Below, piece after piece: positions 1-64,000 of a stretch of 64,000 nt of DNA. The notes below the pieces were generated by a model. It did not search any database and was not told the origin of the DNA. It saw nothing but the letters and a program-made list of their open reading frames with translations. The first letter of the stretch is position 1, and every line of letters starts with the position of its first letter. The stretch is from NCBI GenBank assembly GCA_965225855.1, contig CBDDCK010000005.1, positions 160,001-224,000 on the forward strand, written 5' to 3'. Origin of the DNA: Spirochaetia bacterium. GTDB lineage: Bacteria; Spirochaetota; Spirochaetia; SP-2023. The translations under genes were made by a program, and so were the position numbers.

Positions 1-561
1 GGTGCCAAAGACACACTCATAGGATTAACCGAAGGCCGTATTAGCGTAGATGATCTAATTATTACAGATTTCATTGTCCAAGCTCCTTTCCCCGTTATTG
101 CGGCTATGGAAGGCCATGCGATGGGAGGTGGACTTGTTATGGCTGCAGCTTGCGATATAGTACTTGCTTCACACGAAAGCCGTTATGGTGCAGTATTTAT
201 GAATATGGGATTTACTCCCGGTATGGCGACTACAACTTTATTACCCCAACTGATGGGGCCGTACCTTGCAGCCGAAATGATGTATACTGGCAAACGTTTC
301 AAAGGAAAGGAACTAGAGGGAAAAGGCTGTAATATAAACTATATAATACCGAAAGCCGAAGTACTGCCTAAAGCTAACGATATAGCCGGACAAATGGCTG
401 AAAAGCCCAAAGAAAGTTTATATTTACTCAAACATAGCCTTGGAGCTGTAAAGAAAAAGCTTGTAGTGGAAGCCCGTTTACAAGAAGATTTAATGCATAA
501 AATTTCTTTTAACTTACCAGAGACACAGTCTATAATTAAAGAATTTTATGCAGGCAACTAG
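1..561 (+). CDS. Enoyl-CoA hydratase/decarboxylase family protein, PksI-like (5'-truncated by window edge)
   Basis: Frame is open from base 1 (GAKDTLIGL...PVIAAMEGHAMGGG). Motifs FMNMGFTPGMA, AEKPKESL and MHKISF resemble beta-branching ECH proteins such as B. subtilis PksI. Confidence 0.8.
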   Translation, partial: GAKDTLIGLTEGRISVDDLIITDFIVQAPFPVIAAMEGHAMGGGLVMAAACDIVLASHESRYGAVFMNMGFTPGMATTTLLPQLMGPYLAAEMMYTGKRFKGKELEGKGCNINYIIPKAEVLPKANDIAGQMAEKPKESLYLLKHSLGAVKKKLVVEARLQEDLMHKISFNLPETQSIIKEFYAGN

Positions 562-587
562 CAAATAAATCGAACTAGGAGTTTATT

Positions 588-1427
588 GTGTTTACTATTA
601 ACATGCAAAAAAAAAATGTATTAATTACTGGAGGAACCAAAGGTATTGGCTTAGGGGCTGCAAAATACTTTGCCCAAGCAGGGGCCCAAGTATACCTTAC
701 TTATAAATGGGGTTCTGCCGATATGCAAGCAATTCAATCCCAATTTGAGCAAGAATTGAAAGGTTTAGCTCCCATATTTATTCAAGCAGATGTTTCTCAT
801 GAAGAAGACACCTTAGAAGTAATGGCTGAAATTGCCCAACATTGTGATTTTTTAGATGTATTTATTAGCAATGTTGGTTTTGCCTTAAAAACAGAAAGCC
901 TTGATGATTATAAAAAGCGTTCACTATATAAAACTTTGGATTATAGTTCTTGGCCGATGGTTGATTACTGCCAACAAGCAAAAAAACAATTTGGTAAATA
1001 CCCCCGTTATGTTTTAGGCGTATCCAGTAACGGCCCAGAACATTACTACCCAGGCTATGATTTTGTAGCAGCTTCCAAAGCTATGTTAGAATTTTTTGGC
1101 CGCTATCTAGCTGTACATTTACAAAAAGAAGGTTCTTGCGTTAATGTTGTTCGGTTTGGTACGGTAAAAACCGAATCTTTTGAATTTATTTTTGGCGATG
1201 AATTTTTTGAGTTTTCGCAAAAAAATGGTGTTGACCCTAAATTCCAATTAACTGCAAATGACTGTGGCCAAGTATTATTTGCCCTTTGTTCTGGTTTATT
1301 TGATTCAATGAATGGACAACTATTACAGGTTGACCATGGCCTGCCATTTCAGGACAATCTGATGAACCATTTTAACTTTCTACAAAATCACAATTCTTGT
1401 GATCATTGGTATGTCGATGCTGGCTGA
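588..1427 (+). CDS. SDR family oxidoreductase (enoyl-ACP-reductase-like)
   Basis: TGGTKGIG NAD(P)-binding motif; YxxxxxSK active-site spacing (YDFVAASK); RBS aggag before the GTG. Confidence 0.8.
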   Translation: MFTINMQKKNVLITGGTKGIGLGAAKYFAQAGAQVYLTYKWGSADMQAIQSQFEQELKGLAPIFIQADVSHEEDTLEVMAEIAQHCDFLDVFISNVGFALKTESLDDYKKRSLYKTLDYSSWPMVDYCQQAKKQFGKYPRYVLGVSSNGPEHYYPGYDFVAASKAMLEFFGRYLAVHLQKEGSCVNVVRFGTVKTESFEFIFGDEFFEFSQKNGVDPKFQLTANDCGQVLFALCSGLFDSMNGQLLQVDHGLPFQDNLMNHFNFLQNHNSCDHWYVDAG

Positions 1428-1466
1428 ATACATTGATAAAACTAAAGCCTTACAAGGAGCAATATT

Positions 1467-1712
1467 ATGCAAAAAAAAGAAATCATTGCGGTAATTAAAC
1501 AACAGATTGTGGACAATTTGGATGATGTCAATATTGAGGATATAGACCCCAATAAGTCTATGAAAGACTATGGAGCTAATAGTTTGGATATTATAGAAGT
1601 GGTCTCTTGTTCTATGCGTGAATTAAAGATAAAGGTTCCACGAGCAGAATTGGCTGATATTACTACTATTGACGAATTGGCGAATAAATTTGTGGAAGTT
1701 GTCAATTCTTAA
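1467..1712 (+). CDS. Acyl carrier protein, AcpK-like
   Basis: 81 aa acidic protein with GANSLD phosphopantetheine site and KVPRAELA motif; RBS aaggag. Confidence 0.85.
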   Translation: MQKKEIIAVIKQQIVDNLDDVNIEDIDPNKSMKDYGANSLDIIEVVSCSMRELKIKVPRAELADITTIDELANKFVEVVNS

Positions 1713-1724
1713 AACTAATTACTT

Positions 1725-1775
1725 AAAAAAATGCCTCTGTAAAATATTTATTCTTATTTGCGGAGGCATCTTTTT
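1725..1775. terminator. Putative bidirectional intrinsic terminator
   Basis: aaaaaaatgcctctgtaaa...tttgcggaggcatcttttt imperfect stem between convergent genes. Confidence 0.5.
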
Positions 1776-1799
1776 ATATGAATTGCAACTATTTTTAGG

Positions 1800-2753
1800 C
1801 TAGATTTTTTGAGTAATAAGAGTAGCGAATATACCTCTAATTGGCAGGCCGTCTTCTGCAACTTTGCCTAGGTGTCCGTAACTTTCGCGATATTCAAGAA
1901 TCGTCCAGCCTTGTTGCATATATAAATATTTTACTTGATCACTGTGAGGTAAGAAATGAAAGCTGCTAGGCCAAATGATTTTTGGGTTCTCACTGGCAAT
2001 GGGGAATACCAACAGATGCAAAGCTCCGCTAGAAGCCCTTTCCATGCAGTGGGATAGTAACGCTGGAGAGGCATCCGCCTGAAGGAATTGTAAGCTAACG
2101 ATAGCCATGGTAATATCGTGGGCTGGAGCTTCACGCCAAGTATTGAGATCGACTTGTTGGACTATGAGTTTCTTCTCTAAATTTTCGGCCTTAGACATGT
2201 TTTCCAATGTTTTAAGACTATTAATATTTTTATCTATTCCCATTACCTTGTATTCTTGATTTTTATCCCCAGCGAAGATGACAGAATTTCGCCCACGACC
2301 ACAACCTAAATCGAGAATTTGAAGCGGGCGCAAACCCAATTGGGGGTGAAGTTGAATGTAATAAGATTTAAAATAAGAAACTTCGCTATGAGGCTGCCCA
2401 AGACCGTTATCATGATTAAATTTTTTATTGAAATATAGATTGGGAATAGTGGAAAATTTTGCAACTCCAGTAATATCAGCTCCTAAATTTTTGAGCTGAA
2501 AAAACTGCCCTGGATAAAGTAAATAAGACTTTGTATCGTTTAAGCTTTTTTCACTACAGAAGCTTAATTGTAAATTCTCTTGTGATTTGCGAGTAGGGCC
2601 CAATTTATATAGGGAAAGTTGCAATTGGGAAGAATGCTCTGGCTTTAATTGCAACCAAGTGCCTTCTGGTACAAGTTGGATATCTTCTTTTGCCAGCGAG
2701 GCTAATGGCACAGTGCGAAATACAATAAGATGCTCTGTTTTGAATTGTAACAT
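1800..2753 (-). CDS. tehB: TehB-like SAM-dependent methyltransferase
   Basis: ILDLGCGRGRNS SAM motif; LQFLQ, GWTILEYRESYGHL and FATLITQK match the TehB C-terminal domain, with an extra N-terminal domain. Confidence 0.7.
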   Translation of the reverse strand: MLQFKTEHLIVFRTVPLASLAKEDIQLVPEGTWLQLKPEHSSQLQLSLYKLGPTRKSQENLQLSFCSEKSLNDTKSYLLYPGQFFQLKNLGADITGVAKFSTIPNLYFNKKFNHDNGLGQPHSEVSYFKSYYIQLHPQLGLRPLQILDLGCGRGRNSVIFAGDKNQEYKVMGIDKNINSLKTLENMSKAENLEKKLIVQQVDLNTWREAPAHDITMAIVSLQFLQADASPALLSHCMERASSGALHLLVFPIASENPKIIWPSSFHFLPHSDQVKYLYMQQGWTILEYRESYGHLGKVAEDGLPIRGIFATLITQKI

Positions 2754-3021
2754 GAGTCGCTCCTAAATTAATGAAAATATATCGGTATTATGTGAGCCAA
2801 ATATTTAGTTAATGACAAAACTAATGACAAAACTTTATTTTTTAGAAAAATAAAGGTAGGAAAATTTATTCAACAGATTATATTTACAAGAAAGGCACAA
2901 AGCTAGAACTATCTTGGGTAAAGAATATAAATAAAATTAACAATAGTGGTTCTAATATTGGGCCAAAACTCAAAGCAAATGAAGAATTATATTTGATTAT
3001 CTAATTTTAGTGATTCTATTA

Positions 3022-3049
3022 TTGCCATATAAAATTTTTCTTGTAAACT
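3022..3049 (+). promoter_or_regulatory. Possible sigma70 promoter of the flagellar operon
   Basis: TTGCCA-16 bp-TAAACT upstream of flgB. Confidence 0.3.
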
Positions 3050-3124
3050 AGCGGGATACATAAAAGTGTAGCAGGTTTTGCTATCTTGATTACATTTTTT
3101 TAGACTTTCTAAACAGAGGATTAT

Positions 3125-3541
3125 ATGTTTGAGCGAACTACATTTGGGAAAACTTTAGGAATACTTGAGCGATCGATGCAAGTGGCAAGTATTCGCCGTG
3201 ATGTTATTGCCAATAATTTGTCGAATGCGAGTACTCCAAATTTTAAGCGTAGCCAATTGTCTTTTGAGGCTCAGCTAGGTAGGGCTTTGGCATCAGAACA
3301 AGAGCCCATACTGCCACTCAAGCAAACAAATGCTCGACATATCAATCCTTTTGAATCATATGATTATCGTAAAATTAAGCCACGCCGTACTTTAGATTAT
3401 CTAAGTCAAAGTGATAATAATGGCAATAATGTGGATTATGATCAAGAAGTAGGAGATGCTTTAAAAAATCAAATGCGTTATGAGTCAATGGCAGCATCTA
3501 TTGGTTTTCATTTTGGACAAATAAAAAAAATTTTATCTTAG
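3125..3541 (+). CDS. flgB: Flagellar basal-body rod protein FlgB
   Basis: IANNLSNASTPNFKR and NGNNVD motifs. Confidence 0.95.
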   Translation: MFERTTFGKTLGILERSMQVASIRRDVIANNLSNASTPNFKRSQLSFEAQLGRALASEQEPILPLKQTNARHINPFESYDYRKIKPRRTLDYLSQSDNNGNNVDYDQEVGDALKNQMRYESMAASIGFHFGQIKKILS

Positions 3542-3568
3542 AAGATTTTTTGTTAAGGTGTAAATATT

Positions 3569-4027
3569 ATGGGAATTTTTTCAGCAATTAATATTGCTAG
3601 CTCGGGTATGAGCGCACAGAATATTCGCAAAGATGTAATTGCGAACAATATAGCGAATGCAAATACTACGCGTACGCCAGAAGGTGGCCCTTTTCGCCGA
3701 AGCCGGACGATTTTAAAAACGGCCAATTCACAACCTTATTGGCGGTCGCCATTTTTACCAGAAGCTTTAGATAATGGTATTGGTAAAGGGGTGATTGTTG
3801 ATAAGATCGAAAAAGATATGAGTGATTCTCGATTAGTTTATGATCCCACCCACCCCGATGCACAGAAAACTGGAAGATTGGCTGGATATGTGGAATACCC
3901 CAACGTCAATATTATGGAAGAAATGGTTGATATGACAGAAGTTCAACGTGCTTATGAAGCAAATGCTCGGATTGTAGATGGTTCTAAAAGTATGTATAAA
4001 AGTGTTGTTGATCTTTTGCGTGGATAA
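3569..4027 (+). CDS. flgC: Flagellar basal-body rod protein FlgC
   Basis: IANNIANANTTRTPEGGPFRR, YDPTHPDA and PNVNIMEEM motifs. Confidence 0.95.
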   Translation: MGIFSAINIASSGMSAQNIRKDVIANNIANANTTRTPEGGPFRRSRTILKTANSQPYWRSPFLPEALDNGIGKGVIVDKIEKDMSDSRLVYDPTHPDAQKTGRLAGYVEYPNVNIMEEMVDMTEVQRAYEANARIVDGSKSMYKSVVDLLRG

Positions 4028-4056
4028 TATTATTTTAATTCTTTTAGAGTTTATAT

Positions 4057-4416
4057 ATGAACATAATTCGTGATTTACCTAACTTTCAAGCTAAAACTAT
4101 TCAGCGTCCTGATACCAATTTACGCAGTACCAATCCTTTGCACCTTACAAAAGATGGTCAAATGCCCGGTGTTATTGATAATCAAAAGTCAGAGCTTGGT
4201 ACTTTTGGTGATATGGTTTTAGATGCTTTAGGCCAAACAAATAATCAAATTTTAGACAGTCAATTATTGCAACAGCAGGCTATTGTAAGCCCTGATTCTG
4301 TTGATCCTTCTACTATAGTAGTGAGTATGCTCAAAGCTGATATGAGTTTGAGCTTGACTAAAGCGGTAATTGATCGCGCCATTGCAGCCTATAAAGAACT
4401 AACTACTGTTCGTTAG
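4057..4416 (+). CDS. fliE: Flagellar hook-basal body protein FliE
   Basis: Position between flgC and fliF; C-terminal KADMSL...DRAIAAYKEL. Confidence 0.9.
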   Translation: MNIIRDLPNFQAKTIQRPDTNLRSTNPLHLTKDGQMPGVIDNQKSELGTFGDMVLDALGQTNNQILDSQLLQQQAIVSPDSVDPSTIVVSMLKADMSLSLTKAVIDRAIAAYKELTTVR

Positions 4417-4467
4417 TGAATAGATTTTTTAGTAGACTATAAGGAATTTTTGTGAGGGGCGTATATA

Positions 4468-6171
4468 ATGGGTGATTTTTTTAGAAACATCCTTCATGCC
4501 ATAATTAATAATTGGAATAAATGGTCGGCCATTCAGCGTTTCATCTTTATAGGTGTAGTTGTTCTTTTTTTCGCTACCTTTGTCTCGTTATTTTTTTGGG
4601 GTAGTGCTCCAGTTCAGACGGCAATATTTAATATTTCGATTCAAGATCAGAATGTTCTCGATCAAGTGGCGTTGCGTTTAGATCAAGAAAATATTCCTTA
4701 TACAATTAGTAGCGGTAAAATATATGTTGCTGATAGTAAAACAGCTCGAATGGTTCGTGCTCTATTAGTGCAGGAAGATTTAGTGCCGTCGAATATCAAT
4801 CCGTGGTCCGTTTTTGATGTGGATCGTTGGACGACATCGCAATTTGAGAATGATGTTCGATTGCGTCAAGCCATTACCCAAAGTTTGGAGCAACATATTA
4901 CGGCATTGAAGACCATTGATAATGCTTCGGTAACGCTTGTAACGCCTAAGAAAGAGGTTTTCAGGGATTTGCAGGAACCAACTACTGCATCTGTAATTCT
5001 TACCCCTAGGCCGGGTATTAATTTAGAAGAAGAGAAAAAACAAGTACAAGGGATTGTTCGTTTAATTAGCTTTGCTGTTGCTGGATTGGTGCCAGATAAT
5101 ATTACTGTATTGGATAATAATGGTGTAGTTTTAAATGATTTTGAAAGTCTCAGAGATTTTGATCGTCTTGCGTTGGGTGCAAAAGTGCTAAAGCAAAAGA
5201 AGATTGTAGAAGCCGAATTAACTCGAAAAATTTCGCAATCTCTTAGCCGTATTATTGGTAAAGATCGTTTGGAAATTATCAACGTGGCTATTGACTTAGA
5301 TTATATCGACCGCAAAGAACGTTCTAAAGAGTTTTTGCCTATTACTCTAAAGGAAGATGACCCAAAAACACCTTACGATGAGACAGAAGTTTTAGCACCG
5401 GCACCAATTTCTGAAGTAGTAACAAAAGAAAATTTTGAAGGTAGTGCATTTAATCCTGAAGGACCCGCAGGGCAAGAAGGCCAAACTCCACCCGGCTATA
5501 AAGAATTAGAAAATACGCCTGGAAAATACGTTAAAGATTCTACTGTCAATAATTACCAATATGGTGAAAGAGAAAAGGAAGAAACAGCGAGTCCTTTGGA
5601 TATTAAAAAGATTGCAGTTGGTGTTGCCATTGATGGGACTTGGGAGAAAGTTTACGATGAATCGGGTTGGCTCAAAATAGTTAATGGAAAAATTGAAAGA
5701 GAATACAAACCTGTTCCTCCAGATATTTTGGCCAATATTCGCAACGTTTTAAAAGATTCTTTAGGTATCGATGAAACTAGGGGCGATACGGTTACAGTTG
5801 AAAATATACCTTTTAACCGTAGTCTCCAATTTTCTCAAGAAGATGAGGTCTATGAAACAGCTAAGGCACGGCAGCGCATTTTACTGATTTTGCTCGGTGC
5901 TCTAGTTGGGCTTGCTCTCTTGGTGCTATTACTGCGTTTTATTATAAAAGAACGTGATCACCGCAGGCGTGAACGCCAAGAGGAATTGGAACGACAACAT
6001 CAAGCGATGCGTGAAGCTGCGTTGCGTGCAGCAGAAGAAGATATTGCAAATTCCCAGATGGCTGAAGCCAATCGGGGCAATATAGAGTTGCAAGAGAGTG
6101 CTGTAAATTTAACACGTGATAACCCAAAGGGTGTGGCTCAACTAATACGAGTGTGGATGGCAGATGATTAG
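4468..6171 (+). CDS. fliF: Flagellar MS-ring protein FliF
   Basis: Two TM segments, ASVILTP, AVAGLVPDNITVLD and C-terminal VAQLIRVW. Confidence 0.95.
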   Translation: MGDFFRNILHAIINNWNKWSAIQRFIFIGVVVLFFATFVSLFFWGSAPVQTAIFNISIQDQNVLDQVALRLDQENIPYTISSGKIYVADSKTARMVRALLVQEDLVPSNINPWSVFDVDRWTTSQFENDVRLRQAITQSLEQHITALKTIDNASVTLVTPKKEVFRDLQEPTTASVILTPRPGINLEEEKKQVQGIVRLISFAVAGLVPDNITVLDNNGVVLNDFESLRDFDRLALGAKVLKQKKIVEAELTRKISQSLSRIIGKDRLEIINVAIDLDYIDRKERSKEFLPITLKEDDPKTPYDETEVLAPAPISEVVTKENFEGSAFNPEGPAGQEGQTPPGYKELENTPGKYVKDSTVNNYQYGEREKEETASPLDIKKIAVGVAIDGTWEKVYDESGWLKIVNGKIEREYKPVPPDILANIRNVLKDSLGIDETRGDTVTVENIPFNRSLQFSQEDEVYETAKARQRILLILLGALVGLALLVLLLRFIIKERDHRRRERQEELERQHQAMREAALRAAEEDIANSQMAEANRGNIELQESAVNLTRDNPKGVAQLIRVWMADD

Positions 6172-6235
6172 AATTAAGTACTTCGCCAGCAATTAGATAC
6201 CGGAGGAGTTAAATAGTTCAGAGGAGTATTGTTAT

Positions 6236-7267
6236 ATGTCGAAATTGAAAACGGGGGCAGCAGAACATGAGGTTTTATCGGGTCGCCAGAAAGTTGCTAT
6301 TTTTCTTGTTACTCTGGGAGCCGAAATATCGGCCAATGTATTTCAGCACCTAACTCAAGAAGAAGTCGAAACCATTACTTTTGAGATTGCTCGTTTAGGT
6401 AATATTAAGTCCGAAGATCGCGATCTTGTTCTGCAAGAATTTCAAGAAATGATGATGGCTCAAGATTTTATGGCTTCTGGTGGTGTTGATTATGCCCGCG
6501 AGTTGCTAGAAAAATCGATGGGCGCTGATAAAGCGATTGAGATTATCAATCGTCTAACCTCATCTTTAAAATCCCGTCCTTTTGATTTTGTACGCCGTGC
6601 AGACTCGCAGCATATTCTCAATTTTATCCAACAAGAACATCCTCAGACCATTGCTTTGATTCTCTCGTATATTGATGCGGCTAAAGCTTCTGCAGTGCTT
6701 GGGGGCTTGGACCATGAAATGCAGTCTGAAGTGGCTAAACGCATTGCCAATATGGAACGTTCGTCTCCAGAAGTGATTAGGGAAGTTGAGCGCGTTTTGG
6801 AAAAAAAATTGTCTTCTATTTCTTCCGAAGATTTGGCCATTGCTGGTGGTGTGGATAGTATCGTTGAAATATTGAATACAATCGACCGAGCAACCGAACG
6901 CAGTATTATGGAAAGTTTAGAAGAAGATGATCCAGAGCTAGCCGAAGAAATCCGCAAAAAAATGTTTGTCTTTGATGACATTGTTATGCTAGATGATGGT
7001 TCGATCCAGCGGATGCTAAAAGAAGTTGATCAACAAGATTTAAGTAAAGCTTTAAGGGCTGTAGATGATGGGGTAAAAGATAAAATTTTCCGTAATATGT
7101 CAAAGCGTGCAGCGGCAATGTTGGAAGAGGATATGCAGTTTATGGGTCCTGTCCGTATGAGTGATGTTGAAGATGTACAACAAAAAATAGTTGGTATTAT
7201 TCGTAAGCTAGAAGAAGCGGGTGAAATTATTATTGTTCGTGGTGGTGATGAAGACCTATTAGTTTAA
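6236..7267 (+). CDS. fliG: Flagellar motor switch protein FliG
   Basis: EHPQTIALILS, MFVFDD and MGPVRMSDVEDVQ motifs. Confidence 0.97.
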   Translation: MSKLKTGAAEHEVLSGRQKVAIFLVTLGAEISANVFQHLTQEEVETITFEIARLGNIKSEDRDLVLQEFQEMMMAQDFMASGGVDYARELLEKSMGADKAIEIINRLTSSLKSRPFDFVRRADSQHILNFIQQEHPQTIALILSYIDAAKASAVLGGLDHEMQSEVAKRIANMERSSPEVIREVERVLEKKLSSISSEDLAIAGGVDSIVEILNTIDRATERSIMESLEEDDPELAEEIRKKMFVFDDIVMLDDGSIQRMLKEVDQQDLSKALRAVDDGVKDKIFRNMSKRAAAMLEEDMQFMGPVRMSDVEDVQQKIVGIIRKLEEAGEIIIVRGGDEDLLV

Positions 7268-7300
7268 GCGAGAATGAGAGAAGGAGCGGATAAATAGAAT

Positions 7301-8353
7301 ATGAATAAGCGAGACAAGATTTTTCACCCCACGGAAATTATTGATCTTACTCGTCAATCGCAGCGAGAAATTAATATTGCGATACCGAAATTTGACGATG
7401 TTGAAGAAGTTGTTGAGGTATATACAGGCCCTAGTCCTGATGATATACGCCAAGAGATTGCTGGATTGAGAGAACAGTGGCAACGCCAAAAATCACAAGA
7501 GCAAGAAAATCTGCAGTCTAATTTAAATATGCAACGCTATAATTTGAATGAAGAGTTGGAAGAGTTGCGGAAAAATGCTCAAGATAATGCGGAACAAATT
7601 TTGCATAATGCGAAGCAAGAAGCTCAAAATATTGTTGCTCATGCACAGCAGCAAGCTGAGGAAATGCTATCAAATTCCAAATTAAAAATAGAAATTTTGG
7701 AAGATGAAGGTAGGGAAAAAGGTCTGAAAGAAGGTATCAAAGAAGGTTATGAACAAGGTTTTGCTGAAGTAAGGCGGCTGACAAGCCAATTACACTATAT
7801 GATATCGGGGGTGTTGCAGCGTCGCGAAGAAATTATTGCTTCACTAGAGAGTGATTTGATAGATTTGACTTTGTTGATTGCCCGTAAGGTAGTGAAAGTC
7901 CTTTCAGAAAACCAGAAAGATATTGTTATTTATAATACTTTAGAGGCTCTCAAAAAATTGCGTTGTCGTGGTAGTGTAACGTTGCGTGTCAATCCCGAAG
8001 ATTTGAATGTTTGCTTAGAAAATAAGGAACATTTCATACGAGAAGTGGAAAATCTAGAAGGTGTCCATGTAGTTGAGGATCAAATTTTACAGCGGGGTGG
8101 TTGCATTGTAGAAAGCGACTTTGGTGAAATTGATGCTCGGATTTCTTCACAATTGCGTGAAGTTGAAGATAAAATTCTTTCTGTTAGGCCTATGCGTAGA
8201 CGCAGTCCGCGGCGGCTTAGCGAAGATATTATTCGTAAAGATGAAGAAGAATTGGAAAATTTTGTGAATTCCATCTCTGCTGAAAACGAAAGTTCGGCTG
8301 TTGTTTCCAGTACATCACTGCAGAATGATTCTTCCAATGTAATTTCTCCGTAA
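7301..8353 (+). CDS. fliH: Flagellar assembly protein FliH
   Basis: GxxxG repeats (EGREKGLKEGIKEGYEQG), RVNPED and GGCIVESDFGEIDA. Confidence 0.93.
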   Translation: MNKRDKIFHPTEIIDLTRQSQREINIAIPKFDDVEEVVEVYTGPSPDDIRQEIAGLREQWQRQKSQEQENLQSNLNMQRYNLNEELEELRKNAQDNAEQILHNAKQEAQNIVAHAQQQAEEMLSNSKLKIEILEDEGREKGLKEGIKEGYEQGFAEVRRLTSQLHYMISGVLQRREEIIASLESDLIDLTLLIARKVVKVLSENQKDIVIYNTLEALKKLRCRGSVTLRVNPEDLNVCLENKEHFIREVENLEGVHVVEDQILQRGGCIVESDFGEIDARISSQLREVEDKILSVRPMRRRSPRRLSEDIIRKDEEELENFVNSISAENESSAVVSSTSLQNDSSNVISP

Positions 8354-8459
8354 TATATGAAAGCCAAAGTTTGGCAAGTCAAAATTTGGCAAGCGGAAAA
8401 TAAAAAATCGAAAACTTCCGTTCACTTTTACTGCATTTGTTATTGCAGAAGGCGTTTTT

Positions 8460-9881
8460 ATGGATACCTTTGATTCTGTATTGCGTTGTCAAGCTGCTCT
8501 TTATAGCTTGGATACAATTCGGTATGGTGGCAGAATTGAGCGAATACAAGGACAAATGCTTTATTGTAATGGGCCTGTTGCTCAAATTGGTGAAATCTGT
8601 CGTATATTCCCCTCAAAGTATAATCCTTATACTCGTCATAGCGTTAGTTCCGAAATAACAAACGAAACTGTACCTGAATTTTATGGTGAAATTGTGGCTT
8701 TGGAGCGAGAGCATTCCTATATACAGCTCTATGATCAACCGAATGGGCTTCGTATTGGCGATGGAGTGATTGCTTTGGGTCAAGAATTAGAAGTCCCTGT
8801 TTCGGAAGAGCTGCTCGGTCGAGTGGTAGACCCTTTGGTTAGGCCTTTAGATAATGGACCGCCAATTACGGCTTTCGTGAAGTATCCTGCTCAACGCGAA
8901 GCGCCAGAAGTAATGTCGCGCCCCCCTATTGATAGGCAATTGGGGGTTGGTGTACGGGCTATTGATGGTTTATTGCCTTTAGGAAGAGGCCAGCGTATTG
9001 GGATTTTTTCAGGTTCTGGTGTTGGGAAATCCACGCTATTGGGTATGATAGCTCGCAATACTGCGGCTGATATAGTGGTCATTGCTTTGATAGGAGAACG
9101 TAGCAGGGAAGTTCGTGAATTTTTAGAGCGAGATTTAGGGAAAGAAGGCAGAGAACGTTCTATTTTGGTTGTTTCGACATCGAATAGTCCAGCACTTTCT
9201 CGAATCCGTGGGGCCTACAGTGCAACAGCAATTGCCGAATATTTTCGCGATCAAGGCAAAGATGTTCTTTTGCTTTTTGATTCTGTAACCCGTTTTGCAA
9301 CGGCAGGGCGAGAAGTAGGTCTTGCTGTAGGTGAGCCTCCGACAGTACGAGGATTCCCTCCCTCTGTTTTTAATAGTCTTCCGTTATTATTAGAGCGTGC
9401 TGGTCGCAATGAAGTTGGCTCGATTACGGGAATTTATAATGTGTTGGTTGAGGGCGGGGATTTGGACGAGCCGGTATCGGATACGATTCGAGGTATTTTG
9501 GACGGGCATATTATTTTGTCGCGGCAATTGGCCGAACGCTACCATTATCCTGCTATTGATGTTCCTGCCTCTGTTTCTCGTTTGGAACAAAAAATTGCAG
9601 TACCAGAATTTATGCCTATTATAGCTCACGTAAAACGCTTATTATCGGTGTATCGTGAACGTCAAGATTTAATTGAAATTGGTGCCTATGCGTCAGGTAG
9701 TAATCCTTTGCTCGATGAAGCTATTGAGCGTTTAGCAGATTTGCAACAATTTTTACAACAAAGCATTCATGAAAATTCATCACTAGAGCAGACATCTCAA
9801 ATGTTGCTTGAATTAGTTGGTGGAGGTTTGCAAAATGAAAAAGTTCTGGATAAAGTGCAACGTTTGAGTGGGGTTAGATGA
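8460..9881 (+). CDS. fliI: Flagellar export ATPase FliI
   Basis: Walker A GSGVGKST, DSVTRFA and GILDGHIILSR. Confidence 0.96.
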   Translation: MDTFDSVLRCQAALYSLDTIRYGGRIERIQGQMLYCNGPVAQIGEICRIFPSKYNPYTRHSVSSEITNETVPEFYGEIVALEREHSYIQLYDQPNGLRIGDGVIALGQELEVPVSEELLGRVVDPLVRPLDNGPPITAFVKYPAQREAPEVMSRPPIDRQLGVGVRAIDGLLPLGRGQRIGIFSGSGVGKSTLLGMIARNTAADIVVIALIGERSREVREFLERDLGKEGRERSILVVSTSNSPALSRIRGAYSATAIAEYFRDQGKDVLLLFDSVTRFATAGREVGLAVGEPPTVRGFPPSVFNSLPLLLERAGRNEVGSITGIYNVLVEGGDLDEPVSDTIRGILDGHIILSRQLAERYHYPAIDVPASVSRLEQKIAVPEFMPIIAHVKRLLSVYRERQDLIEIGAYASGSNPLLDEAIERLADLQQFLQQSIHENSSLEQTSQMLLELVGGGLQNEKVLDKVQRLSGVR

Positions 9882-10327
9882 AACAATTTCATTTTACTTT
9901 GGAAACTTTACGTACACTCCGTGAAGCAAAATTGGAACAACAGGAACATCATTTGGCTGTGGCCGTTACAGCATATAATCGCAAAAAGGGAGAACTAGAT
10001 GCGAATCGCAAAGCCTGTGCTAAAACTTGGGATAATTTAAATAGCGATCCCAGGCAATCTCATGCAGATTATTTATATGTGCAGCGTTTAGAAAAGCAAA
10101 GTCAGGAAATCGATGCAAAAATGCATGAAACGCACTTGGCAATGGAAGAAGAAAAAAAGCGGTATGCTGCTATGCGCAAAGACCTTCGAGTATTGGAGAA
10201 ACTGCGTGAGAATCAGTACCGTGAACACAAGAGAAAATTGGAATTAGAGCGAGATGAAGAAGCTGCTGAAATGAGCCGAGCGCACAAATTATTCAAATTT
10301 TTGAGTACAATTCCATTTATAGGGTGA
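9878..10327 (+). CDS. fliJ: Flagellar export protein FliJ
   Basis: MKQFHFTLETL start, coiled coil, LEKLRE motif, directly after fliI. Confidence 0.88.
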   Translation: MKQFHFTLETLRTLREAKLEQQEHHLAVAVTAYNRKKGELDANRKACAKTWDNLNSDPRQSHADYLYVQRLEKQSQEIDAKMHETHLAMEEEKKRYAAMRKDLRVLEKLRENQYREHKRKLELERDEEAAEMSRAHKLFKFLSTIPFIG

Positions 10328-10337
10328 AAAAGGGAAC

Positions 10338-10955
10338 TTGATGATTCAAACGTTAATAAAAAGTATATTACTAGTAATTTTAATTATACTAATTTTGATC
10401 GGCGGTTTAGTTATTTTTGATTGGTTGGGGCTTATCAGTTTGCGCCAAGAATTGGCGCCTATTTTACGTTTAGTTGGTTTGAGTGCCCCTTCTGCTAAAA
10501 GTAATTTCGGTGAAATTGGAGCGGGTAGTAATTTTCTCAATGATGTGCGTTTGCGCCAGCAGTTAGAATCTTTGGAACTCAAGCGCAAGAATTTAGAAGA
10601 ACAAGAAAAAAAACTGCTCCAGCGTTCGGACGAATTAGATGAGAGAGAATTAGCTATTAACCAAGCAGAAGAACAGCTAGAGCAGCAGTTAATATCTTTG
10701 GAAGAAAGAGAAAATTTATACAGCAATCGCAATACCAAGGTAGAGCAGATTGCCCGCAATTTTAATGGAATGCCACCGGCTCAAGCTGTGGCTCAAATGA
10801 ACGAAATGGATGCTCTTTTGGTTGTGGATGTCTTACGTTCTGCCGATCGAATTGCCGTTGAAGAAAATGCCAATTCGCTGGTCTCTTATTGGATATCGCA
10901 AATGCCAGCTGCAAGAGGTGCAGAAATCAATAAATTGTTGGTAGAAAAGCCTTAA
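10338..10955 (+). CDS. flbB: Periplasmic-flagellum collar protein FlbB-like
   Basis: N-terminal TM, coiled coil, GMPPAQAV and SLVSYWISQMP; synteny as in spirochaete fla operons. Confidence 0.75.
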   Translation: MMIQTLIKSILLVILIILILIGGLVIFDWLGLISLRQELAPILRLVGLSAPSAKSNFGEIGAGSNFLNDVRLRQQLESLELKRKNLEEQEKKLLQRSDELDERELAINQAEEQLEQQLISLEERENLYSNRNTKVEQIARNFNGMPPAQAVAQMNEMDALLVVDVLRSADRIAVEENANSLVSYWISQMPAARGAEINKLLVEKP

Positions 10956-10975
10956 TATTTTATGCTTAAAAATAT

Positions 10976-12118
10976 ATGGCTAAATCTTTTGGCAACGGCA
11001 TGCTTTCTGAACGAATACAGTTGAAAGCCATTTTTTGGCATTCAATAATGTTTTTGTTGCCTGTCTATTGTGCGTGGCAAGGGTTGTATTTACAAAGGCA
11101 AGTTTGGTTTGGCTTGATGTTGTGGTCTTTGATGGCAATCTTTTTTCTGTTTTTTGTGAAGATGGAAAGCTTGTGTTTGCAAAGCAATGAAAATTCAGAA
11201 CAAAAAAAGAATTATTTTTTATCATTGATCGAAAAGATATTGTTGTTTTTTGGGCGTGCTAAGCTTCAAAAGACAGTAGATACAAGCGAACTCAATACAA
11301 GGCAGAATGTTATTTTTGGAGACTATGCCAATAACGGCAAAGGTCAAATTGCTTGGACAGAACCCGATGATGGTATCAGTATTGAGGCTTATTTAAAACA
11401 GCAGAACAAAGGGAAGGGCAAAACAGAAACAAAAACTGGTTTTGATTGGAACTGGAAAAATAGTAATTCCATTGATGATGAATCGCACTTACTTTTGGAA
11501 AAACAGCGATTTATATCCCCTCAACAATATTTGTGCAATTGGTTCCATGCAGGAATCAAACTATTAAATAAATTTTGGTCGGATTGGGAACAAATATGGT
11601 GCCTTTTTTTCCCTGCTAAAACGTCTCGGTTTTTTGCCTTGGTTTTATTTTGGCTTAGTAGTTTATTATGGTTCCCTGTTAGTTATTGGCTATTGCACAG
11701 CGCGAATGTCAATATTTTAGAATTGGGAGGTTTTATTTATTATGGCCAATCTGCTCGGGGGAGTTTGCTTGTTTTGCTGCTTTTTGCCAATTTGTGTTTG
11801 CCTATATTGACAACTCAAGTCGGTAATAAATTACAGCGTAGTCTTTCGCCGATAGGAAAGTTTCGCATTGTTTATCGTATTTGTGATATTTTCATAGAGT
11901 TGGGTTATTCTCTGGCAAGTTTGCTAGTGCTTTGGTTTTTTATTGCTAGCCGTTTTGGGGTTGCCAGCGGATTGGCTTTGTTATTAATTTTTGCCAATTT
12001 ATATCTAAGTTTGAATTTCCGGCGTAATAACTTAAAAAATGCTTCTAAGCTACTGTTATGGTTTCGTCAAGTGATTTTTCTTAGTATCGCTTTGGGTGTA
12101 TCTTTACATCTCTTATGA
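10976..12118 (+). CDS. Hypothetical multi-pass membrane protein
   Basis: 380-aa ORF with several hydrophobic segments; no family recognised. Confidence 0.6.
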   Translation: MAKSFGNGMLSERIQLKAIFWHSIMFLLPVYCAWQGLYLQRQVWFGLMLWSLMAIFFLFFVKMESLCLQSNENSEQKKNYFLSLIEKILLFFGRAKLQKTVDTSELNTRQNVIFGDYANNGKGQIAWTEPDDGISIEAYLKQQNKGKGKTETKTGFDWNWKNSNSIDDESHLLLEKQRFISPQQYLCNWFHAGIKLLNKFWSDWEQIWCLFFPAKTSRFFALVLFWLSSLLWFPVSYWLLHSANVNILELGGFIYYGQSARGSLLVLLLFANLCLPILTTQVGNKLQRSLSPIGKFRIVYRICDIFIELGYSLASLLVLWFFIASRFGVASGLALLLIFANLYLSLNFRRNNLKNASKLLLWFRQVIFLSIALGVSLHLL

Positions 12119-12501
12119 CTTATTGGGGTATTAGTCTCAATCCATAGTTATAAATCAGTCAAGGCCCCAAAAAAACTCCCAAAACATAGTTAGACTCCCC
12201 TGGCAGCAGCTTACTTTGTGTTGGGGGGTGGCTTTAATACTCCATCTTTAAGAATACGCCAAGTTCTGTGGGCAAGTTCAATTACATTAATTTGAGCAAG
12301 CCCAAGGTGCTCATAATCAAACCAATAACTTCCCCCCAACCAACAACCCAAGGAACACTGTATGGCCAAAGTTGTTTGCGCAAAGAGCCCCGACTAAATA
12401 GTTGATCCGGAACATGATAACTGAACTGGATAAGAAAGACGCGATAACTCGGGATTTTTTTGGGACAAATGGAAGGTAAAAATTGGCTTACTTTCCAAAA
12501 T

Positions 12502-12568
12502 AAAAAAGCTAGTAAGGTTTCCAAAAAAAGCTAGTAAGGTTTTGACTGAAAACCTTACTAGCTTTTTT
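12502..12568. repeat. Direct plus inverted repeat (20-bp stem hairpin)
   Basis: aaaaaagctagtaaggttt at 12502 and 12524; perfect inverse copy at 12549-12568 with a 5-nt loop. Confidence 0.85.
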
Positions 12569-12708
12569 GATTTGCAACCTAGGGATTTTCCAACAAACCC
12601 GATCAACACTGTATAGCCAAAGCTAAAGTACCCTAACACTAAGACACAAAAAAAGTACCCCAAACATAAAAAAAGCACAAAAAAACTTACAAAAAGCTTA
12701 TATGGGCC

Positions 12709-12735
12709 TTGACGCAACACCCCCCCTAGCAAAAT
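12709..12735 (+). promoter_or_regulatory. Putative promoter with poly-C spacer
   Basis: TTGACG-caacacccccccTAG-CAAAAT preceded by phased A-tracts; same layout upstream of both paralogous lipoproteins. Confidence 0.5.
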
Positions 12736-12798
12736 AGGGATTTACACACTAGCCCGTATGGGTTGGCCAATCTTTATCCATTTTTGGAGGTATTGCTT

Positions 12799-14517
12799 AT
12801 GTATAAGCACAAACTATTTTTATTGCCAGTAGCATTGCTACTGGTCTTTATGGCCTTTGCCTGCGCCCCGCCCGATGACGATGATCGATCTTCTGCGCCG
12901 TCTAAGCCGACTATCAATAACGCCATCTACGACTTTGCTACGGCTCTGTTAACCGTACAAGGTTCTAACTTAAGTCCTACAGAAGCGCAAATCCAAACCA
13001 TCGTAGTAGATGGCGTAGCCTTCAGTTCCTATACTGCAGATGACGATGCCACTGGGCCAGATAATAGCAATCTGGCAAAAGGTAAGTACCGTATTAAAAG
13101 CGATGGCACAAAGCTTTGGCTTAGACTTACCGATCAACATAAAGCTGCTCTTCAGACCAAGGTGGGTATGAATACCAATGGTCTAAAAAAATGGTTGCTT
13201 ACTAGCACTGGTGCTTGGGCGGGTTTAAATACACCTAAAGACTTGGACGTTAGGAATGTACCCGATAAGCAGTCTAAAGTATCCGATGACAATCAGCCAT
13301 CTAAGCAAACTGAAGACGAACAAGTCGAACAAGCTGAAGAAGTCGAAGAGCAGTCGCCTAAGCAACCTAAAGACGAACAAGCTGAACAAGTCGAAGATAA
13401 GCAGTCTAAGACCGAAACCGAAGATCAGTCGCTTAAGCTACCCGAAGCCGCAATTACCCGTGCAACCTACAATGTTGGCACGGCGCTGTTAACTTTACAA
13501 GGTACTGACTTAGGTAGTGCGACCCAAGCCCAAATCCAAACCATCGTGGTAGATGGCGTAGCCTTAAGTTCCTATACTGCCACAGCCACTGGGGCAGATA
13601 GTCGCGGTCTTGCAAAAGGTAAGTACCGCCTGCATAGCGATGGCACAGCGCTTTGGCTTTACCTTACCGATGACGATAAAGATGCTCTGAATGGCAAGAC
13701 AGGTATGGATAGCAATGGTCTAAAAGATGGGTTGCTTACTAGCACTGGTGCTTGGGCGGGTTTAGATACAGCCAAACCCTTAACCGTTAGTGGAAACCCC
13801 GCACCCGCAATTACCCGTGCAACCTATGATGTAAATAGAGGCGTGTTAGTGATTACAGGTACTAATTTACCGACAACAGTTGCAGAATGGGACTTTAGCA
13901 AATTGACACTTGTATCCGGTGATCGTACTAATAGATTGACATTACCTCGGTTCATATTAGGTATAAGCAAAGCCACAGGTTCTGCAGTAAGTGCAACAAG
14001 CTTAACGATTACTTTAAGCGGTAGTGTAAAAGACAAAGCCGATGCTATATTGGTTAACGATGGTGTTCGTGATGAGTTTGGTGCATACAACCTGGAAGCA
14101 GCAGCAGGATTTGCCGGTGGTAGCGCTGAAGACACAACCAACCCGATTACCGTTAGTGGGTATACCATCATCAACGCATCATACAGCGCTAATACAGGCG
14201 AGTTAACTATTTATGGTAGAGGTTTACCAACAACAATTGCAGAGTGGGACTTTAGCAAATTGACGATTGTATCCCGTGATGGTAGTAAGAGATACACATT
14301 ACCACGGCACTCAACTGTAGGCGCAAACAGAGCCACAGGTACTGTAGCAGCTATAAAAGGCTTAAAGATTACTTTAAGCGGTAGTGTAAAACAGAAAGCC
14401 GAAGCTATAATGCAGGAGAGTTTTACTGTATACAAATTTGAAGCAGCAGCAGGATTTATACCTAGTAGTCCAGAAGAAGTTATTCTTACTAGTTATATTA
14501 GTAGGGATTCTAAGTAA
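12799..14517 (+). CDS. Surface lipoprotein with duplicated beta-rich domains (paralog 1)
   Basis: RBS ggagg, lipobox FMAFA-C, two copies of domain A (AQIQTIVVDG...KGKYR...GAWAGL), acidic linker, two copies of domain B (WDFSKLT...ITLSGSVK...EAAAGF). Confidence 0.85.
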   Translation: MYKHKLFLLPVALLLVFMAFACAPPDDDDRSSAPSKPTINNAIYDFATALLTVQGSNLSPTEAQIQTIVVDGVAFSSYTADDDATGPDNSNLAKGKYRIKSDGTKLWLRLTDQHKAALQTKVGMNTNGLKKWLLTSTGAWAGLNTPKDLDVRNVPDKQSKVSDDNQPSKQTEDEQVEQAEEVEEQSPKQPKDEQAEQVEDKQSKTETEDQSLKLPEAAITRATYNVGTALLTLQGTDLGSATQAQIQTIVVDGVALSSYTATATGADSRGLAKGKYRLHSDGTALWLYLTDDDKDALNGKTGMDSNGLKDGLLTSTGAWAGLDTAKPLTVSGNPAPAITRATYDVNRGVLVITGTNLPTTVAEWDFSKLTLVSGDRTNRLTLPRFILGISKATGSAVSATSLTITLSGSVKDKADAILVNDGVRDEFGAYNLEAAAGFAGGSAEDTTNPITVSGYTIINASYSANTGELTIYGRGLPTTIAEWDFSKLTIVSRDGSKRYTLPRHSTVGANRATGTVAAIKGLKITLSGSVKQKAEAIMQESFTVYKFEAAAGFIPSSPEEVILTSYISRDSK

Positions 14518-14577
14518 GTAAGGTTTGGTTGTTGCAACGCTTGCATTGGCAATTGCAACCTTGGTAAGTTTTTTATC

Positions 14578-14709
14578 AAGGCTGCTTTTGCCAATTATAG
14601 CCTTGGTATGGAGAAAATACCAAGGCTATAAATTTTTTTATTAAGGCTACAAATTTTTTTGTCAAGACTGTAAATTTTTTTATTAAGGCTGCTTTTGCCA
14701 ATTATAGCC
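14578..14709 (+). repeat. Terminator-like hairpin inside 25-bp direct repeats
   Basis: aaggctgcttttgccaattatagcc at 14578 and 14685; hairpin tatagccttggtat...ataccaaggctata at 14596-14630; three ~21-bp T-tract units in between. Confidence 0.7.
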
Positions 14710-14716
14710 ATTCTGG

Positions 14717-15614
14717 AAAGTAGAAAAAAATCGAGTTATCACGTCCTGCATCACGACCAGCTGGAGACCGAACGCTTAAACTTACAGGCAGAAAAAGTAC
14801 GTTTAGAAACAATTTTAGAACAGCGCAGCAATCTACAAAACCATTACAACAGCAATTGCAATATTTCCAGCAGCAGATGGAACAACAACATAAAGATGAA
14901 ATTAAAAATACTGTCCAGTTGGAGCTTTACTTAAAAAATCTACATAGCAAAACCAATCGGCTTAGCAACGATGCCTATACCTAACCGAGGCCCTTAAAGG
15001 GGATTCTAAACAGCAAGGGGCTTGGGAAGAAATGCAATCCCCGGCCAACGCTACATTATTATTGATTCTAAAGTATCGCTAAAGGCTTATCAGGTTTTGC
15101 TTTCTGCCAAAGCGGAAGAACAGAAATTGTTATTAAAAAAGCACACTGAATCTTTAGCCAAACATATAAAAGACCTTGCCAGCAAGGAATACCAAAAATT
15201 ACTAAGTATGCAAAAAAGCCCAGATTTTGTTTTGCTATTTTGCCCTATCGAAGGGGCACTAGCTGAAGCCTTGCGCCAGACAGCAATTTATTTGAAGAAG
15301 GTTTCCGCCGCCATATTGTGCTTGTCAGCCCTAGTTTATTATTTGTCGTGCTCCGCATTATTGAACAATTGTGGCGTTATGAAAAGCAACGCTCATAATG
15401 TGGCAGAAGTCTATACTCAAGCGGTTAAAATTTTGATAAGCTATCTTTATTTTGTCAGGACATAAGCAAAGTGGAACAGCAAGTGGGCAATTTGCACAAA
15501 AGTGTCGAACAAGCAGTGAACCGACTTTCTGGTGGCCGCCAATCCTTACTTAGACAAGTGCAAAAGTTACAGGACTTGGGTGCCGATACTACAAGAGAAT
15601 TGCCTATTGTTTAG
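14717..15614 (+). pseudogene. rmuC: Fragmented DNA recombination protein RmuC
   Basis: IIIDSKVSLKAY, KHIKDLASKEY and PDFVLLFCPIEGA motifs plus ALKGDSKQQGAWEE in broken frames; several frameshifts or stops and no 5' end. Confidence 0.8.
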
Positions 15615-15741
15615 CTGAACTTCGTTGCGCTACTTGGTAATTGGCTACCAATCACAACTAGTTGATAAACTACCGTATCCACTGGAATGAGGGCCAGAGG
15701 AAATAGAACGGATACAATAACCCTATAAAGGAAGTTTCTCA

Positions 15742-16755
15742 ATGCCACTCACCTCTCAAACAGAATGCATTGTTCGCGATAATCATATTTATAGTGGGTT
15801 TAGTGATGACCCTTCCAAGTTCTTAATTTATGTTTGGGAAGGTCATTCCCAGCTACACGGTGGCAATCTCAAGATTTCTATGCCGCTAACGGTAGTGTCT
15901 CGCACGCCATTAGAACTAGGGCTAACTACAGACCCGCACACGAAATTGCCTCCTCGGATAACATTAGGTAAACCCATTCCACCAGAACCGCCGATTATCA
16001 TGGGTGGCGGTGTCCCCATCATTGGTTTAACCGCCAGTAGCAAAGTTGACCCTAAAACCCAAAAGCGCAGCGATGAATACAAATTTCTGCGTAGTCAGGC
16101 CTTACCTGCGCAAGAGCGCCACGAATACAAAGCTTATCCTGAAGATATACTCCCTGGGAAGAATACGCGCCACAAGAGGCTCCAAGAGCGCGATCAAACG
16201 ATTTACCACAGTTACCTTTCTCTTTCTTGGCAGTACTTAGGCTTGCAGGAACGCATTTTAGATTGCCTCAACAATCTGGAGTCGATTTGTATTGCCCACT
16301 GTATCCCTAGCGATATGCTGCAGCAATCGCTGTATAAGGGCAGCCAGAATATGCGCTTTAGCAGTGCGCTACGCCACCGTATGGAAACATTTATTTCCCA
16401 AGGTAGGGTTTCCCTTTTAATGGGGAATCTCAAGGCGGTTGCAACGCAAATTGAAGTCATCACAGGGCAAGCGCTGAGCGAGAATGAAATCCACGAGCTG
16501 GAGCGTTTTCAATCCTTTGAAGAGCTCGCTTCTTTGGATCGGGGATTGCCTGTGCTATATCTCTATCCATTCAACAATATTTATGAGCTGGAAAAAGCAG
16601 AGTTGAGCAACAATAATGAGACGAAATACAGCCAGAACACTGGTGGCCCAGCTAGCGATGCACAACAGCCACTGCCGCAATTCCGCTGCCTGCTACAGCC
16701 CGGCCCATTGCAACAGAAATTAGAAAACTATACCGATTCTTCGCTCTACCTCTGA
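15742..16755 (+). CDS. Hypothetical protein
   Basis: 337-aa ORF with RBS aaggaag; no family recognised. Confidence 0.65.
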   Translation: MPLTSQTECIVRDNHIYSGFSDDPSKFLIYVWEGHSQLHGGNLKISMPLTVVSRTPLELGLTTDPHTKLPPRITLGKPIPPEPPIIMGGGVPIIGLTASSKVDPKTQKRSDEYKFLRSQALPAQERHEYKAYPEDILPGKNTRHKRLQERDQTIYHSYLSLSWQYLGLQERILDCLNNLESICIAHCIPSDMLQQSLYKGSQNMRFSSALRHRMETFISQGRVSLLMGNLKAVATQIEVITGQALSENEIHELERFQSFEELASLDRGLPVLYLYPFNNIYELEKAELSNNNETKYSQNTGGPASDAQQPLPQFRCLLQPGPLQQKLENYTDSSLYL

Positions 16756-16769
16756 GCATAAGGTGCCAT

Positions 16770-17657
16770 ATGATATACCGCTTGAGTGATGATATACCGG
16801 AAGTTGCTGGCTATGTTGCCCAGTCCGCCCAGATTATTGGTAAAGTACGGATTATGGAAGGCGCATCTGTTTGGATGGGTGCGGTTCTGCGAGGCGATGT
16901 CGAGGCCATTGAGCTAGGGCCCGGCAGTAACGTACAAGAAAATAGTTCACTTCATACCAGCCACGGCTTACCATTGCTGATTGGTCAGAATGTTACCATT
17001 GGCCACAGTGCTACGCTGCACAGTTGTATTATCGGCGATGGGGTTTTAATTGGTATGGGCGCAACGCTACTCGATGGTGCTGAAATTGGCACGGGCAGCT
17101 TGGTTGCGGCTGGTTCCCTTGTAACGCCCGGTAGTAGATTCCCCGAAAATTCCTTTATTGTTGGTTCGCCAGCCAAGCGCCAAAAAGAGCTGGGGCAAGC
17201 TGCCCGTGATGAAATTCTAACTAATGCCAAGTTCTATAGAGAGCTTAGCCGGCGTTACCAAACGGAATTGGTGCCACTACAGCAAAGGCTATACAACCAC
17301 ACCCAAATACAGCAGTTAGCAGAGCAGCAATGGAAGCTTGTTGTCTATGTGCCACTAGAAACCGCAGCAAGCACTTCAAACATCATAGAAGAGCTCAAAG
17401 CAGCTTTATTCCAAGCGGGCGCGGGCGAGATTGGACTGTACCGCAATTGTTGTTGGCAAAGCCAAGGGCAAGGGCAGTTCTTACCGCAAACGGCAAGTCA
17501 GCCTACTATTGGTGAGGCAGGGCAATTGTGCCAGCTAATGGAATATAAACTGGAGATGCTGTGTTCGGTTCGTCATCTAAAGCCAGTCTTAGACGCTTTG
17601 TACCTCATTCACCCCTATGAATGCCCTGCCTACGAGATATACCCTATATATCAATAA
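16770..17657 (+). CDS. Gamma-carbonic-anhydrase-family protein fused to NIF3/YqfO PII-like domain
   Basis: GAVLRGD, NVQENSSLH and TIGHSATLH hexapeptide repeats; C-terminal KLVVYVP...GAGEIGLY...HPYECPAYEI. Confidence 0.85.
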   Translation: MIYRLSDDIPEVAGYVAQSAQIIGKVRIMEGASVWMGAVLRGDVEAIELGPGSNVQENSSLHTSHGLPLLIGQNVTIGHSATLHSCIIGDGVLIGMGATLLDGAEIGTGSLVAAGSLVTPGSRFPENSFIVGSPAKRQKELGQAARDEILTNAKFYRELSRRYQTELVPLQQRLYNHTQIQQLAEQQWKLVVYVPLETAASTSNIIEELKAALFQAGAGEIGLYRNCCWQSQGQGQFLPQTASQPTIGEAGQLCQLMEYKLEMLCSVRHLKPVLDALYLIHPYECPAYEIYPIYQ

Positions 17658-17823
17658 TCAATCTGGAACAAGCTAGAGATTATTCTTTCAGCCCTAACTC
17701 AGTATCTATTCTAAAGCCACAACCGACTCACTTTAGGGCCTACAAGATTTTCTCTTCACGGGCTTGGAGTTCTTATCTAGCCGTATTTAAAGATACCTTT
17801 CGTTACTTTCTCTAAATACATTA

Positions 17824-18024
17824 TCAATAAGCCCTGACATAGTCATTCACTAACTCAATATGATCACCATCTTGGGTTAGCAAAAATATACCATTCGCCC
17901 GCACTTGCTCTATCATATCCTCATCAGTGATCAAAGTGCCAAAACCAAAATATAGCTTATGCCCGCTATACTCGGGATAGCTTTCTCTAAACTGTTGAAC
18001 TTTGTTTTCAACCAAGTTATGCAT
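17824..18024 (-). pseudogene. C-terminal fragment of a PD-(D/E)XK nuclease-like protein
   Basis: FRESYPEYSGHKLYFGFG...GIFLLTQDGDHIELVN resembles the tail of restriction-endonuclease-like proteins; no N-terminal part. Confidence 0.45.
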
Positions 18025-18216
18025 GCATGTCCTGCACTCTATCCTCTAACCAGCCGATTGGCGCTTGGGACACCTCGCACATTAGCACTATGCAAAGCAT
18101 GTTCTATGATTCTCCAATGGCAAGGCAGTGGGCAAAGCAGTGGACTAATTGGCCCAAGCAGTAAGTGGGGCATGCAGCAAAGCAATTTACCCTTGGAAGG
18201 CCCTTATTAGTTGAGT

Positions 18217-18258
18217 TACAAGAGCTATTCTTGACGGCCGTCAAGAATAGCTCTTGTA
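18217..18258. repeat. Perfect 42-bp spacerless palindrome
   Basis: tacaagagctattcttgacgg|ccgtcaagaatagctcttgta. Confidence 0.95.
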
Positions 18259-18285
18259 GGGCGTAAGGCTAGCAAAGTTGGGGCT

Positions 18286-18585
18286 TCCATTGATTGCATC
18301 AAACTAGGCTGTTGGGCTTGCCTAAAACGCTGCTAGCCATTAAACGAACGCTATAACTCTATGGTAGAACTAGCACCAGCCAACATGCACTAATGCTACT
18401 CTATACCGATGGTTTGCGTTGGGCTAGGTGAGAACTGCGCCCTGAAGACAAACACCGGAAGGGCTGCGCCGGAATGTCTTGCTAGAAATGATTGATGCAA
18501 TTGCGGGCCTAACGCAACAGCAAGTCGATAAGCTGCAATAGGAAAGCTAGCCTAACAGAAAGTAATAACTACCTAGGCCGTGAAG
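18286..18585 (+). repeat. 300-bp dispersed repeat, copy 1
   Basis: Reverse complement of 29496-29795; 17 mismatches and no indels by manual alignment. Confidence 0.95.
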
Positions 18586-18665
18586 TGGAATATTTGTAGC
18601 CCTAGCAATTATCCCTAGTTAAAGAGTAATATAATGGGTTCTTTGCGCTGCTATTATTAAAAATC

Positions 18666-19775
18666 CTAGTCCAAATACAGCCGTGGCACTCTGGCGCTAA
18701 TCGAAGTGAGCACTTCATAAGGTATTGTGTTTGTTTGGTTAGCCATATCTTGGGCATTGAAGTGCGGGCCCAATAATTCCACATCTTGCTCTAATAAATG
18801 CTCAAGCGCCACAGCATCATCTTGGCTTTGGGCCTGCGCTGCCCATTCAGTCAAGTCTATCATCATCTGATCCATACAGACATTGCCCACCACAGGGCAT
18901 AACTGATCCCTAAACAAAACCTGCCCCCGATTAGACAACAAGCGCGAATAACCATCGGCATAGCCAATCGGCAGCAAAGCTAGCAATGAGTCCCGTGGTG
19001 CAACCCAAGTACCGCCATACGAAACCTTTGCCCCTCGTGGGACTTTCTTCACCAAACCGATTTTGGTCTTTAAGATCAAGACTGGCAGTAGCTCTGGCAC
19101 ATCTACACAATAACCATAAGCACCTATACCAATGCGCACCATATCAAAATGGCTCTCTGGATAGTGTATAGCTGCTGCTGAATTTGCTATGTGGACACAA
19201 GGCACCGCTATCCCATGGCGATGTAGTTGCTGCACAATCCTTTGGAAGCATTCAAACTGGCGCTGGGTTTGCACAGGGTCGCTTTCAATAGAAGCAAAAT
19301 GGCTACATAGGCCATACAATTCCAATGCATGGTTAAGCCTTACTTGCTGGGCAAGCTGTAACACCTTATCAGGTAGAACCCCGGCCCGGCACATACCCGT
19401 ATCCACCTTCAAGTGGAGCCTCAGCCGCATATTGTGCTTTGCAGCTTGAGTTTGATAATCAGGCAAATAAGCGCAATGGCTGAGCAACGGCTGAAGCTCC
19501 AATTCGCAGATATAGGGAATCTCTTTTCTTAGGTGTGGAGACAGCAATAAAATCGGCTGCTTGATTCCAGCTTGTCGTAGGGCTGCCGCTTCTTCTACCG
19601 TAGCTACTGCAAAGCTATCCACTGGGGAGCGCAAACTTAATTCGCTCAAACCATGGCCATAAGCATTGCCCTTAACCGCCAAACACAGCTTGGTTGTAGC
19701 CTTTAGCTGCGAGCGAAAGAAATTCAAATTGTGATAGAAATTAGGTAAACTGATTTCCGATCGGCTGGCCCTCAT
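18666..19775 (-). CDS. alr: Alanine racemase
   Basis: AVKGNAYGHG PLP lysine, HLKVDTGM, IGYADGY, VCMDQ and TIPYEV. Confidence 0.95.
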   Translation of the reverse strand: MRASRSEISLPNFYHNLNFFRSQLKATTKLCLAVKGNAYGHGLSELSLRSPVDSFAVATVEEAAALRQAGIKQPILLLSPHLRKEIPYICELELQPLLSHCAYLPDYQTQAAKHNMRLRLHLKVDTGMCRAGVLPDKVLQLAQQVRLNHALELYGLCSHFASIESDPVQTQRQFECFQRIVQQLHRHGIAVPCVHIANSAAAIHYPESHFDMVRIGIGAYGYCVDVPELLPVLILKTKIGLVKKVPRGAKVSYGGTWVAPRDSLLALLPIGYADGYSRLLSNRGQVLFRDQLCPVVGNVCMDQMMIDLTEWAAQAQSQDDAVALEHLLEQDVELLGPHFNAQDMANQTNTIPYEVLTSISARVPRLYLD

Positions 19776-19789
19776 ACCTTTAGGGAACT

Positions 19790-21172
19790 TTAGCTATGCT
19801 TCGCCATGGGATTCACAGGTAGGCCTACAGCATAATAAGTAAAGCCCAACTTTGCCAAATACTCTGGCTGGAATTGGGTGCGCCCATCAAACAGCAATGG
19901 GGTCTTTAATTCATTCTTCAGCCTCAGCCAATCAGGGCTAAGAAACTCATGCCATTCGGTCAATAATATCAGGGCATCGGCTTCGGCAACGGCTTCATAA
20001 GCAGAGGCCACATAGTGTAGGGCTGTCTGCTGGTTATCGCTAATGCTATTGCTATCTTCCAAACACACTTCGCACTGCACACGGCCTTTTGGGCAATAGG
20101 CAGAAATACTGGCTCCGGCTTGCAATAATTGCTCTATCAAAACTAAGCTAGGTGCTTCGCGTACATCATCCGTATCGGGTTTATAACTCAACCCCCACAG
20201 CGCAAAATGCTTGCCCGAAAGTGCTTGACTAGAGCCAAAATGCTCACAGATATTGCGAAAGGCCCATTGCTTTTGCTGGTGGTTGCGCATCGTTACCGCT
20301 TTCAAAATACCTGCATTTAGCTTATGCTCCTCAAAACTATGGCGCAGGGCCACCAAATCTTTGGGGAAGCAACTGCCACCATAGCCTACACCGGGGTATA
20401 AAAAGCTGTTGCCAATGCGACTATCGCTGCCAATACCCTCGCGCACATCATGGATATTGGCCCCTACCGCCACACATAAATCGGCAATTTCATTGATAAA
20501 GGAAATGCGAGTGGCCAGCATGGCGTTGGCAGCATATTTCGTCAATTCCGCACTGCGCAGACTCATGCATAAAATGCGTCCTTTCGGGTTGCGATAAACC
20601 ATTGGGCGATATAGCTCTATCATCGTATCTAATGCTTTTGAATCATCACTCCCCAGTACCACACGGTCTGGACTGGAAAAATCGCTAATGGCTTTACCTT
20701 CTTTAAGAAACTCTGGGTTACTAACAACGCTAAAAGAAATTGCAATATTACGGTTTTGCAATTCTTCAGCAATAATTTGGTGCACACGATCCCCCGTGCC
20801 AACTGGTACTGTAGATTTATCAACCACAATTAACGGATGCTCCATTTGCTGGCCAATCTCTTTGGCTACAGCATAAACTGCGGTGAGGTCAGCAGCTCCG
20901 CTTTTCATCATGGGAGTCCCCACCGCAATAAAAATAATCTCTACTGTATCCATTACTTCAGCCAGATTGAAATGGAAAGAGATAGAGCCTTGGCAGATAT
21001 TATTTTGCATTAAGGTGTTCAGCCCTGGTTCGTAGATGGGTAGTTGGTTGTTTTTTAAACTTTCAATGCGCTCTTTGTCGCGGTCAATACAATAGACACG
21101 ATTTCCGTGATTGGCAAAGCAGGCTCCGGAAACCAAGCCAACATAGCCACTACCAATCATTGCAATTTTCAT
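19790..21172 (-). CDS. ugd: UDP-glucose 6-dehydrogenase
   Basis: IGSGYVGL, KSTVPVGT, SNPEFLKEG and GYGGSCFPKD. Confidence 0.95.
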   Translation of the reverse strand: MKIAMIGSGYVGLVSGACFANHGNRVYCIDRDKERIESLKNNQLPIYEPGLNTLMQNNICQGSISFHFNLAEVMDTVEIIFIAVGTPMMKSGAADLTAVYAVAKEIGQQMEHPLIVVDKSTVPVGTGDRVHQIIAEELQNRNIAISFSVVSNPEFLKEGKAISDFSSPDRVVLGSDDSKALDTMIELYRPMVYRNPKGRILCMSLRSAELTKYAANAMLATRISFINEIADLCVAVGANIHDVREGIGSDSRIGNSFLYPGVGYGGSCFPKDLVALRHSFEEHKLNAGILKAVTMRNHQQKQWAFRNICEHFGSSQALSGKHFALWGLSYKPDTDDVREAPSLVLIEQLLQAGASISAYCPKGRVQCEVCLEDSNSISDNQQTALHYVASAYEAVAEADALILLTEWHEFLSPDWLRLKNELKTPLLFDGRTQFQPEYLAKLGFTYYAVGLPVNPMAKHS

Positions 21173-21438
21173 ATCTGTCCTCGTTATTTTTTACAGTTTT
21201 TGCAAGTGCGAATAGTACGCAAATTTCAGATTTTATCCAAGATAACTAAAGGAATATACTAAAAAAATGAATACAATAACAAACAGCAATAGAGCAAGAC
21301 CAATAGTGTTTTTTATTTACAAATTTATTGGTTTCGTAACCTTGTTCTCGTAGCGTTTGCTAACTATAATCTGCAACAAATTTGTCGGCAATTGACGTAA
21401 TTAATAACCTGGATAGTATTTGTGAACAATCCCTGGAT

Positions 21439-23895
21439 ATGAAAACACATTGCGGCGAAACATTCGATGGGACTATTTTTTTGTTGTCATTAAACTCTCC
21501 ATACTTTGGGATTCGCAAATATCGCAGCATAATTCTTACTACTGTGATATTACTGGTATTTATTGTTGCTCCATACACTCTTTCTTATCGGCCTTCCGTC
21601 AACGTAAACAATTTAAGCTATGTTTCGGAAAATACGTTAGAAGCCAAAAAAGCTTACCTAGATGCCTTTGGTAGTCCCGATAGCAATGCATTCTATTTGG
21701 AAGGTATAGACTTTCTTAGTGAAAAAGGTATTAATTTTCTCTATCAATTTGAACAAGATATCCAAGCTCAAATTCCATTTTTAAAAGATAGTAATTCGAT
21801 TATAAAACTATTCCCCCCGAGTATCCACTTACCCTTAGAAATTGGTAGCCCTGAAGCAGAGCGCAACCAAAAGTGGCTAAAGCGTAGAGCACTAAGCAGC
21901 TTGGTTACAGCCAGACAAATTATCTCTGAAGATGGGCGTAAAACTTTATTGGTAATGGATTTTGAAACTCTGCCCAGCGAGCAAGAATTAGCAGTCCAAG
22001 GCCTACCAGTAGAATCTCCATATATTAGCATTGGGCGCGCAATGGAAAAACTTTTGCAAGATTATCTATTGAAATGGGCAAGATTAGCTACCGCGCAAGC
22101 AGACAAACAAAGGCAGGAAAAGCCCACACAAGAATTAAAAATTTGGAGTAGTGGTGCCGCACATATTGTCTACCAACAATTTTCTTTTTATCTCAAAGAT
22201 TTGAGGAAAATATTCATCTTACTTCTTTGCGTCATGCTATTGTTGATTTTTCTGATGTTGCGCTCTTGGTTGGCATTTATTGGTACAATCTCTGTTTCGA
22301 TTCTAGCCAATTGGCTAACAATCGGCTTTATGTCCATACTCGGTTTTAGTGTAGATTTAACCTTCCTAATGATTCCAGTAACCATTGGTATTGCAACTGC
22401 CATAGGCTATTCGGTGCATTTTTATAACCATTTTAAGCATAGCTTGCAACACACAAGCGTTGACACCGCCCTAGCTATTGCTTGGCTACGCTGCATTCAG
22501 CCCATTACTTTTACCGCTCTAACTACTATGTTTTCGTTTTTGAGCTTGTGGCTAGTCCCTATCCCAGCTATACAAGCAACTGGCTATGTCTGCTTGTTAG
22601 AAACTCTACTTATCTATATTTTGACCATGACACTTTTCCCTCTGCTGCTAAGCTTTACCAATTTTAAAGAAAAATATAATAAATTGCAGTTGCATAATAA
22701 CTGGGCACTTTCAGTACAGCTCGAACGCCTAATTAAATTTTCTTTTCGTTTCCAAAAGACGATTCTCAGTTCAGCTTTATTACTATTTCTAATCGGACTG
22801 TATTATATTTCTGGATTGCGCGCCAATTATAAATTTTCCGAATTTATGGGCCAAGAAAATCAAATTGTAAAAGATTTAGCCTACTTAGAGCAAACAGAAT
22901 TTGCGCCTGTGGGGAATGTAAGCATTATAGTTTATAACGAAAATGGACTGTTCATGAATGGGGATGAAGGCATTGCGATGCTGCAAAATTTAAATAAAAT
23001 CCTAAAGGAAATAGAAAAAGAAGATGCCATAAAACATAGTTTCTGGTTGGGTGAGTTGATTGAAGATGCTGCACAAATTAAGGGCCAAAAAAATGGGGTG
23101 GCCTCCATAAGCAGTATGGCCGAGCTAAACGGATTACTATTGCTTTCTAAGCGGCTTAGCCGTTTTGATGCTGCAAGATGGCTATCCCTAGACCAAAAAA
23201 GTTTGCGCATATTGCTGGAAGTGAAAACTTTTGAAAGCCAGCCTTTTATCGCCTTGATCGAAAAATATCGCCAACAAATAGAAACGGCTGCCCCAGGTTC
23301 GCGCGCATTTTTTACAGGCTTTATTATGGATACCAGCCGCGGGGATTTATTGATGACACAAAGTTTTATTAAATCTATTATCTTTTCGATCCTCATTGTT
23401 TTTGCGTTGTTGTTACTGATTTTCCGCCGCTTGTATGTAACCTTAGTGTCCCTAATACCCAATGTCTTTTCTATTGTGATGATTGGTGGGATTATTTCTT
23501 TCTTAGATATTAATTTAAATTCGTTTAATTTTTTGATGTTTCCTATGGTAATTGGGCTAATTGTCGATGACACAATTCATTTTTTTCATACTGTGGTTAG
23601 TCGCTTTGATTCTTCTAAAAACTATAAAATATCTATTAATATGGCTTTAGCAAAAGTTGGGCCGGCTTTAGTGGAAACTACAATTATTCTTTGTACTACA
23701 TTTTCGGTATTTTTCTTTTCCAAATTTCAGGGGCTAGCCTACATGGGGGTATTCACGGTTATCGTAATCTTAATTGCTTTGTATGCCGATTTGGTCTTGG
23801 GACCGCTTTGCCTTTCTCTACTGCCAATAGACAAATTACAGCACAAACCTTTGCCCCGTTTAATGTTGTGGAAACCGATTTCCAAACATAAGTAA
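21439..23895 (+). CDS. MMPL/RND-family transporter
   Basis: Two TM bundles separated by large loops, GLIVDDTIHF motif. Start uncertain (TTG at 21382 or ATG at 21439). Confidence 0.8.
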   Translation: MKTHCGETFDGTIFLLSLNSPYFGIRKYRSIILTTVILLVFIVAPYTLSYRPSVNVNNLSYVSENTLEAKKAYLDAFGSPDSNAFYLEGIDFLSEKGINFLYQFEQDIQAQIPFLKDSNSIIKLFPPSIHLPLEIGSPEAERNQKWLKRRALSSLVTARQIISEDGRKTLLVMDFETLPSEQELAVQGLPVESPYISIGRAMEKLLQDYLLKWARLATAQADKQRQEKPTQELKIWSSGAAHIVYQQFSFYLKDLRKIFILLLCVMLLLIFLMLRSWLAFIGTISVSILANWLTIGFMSILGFSVDLTFLMIPVTIGIATAIGYSVHFYNHFKHSLQHTSVDTALAIAWLRCIQPITFTALTTMFSFLSLWLVPIPAIQATGYVCLLETLLIYILTMTLFPLLLSFTNFKEKYNKLQLHNNWALSVQLERLIKFSFRFQKTILSSALLLFLIGLYYISGLRANYKFSEFMGQENQIVKDLAYLEQTEFAPVGNVSIIVYNENGLFMNGDEGIAMLQNLNKILKEIEKEDAIKHSFWLGELIEDAAQIKGQKNGVASISSMAELNGLLLLSKRLSRFDAARWLSLDQKSLRILLEVKTFESQPFIALIEKYRQQIETAAPGSRAFFTGFIMDTSRGDLLMTQSFIKSIIFSILIVFALLLLIFRRLYVTLVSLIPNVFSIVMIGGIISFLDINLNSFNFLMFPMVIGLIVDDTIHFFHTVVSRFDSSKNYKISINMALAKVGPALVETTIILCTTFSVFFFSKFQGLAYMGVFTVIVILIALYADLVLGPLCLSLLPIDKLQHKPLPRLMLWKPISKHK

Positions 23896-23985
23896 ATAAG
23901 GCTTAAAAATGGGGATATGATTTGGATTGATTGCCAGAAACACTATTTTTTGCTAGTTTATAGAATCAATTTATAAGGGTTATCG

Positions 23986-25392
23986 ATGAGTATAAAAGAG
24001 CACTACCGCATTGCTTTTATTTCAGGAAAAATGGGAGATGTCGATGGAGTTTCTCTCGAAATAGATAAATGGATCAAAGTTTTGTCCGAGCTTGGCCATG
24101 AGATATTTGTCATTGCAGGAGAGTTTACCAACCAAGTGGAAAATGTGGCGCAGGAAAATCATTTCCAAGTACCAGAAATTAATTTTGATACGCAAACACA
24201 AAAAGAAATAGAAAACATTGCCTTTCCCTATATCACAAGTAACAAACTTTCTATACCAATAGACGAAGTGAGCCATCGCTTGTTGTTAGATCGTATTTGG
24301 AGAGAAGGCATAGATGTTGCCAACAAGCTCCAAAATTTTTTCTTTGAGAATAAAATTGATGTTATGGTTGGTGAGAATACCAACGCCATGCCCATGTCCA
24401 TACTGGCTGGGGTTGCTATTTATACCATTGCAACCGAACGCAATATGGCTTGTTTGTTTCATCACCATGATTTTTGGTGGGAACGCAGCCGTTTTTACAA
24501 TAATCACATTGCAGAGCTACTGAATAAAGTTATGCCACCAAGCGCATTGAGTATTGAACATGTGGTAATCTCATCTTATGCAGAGCATGTTCTATTTACC
24601 TTTAAGCGCATTGCAGCCCACATTGTGCCCAACTGTGAAGATTTTTCCAACCCTCCACTAAAAGATGAATACAACTGTGATCTGCGAGAAAATTTTGGTA
24701 TAAAAAAAGACGAGTTATTTGTGTTACAGCCAACGCGCATTGTACCGCGGAAAAAAATTGAAGATTCAATTCGCTTTTTAGGAGCATTTGCTCGCCATTT
24801 TCCCAAATATAAAGGCAAAATTCGTTTCATTATTTCCCTATATTCGGGTGATGAAGGGCTCAATTACCTACCCTATTTGGAAAATATTGCCGAGCAAGAA
24901 GGTATTTCTATGGAAGTGATTGCTGATCGAGTGGGCGCAGTGCGCGGCACAGATGAGCAAGGGCGCAAAATATACACAAACCGAGATGTGTTAGTGAATG
25001 CGGATTTTGCCACTTATTTACCTGTATGGGAAGGTTTTGGCAACGCATTATTGGAAGCTTGGGCTGCCCGTTTACTTACCGTAGTTAGCACTTATTTAGT
25101 GTATAAAACAGATATTCGCACTATTGGCCCGCGCGGTGTGGAACTAGTGAATAACTATGATGAAGATGGGAATTTAATCATATCGACCCAAGCTCTTGAA
25201 GATTTAGAAACAATCCTGCAGAACTCTGAATTGAAACAAACGATTATTGAGCATAATTTTGAAATGGCAAAAAAAGCGTTTAGTTTAGAAACATTAAAAA
25301 ACACTTTGGATAAAATTTTTACAGATTATAGCGATGAAATACGCGCTTCTCGCAGGAGAATGAAGCGGGCTGAACATATATTCAGTGTCTAA
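23986..25392 (+). CDS. Glycosyltransferase family 4, MggS-like
   Basis: DGVSLEIDKW, HHHDFWWER, QPTRIVPRK and EGFGNALLE resemble mannosylglucosylglycerate synthase-type GT4 proteins. Confidence 0.8.
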   Translation: MSIKEHYRIAFISGKMGDVDGVSLEIDKWIKVLSELGHEIFVIAGEFTNQVENVAQENHFQVPEINFDTQTQKEIENIAFPYITSNKLSIPIDEVSHRLLLDRIWREGIDVANKLQNFFFENKIDVMVGENTNAMPMSILAGVAIYTIATERNMACLFHHHDFWWERSRFYNNHIAELLNKVMPPSALSIEHVVISSYAEHVLFTFKRIAAHIVPNCEDFSNPPLKDEYNCDLRENFGIKKDELFVLQPTRIVPRKKIEDSIRFLGAFARHFPKYKGKIRFIISLYSGDEGLNYLPYLENIAEQEGISMEVIADRVGAVRGTDEQGRKIYTNRDVLVNADFATYLPVWEGFGNALLEAWAARLLTVVSTYLVYKTDIRTIGPRGVELVNNYDEDGNLIISTQALEDLETILQNSELKQTIIEHNFEMAKKAFSLETLKNTLDKIFTDYSDEIRASRRRMKRAEHIFSV

Positions 25393-25409
25393 GATTTTTA
25401 GGTACTATA

Positions 25410-26900
25410 GTGGCAAAATACATACACTTTGCGTTAAATGTCAGTATACAGTTTGTCTTACTGATGTTGGCTTATTATGCAGCACTCAGTTTTTATCGCT
25501 ATTATTTTGATGCCGCCTTAAATGCCGTACCCATCTACTTATCGCTTTTGGGGGTATTTTTAGCCGTCTATTTTGTTTTAATGTGGCGGGACTTATATGC
25601 CCACGACGTGCATTCCTACCTAAAAGTTACCACATTCATTATAGGGAAAAACTTAGGGATAGCTATACTTTCGGTAGCTTGCGTCATAATTGCCGAATTT
25701 ATCATTGTCGATGATTTTGAAGTAATTCCCGGGAAAGTCTTTATTTTTTTCGCTTTCGGTGCCGTAGCTTTATTTTTAATGCATATGCTTTATTATTTGT
25801 GGCTAAAAAGCCTTTCATATCATGGTTATTTTCACAAGAAAGTTATGCTGGTTGGGCATTCTAGCAACCGTTTCCATGTTGAAAAGTTCTTCCAAGATAT
25901 GGGAGAAACAAAGGAATTTTGTGGCACTTTGAGTGTGAGTGAACAACTTTCTAGCTCCAAAGAAGCTGAAGAGCCTGTCTGGGTATGGGATACTCACCCA
26001 ATTTGGAACCCTGATAACGGCTCTAACAACGCGCACCCAAAAGAATACCCCCAACATCTTATAGACATTATCTACAAGCATCAAATTGGTGAGCTGGTGA
26101 TTTTTCTAGGGCCCAAACTTTCAGAAAGAATATTGAATTTTATTACCTATATTTGTGATGAAAATGCAATTGGTTACTACATCGTTCCCGATTTATCTTC
26201 CCTACCACGTACCAAACATTGGGATAAATTTTTTTCGTATGTTCCGATAATCGTTCATAATACTACCAATAGAGATAATTTATTTAATATTTCTATCAAG
26301 CGTCTGTTCGATATAATAGTATCTTTGGTTATCCTCGCTCTATTTTTGCCGTTGGGCTTGATCATCAGCCTATTGATATTCCTCACAGATTTTGGCCCGA
26401 TATTTTATGTTAGTAAACGGGTGGGTAAAGATGGCCAAATTATTCCATTCTTTAAATTTCGTTCGATGCATCGGAATGCAGAAAAAATGAAAGCAAAATT
26501 GTTGGTTTTCAATGAACGCACAGGCGATGGCCCACTGTTCAAAATGAAAAATGATCCACGGGCCACGCGCATTGGCCAGTTTTTGCGGCGTACCAGCCTC
26601 GATGAATTCCCTCAATTTATCAATGTTTTGCTGGGCCATTTGAGTATTATTGGCCCGCGCCCCCACTTACCAGAAGAAGTACAACATTACATAGGTAAAG
26701 ATTTTATGCGTTTAGAGTGTATGCCGGGCATATCGTGTTTGCCCCAATTGCGCAATCGCGATCAAATGGGGTTTCATGAATGGATTAACTTTGATCTCTA
26801 CTACCGTAAAAATTGGACTTTGCTTTTAGATTTTTATATTTTTTGGATGACAGGCTTATTGTTCTTAAAATCTTTTTTCACCAATACAAAAAATTCATGA
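25410..26900 (+). CDS. Polyprenyl-phosphate sugar phosphotransferase (WcaJ/WbaP family)
   Basis: KRLFDI, KFRSM, SLDEFPQFINVLLGHLSIIGPRP and DLYY; four N-terminal TMs. Confidence 0.92.
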   Translation: MAKYIHFALNVSIQFVLLMLAYYAALSFYRYYFDAALNAVPIYLSLLGVFLAVYFVLMWRDLYAHDVHSYLKVTTFIIGKNLGIAILSVACVIIAEFIIVDDFEVIPGKVFIFFAFGAVALFLMHMLYYLWLKSLSYHGYFHKKVMLVGHSSNRFHVEKFFQDMGETKEFCGTLSVSEQLSSSKEAEEPVWVWDTHPIWNPDNGSNNAHPKEYPQHLIDIIYKHQIGELVIFLGPKLSERILNFITYICDENAIGYYIVPDLSSLPRTKHWDKFFSYVPIIVHNTTNRDNLFNISIKRLFDIIVSLVILALFLPLGLIISLLIFLTDFGPIFYVSKRVGKDGQIIPFFKFRSMHRNAEKMKAKLLVFNERTGDGPLFKMKNDPRATRIGQFLRRTSLDEFPQFINVLLGHLSIIGPRPHLPEEVQHYIGKDFMRLECMPGISCLPQLRNRDQMGFHEWINFDLYYRKNWTLLLDFYIFWMTGLLFLKSFFTNTKNS

Positions 26901-27526
26901 TATTTTTTGATAATGAAAACTGTAAATTATTTTTTATAAGATTTTATCTATTATTTTTGTATAGTACAATAGGATTCTGTATCACCATAATTGGAATGGG
27001 GCAGGCCTATTTTATAGTTCAAAGCTCACCTGTAGGGGAGAATACAGCAGAGTTAGAGCAGCCCAGGCAGCACAGCCTAGGCCAATCGTATGGAAGGCCA
27101 GCCAAGCAATTTGAACAACAGCTACAGCAAACAAACCCGAAAGAAGTTCTAGTTAAGCCCAGTGCTCCATACCCACCATATCCCAACTACCCTGAACCCT
27201 CTATACCCTGCCCGCCACGAACTCCTAGAAGGGCATTGGATAATCAAGAGTACTTGTATTTGAACCATATCTATTTTCAACCATTGACCATAGCGATAGG
27301 CGATTTTGTCAGTTTTGGGTGGCTCACTCTCGTTGGGGCGAACAAGGCCTTGCGTTTAGGGCTGGATGTTTACAATGCAGGTAACAAGATAGCCTTTGAT
27401 GGTGGTTTCTTTGAGTATGTAACTAACGGTAATTTATTTACCGAGTCTAACTTCATTTACCCAGTAGAGCCCATCGCTTTAAAATTTAGCCTTCGCTTTG
27501 GTTTCGATGTAAGTTTTTTCTTTTAG
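26897..27526 (+). CDS. Hypothetical protein with Pro-rich linker
   Basis: ATGA overlap with the upstream stop; hydrophobic N-terminus; aromatic C-terminus FGFDVSFFF. Confidence 0.55.
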   Translation: MIFFDNENCKLFFIRFYLLFLYSTIGFCITIIGMGQAYFIVQSSPVGENTAELEQPRQHSLGQSYGRPAKQFEQQLQQTNPKEVLVKPSAPYPPYPNYPEPSIPCPPRTPRRALDNQEYLYLNHIYFQPLTIAIGDFVSFGWLTLVGANKALRLGLDVYNAGNKIAFDGGFFEYVTNGNLFTESNFIYPVEPIALKFSLRFGFDVSFFF

Positions 27527-27537
27527 ATTGGTTACTT

Positions 27538-28329
27538 ATGTTTGTGTATATTTTGCTAATTGTAACTATTGCCCTATGGTGGGCCTTTTTTCTTATTTTT
27601 CGGCGATACATACAAAGCCAATTGGGTAAGGTAGAATATGTACGCCGTGTGGAAAATGAATTGCAACAATTATTGTTAGATGTCAATCGCAGTGCTGAAG
27701 ATATAACTTTGGTGATTGAAGACCGCAGCCAACAATTGCGCGATTTGCTGGAGAAGGCCGATAAGCTGCTGCAGGACTGTACAAAGGCCAGTGAAAAGGC
27801 AGGACAACAAAATTATAACTTGCAGCAAAACCACTTGCGCCTGCGTGAATTAAAAGAAAGCGCCGAGAGCGCTTTGGAGCGTTTCCAATTGCGGTTAGTC
27901 CATTGGGAAGAACAGCTGAGCCACAGTAGGAAGGAGGCCTATCTTTCTATTGGAGCTAAGCTGGAAGAGGAATTGTCTCAAGAGTTGAGCCTAAAGTTGC
28001 AGCACAAGCTCGATACCGAGTTACAAGCTTTACAAGAACAAGCTATCCAAATGGCTAAGACTATGCTTAAAAGTAATCTTGAGAAGACCTTTGAAGCAGC
28101 TGTTGCAGAACAATCTTACCAACTTTCGGCAGTACCAAGCTCGCCCAAGGCCAAACTCCAGGAGAATAAATTGGCGGAAGGCGAGAACATCATCAATGCG
28201 CAATTGCGTTCGGAAATTGAGTTGTATATTGAGCAAGACCTCGATGCCTTGGTTATTAGTAAGAAAACGGGCGTGCCACTGAATTTAGTAGAGATTATGG
28301 TTAGTATGAAAACTGCAGATAGCTTGTAA
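27538..28329 (+). CDS. Membrane-anchored coiled-coil hypothetical protein
   Basis: N-terminal TM, long coiled coil, C-terminal HTH-like ISKKTGVPLNLVEIM. Confidence 0.7.
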   Translation: MFVYILLIVTIALWWAFFLIFRRYIQSQLGKVEYVRRVENELQQLLLDVNRSAEDITLVIEDRSQQLRDLLEKADKLLQDCTKASEKAGQQNYNLQQNHLRLRELKESAESALERFQLRLVHWEEQLSHSRKEAYLSIGAKLEEELSQELSLKLQHKLDTELQALQEQAIQMAKTMLKSNLEKTFEAAVAEQSYQLSAVPSSPKAKLQENKLAEGENIINAQLRSEIELYIEQDLDALVISKKTGVPLNLVEIMVSMKTADSL

Positions 28330-28359
28330 AAGTGAGCAAAATGCTCCTATTGTGTTGGT

Positions 28360-29424
28360 ATGATACAGCCTTTGAATAAGCAGACCCAGCAGCTAGCTTT
28401 GGAACTACACTTTAGCGCAACGCCAGCACAGGTGGCACTTTACCTTTTGCTTCAAGCGCAGGAACTGGGCTACCAAGATATTACAGAGTTTAGCGAGAGT
28501 GACTGGCTGCAAGCAATAGCACAGTCCGGCCAAGAGTATGGCAATTGGGCCAAATGGCGAGCCTCTCAAGCTATGGCCCAAAAAAAGGCATATGAAGTGG
28601 GCCATAGTGATGCAAAGGGATTGGGGGAGCTTTTGCTGTATGGTAGCCCAAACTATCCTGCAGCCTTGTATCCATTGTTTCGCCCGCCGTTTGTACTGTT
28701 TGCTCAAGGGAAACTAGAAATTATCCATAAAGAGGCTTCTGGTTTTGCGGTTTGCGGTAGCCGCAAGGTAACTTTACAAGGGCGCAGCGATGCTTTTGCC
28801 CTTGTCTATGGGGTTTGCCAAAGTGGCCCGTTTTATTTGGCTAGTGGTTTGACCGAAGGGATTGAGCTGGCAGCTTGTGAAGGGGCTTTAGCAGCAAATG
28901 GCCCTATTGTGGGGGTGCTGTGCTGTGGCTTAAATTCTATTGCACCACAAGAATCGCTGCAAATGGCACAGCGCATTCTTGCTGCTGGAGGTTTATTGCT
29001 TAGTGAGTATCCACCAACGCAGCCACGGCAGCGGTATACATTTTTGCAGCGCAACCGTATTTTAGCAGCCCTTTCTTCCAGTTTAATTATGGTGGAGCTA
29101 GGCCCTAAGACCAAAGCTTTGAACTTGGTAGAGTATGCTTTAGAACTAAATCACGATGTGGCCGTTTTAGGAGATTCTACTGGAGTGGCTAAGCTGCGAG
29201 AACAAGGCTGTTCCCATTGGCCTGATGCTGCGGCTTTGCTGCAAGCTTTGGGTATAGAATGCACAATTGAACAGACCGAAGTCTCACCCAATCATCGCTC
29301 AAGCGACAACCCAAGCCACAATGTTGGCGAATCCGTGGCCCAAAGCGTCTATAAAGAATTATATAACCAATGCCAACGTTATTTAGGCCGCCAAGTTGGT
29401 GGGCCTAGCAACAACCAATCATAA
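28360..29424 (+). CDS. dprA: DNA-processing protein DprA (diverged)
   Basis: YPAAL...PPFVLFAQG, AVCGSR, SGL, GGLLLSEYPP and FLQRNRILAALS. Confidence 0.85.
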   Translation: MIQPLNKQTQQLALELHFSATPAQVALYLLLQAQELGYQDITEFSESDWLQAIAQSGQEYGNWAKWRASQAMAQKKAYEVGHSDAKGLGELLLYGSPNYPAALYPLFRPPFVLFAQGKLEIIHKEASGFAVCGSRKVTLQGRSDAFALVYGVCQSGPFYLASGLTEGIELAACEGALAANGPIVGVLCCGLNSIAPQESLQMAQRILAAGGLLLSEYPPTQPRQRYTFLQRNRILAALSSSLIMVELGPKTKALNLVEYALELNHDVAVLGDSTGVAKLREQGCSHWPDAAALLQALGIECTIEQTEVSPNHRSSDNPSHNVGESVAQSVYKELYNQCQRYLGRQVGGPSNNQS

Positions 29425-29495
29425 CCCTAGGATACTTAACCAATAACAGCTATTAGCTAGCCAACACTCAATAATTTAAAACTAAAAGAAATGTT

Positions 29496-29795
29496 CTTCA
29501 CGGCCTAGGTAGTTATTACTTCCTCGTAGGCTAGCTTTCCTATTGCAGCCTATCAACTTGCTGTTGCGTTAGGCCCGCAATCGCATCAATCATTTCTAGC
29601 AAGACATTCCGTCGCAGCCCTTCAGGTGTTTGTCTTCAGGGCGCAGTTCTTACCTAGTCCAACACAGACCATCGGCATAGAGTAGCGGCAGTGCATGTTG
29701 GCTGGTGCTAGTTCTACCATAGAGTTATAGCGTTCGTTTAATGGCTAGCAGCGTTTTAGGCAAGCCCAACAGCCTAGTTTGATGCAATCATTGGA
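29496..29795 (-). repeat. 300-bp dispersed repeat, copy 2 (inverted)
   Basis: Matches 18286-18585 in reverse complement. Confidence 0.95.
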
Positions 29796-29821
29796 GCGAC
29801 GGCTTTATTATGGGGTGACGT

Positions 29822-29850
29822 TTGACAAAATAATTTGTAGATGGTATGCT
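29822..29850 (+). promoter_or_regulatory. Sigma70 promoter of ribD-ribE
   Basis: TTGACA-17 bp-TATGCT with TGn extended -10. Confidence 0.65.
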
Positions 29851-29873
29851 AGCCTCAGTCAGAATAAAGTAAT

Positions 29874-31316
29874 ATGATACACACCCAGCCTGCCCAACCT
29901 AATGGGCTCGAGTTACTCCGCCAACACTACAGCCAAAGAGTCAATGCTCCCCTAGATAACTGGCATGGGTTTTGGCTAAAGCGCTGCTTAGAGTTAGCTA
30001 TTGCTGGTTTAGGCTGTGTGGCACCCAACCCCCTTGTGGGGGCCATATTGGTGCGGCCACGCAAATTTAGCTTAGTCGATTACATACACAAGATGGAAAG
30101 CCTATGTATAGGCCAAGTTTCAGAGTTTGCCAATTGGCAGCAGTATTTTGAAATCTTAGGGCAAGGCTATCACGTTGCTAGTGGGCAACTACATGCCGAG
30201 GCTGCTGCTTTTGTCGATGCAAGCAACAATGGCTATAGGGCAAAGGATTTCCAGCAAGCCGTATTGTACTGCAATTTGGAACCATGTAGCTTCCACTCTG
30301 CAAATAAAAAGCAACCGCCCTGTTGTGAACAAATTATAGACCGACAAGTTGGGGCTGTTGTCTTTGCCAACCATGACCCTAACCCAAAAGTGGAAGGTGC
30401 TATTATTTTGCACCGTGCTGGGGTACTCGTACGCAGTGGAGACTTTGCTCGCCAGTCTGCCATTATAAACCAGATATTCTTCCACTCTATGGCCGATACT
30501 AAAGATTTAGCGAATGCTACCCAAAGCCCTAAAAGACCTTGGGTGAGCTTGAAGTTGGCCCAATCTTTAGACGGCTGCATTGCCACCAAAAGCGGCCATT
30601 CCCAATGGATTAGTGGCCCTGCTGCTCGTGCTATGGTACAAGCTTTAAGGGCCTCACACGGTGCGGTTTGTAGCGGTGTAACCATAGGCCGTAAAACTTT
30701 GGAAGCGGATAATCCTAGTTTACTGCTACGGCCAGAGTTTCTACAACAATTGGCAATCATCAAACATTTAGAAGGCAAAACTCGGCAATGCTTAGCAAGC
30801 CAACAACCTTGGCGCGTTGTTTGGGACAGTAACTTGCACAGCTACAAGTATAACGATACTTGCCCTTTGCAATTTTATCAAGGCCCACATGCGCAGCGCA
30901 GTATTATTATTTGCAACCAAACACCCGATACCACGCAAGTCAATCAATTTACTACTATCGTTTTAAATTCTCCACTACATAGCAGGGCAGGGTTGTATGA
31001 AGGCTTGGCTATTTTAGGGCAAACTCCCTACAATATCCAGCACCTATTACTGGAAGGTGGTTCTCAATTGGCTAGCTCTTTTTTAGCTGCCCATCTGGTA
31101 GATGAAGTATATTGTTTTGTATCGCAACGTTTTATAGGGAATGGCCTGCATAGCTTGGCTGAATTACAGCCTAGTCAAAAAATTGTAACCTTGCCCCAAA
31201 CTTTACAATTGCAGTACAGTAGCAGCATGCCTATTGTAGAACAGGATTACAAAAATTGGAATGGCCCCGATGAGATATTGTGCCATGGCTACTTGAACTA
31301 TATTTTTATACCATAG
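29874..31316 (+). CDS. ribD: Bifunctional riboflavin deaminase/reductase RibD
   Basis: PNPLVGA, HAE, LEPC...PPC, AQSLDG, SQWISG and EGGSQLA. Confidence 0.92.
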   Translation: MIHTQPAQPNGLELLRQHYSQRVNAPLDNWHGFWLKRCLELAIAGLGCVAPNPLVGAILVRPRKFSLVDYIHKMESLCIGQVSEFANWQQYFEILGQGYHVASGQLHAEAAAFVDASNNGYRAKDFQQAVLYCNLEPCSFHSANKKQPPCCEQIIDRQVGAVVFANHDPNPKVEGAIILHRAGVLVRSGDFARQSAIINQIFFHSMADTKDLANATQSPKRPWVSLKLAQSLDGCIATKSGHSQWISGPAARAMVQALRASHGAVCSGVTIGRKTLEADNPSLLLRPEFLQQLAIIKHLEGKTRQCLASQQPWRVVWDSNLHSYKYNDTCPLQFYQGPHAQRSIIICNQTPDTTQVNQFTTIVLNSPLHSRAGLYEGLAILGQTPYNIQHLLLEGGSQLASSFLAAHLVDEVYCFVSQRFIGNGLHSLAELQPSQKIVTLPQTLQLQYSSSMPIVEQDYKNWNGPDEILCHGYLNYIFIP

Positions 31317-31330
31317 TGAGAAATGGAAAT

Positions 31331-31951
31331 ATGTTTACTGGAATTGTCGAAGAACTAGGGCTTTTGAAAGCAATACGACATTATCAAGGTTACACACAGT
31401 TGCAAGTTCAAGCCTCAAAAGTACTACAAGATTTGCAATTAGGAGATTCGATTGCAATCAATGGTGTTTGCCAAACTGTGGAAAAATTTGATAGAGATTC
31501 TTTTACTGTTGCTGCCTTTAAGGAAACTTTAACCAAAACAAACTTAGGGCAACTCCAAACTGGCGCATTATTGCATTTGGAACGAGCCTTAACTCTTGCT
31601 ACCCGAATAGGGGGGCATATTGTTCAAGGCCATGTCGATGGTTTAGCTTATGTACATGAAGTGCGCAAGGAAGGTAATAATTATTATCTGCACGTGAAAT
31701 TACCGTCAAAACTAATGAACTTATGCATTTTACATGGCTCTATTTGTCTTGACGGGGTTAGCCTGACGATAGCCAAACTATATAAAGATGGACTAGAAGC
31801 AAATATTATCGCCCATACTTGGCAACACACCATATTCGGCCATTACCGTATAGGCACAGCTATTAATGTGGAATGTGATATGTTCGGTAAATATATTCTG
31901 CGCTTTGCTCAAAACGGCTTACTGAATGGAAATCATTTTGTAGAAACCTAA
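31331..31951 (+). CDS. ribE: Riboflavin synthase (alpha subunit)
   Basis: MFTGIVEE start, GDSIAINGVCQT and GGHIVQGHVDG. Confidence 0.95.
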   Translation: MFTGIVEELGLLKAIRHYQGYTQLQVQASKVLQDLQLGDSIAINGVCQTVEKFDRDSFTVAAFKETLTKTNLGQLQTGALLHLERALTLATRIGGHIVQGHVDGLAYVHEVRKEGNNYYLHVKLPSKLMNLCILHGSICLDGVSLTIAKLYKDGLEANIIAHTWQHTIFGHYRIGTAINVECDMFGKYILRFAQNGLLNGNHFVET

Positions 31952-32027
31952 AAAGAACAAGTAACCACAGCGCAAGATAAAACCGATCGACGTCTGCTTG
32001 ATCTATTACAAAAATGGTAGCTGGAAA

Positions 32028-32633
32028 TTAGGCATCAAGCAATTGCATTGTGGTTTCACAGGTTTTAGCACCGGATACAGTTGCAATGGTTTTACTGGCT
32101 TTTTTACCCAGATAGAATATTTTCAGCTTTGCATCTTTTAAGTCCCGTGGTAGCCATAAATCGATAAAGCCATTGCTGCCCGTATTATATTGTTTGTCCA
32201 ATAAAAGCTTGCCTCGCTGATTATAAAGGCGGACGGTAACGTCAGCATTTTGTAGTTCACCACGGCAACCGGTAACACTGTGCGTACTACAGCTATGGGT
32301 GCGCTGCAGGTACGGAGCCACCGCTAAGTAAAAAAATGATGCAGGCATAGGCATTACCTTCAGTACCGCTTGGGAAGTCCCATAAACAAACAATTCTCTA
32401 TCTGTGGCAGAAAGAGTATAACCTTTGGCATCAATATGCCCAAGCTTGATACCATCAATCAATTCTTTAGCATCATAAATTGCAAAAATATCTGCTGAAT
32501 CTTGGTTGATATTTGGCCTTATTTCCTGGGAAATTTGGTGCTGGGCAATTTTGTTTTTGCTGCAACCAGATACCATCATAATGGCAATGCTAAGTAGCAA
32601 TGTATATTTTATACGAGTATTGAGCCAATACAT
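32028..32633 (-). CDS. CueP-family metal-binding lipoprotein
   Basis: Lipobox MVSG-C; FYLAVAPY..THSC..HS.TGC.GEL, NGFIDLWLP and TCETT. Confidence 0.8.
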   Translation of the reverse strand: MYWLNTRIKYTLLLSIAIMMVSGCSKNKIAQHQISQEIRPNINQDSADIFAIYDAKELIDGIKLGHIDAKGYTLSATDRELFVYGTSQAVLKVMPMPASFFYLAVAPYLQRTHSCSTHSVTGCRGELQNADVTVRLYNQRGKLLLDKQYNTGSNGFIDLWLPRDLKDAKLKIFYLGKKASKTIATVSGAKTCETTMQLLDA

Positions 32634-32646
32634 AAATCCACTTTCC

Positions 32647-33375
32647 TTAAAAGGCTGCCGATAGGCCAAAGCGAAAGCTTTTACTTTCAATAAAATTTTT
32701 ACCTAGAATGCTTTCAGCTAAAGTTATATAGGATATGGCCACTGTTTCAGTAACTTGTCCTTTTGTACTAGCTGTTGCCTTAAAACCACATGGTTTGCCA
32801 CTGGCTTTTATGCAGTTTAACATAATTTCCGCAGCTTGCAAGGTAGCAGCTACATCGGTTTTACCGGTAGATGTACTTAAAAAGTCTACCCCAGCTTCTA
32901 TACCAATTTCTGCATAACGCTTAATTCCGGTTGAGCTAAGCTGCCCGCTTTCAATAATGAGTTTTAACACTTTGCCATGACTTTCATTGCGGCAGGCTTG
33001 GATAAAATCTGTTCGTTCTATGTATTCAGCTTGTTTTGTGGGGTGAGGAATAACCAGCTCTATCTCATCGGCACCTTGTTGTAAAATGTAGCGGATTTCG
33101 GCAATGACTTCCTCTAAAGGCAATTCTCCCTTGGGGAAATTGACTACAGAGGCAACATTGAGTATGGGCAGTTTTGCCTGAACAAATGCGTCTTTTAGTA
33201 GAGAAATATAGCGGGGATACACACAAACTGCAGCAGCTACATTACCCAAATTATCCAATGCTGAACCCGATAGGTTGCAAGCTTTTTTGGCTAGTTGCTG
33301 AATGCGCTCTTCGGTCTGATCTCCATGTAAACTGGTATAATCGATTAAACCCATAAATTCTTGCTTGTATTCCAT
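32647..33375 (-). CDS. deoC: Deoxyribose-phosphate aldolase homolog lacking the Schiff-base Lys
   Basis: AAVCVYP, VVNFP, LKLIIESG and GFK present, but DFIKTSTG reads DFLSTSTG. Confidence 0.75.
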   Translation of the reverse strand: MEYKQEFMGLIDYTSLHGDQTEERIQQLAKKACNLSGSALDNLGNVAAAVCVYPRYISLLKDAFVQAKLPILNVASVVNFPKGELPLEEVIAEIRYILQQGADEIELVIPHPTKQAEYIERTDFIQACRNESHGKVLKLIIESGQLSSTGIKRYAEIGIEAGVDFLSTSTGKTDVAATLQAAEIMLNCIKASGKPCGFKATASTKGQVTETVAISYITLAESILGKNFIESKSFRFGLSAAF

Positions 33376-33418
33376 GGTCTTCCTACCTTAATACAAATTT
33401 ACTAGCTATTATTTTATA

Positions 33419-33650
33419 CAATGGTTGCAATGGTTGCAATGGTTGCAATTCTAGCACAAATGTCTTGCTTAGACAATACCTAAAAATTTAGCATTCACAA
33501 AAAAAGGCCAACCAGTAGATACCCAGTAGGTACAATGTAAACAAGCTGGCCGAAAGTAGCAGGCCAGAGCTACTAGAAAAGCAAGATCAATCAAGCAAGA
33601 TCAATCAAGATGGTGTCTTGCTGGGCTTACTGGGCTTACTGGGCTTGCTT
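33419..33650. repeat. Cluster of short tandem duplications
   Basis: (caatggttg)3, (aagcaagatcaatc)2 and ~(ctgggctta)3 in one intergenic region. Confidence 0.75.
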
Positions 33651-33690
33651 GGTTTATTATGCGATTGTATTGACCACTATTTATTGAAAA

Positions 33691-34413
33691 CTATCCAACG
33701 GTAAATATAGCATCAGAACTAATGATTTTTAACTTTTTGGAAACGATAGAACCGCTATAATAGGTACGCACTTCCAATTTGTATTTGCCGGCACTTAAAG
33801 ACGGAATAATATAAATTAGCTCGGAAGGCTTGTTGGCGATCTGGTTGCTTAGCTTTGTTTCAGAATCATCTTTAATATTTACCAAAAATAGGCCTTCTTT
33901 GTTATCGGTAGATACAGAAGCTTGTATTTTGATGCGATTACCAAAAACTTTTAGCCCACCGCTAGGCGTAAGAACCCTATCGTTGGTTTGGCTGGCCACA
34001 TCTTCTACCGTGGTAATCCGGGCTTCTTTACCGGTGCTATAGACTCGTTCTAATTCTACTTCTTCCAGCGATTCTTTAAACGATTTGTTGGCGTTGATAT
34101 TGATAGCTAAGCTATGGTTGTCTTTATCAAAATAGCTGTTCGCTGTGGGGAAATTGCCTCTGATGTCAATATGTAGGGTCAATGTACCGGTATTGACGCC
34201 TTGGCCATTTCTTACCATTTGCTTTAATACTTCGTCCAAGCAAGTAAGCACCGCTTCAATATCGGATTTGGTGATAGACGAACCTCGATTGAGCATTAAC
34301 TCAATCAATTCTTCCTTGCTATGGACCTTTTGGTTGCAGACTATTGCATGGTAGCCGCTAGGATTATCCCCTAAATGATTTTTGATTAAATTATATTGCA
34401 ATGCCATATCCAT
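33691..34413 (-). CDS. HU-like DNA-binding domain protein with C-terminal Ig-like (DUF4469-type) domain
   Basis: SSITKSDIEAVL...G.GVNTG HU-like N-terminus; LTPSGGLKVFGNRIK, NKPSELI and GKYKLEVRTYY. Confidence 0.7.
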   Translation of the reverse strand: MDMALQYNLIKNHLGDNPSGYHAIVCNQKVHSKEELIELMLNRGSSITKSDIEAVLTCLDEVLKQMVRNGQGVNTGTLTLHIDIRGNFPTANSYFDKDNHSLAININANKSFKESLEEVELERVYSTGKEARITTVEDVASQTNDRVLTPSGGLKVFGNRIKIQASVSTDNKEGLFLVNIKDDSETKLSNQIANKPSELIYIIPSLSAGKYKLEVRTYYSGSIVSKKLKIISSDAIFTVG

Positions 34414-34527
34414 TCTCCATTGTTTTTATTGCATAAGATCAAAATATAAGATTCAGATATTGGGGCTATTTAAACATGATCCAAAGTTTTTGTCAATCCC
34501 CAGCACAATCGGCAATAAAATTACTTC

Positions 34528-34646
34528 TTAATGCCTATTCAGAGACTCTTGTTAGGTATTAAGAGATTCTCTTAATAAGTATTAAGAGACTCTCTGAATA
34601 GGTATTAAGAGAATCTCTTAATAGGCATTAAGAGACTCTCTTGATA
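34528..34646. repeat. Tandem 23-bp palindromic repeats
   Basis: attaagag..tctct.aata units starting at 34557, 34580, 34603 and 34626, plus a degenerate copy at ~34536. Confidence 0.85.
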
Positions 34647-34801
34647 TTTAGGGCTCGGTGCGGCATTCTGTTGAAATATGGCCAGCTGGAAATATAATTT
34701 GATCGTTTATACCAAGCAATACCATAACGGCTGCTTTTTTGTTATATTTTTTGTTATAATAGCAGCAAACCCAAAGATAAAAGATAAAGGATAAAGGCAA
34801 T

Positions 34802-35023
34802 ATGCAACAATACACGGCAATCATCAAACAGCAGCAAGGCTGGTGGCTGGGTTGGATAGAAGAAATGCCCGGCATTAACTGCCAAGAACCAAGCCTAGCA
34901 GAATTACGCCAAAGCCTAAAACAATGTTTGGCCGAACTGATACAATTGCACCGAGCCGATGCGTTGGCGTTGGCGTTGGCGTTGGCTGGCAATGATTATT
35001 TTGAAGAAACCATTGTATTATAA
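34802..35023 (+). CDS. hicB: HicB-family antitoxin (short form)
   Basis: YTAIIKQ..GWW.GWIEE.PG.NCQ....EL..SL pattern. Confidence 0.85.
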   Translation: MQQYTAIIKQQQGWWLGWIEEMPGINCQEPSLAELRQSLKQCLAELIQLHRADALALALALAGNDYFEETIVL

Positions 35024-35038
35024 ATATTGTTGTTTGGT

Positions 35039-35227
35039 ATGAAGCGTAAGCAGTTGATACGCTATTTAGCAGCAGAAGGTTGTATTTTGGTAAGAGAGGG
35101 CTCAAAGCATTCTTGGTGGCAGAACCCCAATACAGGAGCATATTCTGCAATACCTAGGCATAGTGAAATAGTAGACATTCTAGCGTATAAGATTTGTAAA
35201 GATTTAGGTATCCCGAAAATACCATAA
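35039..35227 (+). CDS. hicA: HicA-family mRNA interferase toxin
   Basis: MKRKQLIRYL..GC..VREGSKHSWW, IPRHSEI and ICKDLGI. Confidence 0.9.
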   Translation: MKRKQLIRYLAAEGCILVREGSKHSWWQNPNTGAYSAIPRHSEIVDILAYKICKDLGIPKIP

Positions 35228-35259
35228 CAAAACGTTTGCTACTCTATTTTGGCAATTGC

Positions 35260-35287
35260 TTGACAAACCAAGCCATTGCGCTATAGT
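35260..35287 (+). promoter_or_regulatory. Putative sigma70 promoter
   Basis: TTGACA-16 bp-TATAGT upstream of the TPR gene. Confidence 0.55.
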
Positions 35288-35330
35288 TTGGCTTGCGACA
35301 AAGCCTAAAATTATGTTTTGCGAGGTTATT

Positions 35331-35792
35331 ATGGCAAACAGAGCTGCTGATGCTTATTACAATAGAGGGGTGGCTTATGCGAAGAAAGGCGATTATGAGT
35401 GCGCCATACAAGAGTACAACCGTGCCATACAGCTAAACCCCAATGATATAGAGGCTTTTACCAATAGAGGCAATGCTTATACTAACCAAGGCCAGGTTGA
35501 GCAGGCGATACAAGATTACAGCCAAGCCATAGAGCTAAACCCCAATGATGCTGTTGCTTTTGACAATAGAGGACTGGCTTATTATAACAACCGCCAAGTT
35601 GAGCCGGCGATACAAGACTTGAAAAAGGCCATAGAGCTAAACCCCAATTTTGCCGATACTTTTACCAATAGAGGGATAGCTTATGCTAACCAAGGCAATT
35701 ATAAGCGGGCCTGTAGTGATGCTGTGCAGGCCAAGAGTTTGGGTGATAGTACGCTGTATGATTATCTTATAGAGCAAGGGCTTTGCCAGTAG
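35331..35792 (+). CDS. Tetratricopeptide-repeat protein
   Basis: About four 34-aa repeats NRG.AY...AIQDY..AIELNP; RBS gaggt. Confidence 0.9.
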   Translation: MANRAADAYYNRGVAYAKKGDYECAIQEYNRAIQLNPNDIEAFTNRGNAYTNQGQVEQAIQDYSQAIELNPNDAVAFDNRGLAYYNNRQVEPAIQDLKKAIELNPNFADTFTNRGIAYANQGNYKRACSDAVQAKSLGDSTLYDYLIEQGLCQ

Positions 35793-35830
35793 GTTTTTGT
35801 TGCAATGGGCAAACTGTTTAAGGCATAGAT

Positions 35831-36478
35831 ATGCCAAGCCATGCTCGCTTTTATGAAAAGTATATTCTTCCAATTATTATGAAGGCCAGCATGGATTCTG
35901 CTTTATTCATGCAACAGCGAAAAATGGTTGTTCCCTATGCTCAAGGCAATGTGCTGGAAATCGGTATAGGCTCTGGCTCAAACCTAAAATACTACGATAA
36001 CCATAAAGTTAGCAAAGTTTGGGGGCTAGACCCATCGCCCCAAGCCCTAAACTATGCCCACCAAGAAGCGCAAAAGCTATCCTTCCCTACAGAGCTGGTG
36101 AAAGCAACAGCCGAGAATATGCCACTAGAAAATCAAAGTATGGATACCGTGTTATCTACTTTTACACTCTGCACCGTGCCACAGCCCGCAACCGTTTTAG
36201 CCAACATCCGAAGAGTGTTAAAGGCAGATGGCAAATTTATCTTTTGTGAACACGGTTTAGCCCCAGATAGCAAAGTGCAATATTGGCAAAACGCCTTAAA
36301 CACAATCAACTATAAATTTTTAGGAGGTTGTAACCTCAACCGCCCTATAGCTCAATTGATAGAACAAAATGGCTTTACTTTTGATAATCTGCGTACAGAA
36401 TATTTTTCACGCCCCAAATTTCTAACTTTTACTTATTGGGGGCAGTGTTCCAAAATAAATGCCAAAGAAACAAATTAG
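35831..36478 (+). CDS. Class I SAM-dependent methyltransferase
   Basis: VLEIGIGSG, FTLCTVP, EHG and GGCNLNR. Confidence 0.9.
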   Translation: MPSHARFYEKYILPIIMKASMDSALFMQQRKMVVPYAQGNVLEIGIGSGSNLKYYDNHKVSKVWGLDPSPQALNYAHQEAQKLSFPTELVKATAENMPLENQSMDTVLSTFTLCTVPQPATVLANIRRVLKADGKFIFCEHGLAPDSKVQYWQNALNTINYKFLGGCNLNRPIAQLIEQNGFTFDNLRTEYFSRPKFLTFTYWGQCSKINAKETN

Positions 36479-37281
36479 CTGCGCAAACTCTTGCTGTGCT
36501 CAATCAACCAATAGGCAATCACGCTAAAAAGCACAGTAAAAAACAGCAACAAACCAATACATAAATGGATAGAAATATCGGCCGAACCTAGCATCCCGTA
36601 GCGAAAAGCGTTGATCATATAAAGGATTGGGTTGGCAAAGGACATAGTCCTAAACACAGTTGGCAACATATCAATAGAATAAAAAACCCCACCCAAATAC
36701 GTCAAAGGAGTTAAAACAAAGGTGGGAACAATGGAAATATCGTCAAAATTCTTTGCCTGTATCGCATTGATAAAACCAGCTAGAGAAAACACAATTGCTG
36801 TCAACACAATAACCAGTAACATCAACAATGGATACACCGGCTGCATGGCAGCAAAAAATAGCGATAATAGTGCGACTATAATCCCAACCAAGCCCCCTCT
36901 TACGATACCACCGCCAACATAGCCCGCAATAATCAACCAGTTGGGGATAGGTGCCACCAGTAAAATCTCAACATGGTGCATAAACTTACTGCTAAAAAAT
37001 GAACTGGATACATTGCTGTATGAGTTATTGATTACAGCCATCATAATGAGGCCCGGCACAATAAATACCATATAGGGCACACCATTAATCTGGCCAATAC
37101 GTGGCCCAATTAAATTGCCAAAGATTAAAAAATATAACGTTGTGGTTACCGCTGAAGGGATTAAAGTTTGTATCCAAATCCGTAAAATTCTATTGGTCTC
37201 TTTAGAGATGATGCCAATAAAAGCAGACCAGTAGATGGCTACCATAGATGGCTTAGCAATATTATCTAAAGGTTGTGGCAT
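36475..37281 (-). CDS. ABC-2 transporter permease (YadH-like)
   Basis: RIWIQTL, FIVPGLIMM, PLTYLGGVFYS and NPILYM. Confidence 0.9.
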   Translation of the reverse strand: MPQPLDNIAKPSMVAIYWSAFIGIISKETNRILRIWIQTLIPSAVTTTLYFLIFGNLIGPRIGQINGVPYMVFIVPGLIMMAVINNSYSNVSSSFFSSKFMHHVEILLVAPIPNWLIIAGYVGGGIVRGGLVGIIVALLSLFFAAMQPVYPLLMLLVIVLTAIVFSLAGFINAIQAKNFDDISIVPTFVLTPLTYLGGVFYSIDMLPTVFRTMSFANPILYMINAFRYGMLGSADISIHLCIGLLLFFTVLFSVIAYWLIEHSKSLRS

Positions 37282-37323
37282 AAAAAAACCTTTATACGTG
37301 TTGTATCGGCATTATTCTATTGT

Positions 37324-38250
37324 TTATTGACTGGGCTTTTGCGTCAGTTTGACAAACAATGTCTCCAATTGGTTTGCTTCAGGCTGAACACTATGCAACA
37401 CCAAACCTATTGAATTTAAATGCAACAGTACTTGATTGAGTTTAGTACCTTTTGGAATTTCCAAATGCAAAGTATGTTCGTTGTAGAATTCAAACGGAAA
37501 GCCATTTTGCGCTTGCTTTAATTGCTCGGTAGTTATAGCATCTTGGGTTTCAAAGAGAAATGCATTTTGCTCGAGTTGACCGAGCAGTTCACGCATGCTG
37601 GTATTGGTAATCACTCTTCCGTGGTTAATAATGGCAATATTGCGGCATAAATTTTGAGCTTCCTCAAGGTAATGGGTCGTCAGTATAATAGTTGTGCCAC
37701 TTTTGTTTAATTCTTTGAGCCAGTTCCACATATTCCGGCGAATTTCAATATCCACACCAGCTGTAGGTTCGTCCAAAAACAATAGTTTTGGTTCATGAAT
37801 TAAAGCCCGCGCAATCATAACGCGGCGTTTTTGGCCACCACTAAGGCTTTTGATGGGCACTTTGGCTTTTTCTTCTAAACCGAGCAATGCAATATATTTT
37901 TCCGCCTGCTGCTTGCTTTCTCTCAAGCTCAAACCATAGTAAGGGCCTTGAGTTTTCAACGTTTGTTCGACTGTTTCAAACAAACTAAAATTAAATTCCT
38001 GTGGTACAACGCCCAAAAGCGTTTTAGCCAGTAAAGGCTCTTTATCTAAATCTACGCCAAATATCTGAACGGTACCGCTCGTCTTTCGCACTAATGTAGA
38101 AATAATACCAATAGTAGTAGATTTACCAGCTCCGTTAGGCCCCAATAATGCAAAAAAGTCCCAAGCTTTAACCTTTAAATTGATACCATGCAGAGCGGTT
38201 TCGCCATTTTCATAAGTTTTTCGCAAATCTTTTAATAAAAGAGCAGACAT
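37324..38250 (-). CDS. ABC transporter ATP-binding protein (YadG-like)
   Basis: GPNGAGKST, LSGGQ, LDEPTAGVD and TTHYLEEA. Confidence 0.93.
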   Translation of the reverse strand: MSALLLKDLRKTYENGETALHGINLKVKAWDFFALLGPNGAGKSTTIGIISTLVRKTSGTVQIFGVDLDKEPLLAKTLLGVVPQEFNFSLFETVEQTLKTQGPYYGLSLRESKQQAEKYIALLGLEEKAKVPIKSLSGGQKRRVMIARALIHEPKLLFLDEPTAGVDIEIRRNMWNWLKELNKSGTTIILTTHYLEEAQNLCRNIAIINHGRVITNTSMRELLGQLEQNAFLFETQDAITTEQLKQAQNGFPFEFYNEHTLHLEIPKGTKLNQVLLHLNSIGLVLHSVQPEANQLETLFVKLTQKPSQ

Positions 38251-38438
38251 AAACAGTAAACCTTAACTAGAGCTGTTTTCTGTACGTTTCTTAGCTGGTA
38301 TGTTTGACTTTACAGCTGGGACGCAAATTTTATAAAAATCTAATAAAAATTGTACCATTTACTTTTACTTTTTCATTTTGGAAAAGTAAAAGTAAAACCC
38401 AATGACTTCCATTTTTGACTTTCAATGAAAGATAGCGC

Positions 38439-39701
38439 TTATTTTGCTGACTCTACACGGGTTTCCAAAAAGCGGGCTAATTGATGGAAGTCTGACCCCA
38501 GCTCTATAAAACGTACATCGGCCCTCAAGTTTTCACCGGCAATAATATCATGAAATGGCACAAAAGTAATATCGAACTGGCCATTGGTACTAACCATGTG
38601 GGCATCGAGGCCTTCTACAACAGCGCGGTAACCACCCACGCCCAGCTGGCTGCCCAGCATAACATCAAATGCATGTGGTGCTGCACAACGGGATTCATAG
38701 CCCAACTGGACTGCAGTAACTTTCTTTTTCTGGCCAAACTGCTTTTGATAGAGGCTGGCAACTTCAGTAGCCAACATCTTGCCCAGAGCAATATTAGCTA
38801 AAGAAATATGGCCATGTTCATCGTGGCCTAAATTAGGAATTTTGTCTAGTGATAATTTTTCTGCCAGACCTTCGGCTAGCACAACTGTACCGTAGTTTTT
38901 ATTGTATTGCCTTTCTCTGGTTATCATTAAAGCCAGCACACGGTTTGCCAATTTATCTATGGATAAATAGCCTTCGCTATCCAAAATGCTGGCTATATCT
39001 TCTACACCGACCACCATATTGGCTTCGCCAGCAATGGCTGTACCATAAGCCAGCCAGCCAGCCTTTCGGCCCATAGTTTCAATAATGTAATAGGCTGAAG
39101 TGGCCTGTGCATCGGCACGGAGGTTTAGGGCCTCTTTGGCCATAATATCCACGGCGGTGAAAAAGCCAAAAGTAAAATCAATGCCTGGGTAGTCATTATC
39201 AATTGTTTTCGGCAAGTGGATTACATTGACGTGCAAATGCCCAGGCTCCAATTGCTTTTGATATTCGGCAATTAAATTTGCTGTGCGCAAAGTATCGTCT
39301 CCACCGATAGAAATTAAAGCATCAATTTTGAGATCGATTAGGGCTGTATAGATATTGCGCAGCTTTTCTGTTTTTTGCACATCTTGTAAGTCTGCCAAAT
39401 TTTTGATCTCTTTGCCGGGGTTGGTGCGCGCTGTTCCGATAATAATGCCTTGGCGATTGCGATAGCCTTCCAAATCTTTTTCGTCAAAAATATGATAGTG
39501 CTTTTCGGGCAACAGACGTTTGGCAACGGGGTGGTATTCCTGCAAGTTTGAGTAACCATGATAAAAACCCAAACATTCGTGGCCATGCCCCAATAAAGAA
39601 GCCACACAAGCCCCTATGACACTATTAGCTGCTGGGGCTGGGCCTCCGCTAAAAATCATACCAACGCGATATTTTTTATTTGCTGATGTTGCTGTTTCCA
39701 T
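38439..39701 (-). CDS. pfk: 6-phosphofructokinase, probably PPi-dependent
   Basis: SGGPAP, GGDDT, PKTIDND, MGR and LGYESR; GGDD plus PKTIDND is the PPi-type signature. Confidence 0.88.
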   Translation of the reverse strand: METATSANKKYRVGMIFSGGPAPAANSVIGACVASLLGHGHECLGFYHGYSNLQEYHPVAKRLLPEKHYHIFDEKDLEGYRNRQGIIIGTARTNPGKEIKNLADLQDVQKTEKLRNIYTALIDLKIDALISIGGDDTLRTANLIAEYQKQLEPGHLHVNVIHLPKTIDNDYPGIDFTFGFFTAVDIMAKEALNLRADAQATSAYYIIETMGRKAGWLAYGTAIAGEANMVVGVEDIASILDSEGYLSIDKLANRVLALMITRERQYNKNYGTVVLAEGLAEKLSLDKIPNLGHDEHGHISLANIALGKMLATEVASLYQKQFGQKKKVTAVQLGYESRCAAPHAFDVMLGSQLGVGGYRAVVEGLDAHMVSTNGQFDITFVPFHDIIAGENLRADVRFIELGSDFHQLARFLETRVESAK

Positions 39702-39870
39702 AAAGTTCCTCGATTCTCTAAGCTGCAAAGTTACAGCCATTATTTATTTTGTACTGGCTACCGTATACGGAAAAATATTCAATACAATTAATTGAAAGGT
39801 ATAGGATACTTTAAATTGCATTTTTATCAATCGTATTTCCATTGTATTGTCAAAATCCATTGGTGTTGCA

Positions 39871-39917
39871 GCAAAAGTGGTAAGTCCTATTCAAAAACAG
39901 GGGCTTACCACTTTTGC
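39871..39917 (-). terminator. Hairpin, putative terminator
   Basis: gcaaaagtggtaagtcct...aggggcttaccacttttgc immediately after the stop at 39919. Confidence 0.55.
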
Positions 39918-39918
39918 A

Positions 39919-40671
39919 TTAGTTTTTCAATTCATAATACATTTTGACCAGGTCTTCATTGCGTTCTTGCTCCATGGTTTCAAAAAAAGCTGTATCGACT
40001 TGGGCTAAATATTTAGCCACATCGCCTCGGGTTTTCCTACTGCGATCCGAAAGCTTTGCAGCTAGAATGGAGACATGCGTTTTCAATTCTTCTAACCTTG
40101 TTCGTGCTTCTGGGGTTTTCAGTTTTGCCATGCTAGCTTCATATTTAGTAAAAAACTCTTTAGCACGTTGCAATTGTTCTTTTGTTAGATTCTTAAAAAA
40201 TGTAGGTATTTGGATTGTTGTACGCAAATACATTTGTTTTGCCTCAAGATTGTCGGGAATATTGGGCAGAACAAATTCATAATTTCCCAAGCCGCGATTA
40301 GTGTAGCTGATTCGATCTTTCAGCTTACTACTCCTATCGGCAACGCCCATATTAATAAAGCCAGATAATAAAGCCAGAGTCAAATCATTGCGGTTGCGGC
40401 GGTAGATACGATTGATAATTTCGCTAGCCTTTTTGGCTAGTTCTAAGGCCTTTTTATCGTTTTTCTCATCGCGAGAAAACAAAAATAGGGAAACAGCTGA
40501 CTTACGTTTTTCTAAAAGTAAACCACTTTCGGCTTTTGCCCTTGCTTGGGCTTCATTGGCATAGGTTTGCCATATTACCCTTCCTAGAATAGGTCTATTT
40601 ATATCTTGGGCATGAATATTGGTTACCCAATTACATGCTAAGCATATTAGCAGTAGGCTGCGTTTAAACAT
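39919..40671 (-). CDS. Exported basic helical hypothetical protein
   Basis: Signal peptide ending IHA-QD; RBS aggag. Confidence 0.7.
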   Translation of the reverse strand: MFKRSLLLICLACNWVTNIHAQDINRPILGRVIWQTYANEAQARAKAESGLLLEKRKSAVSLFLFSRDEKNDKKALELAKKASEIINRIYRRNRNDLTLALLSGFINMGVADRSSKLKDRISYTNRGLGNYEFVLPNIPDNLEAKQMYLRTTIQIPTFFKNLTKEQLQRAKEFFTKYEASMAKLKTPEARTRLEELKTHVSILAAKLSDRSRKTRGDVAKYLAQVDTAFFETMEQERNEDLVKMYYELKN

Positions 40672-40955
40672 TTTATGTTCTCCTAATACGTTCTTGAAAT
40701 AGATATATTAGGCAGTTAGCAAAGAAAATTCATCATCTAAGAGTATGAATTGAGATAAAAATCTTTTTTATCAAACTTTTTGTTATTCAGTTTTCAGTAG
40801 CAACTCAACTAAACAATATAAACTAAGTATGAATCTATATGAAATAGCCAAAAAACCTGAAACCCAGATAAGATTTCGCTTTATATTTTCCAAATATTTT
40901 TAAGCTAAACCAAACGGCTTAACAGACTAGCAAACTTGAATAGCACACGACAAGT

Positions 40956-41945
40956 TTAAAAAGTTTTGTTCTGTTCCCAGTGCCAGGCCGTGCTAATAAT
41001 TTGGCCTAAATCACGCTGTGGATTCCAAGCTAATTCGGCCTTGGCCTTACTACTATTGGCAATTAAACGAGCAGGGTCTCCGGGCCGAACAGGCCCCACT
41101 TCACAGGAAAAGTCGATACCAGTGATTTCTTTAGCTTTAGCAATTACTTCCCGTACCGAATAACCACTGCCACTGCCTAAGTTATAATCTGCAGAAATAT
41201 GCTGTTTGAGCATTTTTTCTAGTGCTAATACATGAGCTTTGGCTAAGTCATTAACATGGATAAAATCACGAATGCAAGAGCCATCGAAGGTGGGCCAATT
41301 GTCACCATAGATAATCAATTTCTCGCGGCGGCCCATAGCCGCTTCCAAGACAATGGAAATTAAATGTGTTGCTGGCTGGTACGATTGGCCTATTTTGCCA
41401 CCTTCATCGGCACCACAAGCATTGAAATAACGCAGTACTGTGGATTGCAAACCGTAAGCACGCTTGTAATCTTGTAACATCCATTCAACCATTAGCTTAG
41501 TGCGCCCATAGGGATTGAGGGGCATTTGCGGGTGCTGCTCATCAATTCTATCGGTTTGAGGTTTTCCAAAAGTGGCCGCAGTCGAGCTAAAAACAAAGTA
41601 CTTGATATTGCACGTTAGCATAGCCGCTAGCAAGCGTTGTACTTTGGTAACATTGTTTTCATAGTATAATTGTGGGTTGCTCACAGAAGTACCTACTTCA
41701 ATAAAGGCGGCAAAGTGCATTACTAAATCAATTTGATATTGACGCAGCACTTGTAAGATCTTTTCATAATCACCCAAATCACCCAGTACAAACAGGATTT
41801 CCGGCGAGATAGCGATAATTGCTTGCCGGTGACCTTTGCTTAGATCATCGTAAACAAATACGTTATGTTTGGTATTGTTCTTAATGTAGTTTACGGTATG
41901 CGAACCTATGTAGCCTGCGCCACCAACCACTAAAATATTTGCCAT
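40956..41945 (-). CDS. galE: UDP-glucose 4-epimerase
   Basis: GGAGYIGSH, HFAA, SSTAA, YGRTK, LRYFNA and RDFIHV. Confidence 0.95.
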   Translation of the reverse strand: MANILVVGGAGYIGSHTVNYIKNNTKHNVFVYDDLSKGHRQAIIAISPEILFVLGDLGDYEKILQVLRQYQIDLVMHFAAFIEVGTSVSNPQLYYENNVTKVQRLLAAMLTCNIKYFVFSSTAATFGKPQTDRIDEQHPQMPLNPYGRTKLMVEWMLQDYKRAYGLQSTVLRYFNACGADEGGKIGQSYQPATHLISIVLEAAMGRREKLIIYGDNWPTFDGSCIRDFIHVNDLAKAHVLALEKMLKQHISADYNLGSGSGYSVREVIAKAKEITGIDFSCEVGPVRPGDPARLIANSSKAKAELAWNPQRDLGQIISTAWHWEQNKTF

Positions 41946-41999
41946 AGTTGCTTTGCCTCTTTGTATCATTTTTTGTGGCAGATTATACAAACAAAGTAT

Positions 42000-43277
42000 T
42001 CATTGTAAAGTTTTGTGGCGTAATTCCAAAAGTAAAGGCAAATGGTCTGAAATGCCGCTCAATGTTTGTTTGCGCCAAGCGTTAGGTTGGCCATCTGCTA
42101 GTACAAGCGGGGCAAAACGAGGCACAGTAAAACGGGCAAACTGCCATTTACGGGCGTTGGTATTGGCATACTCTGGAAAGAATTGAGCCACGAGAAAGAT
42201 ATTGTCAATTGCTTGCCATGCTCCGCGAAAGTAATAACTACCTTGGGATATTTGCTTAAATGACTTGTCTTTTGAGGCCAATTGTTCTTGTAAGATGGGC
42301 TGTTGTAAAATGGGGGCTTGGAAATATGGCTCAATAATTGCTGAATCAAAAATTGCATCGTAGGCAAACCAAGGGCTAAACAATGGCAATGGGGGCATTA
42401 GGCTAGGTGAATCCACTACAGGGCAGTTTACGTTGGAAGATTGTTGGGCTTGTTGTGGTTGGCAAGACCCATGTTTTAAGCCATATAAAATGGCAAGAGA
42501 ACTGTCGGTATATCGCACAAAGCTGTCCGCAGGTTCATTAAAATCACCCAAGACTAAAACGTAATTCCCATTTAATTGTTGTAGCCTTTGCGTAAGTACG
42601 GTTGCTGCTTGTTGCCGTTGGCCTAAGGTTTGATAATAACCCCCTCGTTGAGACTTCCAATGATTGAGCAACAATATTAGGCCATTTTCTAGGTGCACTT
42701 CAATGATAGCCCGCAATTGTTTTTGGTTGTTGGCGGTAAAACCTATTTCATGGCGTAGGCTTCTTTGAATAGCTATTCTGCTCAATAGGCCGATGTTGAT
42801 AGCCTGCCTTTTTTGGGGCAATAATAAATGGTAGCGGTAGGGTTGGTGCAATTGTAGGTTCAGTTGGTGCAATGCGGGTTTACTCTCTACTTCCATTAGG
42901 GCTAGAATGTCGGCATTTAGGCGGTCTAGCACCGCAGCTAGGCTTTTGATACGGTAGCGGAAGCCGGTTTCTCCCCAAGTTTCTTCCCAAGTATTGGACG
43001 AAGCTCGTTCTTTTGCTTTGGTTGTTTGGTTGGTTTGTTCGCCACGTTCTGCAGCCTCTCTTGGGTCATATCTTGGGTCATATTCTGGGTATTCGGTGCC
43101 TTGCCATTGGCTGTCAAATAGATTTTGTACGTTCCAAGAGACTAAGCGCAAATGCCCAGATGCTATGGGGATTTGAGCATCTGCTTGCTGGCCATTTTTT
43201 GTGCTAGCAATGCATGCACAGAGTAAGAGTAGCCAGCCTACCCATAAATAACGTCTTAGCACAACAACCTCTAACAA
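42000..43277 (-). CDS. Endonuclease/exonuclease/phosphatase-family lipoprotein
   Basis: SWNVQNLFD, NHWKS, LGDFN and SDHLP; Cys-containing signal. Confidence 0.85.
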   Translation of the reverse strand: MLEVVVLRRYLWVGWLLLLCACIASTKNGQQADAQIPIASGHLRLVSWNVQNLFDSQWQGTEYPEYDPRYDPREAAERGEQTNQTTKAKERASSNTWEETWGETGFRYRIKSLAAVLDRLNADILALMEVESKPALHQLNLQLHQPYRYHLLLPQKRQAINIGLLSRIAIQRSLRHEIGFTANNQKQLRAIIEVHLENGLILLLNHWKSQRGGYYQTLGQRQQAATVLTQRLQQLNGNYVLVLGDFNEPADSFVRYTDSSLAILYGLKHGSCQPQQAQQSSNVNCPVVDSPSLMPPLPLFSPWFAYDAIFDSAIIEPYFQAPILQQPILQEQLASKDKSFKQISQGSYYFRGAWQAIDNIFLVAQFFPEYANTNARKWQFARFTVPRFAPLVLADGQPNAWRKQTLSGISDHLPLLLELRHKTLQ

Positions 43278-43705
43278 TAGACTTCTAGCTTGAATAGGTT
43301 GTTTTTATCCACTTTCTCATGCTGGGCGTGAATTTTCTAACAAAAGACAGAAGTTGTTGCTAGTTATTATATATTTGTAGTGCCACACTTATGCACAACT
43401 TTGAAACTTATCTTAGTTGTAACACCCAGAGTTTGAGAAAATTTAGTATGTGCGAGCGTATTGTGTACCAAGCCCCCACCAAAAGGCAAATAAAGTAGTC
43501 GATCGTAAAAACTAGATTATCATAGTGAAAATTATTCCACTACCAAGCGAGTAGTGGGTTGCTAACCATAGTACCCACCCAAAAGGCCAGCAAGGCTTGG
43601 CGAAAGTTTATCTTGTTACAAAAAATTCTTGTTAGTTATTAAGAAACTCTCTTAATTTTTATGGCAACTTTTTAGCTTGGTGGTTTTGGCCTTGCTATGA
43701 TATAG

Positions 43706-43745
43706 CTTTCCGCCTTGGATCAAGGCCTTGATCCAAGGCGGAAAG
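43706..43745. repeat. Perfect 40-bp spacerless palindrome
   Basis: ctttccgccttggatcaagg|ccttgatccaaggcggaaag. Confidence 0.95.
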
Positions 43746-43949
43746 ATGTATTGCACCAATGCGGAACAATACTTTATACCAAGGCTATAATTGGTAAAAG
43801 CAGCCTTGATAAAAAACTTACCAAGGCTGCAATTGGCCAACTAAGCATTGCTTACCGCATTTACTTGGTTGACCGCCCGCTAGCTTTGACTTAGCCTATG
43901 CTCTAATAGCTATTGGGCAAGCAAGGTTAAACCAAACCCTACTTAAAAT

Positions 43950-45800
43950 TTATAAAACTTCAATACTAGTGGTTGTGTCTGCTGGACTACCCATTACAAA
44001 TCCTGCTGCTGCTTTAAGGTTGTATGCACCATTATTATCACGAAGACCAGTCTTAACCAGTATCTTATCGGCTTCCGCTTTTACACTACCGCTTAAAGTA
44101 ATGAAGAAGACGGTTTTTAATACAACTTTGCCTGTTGCTGTGTTTTCACCTGCGGTTGCGTGCTGGGGTAATGTGTAGCTATTATTACCATCACCGGATA
44201 CAAGCGTCAATTTGCTAAAGTCCCAGTCTGCAACTGTTGACGGTAAATTGACACCATAAAGCCGTAACTGGCCTTTATTAGGAAGGTAGTATACGAAGTT
44301 GATCTGGCTTGCGTAGCCACTAACGGTAATAGGGTTATTGCTTGTGTCTGCTGCCCTACCACCTGCAAAGCCTGCTGCTGCTTCCAGGTTGTATGCACCA
44401 CCAGTAATTCCTGTAAGACCATTCCTAGACAACATATCCTCGGCTTCCGCTTGCGCTTTTACCCTACCGCTTAAAGTAATCGTTAAGCTTGTTGCACTTG
44501 CTGCAGAACCTTCGGCTCTGTTTGCACCTGTGGTTGCGTGCTGGGGTAATGTGTAGCTGTGTAAACTATAACTTATTTTAAACCTCAATTTGCTAAAGTC
44601 CCAGCCTGCAACTGCTTTTGGTAAATTAGTACCTGTAATCACTAACACGCCTGTATTAGCATTGTAGGTTGCACTGGTAATTGCGGGTGGGTGTCCACTA
44701 ACGGCTAAGGCTTTGGCTGTATCTAAACCTGCCCAAGTACCAGTGCCAACGCTAAGCAACCCATCTTTTAGACCATTGCTATCCATACCGGGCTTGCCAT
44801 TTAGAGTAGCTTTATGTTGATCGGTAAGGTAAAGCCAAATCGCTGTGCCATCGCCTTTAATACGGTACTTACCTTTTGCAAGACTGCGACTATCTGGCCC
44901 AGTGGCTGTGCCATCTGCAGTATAGGAATCTAAAGCTATCCCATCTACCGTGATGGTTTGGATTTGGGCTTGGGTCGCACTAGCTAAGTGAGTACCTTGT
45001 AAAGTTAACAGCGCCGTGCCGACATGGTAGGTTGCACGGGTAATTGCAGCTTCGGGTAGTTCAGACGACTGCTCTTCGGTTTCGGTCTTAGACTGCTTAT
45101 CTTCGGCTTGTTCGGTTTGTTCGGCTTCGGGTAGTTCAGACGACTGCTCTTCGGTTTCGGTCTTAGACTGCTTATCTTCAGCTTGTTCGTCTTGTTCGTC
45201 TTTAGGTTGCTTAGGCGACTCCTCTTCAGCTTGTTCGACTTGTTTGTCTTTAGGTTGCTTAGGCGATTGATCATCGACTTGTTCGGTTTGTTCGGCTTCG
45301 GGTAACTTAGGCGACTCTTCTTCGGTTTCGGTCTGCTTATCGGGTATATTGCTAACGGTTAAGTCTTTGGCTGTATCTAAACCCGCCCAAGCACCAGAGC
45401 TAGTAAGCAACCCTTTTTTTAGACCATTGCTACCCACCTTGGCCTCAAGAACAGCTTTATGTTGATCGGTAAGTTTCAGCCAAAGCGCTGTGCCATCGGT
45501 TGCAATACGGTACTTACCTTTTGCAAGATCGCGACTATCTGGCCCAGTGGCTGGGTCATCTGCAGTATAGGAACTTAAGGCTACCCCATCTACTACGATG
45601 GTTTGGATTTGCGCTTCTGTAGGACTTAAGTTAGTACCTTGTACGGTTAACAGCGCCGTAGCAAAGTCGTAGATGGCGTTATTGATAGTCGGCTTAGACG
45701 GCCCAGAAGATCGATCATCGTCATCGGGTGGTGCGCAGGCAAAGGCCATAAAGGCCAGTAGCCAGGCTAATGGCAATAAAAATAGTTTGAGCTTATACAT
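43950..45800 (-). CDS. Surface lipoprotein (paralog 2 of 12799-14517)
   Basis: Near-identical N-terminus (FMAFA-CAPPDDDDRSS), same A-linker-A-B-B layout; longer acidic linker with a 75-bp duplication. Confidence 0.87.
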   Translation of the reverse strand: MYKLKLFLLPLAWLLAFMAFACAPPDDDDRSSGPSKPTINNAIYDFATALLTVQGTNLSPTEAQIQTIVVDGVALSSYTADDPATGPDSRDLAKGKYRIATDGTALWLKLTDQHKAVLEAKVGSNGLKKGLLTSSGAWAGLDTAKDLTVSNIPDKQTETEEESPKLPEAEQTEQVDDQSPKQPKDKQVEQAEEESPKQPKDEQDEQAEDKQSKTETEEQSSELPEAEQTEQAEDKQSKTETEEQSSELPEAAITRATYHVGTALLTLQGTHLASATQAQIQTITVDGIALDSYTADGTATGPDSRSLAKGKYRIKGDGTAIWLYLTDQHKATLNGKPGMDSNGLKDGLLSVGTGTWAGLDTAKALAVSGHPPAITSATYNANTGVLVITGTNLPKAVAGWDFSKLRFKISYSLHSYTLPQHATTGANRAEGSAASATSLTITLSGRVKAQAEAEDMLSRNGLTGITGGAYNLEAAAGFAGGRAADTSNNPITVSGYASQINFVYYLPNKGQLRLYGVNLPSTVADWDFSKLTLVSGDGNNSYTLPQHATAGENTATGKVVLKTVFFITLSGSVKAEADKILVKTGLRDNNGAYNLKAAAGFVMGSPADTTTSIEVL

Positions 45801-46265
45801 AAGCAATACCTCCAACAAGGGATAAAGATTAGCCAACCCATACGGGCTAGTGCATAGAGCCCTATTGTGTTAGGGGGGGAATTGAGTCAAGGCCTATATA
45901 AGATTTTTGTAAGTTTTTTTGTGCTTTTTTTATGTGTTGGCACTTTTTTTGTGTGTTAGTGTTGTTTTAGTGTTGGTTGGGGGTTAAAAATAAATGCCAA
46001 TCCATTTGCATTGAATATTAGTTGAATCTATAAACAATCAAAGCAACCAATCCATAGTTATAGACGCAACCAGTCCATAATTGTTACTTTTCAAAAGTAC
46101 ATAATTAGGGCATGGTTTGGTTTTTGTTGTGAAGGCTTGGGGTTGAGAGGGGTGGTGGCTTTTTGGAAAATTCCCCGTTATTGATAGTAAAGTATGCTTT
46201 GCTTTAATTGTTATTGGGTAAGCGCAGTCAAACTAAACCCCACTAATGAAACCTGTTGTGTCTTT

Positions 46266-49202
46266 TCACTCACCACCTGCAAATCCTTCTGATACTGACA
46301 AACATCTTTTGCAAATCAGTTTTCCGTATTTTGCCTCACCATCTGCAAATCCTTCTGATGATTCAAGGTTGTATGCACTAGGATTATCACGAATACCATA
46401 CTTAACCAGTATAGCATCGGCTTTGGCTTTTTCACTACCGCTTAAAGTAATCGTTAAGCTTGTTGTACTTGCATCAGAACCTGTGGCTGTGTCTCTACCT
46501 GAAGTTGCGTGCGCTTTTAGTGGAGCACTCTTAGAACCATTACCTGCGACAAACTGCAATTTGGTAAAGTCCCAGTCATCAACTGCTGTTGGTAAATTGA
46601 CACCTGTAATCACTAATTTACCCGTATCTACAGTATAGGTTACGCTGGTGATTGCGGGTAGCTTAGTAGGGGACTGCGGATTGTTTGCGCTTAGCTTATT
46701 AGACGACTGCGGATTGTTTGGGCTTGGCTTATTAGACGACTGCGGATTATTTGTGCTTAGCTTAGGAGTCGACTTTGGATTGTTTGTGCTTAGCTTAGTA
46801 GGGGACTGCGGATTGTTTGCGCTTAGCTTATTAGACGACTGCGGATTGTTTGGGCTTGGCTTAGTAGGGGACTGCGGATTGTTTGCGCTTAGCTTAGTAG
46901 TCGACTGCGGATTGTTTGGGCTTGGCTTATTAGACGACTGCTCATTAGCTGCGCTTAGCTTATTAGACGACTGCGGATTGTTTGGGCTTGGCTTATTAGA
47001 CGACTGCTCATTAGCTGCGCTTAGCTTATTAGACGACTGCGGATTGTTTAGGCTTGGCTTAGGAGTCGACTGCGTATTGTTTGTGCTTAAATTAGGAGGG
47101 GACTGTTGATTGTTTGTGCTTAGCTTAGTAGTCGACTGTTGATTGTTTGCGCTTGGATTGGTAGTCGACTGTTGATTGTTTGTGCTTAGCTTAGTAGTCG
47201 ACTGTTGATTGTTTGCGCTTGGATTAGGAGACGACTGTTGATTGTTTGTGCTTAGCTTAGTAGTCGACTGTTGATTGTTTGCGCTTGGATTAGGAGACGA
47301 CTGTTGATTGTTTGTGCTTAGCTTAGTAGTCGACTGCGTATTGTTTGTGCTTAGCTTAGTAGTCGACTGCGTATTGTTTGTGCTTAGCTTAGTAGTCGAC
47401 TGTTGATTGTTTGCGCTTGGCTTAGTAGTTGACTGCGTATTGTTTGTACTTGGCTTAGTAGTTGACTGCGGATTGTTTGGGCTTGGATTGGTAGGGGACT
47501 GCGGATTGTTTGGGCTTAGCTTAGTAGGGGACTGCGTATTGTTTGCGCTTGGATTGGTAGAAGACTGTTGATTGTTTGGGCTTAGCTTAGTAGGGGACTG
47601 CGTATTGTTTGCGCTTGGATTGGTAGAAGACTGTTGATTGTTTGCGCTTGGATTGGTAGAAGACTGTTGATTGTTTGCGCTTAGCTTAGTAGGGGACTGC
47701 GGATTGTTTGCGCTTGGATTGGTAGTCGACTGCGGATTGTTTGTGCTTGGCTTAGTAGTCGACTGTTGATTGTTTGCGCTTAGCTTAGTAGTCGACTGTT
47801 GATTGTTTGCGCTTGGATTGGTAGTCGACTGCGGATTGTTTGCGCTTGGATTGGTAGAAGACTGTTGATTGTTTGCGCTTGGATTGGTAGAAGACTGTTG
47901 ATTGTTTGCGCTTAGCTTAGTAGGGGACTGCGGATTGTTTGCGCTTAGCTTAGTAGGGGACTGCGGATTGTTTGTGCTTAGCTTAGTAGGGGACTGCGGA
48001 TTGTTTGCGCTTGGATTAGTAGGGGACTGCGGATTGTTTGCGCTTGGATTGGTAGTCGACTGCGGATTGTTTGCGCTTGGCTTAGTAGTCGACTGTTGAT
48101 TGTTTGTGCTTGGCTTAGTAGAAGACTGCGGATTGTTTGCGCTTGGATTGGTAGTCGACTGTTGATTGTTTGCGCTTGGATTGGTAGTCGACTGTTGATT
48201 GTTTGCGCTTGGATTGGTAGTCGACTGTTGATTGTTTGCGCTTGGATTGGTAGTCGACTGTTGATTGTTTGCGCTTGGATTGGTAGTCGACTGTTGATTG
48301 TTTGCGCTTGGATTGGTAGTCGACTGTTGATTGTTTGCGCTTGGATTGGTAGTCGACTGTTGATTGTTTGCGCTTAGCTTAGTAGAAGACTGCGGATTGT
48401 TTGCGCTTGGATTGGTAGTCGACTGTTGATTGTTTGCGCTTGGATTGGTAGTCGACTGTTGATTGTTTGCGCTTGGATTGGTAGTCGACTGTTGATTGTT
48501 TGCGCTTGGATTGGTAGTCGACTGTTGATTGTTTGCGCTTGGATTGGTAGTCGACTGTTGATTGTTTGCGCTTAGCTTAGTAGAAGACTGCGGATTGTTT
48601 GCGCTTGGATTGGTAGTCGACTGTTGATTGTTTGCGCTTGGATTGGTAGTCGACTGTTGATTGTTTGCGCTTGGATTGGTAGTCGACTGTTGATTGTTTG
48701 CGCTTAGCTTAGTAGAAGACTGCGGATTGTTTGCGCTTGGATTGGTAGAAGACTGTTGATTGTTTGGGCTTGGATTGGTAGGGGACTGCGGATTGTTTGT
48801 GCTTGGCTTAGTAGAAGACTGCGGATTGTTTGCGCTTGGATTGGTAGTCGACTGTTGATTGTTTGCGCTTGGATTGGTAGGCGACTGTTGATTGTTTGCG
48901 CTTGGCTTAGTAGGCGACTGTTGATTGTTTGCGCTTAGATTAGTAGGGGACTGCGGATTGTTTGGGCTTAGATTAGTAGGGGACTGCGGATTGTTTGGGC
49001 TTAGATTAGTAGGGGACTGTTGATTGTTTGCGCTTGGCTTAGTAGGCGACTGATTATTGTTTGCGCTTGGCTTAGTAGGGGACTGCTCATTATCTGCGCT
49101 TGGCTTACGAGGCGACTTATTATTGCCTTTGGCGCAGGAAAACGTCAGTATAAAGCCCAGTAACAACCCTACAGGGAATAAAAATAGTTTATACTTATTC
49201 AT
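46266..49202 (-). CDS. Lipoprotein with S/T/N/Q/P-rich 11-aa repeat stalk and a single domain B (paralog 3)
   Basis: Lipobox ILTFS-C; repeats (A/T/P)NN(Q/P)QS(T/P/S)T(N/K)(P/L)S; C-terminal WDFTKL...ITLSGS domain shared with paralogs 1 and 2. Confidence 0.85.
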   Translation of the reverse strand: MNKYKLFLFPVGLLLGFILTFSCAKGNNKSPRKPSADNEQSPTKPSANNNQSPTKPSANNQQSPTNLSPNNPQSPTNLSPNNPQSPTNLSANNQQSPTKPSANNQQSPTNPSANNQQSTTNPSANNPQSSTKPSTNNPQSPTNPSPNNQQSSTNPSANNPQSSTKLSANNQQSTTNPSANNQQSTTNPSANNQQSTTNPSANNPQSSTKLSANNQQSTTNPSANNQQSTTNPSANNQQSTTNPSANNQQSTTNPSANNQQSTTNPSANNPQSSTKLSANNQQSTTNPSANNQQSTTNPSANNQQSTTNPSANNQQSTTNPSANNQQSTTNPSANNQQSTTNPSANNQQSTTNPSANNPQSSTKPSTNNQQSTTKPSANNPQSTTNPSANNPQSPTNPSANNPQSPTKLSTNNPQSPTKLSANNPQSPTKLSANNQQSSTNPSANNQQSSTNPSANNPQSTTNPSANNQQSTTKLSANNQQSTTKPSTNNPQSTTNPSANNPQSPTKLSANNQQSSTNPSANNQQSSTNPSANNTQSPTKLSPNNQQSSTNPSANNTQSPTKLSPNNPQSPTNPSPNNPQSTTKPSTNNTQSTTKPSANNQQSTTKLSTNNTQSTTKLSTNNTQSTTKLSTNNQQSSPNPSANNQQSTTKLSTNNQQSSPNPSANNQQSTTKLSTNNQQSTTNPSANNQQSTTKLSTNNQQSPPNLSTNNTQSTPKPSLNNPQSSNKLSAANEQSSNKPSPNNPQSSNKLSAANEQSSNKPSPNNPQSTTKLSANNPQSPTKPSPNNPQSSNKLSANNPQSPTKLSTNNPKSTPKLSTNNPQSSNKPSPNNPQSSNKLSANNPQSPTKLPAITSVTYTVDTGKLVITGVNLPTAVDDWDFTKLQFVAGNGSKSAPLKAHATSGRDTATGSDASTTSLTITLSGSEKAKADAILVKYGIRDNPSAYNLESSEGFADGEAKYGKLICKRCLSVSEGFAGGE
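46657..49117 (-). repeat. ~74 x 33-bp coding tandem repeat
   Basis: Unit gactgttgattgtttgcgcttggattggtagtc and variants, contiguous, no spacers. Confidence 0.95.
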
Positions 49203-49615
49203 AGGCAACATCTCTAAAAAGAAATTGAGATTAGCAAACCCATACAAGCTGCTGTATAACGCCCTACTGTATAAGGAGGAGGAGGTGAGTCAAGGCCCTT
49301 ACAAACTTTTAGACACTTTTTTTGTGTTTTTGTTAGGTTCTTAGTATTGTAAGGTGGTTAAAAATCAATACCAATAAATTGATATTCAATATTATCTGAA
49401 TCCATAAATAATCAAAGTGACCAATCCATAGTTATAGACGCGACGAGTCGATAACTATGGGCCGACCTAGTCCATAATTGTTACTTTTAAAAAGTACATA
49501 ATTAGGTTACGGTTTGGTTTTTAGTGTGAAGGCTTGGGGGGTATTAAGCTTTACCGAATGCCCGAAAGCCCAAAGAAAGCTCAAGGTTGTGAAAATTAAC
49601 AATCGGGAACTGTTA

Positions 49616-50869
49616 TTATCGCTCCAGCAATTGATACAAGGGCAAGTATTTTGCTAGCCATACAATGCCAATTTGCAATAATAACAGCAACCCTTGAACT
49701 ACATAATTCAATTGCAATCCATCTAATTTTCTTCGTGAATCCATTTGCCTATCTTCTTTTAAAAGGCCAACGAAAGTAGATTCTCCCCTGAAAACTGAAC
49801 ATAAAATTGCATCAAGAGAGCTAAAAATTTTTGTTCTGCAAAATTTTGTCGGAGAATTTAATAGTTTTTGATAGTAAAAAAAAATCAGTTGCATCATCTG
49901 ACCCAAACGTCCTGGCAAACGCAATTCGGTACTAATCGCAAAGCGCGACATTTGCATTAAATTGAGCAGAAAAAATGCTTTGCCAAACCCTCGCTCTAAA
50001 GCACCTTGGGTCAAAGTAAAATGAAAATAAACAATATTGATTTCCCAAAGCAACTTACCAGAAGGCAATAATAAATGGAAAAACACAAGTACAATTAGCA
50101 ATATGATGATCGAGTGCCACCAAGGGCGGTAGCCTAATAATTTATTCAACCATAAAAACAACAATAATGGAAATACCAAATAAATAGGCTCATACTTTTG
50201 AGTTGCAAACATTAAGCCCAAACTAGAAAGACCAAAAACAAAACGCTGCAATGCTGCGTTGTTTTTCCAGCAATTGTTTATAGTAATTTTGGGAGTTTGT
50301 ATTTTATTGCAGAAGCCTCCAAAATTTTCATTTTCTACTGAAGATTTGAAAATACGCGATGTAGACTCATACCACAAAGAACCACGTGAAAATTGCAAAG
50401 CAAAAAGCCCGAGCAAAGCCCCACTACCCAAACCAAAACTGGTGCTCCAAGGGATAAGCAAACTGCCCGTCCCTGGAAAAAAATAGCTAAGTGCAAGCAC
50501 AAGCTGTACTCCGTTACTGGAAGCAGCCCCGATTATGCTAATTCCAAAGAGGGAAAAATGTTTTGGCAATTGTGCGAATAGCCACATTGTCGTACCACTA
50601 GCAAGGCTTGATAATGCCGAAAATACCGCAATATAAGACAACAAACTACCTGATATCAAACTATGGCAAAAAGTTTTGAAGAATACTACTAATAACAACT
50701 CTTTGAATTTTAACTGATTCACAAATAATAAAATGGGCAAATTCGCAATGCCCAATTTTAAAAATGGCATTGGCTTTGGTATGGACATTTCAATGGTAGC
50801 TAAAAATAAAGACAAACCTGCAAGCTGTAACAAAAGCTCAAAACGTGAATATGGTATTTCTGCCCTCAC
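49616..50869 (-). CDS. Gx transporter family (heptaprenyl diphosphate synthase component I-like) protein with long TM extension
   Basis: IE..IPKPMPFLKLGIAN and GISIIGA..SNGVQL; adjacent to a NusG-II gene. Confidence 0.75.
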   Translation of the reverse strand: MRAEIPYSRFELLLQLAGLSLFLATIEMSIPKPMPFLKLGIANLPILLFVNQLKFKELLLVVFFKTFCHSLISGSLLSYIAVFSALSSLASGTTMWLFAQLPKHFSLFGISIIGAASSNGVQLVLALSYFFPGTGSLLIPWSTSFGLGSGALLGLFALQFSRGSLWYESTSRIFKSSVENENFGGFCNKIQTPKITINNCWKNNAALQRFVFGLSSLGLMFATQKYEPIYLVFPLLLFLWLNKLLGYRPWWHSIIILLIVLVFFHLLLPSGKLLWEINIVYFHFTLTQGALERGFGKAFFLLNLMQMSRFAISTELRLPGRLGQMMQLIFFYYQKLLNSPTKFCRTKIFSSLDAILCSVFRGESTFVGLLKEDRQMDSRRKLDGLQLNYVVQGLLLLLQIGIVWLAKYLPLYQLLER

Positions 50870-50892
50870 AATATACTCATAAGGAAAGAATA

Positions 50893-51336
50893 TTAAGAGA
50901 CGGTTGCATCTAGGTTGAAAGGATTATTGATATTGGCTTCTTCTTTTGCAGCTTGTATCTGTATAAAAACTTTGTTCGGTAGGCAAGCTATCCATTGCCC
51001 AATACTTTCAATTGCTCCACGCAGCACGCAATACTGTAAAAGGCAATCCGATTCTTGAACCCATACTTGGTTATTTTCAGCCTGTATTAGCATTATCTTT
51101 TCCTCAACATCATTTTTTAAAATTAAGTTAAGGCTTTTATCAAGTGGGTAAAATGAACGTTGAGCTTTATGGGTAATTTCAATAATAAGGCGATTATTTT
51201 CTGCAACACGGTTCCAATGCCAAGCATAAAAAGATAATAACCCTAAACTAATTAAAAGTAGCATATCGCCCCAACGAAGCTCGCTAAAAAACTTGCTTGG
51301 AAAAATTTTTGTATTGGGGTTATAAGAAAAACACAT
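50893..51336 (-). CDS. NusG domain II-containing protein
   Basis: N-terminal TM (GD-hydrophobic), SDC....CV..G.I...G..IACLPNKV. Confidence 0.8.
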   Translation of the reverse strand: MCFSYNPNTKIFPSKFFSELRWGDMLLLISLGLLSFYAWHWNRVAENNRLIIEITHKAQRSFYPLDKSLNLILKNDVEEKIMLIQAENNQVWVQESDCLLQYCVLRGAIESIGQWIACLPNKVFIQIQAAKEEANINNPFNLDATVS

Positions 51337-51356
51337 AACTTATTTTTTAAGCTGAA

Positions 51357-53933
51357 TCAATACCAAACCATGTAGCCAGGGCTGAGATTTCGCAATGAAT
51401 TTTCTTTGGGACAAACCCGAACACCTATTTCACTGCTTCGGATTTCTGAACAACTTAATTCAAAACCAAAAATACTGTTTTCTCCCTTTTGATCTTGTTT
51501 GCGTAACTCCATCTGAAACGAAGTACCCAAAGTATCGACACTGCCAATCACAATATCCTCATCGGCCCAAACATTGGGGCTAAGATACAGCTCTACAACC
51601 AAATCTTCTGGAGATAATTTTCCGTGTTCCACAGAAACCTCCACATCTAATTGATCATTGCTTTCATGAACCAGCTCTTCGCTATTTCTGTTATGCTGTT
51701 TTCCTTTTACAGAAAGCACTGGCGAGAAAATTCGTATATGCTTCATTTCGTTGAGAACTTTGTCTTTTGTCTCGCTGAATTTCTTTAAACCATGAGAATT
51801 ATTTTCGATCAATTCCTGATAGCGTGCCATTGCTGGTTTGTAATAACGGTTATAATATTCTCCCACCATACGATGGCTAGAGAATGCATGCAAACTGTGT
51901 TTAATCGCATTTTTCATATAGCGTACCCACAATGTCTGCAATCCATTCTCATGGAAATAATAAGCTGGGATAATCTCATTTTCCAAAGTCAAATAAAGAT
52001 TTTCGGCTTCCTCATTATCACGCTGATGTGGGTCGCAGCTTTTAGAGTTATCGATCTTCCAACCACAACTTTTGTTGTAGCCTTCTTCCCACCAACCATC
52101 GAGAATGGAAAAGTTCGGAACACCGTTCATAGCAGCTTTCATACCAGAAGTACCACTAGCTTCTTCTGGCCTAATTGGGTTATTCAACCATACATCGACA
52201 CCTTGAACCAACAAGCGCGCCACTTGAATATTATAATTGTCAAGGAAAATAAAGGCATGTTCTAAATTACGTTCTTTGGCAAAATTAATAATATTTTGAA
52301 TCAAGTGTTTACCGGGTTCATCAGCAGGATGAGCCTTACCGGCAAAAACAAATTGTACCGGCTGAGTTGAATTGGTAATAATACGTTCTAAACGATCTGG
52401 GTCGCGCAACAGCAATGTAGCCCGCTTATAAGTGGCAAAGCGACGAGCAAACCCTATGGTCAAAATCTCTGTAGACATTGTTTTGCGGAAACGGTGTGCC
52501 CGTTGTTGCATAATCATAAGGGCTTGTTCTGTGAGAATGGCTTTTGCTTGTTTATGTGCTTTCAGCAAGTCATAATCGGGAATACGATCAATATTTTTCA
52601 GCTCTTCTTCCGTCCAATCAGATCGCATTTCCCAGTTTGCCCCAAGATAAATACTAAACAAATTATGGTTAAATATAGAGACCCAAGAACTAGGGTGAAC
52701 CCCATTGGTAATCGCACCAATGGGAACTTCGCTTACGGATAATTCGGGCCAAACATTTTGCCACATATTCCGCGATACAGCACCGTGAAGCTGGCTTACT
52801 CCATTTGCATTGACAGCGCAACGCAACCCCAAAATTGTCATCGACAACTTAGAATTATCGTAGCCATTTGATTGCCCCATACCCATAAAGCGATCGATAT
52901 GTAATTCTGAATCATGTAGCACTCGTTCCAAATATGGACGGACTAAGCCGACATCAAATTCATCGTTACCTGCGGGAACAGGCGTATGCGTGGTAAAAAC
53001 ATTGGTCTGATGGTTTAATTCTACTGCTTGCTCCAACAGCAGATTGTAGCGTTTTTGTAAATCCAAAATACGTGCAATACTCAAAAAGGCAGAATGGCCT
53101 TCATTCATATGGCAAGCTTGAGGCAAATAGTTCATTTTGACTAAAGCATCATAACCACCAATACCTAAAAGCAATTCTTGGTGCAAGCGCATTGTGCGAT
53201 CGCCACCGTAAAGCTGGAAGGTAACTTTTCGCAATTCTGAGGAGTTCTCCACAATATCGGCATCCAGCAAATACAAAGAGATATTGCCAACACGCAGCTC
53301 CCAAACTTGGGCATGAAGAGTTTGTTCTAACAATGGAACGCTGACTTTCATTTGCTTGCCAGAAGCATCTTGTACTGGAAGAACGGGAATCATGTCAAAA
53401 TCGTTATTGGTATATTTTTCAACCTGCCAACCACTGGGATCAATGGTTTGGTTGAAATAACCTTGACGATAAAACAAACCAACACCTACTAGAGGAATCT
53501 TTAAATCACTGGCAGATTTTAAGTGATCGCCAGCTAAAACCCCCAAACCGCCAGAATACAATGGCAAACTTTCATGAATACCAAATTCCAAGCTAAAATA
53601 TGCAACACAGTTTCGTTTCGGGTCTATTTTCAATAATGGGGTTGTAATGCAATTATCAATATCTTTTTTATAAAGTTCACAAATCGCATTAAACAATGAC
53701 ATAAAATTTGAGTCGTTTACAATATCTTCTAAACGCTCATAATTGATGCGTTTTAAAAAGACTTTGGGTGCGTGTTTACAAGTCCACCATAATTCAGGGT
53801 CAATCATACGGAACAAATCAAATGCCCCGGGGTACCAACTCCATCTTGTATTATTTACCAGCTCTTCAAGCATTCTCAGTTGTTCTGGCAATTTCGGACG
53901 AACCATAATTCGTATAAAATTGGGTTGCTTCAT
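51357..53933 (-). CDS. glgP: Alpha-glucan (glycogen) phosphorylase
   Basis: YSGGLGVLAGDHLKSASD, MNEGH, ARRFATYKR and EASGTSGMK. Confidence 0.95.
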   Translation of the reverse strand: MKQPNFIRIMVRPKLPEQLRMLEELVNNTRWSWYPGAFDLFRMIDPELWWTCKHAPKVFLKRINYERLEDIVNDSNFMSLFNAICELYKKDIDNCITTPLLKIDPKRNCVAYFSLEFGIHESLPLYSGGLGVLAGDHLKSASDLKIPLVGVGLFYRQGYFNQTIDPSGWQVEKYTNNDFDMIPVLPVQDASGKQMKVSVPLLEQTLHAQVWELRVGNISLYLLDADIVENSSELRKVTFQLYGGDRTMRLHQELLLGIGGYDALVKMNYLPQACHMNEGHSAFLSIARILDLQKRYNLLLEQAVELNHQTNVFTTHTPVPAGNDEFDVGLVRPYLERVLHDSELHIDRFMGMGQSNGYDNSKLSMTILGLRCAVNANGVSQLHGAVSRNMWQNVWPELSVSEVPIGAITNGVHPSSWVSIFNHNLFSIYLGANWEMRSDWTEEELKNIDRIPDYDLLKAHKQAKAILTEQALMIMQQRAHRFRKTMSTEILTIGFARRFATYKRATLLLRDPDRLERIITNSTQPVQFVFAGKAHPADEPGKHLIQNIINFAKERNLEHAFIFLDNYNIQVARLLVQGVDVWLNNPIRPEEASGTSGMKAAMNGVPNFSILDGWWEEGYNKSCGWKIDNSKSCDPHQRDNEEAENLYLTLENEIIPAYYFHENGLQTLWVRYMKNAIKHSLHAFSSHRMVGEYYNRYYKPAMARYQELIENNSHGLKKFSETKDKVLNEMKHIRIFSPVLSVKGKQHNRNSEELVHESNDQLDVEVSVEHGKLSPEDLVVELYLSPNVWADEDIVIGSVDTLGTSFQMELRKQDQKGENSIFGFELSCSEIRSSEIGVRVCPKENSLRNLSPGYMVWY

Positions 53934-54028
53934 TTTAATACTCCTCTCAAGTTAAAGCAAGTTTTTCGATATATCTGGTCAGACAATAGCAGAAAAAATA
54001 ATTATATTTATAACTGGTTTATACCACT

Positions 54029-54316
54029 TTATTCAACTATTAGCAGGCTATTCATTGAGCCTCGATCATTGTAAATAAAGTCTTCGTTTTTAGCATCAAC
54101 AATCCAAACACCATTGACAATGAATTTATATTCATATTGTCCTGGTGGAAGCTTTTTCGTCTTTATGAAGTATCCCTTTTTTTCATGGTATTTCATTTCA
54201 TCTGGTTTCCAATCATTAAAATTTCCTGCAATATGAACAGTGCTACTCGGCTCTTCATCTAATGTAAACTCAACCCGTTTTTTAGGGGACTTTTGTTCCA
54301 AGTTTGATTGAGACAT
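54029..54316 (-). CDS. Glycogen-binding (CBM48/AMPK-beta-like) domain protein
   Basis: IAGNFNDW and LPPGQYEYKFIVNGVWIVD; RBS aggag. Confidence 0.88.
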   Translation of the reverse strand: MSQSNLEQKSPKKRVEFTLDEEPSSTVHIAGNFNDWKPDEMKYHEKKGYFIKTKKLPPGQYEYKFIVNGVWIVDAKNEDFIYNDRGSMNSLLIVE

Positions 54317-54701
54317 ACGAACTCCTAGAAAATTTAATTGCCAAACAATCAAATTTGCATTCTATAATGTAAAATATGATTTTAAGTAAAATTGAACAGA
54401 GTCTAATCTTGTTTAAAATCAAAATATTTTAGCGATAATACCAAAAAATATTTATAGGTCAAGCTATTGACACAAATACCGAATTATGGAGACAAAAGAT
54501 GGTATAACCCATTTTTAGGCGGGATTATGGTATTATCGCTGAAGTCGGGGGAAAATAGAAAAGTTTGAGGTGCAGAATTGTTAGCAAGATTTTTATGCTA
54601 AAATTCTTTATAATTTTGTCTAGGCAACAAGATTAAAATTTAGCCATTGCTTAGACGATTGATAAACAAATATAAACGTTTTATTAAGGGATAAAATTAG
54701 T

Positions 54702-55964
54702 ATGAAAATGGTTTTTGGGTATATCGATCCCGGTACGGGAAGTTTGTTATTTTCAGCTTTAGTTGGCTTGAGTATTTCATTTATTTATAGTTTGAAAGGC
54801 TTTTTTTATTCGTTATTGAGCCGTATTGTGGGTAAAAAAATTGGCTTGGTGCCGAAATTTTCTGGTCAATTGGTATTTTATTCTGAAGGAGCTCAGTATT
54901 GGAAAGTATTTCAACCTGTACTGCAGGCGCTTTTACAGAAAGAAAAAAGCTTTGTTTTTCTTACTTCTGATGCTAAAGACCCAGCAATTGAATATTTACA
55001 AGAGCATAATTCGGCACAAGCTCACTGTATCGGTTTATTGCCTCATGCAATACCTTTTTTGAATCGGCTTGAAGCAGATGTTGTAGTTTTGACGACACCA
55101 CAATTGGGGGTGCTACAACTCAAGCGCTCGCCGGTGGTTAGGCATTATTGCCATCTGCTACATGCCCCCATAGATATTCACAGTTATGAATTTTTTGCAT
55201 TTGATGAATTTGACTCTGTACTATGTTCGAGCAAGTTCCAGATAGAAAACTTGTTGTTTTTAGAAGAAAAACGCCCCTTAAACAAAAAGAAGCAACTGTT
55301 TGAGACTGGCTGTACTTATTACGATGAAATGACTAGCGAAAATCAAACCGAAGACAAGTTAGTTCTTTATGCACCTACATGGGGAGAAAAATCTTCTCTA
55401 TCGGTAGCGGAGAATATGATGCAAAAATTGATTGCTGAAGGATACCAAGTTTTATTCCGCCCACATCCGCAGTCTTTTGTTTCAGACAAAGAAATATTGG
55501 ATAGGCTTTGTTTGCAGTTTCAGAATGCAGAAAATTGGTTTCTGGATAGTAACAAAACTTTTACAGAGGCCTTCTCGCGCTGTGCTATAATGATTTGCGA
55601 CTTATCTGGTATAATATACGATTTTGCATTTCTGTATCAAAAACCTATTTTTGCTTTTAATACCTCTAGTAATCTAAAACTAGGTTATGAAGCATATTAC
55701 TTAGAACAGGAACTTTCGGCTATTTCATTATTGCAAACTACAGGGGGTGAATTGTTGGAAATTAACGATATAGCAAATATTATGGCTCGGCTTTCTACCG
55801 TGAATATAGTCAAAAAATCTACAATGGCAGAACCAACCAAAGAACCGCCGAAGTATATTACCCAATATGTGTATAATTTTGGCAATGCTGGAGTTGTTGC
55901 TGCCGAGCAAATCCTCTCTTTAGTAGCTACCTTTCCTAAAACTATTTTACGGCAACAAACTTGA
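54702..55964 (+). CDS. CDP-glycerol glycerophosphotransferase (TagF-like) family protein
   Basis: LYAPTWG, FRPHPQ and ICDLSGIIYDFAFL..KPI; N-terminal YIDPGTGS plus TM. Confidence 0.75.
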   Translation: MKMVFGYIDPGTGSLLFSALVGLSISFIYSLKGFFYSLLSRIVGKKIGLVPKFSGQLVFYSEGAQYWKVFQPVLQALLQKEKSFVFLTSDAKDPAIEYLQEHNSAQAHCIGLLPHAIPFLNRLEADVVVLTTPQLGVLQLKRSPVVRHYCHLLHAPIDIHSYEFFAFDEFDSVLCSSKFQIENLLFLEEKRPLNKKKQLFETGCTYYDEMTSENQTEDKLVLYAPTWGEKSSLSVAENMMQKLIAEGYQVLFRPHPQSFVSDKEILDRLCLQFQNAENWFLDSNKTFTEAFSRCAIMICDLSGIIYDFAFLYQKPIFAFNTSSNLKLGYEAYYLEQELSAISLLQTTGGELLEINDIANIMARLSTVNIVKKSTMAEPTKEPPKYITQYVYNFGNAGVVAAEQILSLVATFPKTILRQQT

Positions 55965-55989
55965 CTTGGCCAATAACTTACGGTATTTT
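55961..55989 (+). promoter_or_regulatory. Putative promoter carried in each repeat unit
   Basis: TTGACT-17 bp-TATTTT ending 10 nt before the ATG, no SD; repeated at +3293 and +6586. Confidence 0.45.
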
Positions 55990-55998
55990 TAGCGCACC

Positions 55999-58920
55999 AT
56001 GGGATATATTATTTTCCCTTTAAGCTATTCATTCCAGTTTGTTTTAGAAACATTTTATACGCTAACCCAAAATTATGGGCTAGCTATTATTTTCCTTGCC
56101 ATTTTGGTTAGCATTGTATTACTGCCATTGCAACTATGGGCCGACAAATTACAGCAAAAAGATTTAGACGAAAAAAATGCCATGCGCTGGGCTTTGGATT
56201 CAATTAGCCGTTTAGCCAATGCCCAAAAGAAATTTTATTGCACTAAGGAAATCTACCGTAGATACGGCTATAATCCGATAAAATCTTTACGCGGTTTAAT
56301 TGGCCTGTTGATTCAATTGCCATTTTTTTTAGCGGCCTACTTTATGCTGGGCAGCTTTAGCGATTTTTCGGGCCAAAGTTTCCTAATAATTAAAGATTTA
56401 GCCACTCCAGATGCTTTACTGAAAGGCTATAACTTTTTACCGCTATTCATGACTTTGGTAAATTTGCTATCGGCCGGTTTCTATTTACTCCCCAAAAACA
56501 ATGTAGACCGCTCTGCAATGGTATCTCAATTGCTTTTGCCAATGTTATTTTTGATGTTACTATACAATAAAAGCTCGGCACTGTTGTTGTATTGGACTTG
56601 TAATAATCTATTTTCACTGGCAAAGAATTATTGCCAGAGTAGGGCGATTATTACAGCCATTACTAAAGAAAAGCAAATTTTTAGTTTTAGATTCTGGACT
56701 AATTTTTGTGCCAATGTCGTCAGCCATAGATTTTGTTTACCGATAACAGTGGTTTTGTCTGGTATTTTATTGGCTTTATACGGCCTGATGGAAGACCGAC
56801 TCTATGCCCATAAACTAATGAAATTCAATTTATTGGTATTAGATGCTTTAATTGTAATAATTTTATACCAATATCGTGCACAATTAAAGAAAATACTTAC
56901 ACAGAACTTTGGCCAAATACAAGTGGTTATAGCCATTATTTTGCTGTTCAATTTAGTAGCATTTCATTTGCATAAACTATTTGGCTTGGCTTTATTTACA
57001 TTAACCAATGATATACCTAGCTTAGTATTCAGCCAAATATTGGCTTTATTGCTAATAAGAAATATATTAATACCCCCCAGTATTGCCTACCGGTTATTTT
57101 ATCAATTCAGAGATACTATAAAGTCTTTGCTTTCATTTGAAATAAAAGGCGGTTGTTATATTATCGGGGTATTTTTGCTACAAATATTTTTATATACCCC
57201 AGCAATCATATATTTCAAAGCACCTTTGGATTTTGGCCAAATAGAATTTCATATTGTTTTATGGTATTTTATAAGCTGTATTTCCATAACCATATTGCTA
57301 TCCAGATATATCAGTAAATGGTGGTTGGGCGCATCATCTATGAAAAAGCATATTAAAAATTTTTGTTTGATTGCCATTGTATTTATTACCATGGTGAATT
57401 TCTTTTATGGCTATATTTACCAGCTAGATTTAGGCATTATTCGAGGGTTGCGCTTTGTCAATGAAAAAGCATTGACTGAATTGCCAAAATCTACATTGAT
57501 TTTGGAGCTTATTTTATTGTGTGTTGCTTTTTTGTTGTTCATTCGATTCGGGGGTTTTGTTGCGAAATTTTCCCGCCATATATCATTGACTATTGGCTCG
57601 ATTGGTTTGGTATTGCTGGCCAATGTATGGCTACAAAATATTGACGAAATCAAAAAATCTTTTGCCCCGCAAGAGATTGTAGCGAGTGAACAACAAAATT
57701 CACTAGATAAAACGATAGCCAATTATTTTGCAGACAATTATGAAGTATTTAATTTTTCTAAAGAAAAGAATATTTTGGTTTTGATTTTTGATGCGTTTCC
57801 TGCCAATATGTTAGAAGATATTTTCAAGCAAAACCCAGAAATAAAGAAAGGTTTAGATGGATTTGTTTGGTATAAAAATACCGTTTCTACTGGGAGTGCT
57901 ACGATGAACAGTATTAATGCAATGACTGGAGGACCAGAATATATTATTTCTAAAATTAATAAGAAACCAAATCATGATCTTACAATTCAAGAGTTAACTA
58001 CAAAGAATTGGGCAAATTTATATAACGCAGTAGGTGCTGAAAAAGATGGATATGCTTTATCTACAAATGAACATGTCTCTTATAAATCTCAATTATTATT
58101 TAATTTATATCTAAATAATTCTGTTAATATGCTTAAAAAGCTAAAGATTAAAGGGGAATCATCTTCTAGCCAAAGATTTTTATTTGGTGTTTCTGTGTTT
58201 AAACTCTCCCCAATTTTTTTAAAACGAAAAATATATAATGGTGGCTATTGGAGAGGATTTGTTAGTTTGTTTCCTTCAGATTATTCTGAATATGTTTTGT
58301 TTGAAAATATGGCGCAAAACTTGTCATATACTAGCTCAAAGCCAACTTTTAAATATTTTTGGACAAGTTTAACACATACTCCATATCATATCAACAAAGA
58401 TGGTCAATGGATTATGTCTCAAGACTTAAAGCAAAAGCAAGATTTTAATCCAAATTCAGATCAAAGTAAAAAGTTTACAATGAAATATGCAATACAAAAA
58501 ATTATAGAGATTGTTCAGGCATTTAAAGATAATGATATATACAACCAAACCAAAATTATTGTGGCTTCCGATCACGGTGGAGCAGAAAAAGATTGGAATG
58601 ATTGGGCCTTATATTCTTTAATGATGGTCAAAGATTTTGATTCTATTGGGAAATTTGAGGTCTCGGACATTCCCATTTCAAACGCCGATATTCCGGCCAT
58701 GATTGGTACGGGTATTGACCCAACTGGCAAGTTTAATACTGAAAATAACTTTGGTACCGATTACACCAAAGAGCCCGATATGGACAGAATATTAGAATAT
58801 CATATTGTAACTGGAGAAGTAGATTACAAGCGAGATACAAAATACCCTGCTGGTAAAATAATTTCCATTCAGGGCGACCCTTATAATAGGGATAATTGGC
58901 AAGTGGCAGAATTTGAGTAA
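55999..58920 (+). CDS. YidC/Oxa1-like domain fused to sulfatase/LtaS-like domain (copy A)
   Basis: YGLAII..LLPL, LLIQLPFF and ALLLYWTCNNLFS (YidC-like); TM block; LIFDAF, STGSAT, THTPY and VASDHG (alkaline-phosphatase superfamily). Confidence 0.8.
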   Translation: MGYIIFPLSYSFQFVLETFYTLTQNYGLAIIFLAILVSIVLLPLQLWADKLQQKDLDEKNAMRWALDSISRLANAQKKFYCTKEIYRRYGYNPIKSLRGLIGLLIQLPFFLAAYFMLGSFSDFSGQSFLIIKDLATPDALLKGYNFLPLFMTLVNLLSAGFYLLPKNNVDRSAMVSQLLLPMLFLMLLYNKSSALLLYWTCNNLFSLAKNYCQSRAIITAITKEKQIFSFRFWTNFCANVVSHRFCLPITVVLSGILLALYGLMEDRLYAHKLMKFNLLVLDALIVIILYQYRAQLKKILTQNFGQIQVVIAIILLFNLVAFHLHKLFGLALFTLTNDIPSLVFSQILALLLIRNILIPPSIAYRLFYQFRDTIKSLLSFEIKGGCYIIGVFLLQIFLYTPAIIYFKAPLDFGQIEFHIVLWYFISCISITILLSRYISKWWLGASSMKKHIKNFCLIAIVFITMVNFFYGYIYQLDLGIIRGLRFVNEKALTELPKSTLILELILLCVAFLLFIRFGGFVAKFSRHISLTIGSIGLVLLANVWLQNIDEIKKSFAPQEIVASEQQNSLDKTIANYFADNYEVFNFSKEKNILVLIFDAFPANMLEDIFKQNPEIKKGLDGFVWYKNTVSTGSATMNSINAMTGGPEYIISKINKKPNHDLTIQELTTKNWANLYNAVGAEKDGYALSTNEHVSYKSQLLFNLYLNNSVNMLKKLKIKGESSSSQRFLFGVSVFKLSPIFLKRKIYNGGYWRGFVSLFPSDYSEYVLFENMAQNLSYTSSKPTFKYFWTSLTHTPYHINKDGQWIMSQDLKQKQDFNPNSDQSKKFTMKYAIQKIIEIVQAFKDNDIYNQTKIIVASDHGGAEKDWNDWALYSLMMVKDFDSIGKFEVSDIPISNADIPAMIGTGIDPTGKFNTENNFGTDYTKEPDMDRILEYHIVTGEVDYKRDTKYPAGKIISIQGDPYNRDNWQVAEFE

Positions 58921-58957
58921 GTTTTTATTTCCATTTGCCAAAAAATGCCCTATATTA

Positions 58958-59257
58958 TCTAGTAATCTAAAACTAGGTTATGAAGCATATTACTTAGAAC
59001 AGGAACTTTCGGCTATTTCATTATTGCAAACTACAGGGGGTGAATTGTTGGAAATTAACGATATAGCAAATATTATGGCTCGGCTTTCTACCGTGAATAT
59101 AGTCAAAAAATCTACAATGGCAGAACCAACCAAAGAACCGCCGAAGTATATTACCCAATATGTGTATAATTTTGGCAATGCTGGAGTTGTTGCTGCCGAG
59201 CAAATCCTCTCTTTAGTAGCTACCTTTCCTAAAACTATTTTACGGCAACAAACTTGA
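58958..59257 (+). pseudogene. Duplicated 3' fragment of the TagF-like gene
   Basis: Matches 55665-55964. Confidence 0.85.
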
Positions 59258-59291
59258 CTTGGCCAATAACTTACGGTATTTTTAGCGCACC

Positions 59292-62213
59292 ATGGGATAT
59301 ATTATTTTCCCTTTAAGCCATTCATTCCAGTTTGTTTTAGAAACATTTTATATGCTAACCCAAAATTATGGGCTAGCTATTATGCTATTGTCTGGTTTGG
59401 TTTCTGTTTTATTGCTGCCGTTACAATTGTGGGCCGACAAACTGCAACAAAAAGATTTCAACGAAAAAGACGCCATGCGCTGGGCTTTGGATTCAATTAG
59501 CCGTTTAGCCAATGCCCAAAAGAAATTTTATTACACCCATTATATTTATAAAAAATATAAATATCGCCCAATAAAATCTTTACGCAGTTTAATTGGCCTG
59601 TTGATTCAATTGCCATTTTTTTTAGCGGCCTACTTTATGCTGGGCAGCTTTAGCGATTTTTCGGGCCAAAGTTTCCTAATAATTAAAGATTTAGCCACTC
59701 CAGATGCTTTACTGAAAGGCTATAACTTTTTACCGCTATTCATGACTTTGGTAAATTTGCTATCGGCCGGTTTCTATTTACTCCCCAAAAACAATGTAGA
59801 CCGCTCTGCAATGGTATCTCAATTGCTTTTGCCAATGTTATTTTTGATGTTACTATACAATAAAAGCTCGGCACTGTTGTTGTATTGGACTTGTAATAAT
59901 CTATTTTCACTGGCAAAGAATTATTGCCAGAGTAGGGCGATTATTACAGCCATTACTAAAGAAAAGCAAATTTTTAGTTTTAGATTCTGGACTAATTTTT
60001 GTGCCAATGTCGTCAGCCATAGATTTTGTTTACCGATAACAGTGGTTTTGTCTGGTATTTTATTGGCTTTATACGGCCTGATGGAAGACCGACTCTATGC
60101 CCATAAACTAATGAAATTCAATTTATTGGTATTAGATGCTTTAATTGTAATAATTTTATACCAATATCGTGCACAATTAAAGAAAATACTTACACAGAAC
60201 TTTGGCCAAATACAAGTGGTTATAGCCATTATTTTGCTGTTCAATTTAGTAGCATTTCATTTGCATAAACTATTTGGCTTGGCTTTATTTACATTAACCA
60301 ATGATATACCTAGCTTAGTATTCAGCCAAATATTGGCTTTATTGCTAATAAGAAATATATTAATACCCCCCAGTATTGCCTACCGGTTATTTTATCAATT
60401 TAAAGATACTATCGAATCCTTATTGTCATTTGAAATAAAAGGTGGCTCTTATATTATTGGGGTATTTTTGCTACAAATATTTTTATATACCCCAGCAATC
60501 ATATATTTCAAAGCACCTTTGGATTTTGGCCAAATAGAATTTCATATTGTTTTATGGTATTTTATAAGCTGTATTTCCATAACCATATTGCTATCCAGAT
60601 ATATCAGTAAATGGTGGTTGGGCGCATCATCTATGAAAAAGCATATTAAAAATTTTTGTTTGATTGCCATTGTATTTATTACCATGGTGAATTTCTTTTA
60701 TGGCTATATTTACCAGCTAGATTTAGGCATTATTCGAGGGTTGCGCTTTGTCAATGAAAAAGCATTGACTGAATTGCCAAAATCTACATTGATTTTGGAG
60801 CTTATTTTATTGTGTGTTGCTTTTTTGTTGTTCATTCGATTCGGGGGTTTTGTTGCGAAATTTTCCCGCCATATATCATTGACTATTGGCTCGATTGGTT
60901 TGGTATTGCTGGCCAATGTATGGCTACAAAATATTGACGAAATCAAAAAATCTTTTGCCCCGCAAGAGATTGTAGCGAGTGAACAACAAAATTCACTAGA
61001 TAAAACGATAGCCAATTATTTTGCAGACAATTATGAAGTATTTAATTTTTCTAAAGAAAAAAATATTTTGGTATTAGTTTTTGATGCCTTTGCAGCCAAC
61101 ATGTTAGAAGATATTTTCAAGCAAAACCCAGAAATAAAAAATGGTTTAGATGGATTTGTTTGGTATAAAAATACCGTTTCTACTGGGAGTGCTACGATGA
61201 ACAGTATTAATGCAATGACTGGAGGACCAGATTATACTGTTTCTAAAATTAACAAGAAACCGTATCATGAGCTTACACTTCAAGAATTAATTACAAAGAA
61301 TTTTGCGAATTTATCTAATTCTATAAATACATATGGTGAATATAATTCATCTATGTTCTATGGAGCTGTTCCCTATGCATCTAGGGAATTATTGAAATTA
61401 TATCTAAATAATTCTGTTAATATGCTTAAAAAGCTAAAGATTAAAGGGGAATCATCTTCTAGCCAAAGATTTTTATTTGGTGTTTCTGTGTTTAAACTCT
61501 CCCCAATTTTTTTAAAACGAAAAATATATAATGGTGGCTATTGGAGAGGATTTGTTAGTTTGTTTCCTTCAGATTATTCTGAATATGTTTTGTTTGAAAA
61601 TATGGCGCAAAACTTGTCATATACTAGCTCAAAGCCAACTTTTAAATATTTTTGGACAAGTTTAACACATACTCCATATCATATCAACAAAGATGGTCAA
61701 TGGATTATGTCTCAAGACTTAAAGCAAAAGCAAGATTTTAATCCAAATTCAGATCAAAGTAAAAAGTTTACAATGAAATATGCAATACAAAAAATTATAG
61801 AGATTGTTCAGGCATTTAAAGATAATGATATATACAACCAAACCAAAATTATTGTGGCTTCCGATCACGGTGGAGCAGAAAAAGATTGGAATGATTGGGC
61901 CTTATATTCTTTAATGATGGTCAAAGATTTTGATTCTATTGGGAAATTTGAGGTCTCGGACATTCCCATTTCAAACGCCGATATTCCGGCCATGATTGGT
62001 ACGGGTATTGACCCAACTGGCAAGTTTAATACTGAAAATAACTTTGGTACCGATTACACCAAAGAGCCCGATATGGACAGAATATTAGAATATCATATTG
62101 TAACTGGAGAAGTAGATTACAAGCGAGATACAAAATACCCTGCTGGTAAAATAATTTCCATTCAGGGCGACCCTTATAATAGGGATAATTGGCAAGTGGC
62201 AGAATTTGAGTAA
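59292..62213 (+). CDS. YidC-like/sulfatase fusion (copy B)
   Basis: 973 aa; same as copy A except for discrete patches. Confidence 0.8.
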   Translation: MGYIIFPLSHSFQFVLETFYMLTQNYGLAIMLLSGLVSVLLLPLQLWADKLQQKDFNEKDAMRWALDSISRLANAQKKFYYTHYIYKKYKYRPIKSLRSLIGLLIQLPFFLAAYFMLGSFSDFSGQSFLIIKDLATPDALLKGYNFLPLFMTLVNLLSAGFYLLPKNNVDRSAMVSQLLLPMLFLMLLYNKSSALLLYWTCNNLFSLAKNYCQSRAIITAITKEKQIFSFRFWTNFCANVVSHRFCLPITVVLSGILLALYGLMEDRLYAHKLMKFNLLVLDALIVIILYQYRAQLKKILTQNFGQIQVVIAIILLFNLVAFHLHKLFGLALFTLTNDIPSLVFSQILALLLIRNILIPPSIAYRLFYQFKDTIESLLSFEIKGGSYIIGVFLLQIFLYTPAIIYFKAPLDFGQIEFHIVLWYFISCISITILLSRYISKWWLGASSMKKHIKNFCLIAIVFITMVNFFYGYIYQLDLGIIRGLRFVNEKALTELPKSTLILELILLCVAFLLFIRFGGFVAKFSRHISLTIGSIGLVLLANVWLQNIDEIKKSFAPQEIVASEQQNSLDKTIANYFADNYEVFNFSKEKNILVLVFDAFAANMLEDIFKQNPEIKNGLDGFVWYKNTVSTGSATMNSINAMTGGPDYTVSKINKKPYHELTLQELITKNFANLSNSINTYGEYNSSMFYGAVPYASRELLKLYLNNSVNMLKKLKIKGESSSSQRFLFGVSVFKLSPIFLKRKIYNGGYWRGFVSLFPSDYSEYVLFENMAQNLSYTSSKPTFKYFWTSLTHTPYHINKDGQWIMSQDLKQKQDFNPNSDQSKKFTMKYAIQKIIEIVQAFKDNDIYNQTKIIVASDHGGAEKDWNDWALYSLMMVKDFDSIGKFEVSDIPISNADIPAMIGTGIDPTGKFNTENNFGTDYTKEPDMDRILEYHIVTGEVDYKRDTKYPAGKIISIQGDPYNRDNWQVAEFE

Positions 62214-62250
62214 GTTTTTATTTCCATTTGCCAAAAAATGCCCTATATTA

Positions 62251-62550
62251 TCTAGTAATCTAAAACTAGGTTATGAAGCATATTACTTAGAACAGGAACT
62301 TTCGGCTATTTCATTATTGCAAACTACAGGGGGTGAATTGTTGGAAATTAACGATATAGCAAATATTATGGCTCGGCTTTCTACCGTGAATATAGTCAAA
62401 AAATCTACAATGGCAGAACCAACCAAAGAACCGCCGAAGTATATTACCCAATATGTGTATAATTTTGGCAATGCTGGAGTTGTTGCTGCCGAGCAAATCC
62501 TCTCTTTAGTAGCTACCTTTCCTAAAACTATTTTACGGCAACAAACTTGA
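62251..62550 (+). pseudogene. Duplicated 3' fragment of the TagF-like gene
   Basis: Matches 55665-55964. Confidence 0.85.
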
Positions 62551-62584
62551 CTTGGCCAATAACTTACGGTATTTTTAGCGCACC

Positions 62585-64000
62585 ATGGGATATATTATTT
62601 TCCCTTTAAGCTATTCATTCCAGTTTGTTTTAGAAACATTTTATACGCTAACCCAAAATTATGGGCTAGCTATTATTTTCCTTGCCATTTTGGTTAGCAT
62701 TGTATTACTGCCATTGCAACTATGGGCCGACAAATTACAGCAAAAAGATTTAGACGAAAAAAATGCCATGCGCTGGGCTTTGGATTCAATTAGCCGTTTA
62801 GCCAATGCCCAAAAGAAATTTTATTGCACTAAGGAAATCTACCGTAGATACGGCTATAATCCGATAAAATCTTTACGCGGTTTAATTGGCCTGTTGATTC
62901 AATTGCCATTTTTTTTAGCGGCCTACTTTATGCTGGGCAGCTTTAGCGATTTTTCGGGCCAAAGTTTCCTAATAATTAAAGATTTAGCCACTCCAGATGC
63001 TTTACTGAAAGGCTATAACTTTTTACCGCTATTCATGACTTTGGTAAATTTGCTATCGGCCGGTTTCTATTTACTCCCCAAAAACAATGTAGACCGCTCT
63101 GCAATGGTATCTCAATTGCTTTTGCCAATGTTATTTTTGATGTTACTATACAATAAAAGCTCGGCACTGTTGTTGTATTGGACTTGTAATAATCTATTTT
63201 CACTGGCAAAGAATTATTGCCAGAGTAGGGCGATTATTACAGCCATTACTAAAGAAAAGCAAATTTTTAGTTTTAGATTCTGGACTAATTTTTGTGCCAA
63301 TGTCGTCAGCCATAGATTTTGTTTACCGATAACAGTGGTTTTGTCTGGTATTTTATTGGCTTTATACGGCCTGATGGAAGACCGACTCTATGCCCATAAA
63401 CTAATGAAATTCAATTTATTGGTATTAGATGCTTTAATTGTAATAATTTTATACCAATATCGTGCACAATTAAAGAAAATACTTACACAGAACTTTGGCC
63501 AAATACAAGTGGTTATAGCCATTATTTTGCTGTTCAATTTAGTAGCATTTCATTTGCATAAACTATTTGGCTTGGCTTTATTTACATTAACCAATGATAT
63601 ACCTAGCTTAGTATTCAGCCAAATATTGGCTTTATTGCTAATAAGAAATATATTAATACCCCCCAGTATTGCCTACCGGTTATTTTATCAATTCAGAGAT
63701 ACTATAAAGTCTTTGCTTTCATTTGAAATAAAAGGCGGTTGTTATATTATCGGGGTATTTTTGCTACAAATATTTTTATATACCCCAGCAATCATATATT
63801 TCAAAGCACCTTTGGATTTTGGCCAAATAGAATTTCATATTGTTTTATGGTATTTTATAAGCTGTATTTCCATAACCATATTGCTATCCAGATATATCAG
63901 TAAATGGTGGTTGGGCGCATCATCTATGAAAAAGCATATTAAAAATTTTTGTTTGATTGCCATTGTATTTATTACCATGGTGAATTTCTTTTATGGCTAT
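62585..64000 (+). CDS. YidC-like/sulfatase fusion (third copy, A-type, truncated by window edge)
   Basis: ATG at 62585; carries A-type alleles at the 5' patch and at ~63695-63755. Confidence 0.8.
   Translation, partial: MGYIIFPLSYSFQFVLETFYTLTQNYGLAIIFLAILVSIVLLPLQLWADKLQQKDLDEKNAMRWALDSISRLANAQKKFYCTKEIYRRYGYNPIKSLRGLIGLLIQLPFFLAAYFMLGSFSDFSGQSFLIIKDLATPDALLKGYNFLPLFMTLVNLLSAGFYLLPKNNVDRSAMVSQLLLPMLFLMLLYNKSSALLLYWTCNNLFSLAKNYCQSRAIITAITKEKQIFSFRFWTNFCANVVSHRFCLPITVVLSGILLALYGLMEDRLYAHKLMKFNLLVLDALIVIILYQYRAQLKKILTQNFGQIQVVIAIILLFNLVAFHLHKLFGLALFTLTNDIPSLVFSQILALLLIRNILIPPSIAYRLFYQFRDTIKSLLSFEIKGGCYIIGVFLLQIFLYTPAIIYFKAPLDFGQIEFHIVLWYFISCISITILLSRYISKWWLGASSMKKHIKNFCLIAIVFITMVNFFYGY

Follow-up and report, generated by a model that had tools for sequence, protein, structure and literature searches.

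A TagF-like gene and a tandem array of YidC-like/alkaline-phosphatase-fold fusions in a Spirochaetia genome: a candidate module for envelope head-group decoration

The window, a stretch of 64,000 nucleotides from a Spirochaetia bacterium, ends in a TagF-like gene and, directly downstream of it, a tandem array of three fusion genes with a period of 3,293 bp. The sequence-only reading had described 973-residue proteins joining a YidC-like N-terminus, a membrane block and an alkaline-phosphatase-superfamily domain behind a TagF-like gene, and the open reading frames and motifs agree with that description. The features are as follows, those past the window being given in window-equivalent positions.

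54702..55964, + strand: TagF-like GT-B phosphotransferase gene, 420 aa, predicted cytoplasmic loader (ORF)
54720..54797, + strand: YIDPGTGS motif and membrane helix, residues 7-32 of the TagF-like protein (motif alignment)
55999..58920, + strand: fusion copy 1, 973 aa, with YidC-like core, membrane helices and alkaline-phosphatase-fold domain (ORF, Pfam, model)
55999..56640, + strand: YidC-like core of copy 1, residues 1-214 (profile alignment, fold)
58024..58338, + strand: hypervariable segment within the catalytic domain, copy 1 residues 676-780 (copy comparison)
58913..59257, + strand: remnant ORF 1, holding the 3'-terminal ~99 codons of the TagF-like gene, part of the repeat unit (ORF)
59292..62213, + strand: fusion copy 2, 973 aa, mosaic (ORF, copy comparison)
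62206..62550, + strand: remnant ORF 2 of the TagF-like 3' end (ORF)
62585..64000, + strand: fusion copy 3, truncated at the window edge (ORF)
65918-67234, past the window after copy 3: cytidylyltransferase-PEP mutase
67235-68365, past the window: Fe-alcohol dehydrogenase (Fe-ADH)

In the genome, copy 3 continues to its full 973 aa (C5:222585-225506, window-equivalent 62585-65506). The other two tandem copies show 94% and 90% identity to copy 1. The motifs FDAF, STGSAT, SDHG and LVSIVLLPL are present as described, and THTPY reads THRPF in copy 3. Each repeat contains one remnant ORF of 114 codons, absent from the sequence-only reading, which was rejected as a functional gene since it lacks the TagF-like catalytic core. 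Contig depth in one run, possibly from the source sample, was about 11 across the unique flanks and rose to 45-46 where the copies have their membrane-part sequence in common, with no single piece spanning the whole array; this fits four real copies, three in the array and one at C5:1.46 Mb. An assembly artefact was ruled out, as the depth corresponds to four copies and the copies differ in sequence. Promoter and terminator scans gave results near chance. Three further fusion paralogues lie elsewhere in the genome. A separate canonical yidC, proposed earlier as a point to check, was found at C5:1727100-1728974 in an rnpA-yidC-jag context (neighbours named from translations); it fills the housekeeping role, and the fusions lack that setting.

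The N-terminal part of the fusion matched PF02096 at residues 26-212 (E 7e-22) and also TIGR03592. The AlphaFold2 model of residues 1-214 aligned with E. coli YidC 6al2_A with a Z of 18.0 and an rmsd of 3.1 over 200 residues, which bears out the YidC fold assumed for the N-terminus. It shares with YidC/Oxa1/Alb3 (PF02096; 6AL2/3WVF) the five-helix core, the cytoplasmic coiled coil and the polar groove. In contrast to E. coli YidC, the fusions lack TM1 and the periplasmic domain or a lipoprotein leader, and carry the groove charge at the Q527 site instead of R366; they also differ from the family in being joined to an enzyme, patchily distributed and multicopy. Numbered by profile alignment to E. 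coli YidC 4utq_A, copy 1 has Ser38 at the R366 site, Lys209 at the Q527 site and Trp199 at the Y517 site. Across three family alignments, a positive residue at the R366/R73 site was found in 0/123 and 0/120 rows, with at least 172/173 neutral in the third, whereas Lys or Arg occupies the Q527-equivalent site in 122/123, 120/120 and 173/173. Asn, Ser or Thr at 366 together with Trp at 517 is the groove pattern of the family. The replacement of the groove Arg by Ser, noted in the sequence-only reading, is thus real and general. However, according to part of PMC8920935, E. coli YidC with R366N and Trp 517, the commonest combination in the family, complements YidC depletion; therefore, loss of the Arg alone is no evidence of the repurposing that had been read from it. 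Not every version needs the charge swap, as the chain P0247 retains the canonical K/Q groove. The YidC-like cores form a clade apart from canonical YidC (SH-aLRT 100, against only 6 canonical rows of one class), and lie in frame with 154/177 catalytic domains. Between paralogues the core has the highest identity, 39-43%, whereas the membrane block has 12-13%. Matches from a search for stand-alone YidC-like cores were mainly fragments on short contigs.

About nine further membrane helices were modelled between the core and the catalytic domain of copy 1, in an EptA/YejM-like block (about 224-570) of low confidence; family helix counts by hydropathy range from 2 to 12. The nine modelled helices and a K+R count of 28 inside against 9 outside would fit an outward-facing catalytic domain, within the low confidence of the block. 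PF00884 gave a weak match at residues 591-861 (E 4e-5, below the family cut-off), and the model of residues 588-973 matched YejM, LtaS, BcsG, EptC and sulfatases with Z of 18-20. Asp598, His793, Asp858 and His859 are present in 123/123 rows and Thr635 in 121/123; we take these to be the Asp/His metal ligands and the Thr nucleophile by correspondence with EptA/LtaS-type enzymes. Fold and residues support the Thr-nucleophile phosphotransferase-type domain proposed before. EptA/MCR-1, EptC, BcsG, LtaS and YejM/PbgA likewise combine a membrane block with an outer domain of the same catalytic set, its outer position being predicted for the fusions, whereas the fusions add the YidC core and the TagF-like partner and have 10-16% identity to solved members. 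The known members of this group use bulk phospholipids as donors.

The TagF-like protein scored over the PF04464 cut-off (E 9e-9), with profile matches to Cps3D and TarL. Its model (pLDDT 86) has a GT-B fold close to TagF 3l7i (Z 18.3) and TarL 8va1 (Z 18.2), and to UDP-GlcNAc 2-epimerases (Z 19-20.5). Invariant in 47 rows are His154, Pro225/Trp227, Arg253-Pro-His255 and Asp300/Ser302, and both catalytic His motifs of TagF/TarL (His154 and His255, 47/47) are kept; their roles are presumably those of the corresponding TagF/TarL residues. Compared with TagF/TarL/Cps3D, the protein adds an N-terminal helix, named YIDP after its motif. This helix is a fourth conserved part absent from the sequence-only reading. 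Among 139 distinct TagF-like bodies, 135 bear the motif, with Tyr, Asp and Pro in 135/135, a hydroxyl residue at +5 in 134/135 and Ser at +7 in 130/135, 80 of the loci having been retrieved with a pattern that includes YIDP. A signal-peptide-like leader precedes about 28/135 of the helices and ends exactly before the Tyr. In the split loci L014 and L180, where the module parts are four separate genes, the helix is a free miniprotein of 68 and 59 aa, respectively. An atlas search with a YLDP miniprotein returned unnamed clusters only, all under 0.9. Paired-alignment covariation (115 pairs, Neff ~93) yielded no signal beyond those driven by gaps or phylogeny, and none for the YIDP helix.

The fusion was found in 23/121 genomes sampled from the source's phylum, all 23 of which carry a TagF-like gene; in a 24th TagF-like genome (G101) the module is split into four genes. 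The module is thus common, in 24/121 genomes, and the pairing is near-obligate. TagF-like matches number one in 21/24 genomes, and fusion matches one to six. A TagF-like gene lies near 50/71 fusion loci (47 at ≤600 bp) and a fusion near 72/80 TagF-like loci (66 at ≤600 bp), so the linkage on which the earlier account depended is conserved. The partner is missing in five fusion loci and one TagF-like locus with at least 3 kb on both sides. Other fusion orders were also observed, namely YidC::TagF::LtaS-like in P0247, a chain without the YIDP motif, and YIDP-TagF::LtaS-like in P0241-P0244. The module also occurs in Bacillota, Bacteroidota and proteobacteria, one culturable carrier being Christiangramia gaetbulicola DSM 23082. 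The diderm setting suggested previously therefore holds for part of the family, but monoderm Bacillota carry the module too. Searches of plasmids and viral contigs gave no match, and no RNA data set was listed as a carrier.

Because a cytidylyltransferase-PEP mutase and an Fe-ADH adjoin the array, and the other nucleotidyltransferases of the genome agree, the donor here is likely CMP-hydroxyethyl- or CMP-aminoethylphosphonate, not CDP-glycerol. Three cytidylyltransferase domains in the genome are fused to phosphonate enzymes, and Ppd scored over its cut-off. The PEP mutase beside the array reads EDKX5NF and fails the EDKX5NS motif; an intact Ppm with EDKX5NS lies at C5:556054-557355, and Ppd with a CTase-AEPT at C5:1567865-1570490. 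The phosphonate set (Ppm, Ppd, the HEP/AEP branch and cytidylyltransferase) is therefore complete at the genome level, with its genes dispersed. Fom1 CyTase-Ppm, PntC and LicA/B/C/D provide the same upstream cytidylyl activation of HEP, AEP or phosphocholine, as described in part of PMC6697681. LicD and LicA/choline kinase had no match in this genome (94% complete). Of the co-occurrence with tagF, tagD and licD named earlier as a check, the TagF-like part holds, but stand-alone TagD-type and LicD genes were not found in this 94% complete genome. Across the loci of the family, donor genes adjoin the module in 83/151 (47/75 of those of at least 12 kb) and none are seen in 68/151. A HEP cluster of five genes occurs at L011-L013 and L077. 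The donor genes belong to HEP, AEP, choline kinase/LicC, nucleotidyltransferase-decarboxylase fusion, phosphoramidate-type and lone nucleotidyltransferase sets; choline kinase or BCCT genes adjoin 12/151, and only 5/23 module-bearing genomes have a PEP mutase. As the donor genes vary from phosphonate to choline and phosphoramidate, the module probably serves general head-group decoration and not teichoic-acid polymerisation. Donor type changes 11 times on the TagF tree, 12 on the catalytic tree and 14 on the YidC tree (40 rows, with a clear label in 40/90 triples).

Divergence between the copies lies mainly in the catalytic domain, where residues 676-780 of copy 1 have 42-43% identity to copy 3 and a distant fourth copy, compared with 97-100% over residues 1-585. 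Copy 3 equals copy 1 through residue 675 and then carries a different catalytic-domain allele. Copy 2 is a mosaic: it has patches of its own at the YidC N-terminus and over residues 586-700, and matches copy 1 exactly beyond about residue 703. The dN/dS is about 0.7-0.9 in residues 676-780, against about 0.2 in residues 781-973; positive selection was ruled out for the stretch, as the ratio is raised yet not above 1 over the region. Within the array the membrane half stays uniform and the variation falls in the catalytic domain, a pattern that probably widens the acceptor range. More speculatively, such arrays would be acceptor-specificity cassettes reshuffled by recombination.

Based on these observations, we propose, at about an even chance, that the four-part module of TagF-like protein, YIDP helix, YidC-like core and LtaS/EptA-like domain attaches small phospho- or phosphono-head groups to the envelope, with the YidC core as the crossing point of a lipid-linked donor. 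For this genome we predict 2-hydroxyethyl- or 2-aminoethylphosphonate as the head group. HEP or AEP would arise through PEP mutase, decarboxylase and either Fe-ADH or a transaminase, and the fused cytidylyltransferase domains would form the CMP-conjugate; genes for these steps are present, and their chemistry is assigned by homology to Fom1 and PntC. The cytoplasmic TagF-like domain would then move the head group from CMP to the hydroxyl of a membrane lipid, perhaps diacylglycerol, a glycolipid or a polyprenol, and the YIDP helix may dock this loader to the YidC-like core. The groove, positively charged at the Q527 site instead of R366, would bring the charged lipid into the outer leaflet and on to the catalytic domain of the same chain. 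There Thr635 would form a covalent intermediate, as in EptA/LtaS chemistry, before transfer to a surface glycan, glycolipid or lipoprotein. One or two loaders would serve several transferases. More tentatively, the YidC-family protein may have been recruited as a transport core that moves its cargo from the TagF-like loader straight to its own outer transferase, the cargo being either a dedicated head-group lipid or the YIDP N-tail in covalently charged form. The folds of both domains, the conserved catalytic residues, linkage, fusion orders and adjoining donor genes argue for the proposed module, as do the K+R bias, the better conservation of the YidC core between paralogues and the phospholipid scrambling by E. 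coli YidC in vitro (described in part of PMC11047089). Against it, the active R366N/517W insertase implies that the groove may still insert proteins, and a bulk flippase need not recur on every paralogue. The canonical groove of P0247, the scarcity of PEP mutase, the loci without donor gene or partner and the failing motif of the array PEP mutase also count against it, as do the low-confidence membrane block and the variable helix counts, and donor type fits the TagF tree hardly better than the others.

The same pathway could operate with the YidC-like core as a private insertase, chaperone or docking scaffold without transport, the lipid crossing otherwise. The equivalence of the groove to the active E. 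coli variant, the presence of a YidC core on each paralogue and the likeness of the YIDP helix, which persists as a miniprotein, to a single-span N-out YidC substrate are in its favour. We nevertheless regard it as unlikely, since a canonical yidC is already present and the helices with signal-peptide-like leaders should need no private insertase, yet Lys or Arg at 527 is kept in 173/173. A peptide shuttle, with the YIDPGTGS Tyr (or Thr/Ser) as covalent carrier loaded by the TagF-like protein, moved as an N-tail by the YidC groove and unloaded by the LtaS-like Thr, seems distinctly improbable. To our knowledge, reversible tail movement through YidC has no precedent, plain docking explains the conservation of the motif equally, P0247 lacks YIDP and the retrieval pattern contained it. 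The shuttle would nevertheless account for the near-invariant hydroxyl positions, the leaders ending right before Tyr and the retention of the helix as a gene once cut from TagF, and the fixed groove Lys could hold a phosphoester. Acyl relays of MBOAT-SGNH type include DltB-DltX-DltD. In PatA-PatB, as described in part of PMC12148441, an invariant Tyr on a small membrane peptide shuttles between an inner and an outer enzyme, whereas the folds are unrelated, the chemistry is acyl and not phospho, and a shuttle in the module is hypothesis only.

A teichoic-acid-like polymer pathway, one option in the earlier proposal, would have the TagF-like protein polymerising from CDP-glycerol, and the LtaS-like domain would either polymerise the chain or anchor it. 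PF04464, the TagF/TarL motifs and fold, and a lone cytidylyltransferase in 11/151 loci are compatible with it. However, the neighbours past the window and the nucleotidyltransferases of the genome indicate CMP-phosphonates, and of the donors that could be identified, most (choline, HEP, AEP, phosphoramidate) are non-polyol. In addition, no stand-alone HxGH cytidylyltransferase of TagD/TarI type was found with a purpose-built profile in the 94% complete genome, and the window proteins matched none of the NCBIfam Tag/Tar, LtaS, EptA and OpgB models at E 0.1. We therefore consider this reading very unlikely. An even smaller probability goes to a hydrolytic outer domain (phosphodiesterase, phosphonate monoesterase or sulfatase) that edits or recycles head groups. 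In fold and profile searches the scores of sulfatases and phosphonate monoester hydrolases equal those of transferases, but the Cys/Ser-x-Pro-x-Arg motif of formylglycine sulfatases is absent (Thr in 121/123, no Arg among the +4 residues listed), the protein has SDH and not SDN, the membrane block is EptA/YejM-like and the linkage is to biosynthetic genes.

The proposed decoration module, whose load-flip-transfer logic is suggested by topology and fusions, resembles known three-component systems of that type, such as GtrABC and Arn. GtlA-GtcA-GtlB glycosylation similarly comprises lipid loading, flipping and outside transfer (bioRxiv 10.1101/2019.12.12.873851, in part), whereas none of its three protein families is shared and the cargo here would be a phospho-head group. 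How CMP-phosphonates get to the surface was stated to be unknown as of 2019 in PMC6697681, the main text of which does not contain 'YidC', 'TagF' or 'sulfatase'. The module is a concrete candidate for this route; with choline and phosphoramidate genes also among its neighbours, it may provide LicD-independent decoration in general. If correct, it would be the missing LicD-free path of CMP-phosphonates, CDP-choline and CDP-phosphoramidate to bacterial surfaces, and a use of the YidC fold beyond general protein biogenesis, for which the fixed R366-to-Q527 charge swap offers a direct mutational handle. In agreement with the sequence-only reading, no functional description of the fusion, the TagF-like pair or the YIDP motif was found in the mostly open literature covered. 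A tagF-like gene of Erysipelothrix rhusiopathiae was reportedly studied in 2019; as one TagF::LtaS-like cluster comes from Erysipelothrix inopinata, that gene may be a family member, which could lower the novelty. The current database label of the fusion is simply 'YidC insertase'.

The region opens with a TagF-like gene, followed by three tandem genes for a 973-aa fusion protein, repeated with a period of 3,293 bp. Every repeat also holds a remnant of the TagF-like gene that precedes the array, namely its final ~99 codons. Fusion copy 3 extends beyond the window end and is full-length in the genome. Judged by gene content, the organism looks like a spirochaete. The related genes (C5, the contig) are:

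Window 54702-55964: TagF-like gene, 420 aa, first gene of the region
C5:599475, C5:746516 and C5:1458593: three full-length fusion paralogues outside the array
C5:96428: second TagF-like gene
C5:1727100: canonical yidC, 624 aa, separate from the fusions, a point the sequence-only reading had asked to confirm

An AlphaFold2 model of the fusion, built from 118 sequences, has a mean pLDDT of 71. Residues 1-214 form a confident domain with the fold of E. coli YidC (6al2_A, Z 18.0, rmsd 3.1). The C-terminal domain is also confident, with YejM, LtaS, BcsG, EptC and sulfatases all scoring Z 18-20, which leaves them unseparated. The membrane block between both domains is poorly modelled; its nine helices and K+R bias of 28 to 9 would fit an outward-facing catalytic domain. 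Asp598, His793, Asp858 and His859 are invariant in 123/123 aligned rows and residue 635 is Thr in 121, and the sulfatase motif is absent from these rows. Database entries name the fusion homologues, 187 of them full-length among 8,000 candidates, as YidC.

Comparison of the copies revealed a mosaic. Copies 1 and 3 show no differences through residue 675, and copies 1 and 2 none from about residue 703 onward. Over residues 676-780, copy 1 shares only 42-43% identity with copy 3 and with copy 4, the distant paralogue at 1.46 Mb, and dN/dS is ~0.7-0.9 versus ~0.2 downstream. Contig depth in sequencing run X1, which may derive from the source sample, is ~11 on unique flanks against 45-46 on the shared membrane-part sequence, matching the expectation for four copies. 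Judged from these sequences, the array reads as a membrane half recently homogenised over older, divergent catalytic alleles. Residues 676-780 may shape acceptor choice, as suggested by their place after the nucleophile helix, which we assume from the LtaS architecture.

In the alignment to E. coli YidC, Ser38 of the fusion occupies the R366 site and Lys209 the Q527 site. The R366 site is without Lys or Arg in 123/123 rows and 120/120 further matches and is neutral in at least 172 of 173 locus rows, which include near-copies; the Q527 site is Lys or Arg in 122/123, 120/120 and 173/173 of the same sets. Six canonical YidCs show the reverse pattern, indicating that the groove charge has been moved, not lost. 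The replacement of the groove Arg by Ser, first read as a sign of repurposing, is real and family-wide. However, Arg loss alone is no argument for repurposing, since E. coli YidC carrying R366N together with Trp at 517 shows full complementation in a study that also names 527 as a groove residue (PMC8920935), and Trp occupies the 517 site in 173/173 family rows.

The 420-aa protein is modelled with a GT-B fold (pLDDT 86) close to TagF and TarL, with epimerases scoring equally high. Its profile matched solely Cps3D and TarL in the PDB. Both His motifs are unchanged in 47/47 rows. The YIDP helix lies on the same chain in 135 of the 139 distinct TagF-like bodies, and its Tyr, Asp and Pro never vary; 80 of the loci were retrieved by the YIDP pattern itself, and the unbiased fusion-centred set gave 45/47. 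Among the remaining four, two have a separate miniprotein, one has the helix upstream in a different frame and one is truncated by the locus edge. Persistence of the helix as a stand-alone gene shows that its role goes beyond anchoring TagF. By a crude rule, a signal-peptide-like leader precedes YIDP in 28 bodies, ending just before the Tyr.

The proposed linkage to TagF-like genes is conserved. Fusion-centred loci (n = 71, the best of 556 matches, from 3 of the 64 parts of the genome collection) carry a TagF-like gene in 50 cases, 47 within 600 bp; 16 are short of room and 5 are true orphans. Conversely, TagF-centred metagenome loci (n = 80, the best of 344) carry a fusion in 72 cases, 66 within 600 bp, with 7 short of room and one exception. 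In the phylum survey, 23 of 121 genomes encode the fusion and all 23 a TagF-like gene. The 24th TagF-like genome encodes a transferase, a YLDP miniprotein, the TagF-like protein and a YidC-like protein in four adjacent genes, as does locus L014. Related genomes make these counts non-independent, but within the genus too, fusion, TagF-like gene and mutase are present or absent together: all are in G002 and G003, and none is in G001 (89% complete). Only 5 of the 23 fusion-bearing genomes have a PEP mutase.

Judged from sequence, and taken across the readings of its mechanism below, the module very probably adds small head groups to the envelope. A TagF-like loader on the inside would pass its product through a crossing point to a transferase on the outside. 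The same load-cross-transfer logic appears in three-component glycosylation (bioRxiv 10.1101/2019.12.12.873851), whereas the folds here are unrelated. YidC is reported to scramble lipids in vitro (PMC11047089), which makes passage of a lipid-linked donor at the YidC-like groove the best-supported reading, with about an even chance of being right. All six paralogues here keep the YidC core, as do 154 of 177 catalytic domains, a pattern that suggests direct hand-off or docking over bulk flipping. The same retention would suit a core acting as scaffold or private insertase, which is unlikely, or a Tyr-peptide shuttle in the manner of PatA-PatB (PMC12148441), which is somewhat less likely still. 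Polymer synthesis fits more poorly than these three and is improbable, and hydrolysis, also a poorer fit, is the least probable. The literature listings searched yielded no description of the fusion family; the present analysis contributes the concordance in 24/24 genomes, the fixed charge swap, the mosaic array, the literature caveat on Arg loss and the shuttle hypothesis.

Directly 3' of the array lie a cytidylyltransferase-PEP mutase gene (TIGR02320, above cut-off) and then an Fe-ADH gene; among NCBIfam matches of the latter, the phosphonate-cluster model TIGR03405 ranks second, below its cut-off. The donor genes of this genome (G000) include:

G000:C5:225918-227234 (window-equivalent 65918-67234): array-side PEP mutase, active-site loop rewritten, cytidylyltransferase HxGH motif intact
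C5:556054-557355: second cytidylyltransferase-PEP mutase, mutase motif intact
G000:C5:1567865-1569286 (L007:51-1472): HxGH-type cytidylyltransferase::class V aminotransferase, beside the decarboxylase Ppd

The array-side loop reads EDKVNNRDNF against a 20-homologue consensus of EDKxGLKKNS and the mutase motif EDKX5NS of PMC6697681, and by its sequence this enzyme may act mainly as a cytidylyltransferase; the equivalent domain of Fom1 yields CMP-HEP (2-hydroxyethylphosphonate), with subsequent steps to the surface stated as unknown in the same paper. Unlike the HxGH type here, the characterised PntC-AEPT fusion uses the PF12804 nucleotidyltransferase family. Searches of this genome (94% complete) for LicD, for choline kinase and for a TagD-type gene standing alone were negative.

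Across 151 loci, donor genes near the module were of HEP type in 13, AEP (2-aminoethylphosphonate) in 11, other phosphonate in 8, choline-type in 12 and phosphoramidate-type in 3; 23 had a lone nucleotidyltransferase and 68 none. A nucleotidyltransferase-decarboxylase fusion occurs in 15, two of which also carry phosphonate labels. A LicC-like nucleotidyltransferase::class I/II aminotransferase-fold protein recurs beside the module in 15 of the 151 loci (L023, L037, L042, L058, L067 and others) and perhaps, by inferred function, leads to a CDP-amino alcohol by way of a phosphoserine/threonine decarboxylase. In L009:3776-12217, L014:9653-18232 and L092, the module adjoins a PPDK-like kinase, a glutamine amidotransferase and a nucleotidyltransferase, which we take to resemble Campylobacter phosphoramidate donor genes.

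A crude pattern found 103 ORFs for predicted lipoproteins with a common leader across all five contigs; these are possible acceptors for decoration, and the envelope-glycan genes are a possible source of acceptor glycan:

Window 12763-14517 and 43950-45836: members of the lipoprotein family, no Pfam match at 1e-8
Window 46266-49247, minus strand: predicted lipoprotein of 993 aa, mostly 11-residue Ser/Thr/Asn/Gln/Pro-rich repeats, no Pfam match
Window 19790-27526 and 40956-41990: UDP-sugar dehydrogenase, MMPL protein, initiating sugar transferase, NAD-dependent epimerase/dehydratase

Other part orders also exist, namely YidC::TagF::LtaS-like (cluster P0247) and YIDP-TagF::LtaS-like (P0241-P0244). 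P0247 (MBR3515840.1, 1,420 aa) lacks the YIDP motif and retains the canonical K/Q groove pattern, possibly representing a second recruitment of YidC. The P0242 cluster includes a YIDP-TagF::membrane::LtaS-like fusion from Erysipelothrix inopinata (WP_187533424), a sister species of which has reportedly been studied for a tagF-like gene and for its capsule phosphocholine. In L009:9974-12217 and L090:8205-10379, the YidC-like core is joined to another, highly divergent alkaline-phosphatase-fold clade, which was missed by Pfam and by our own profile but in which the D, T, H and SDHG motifs can be recognised.
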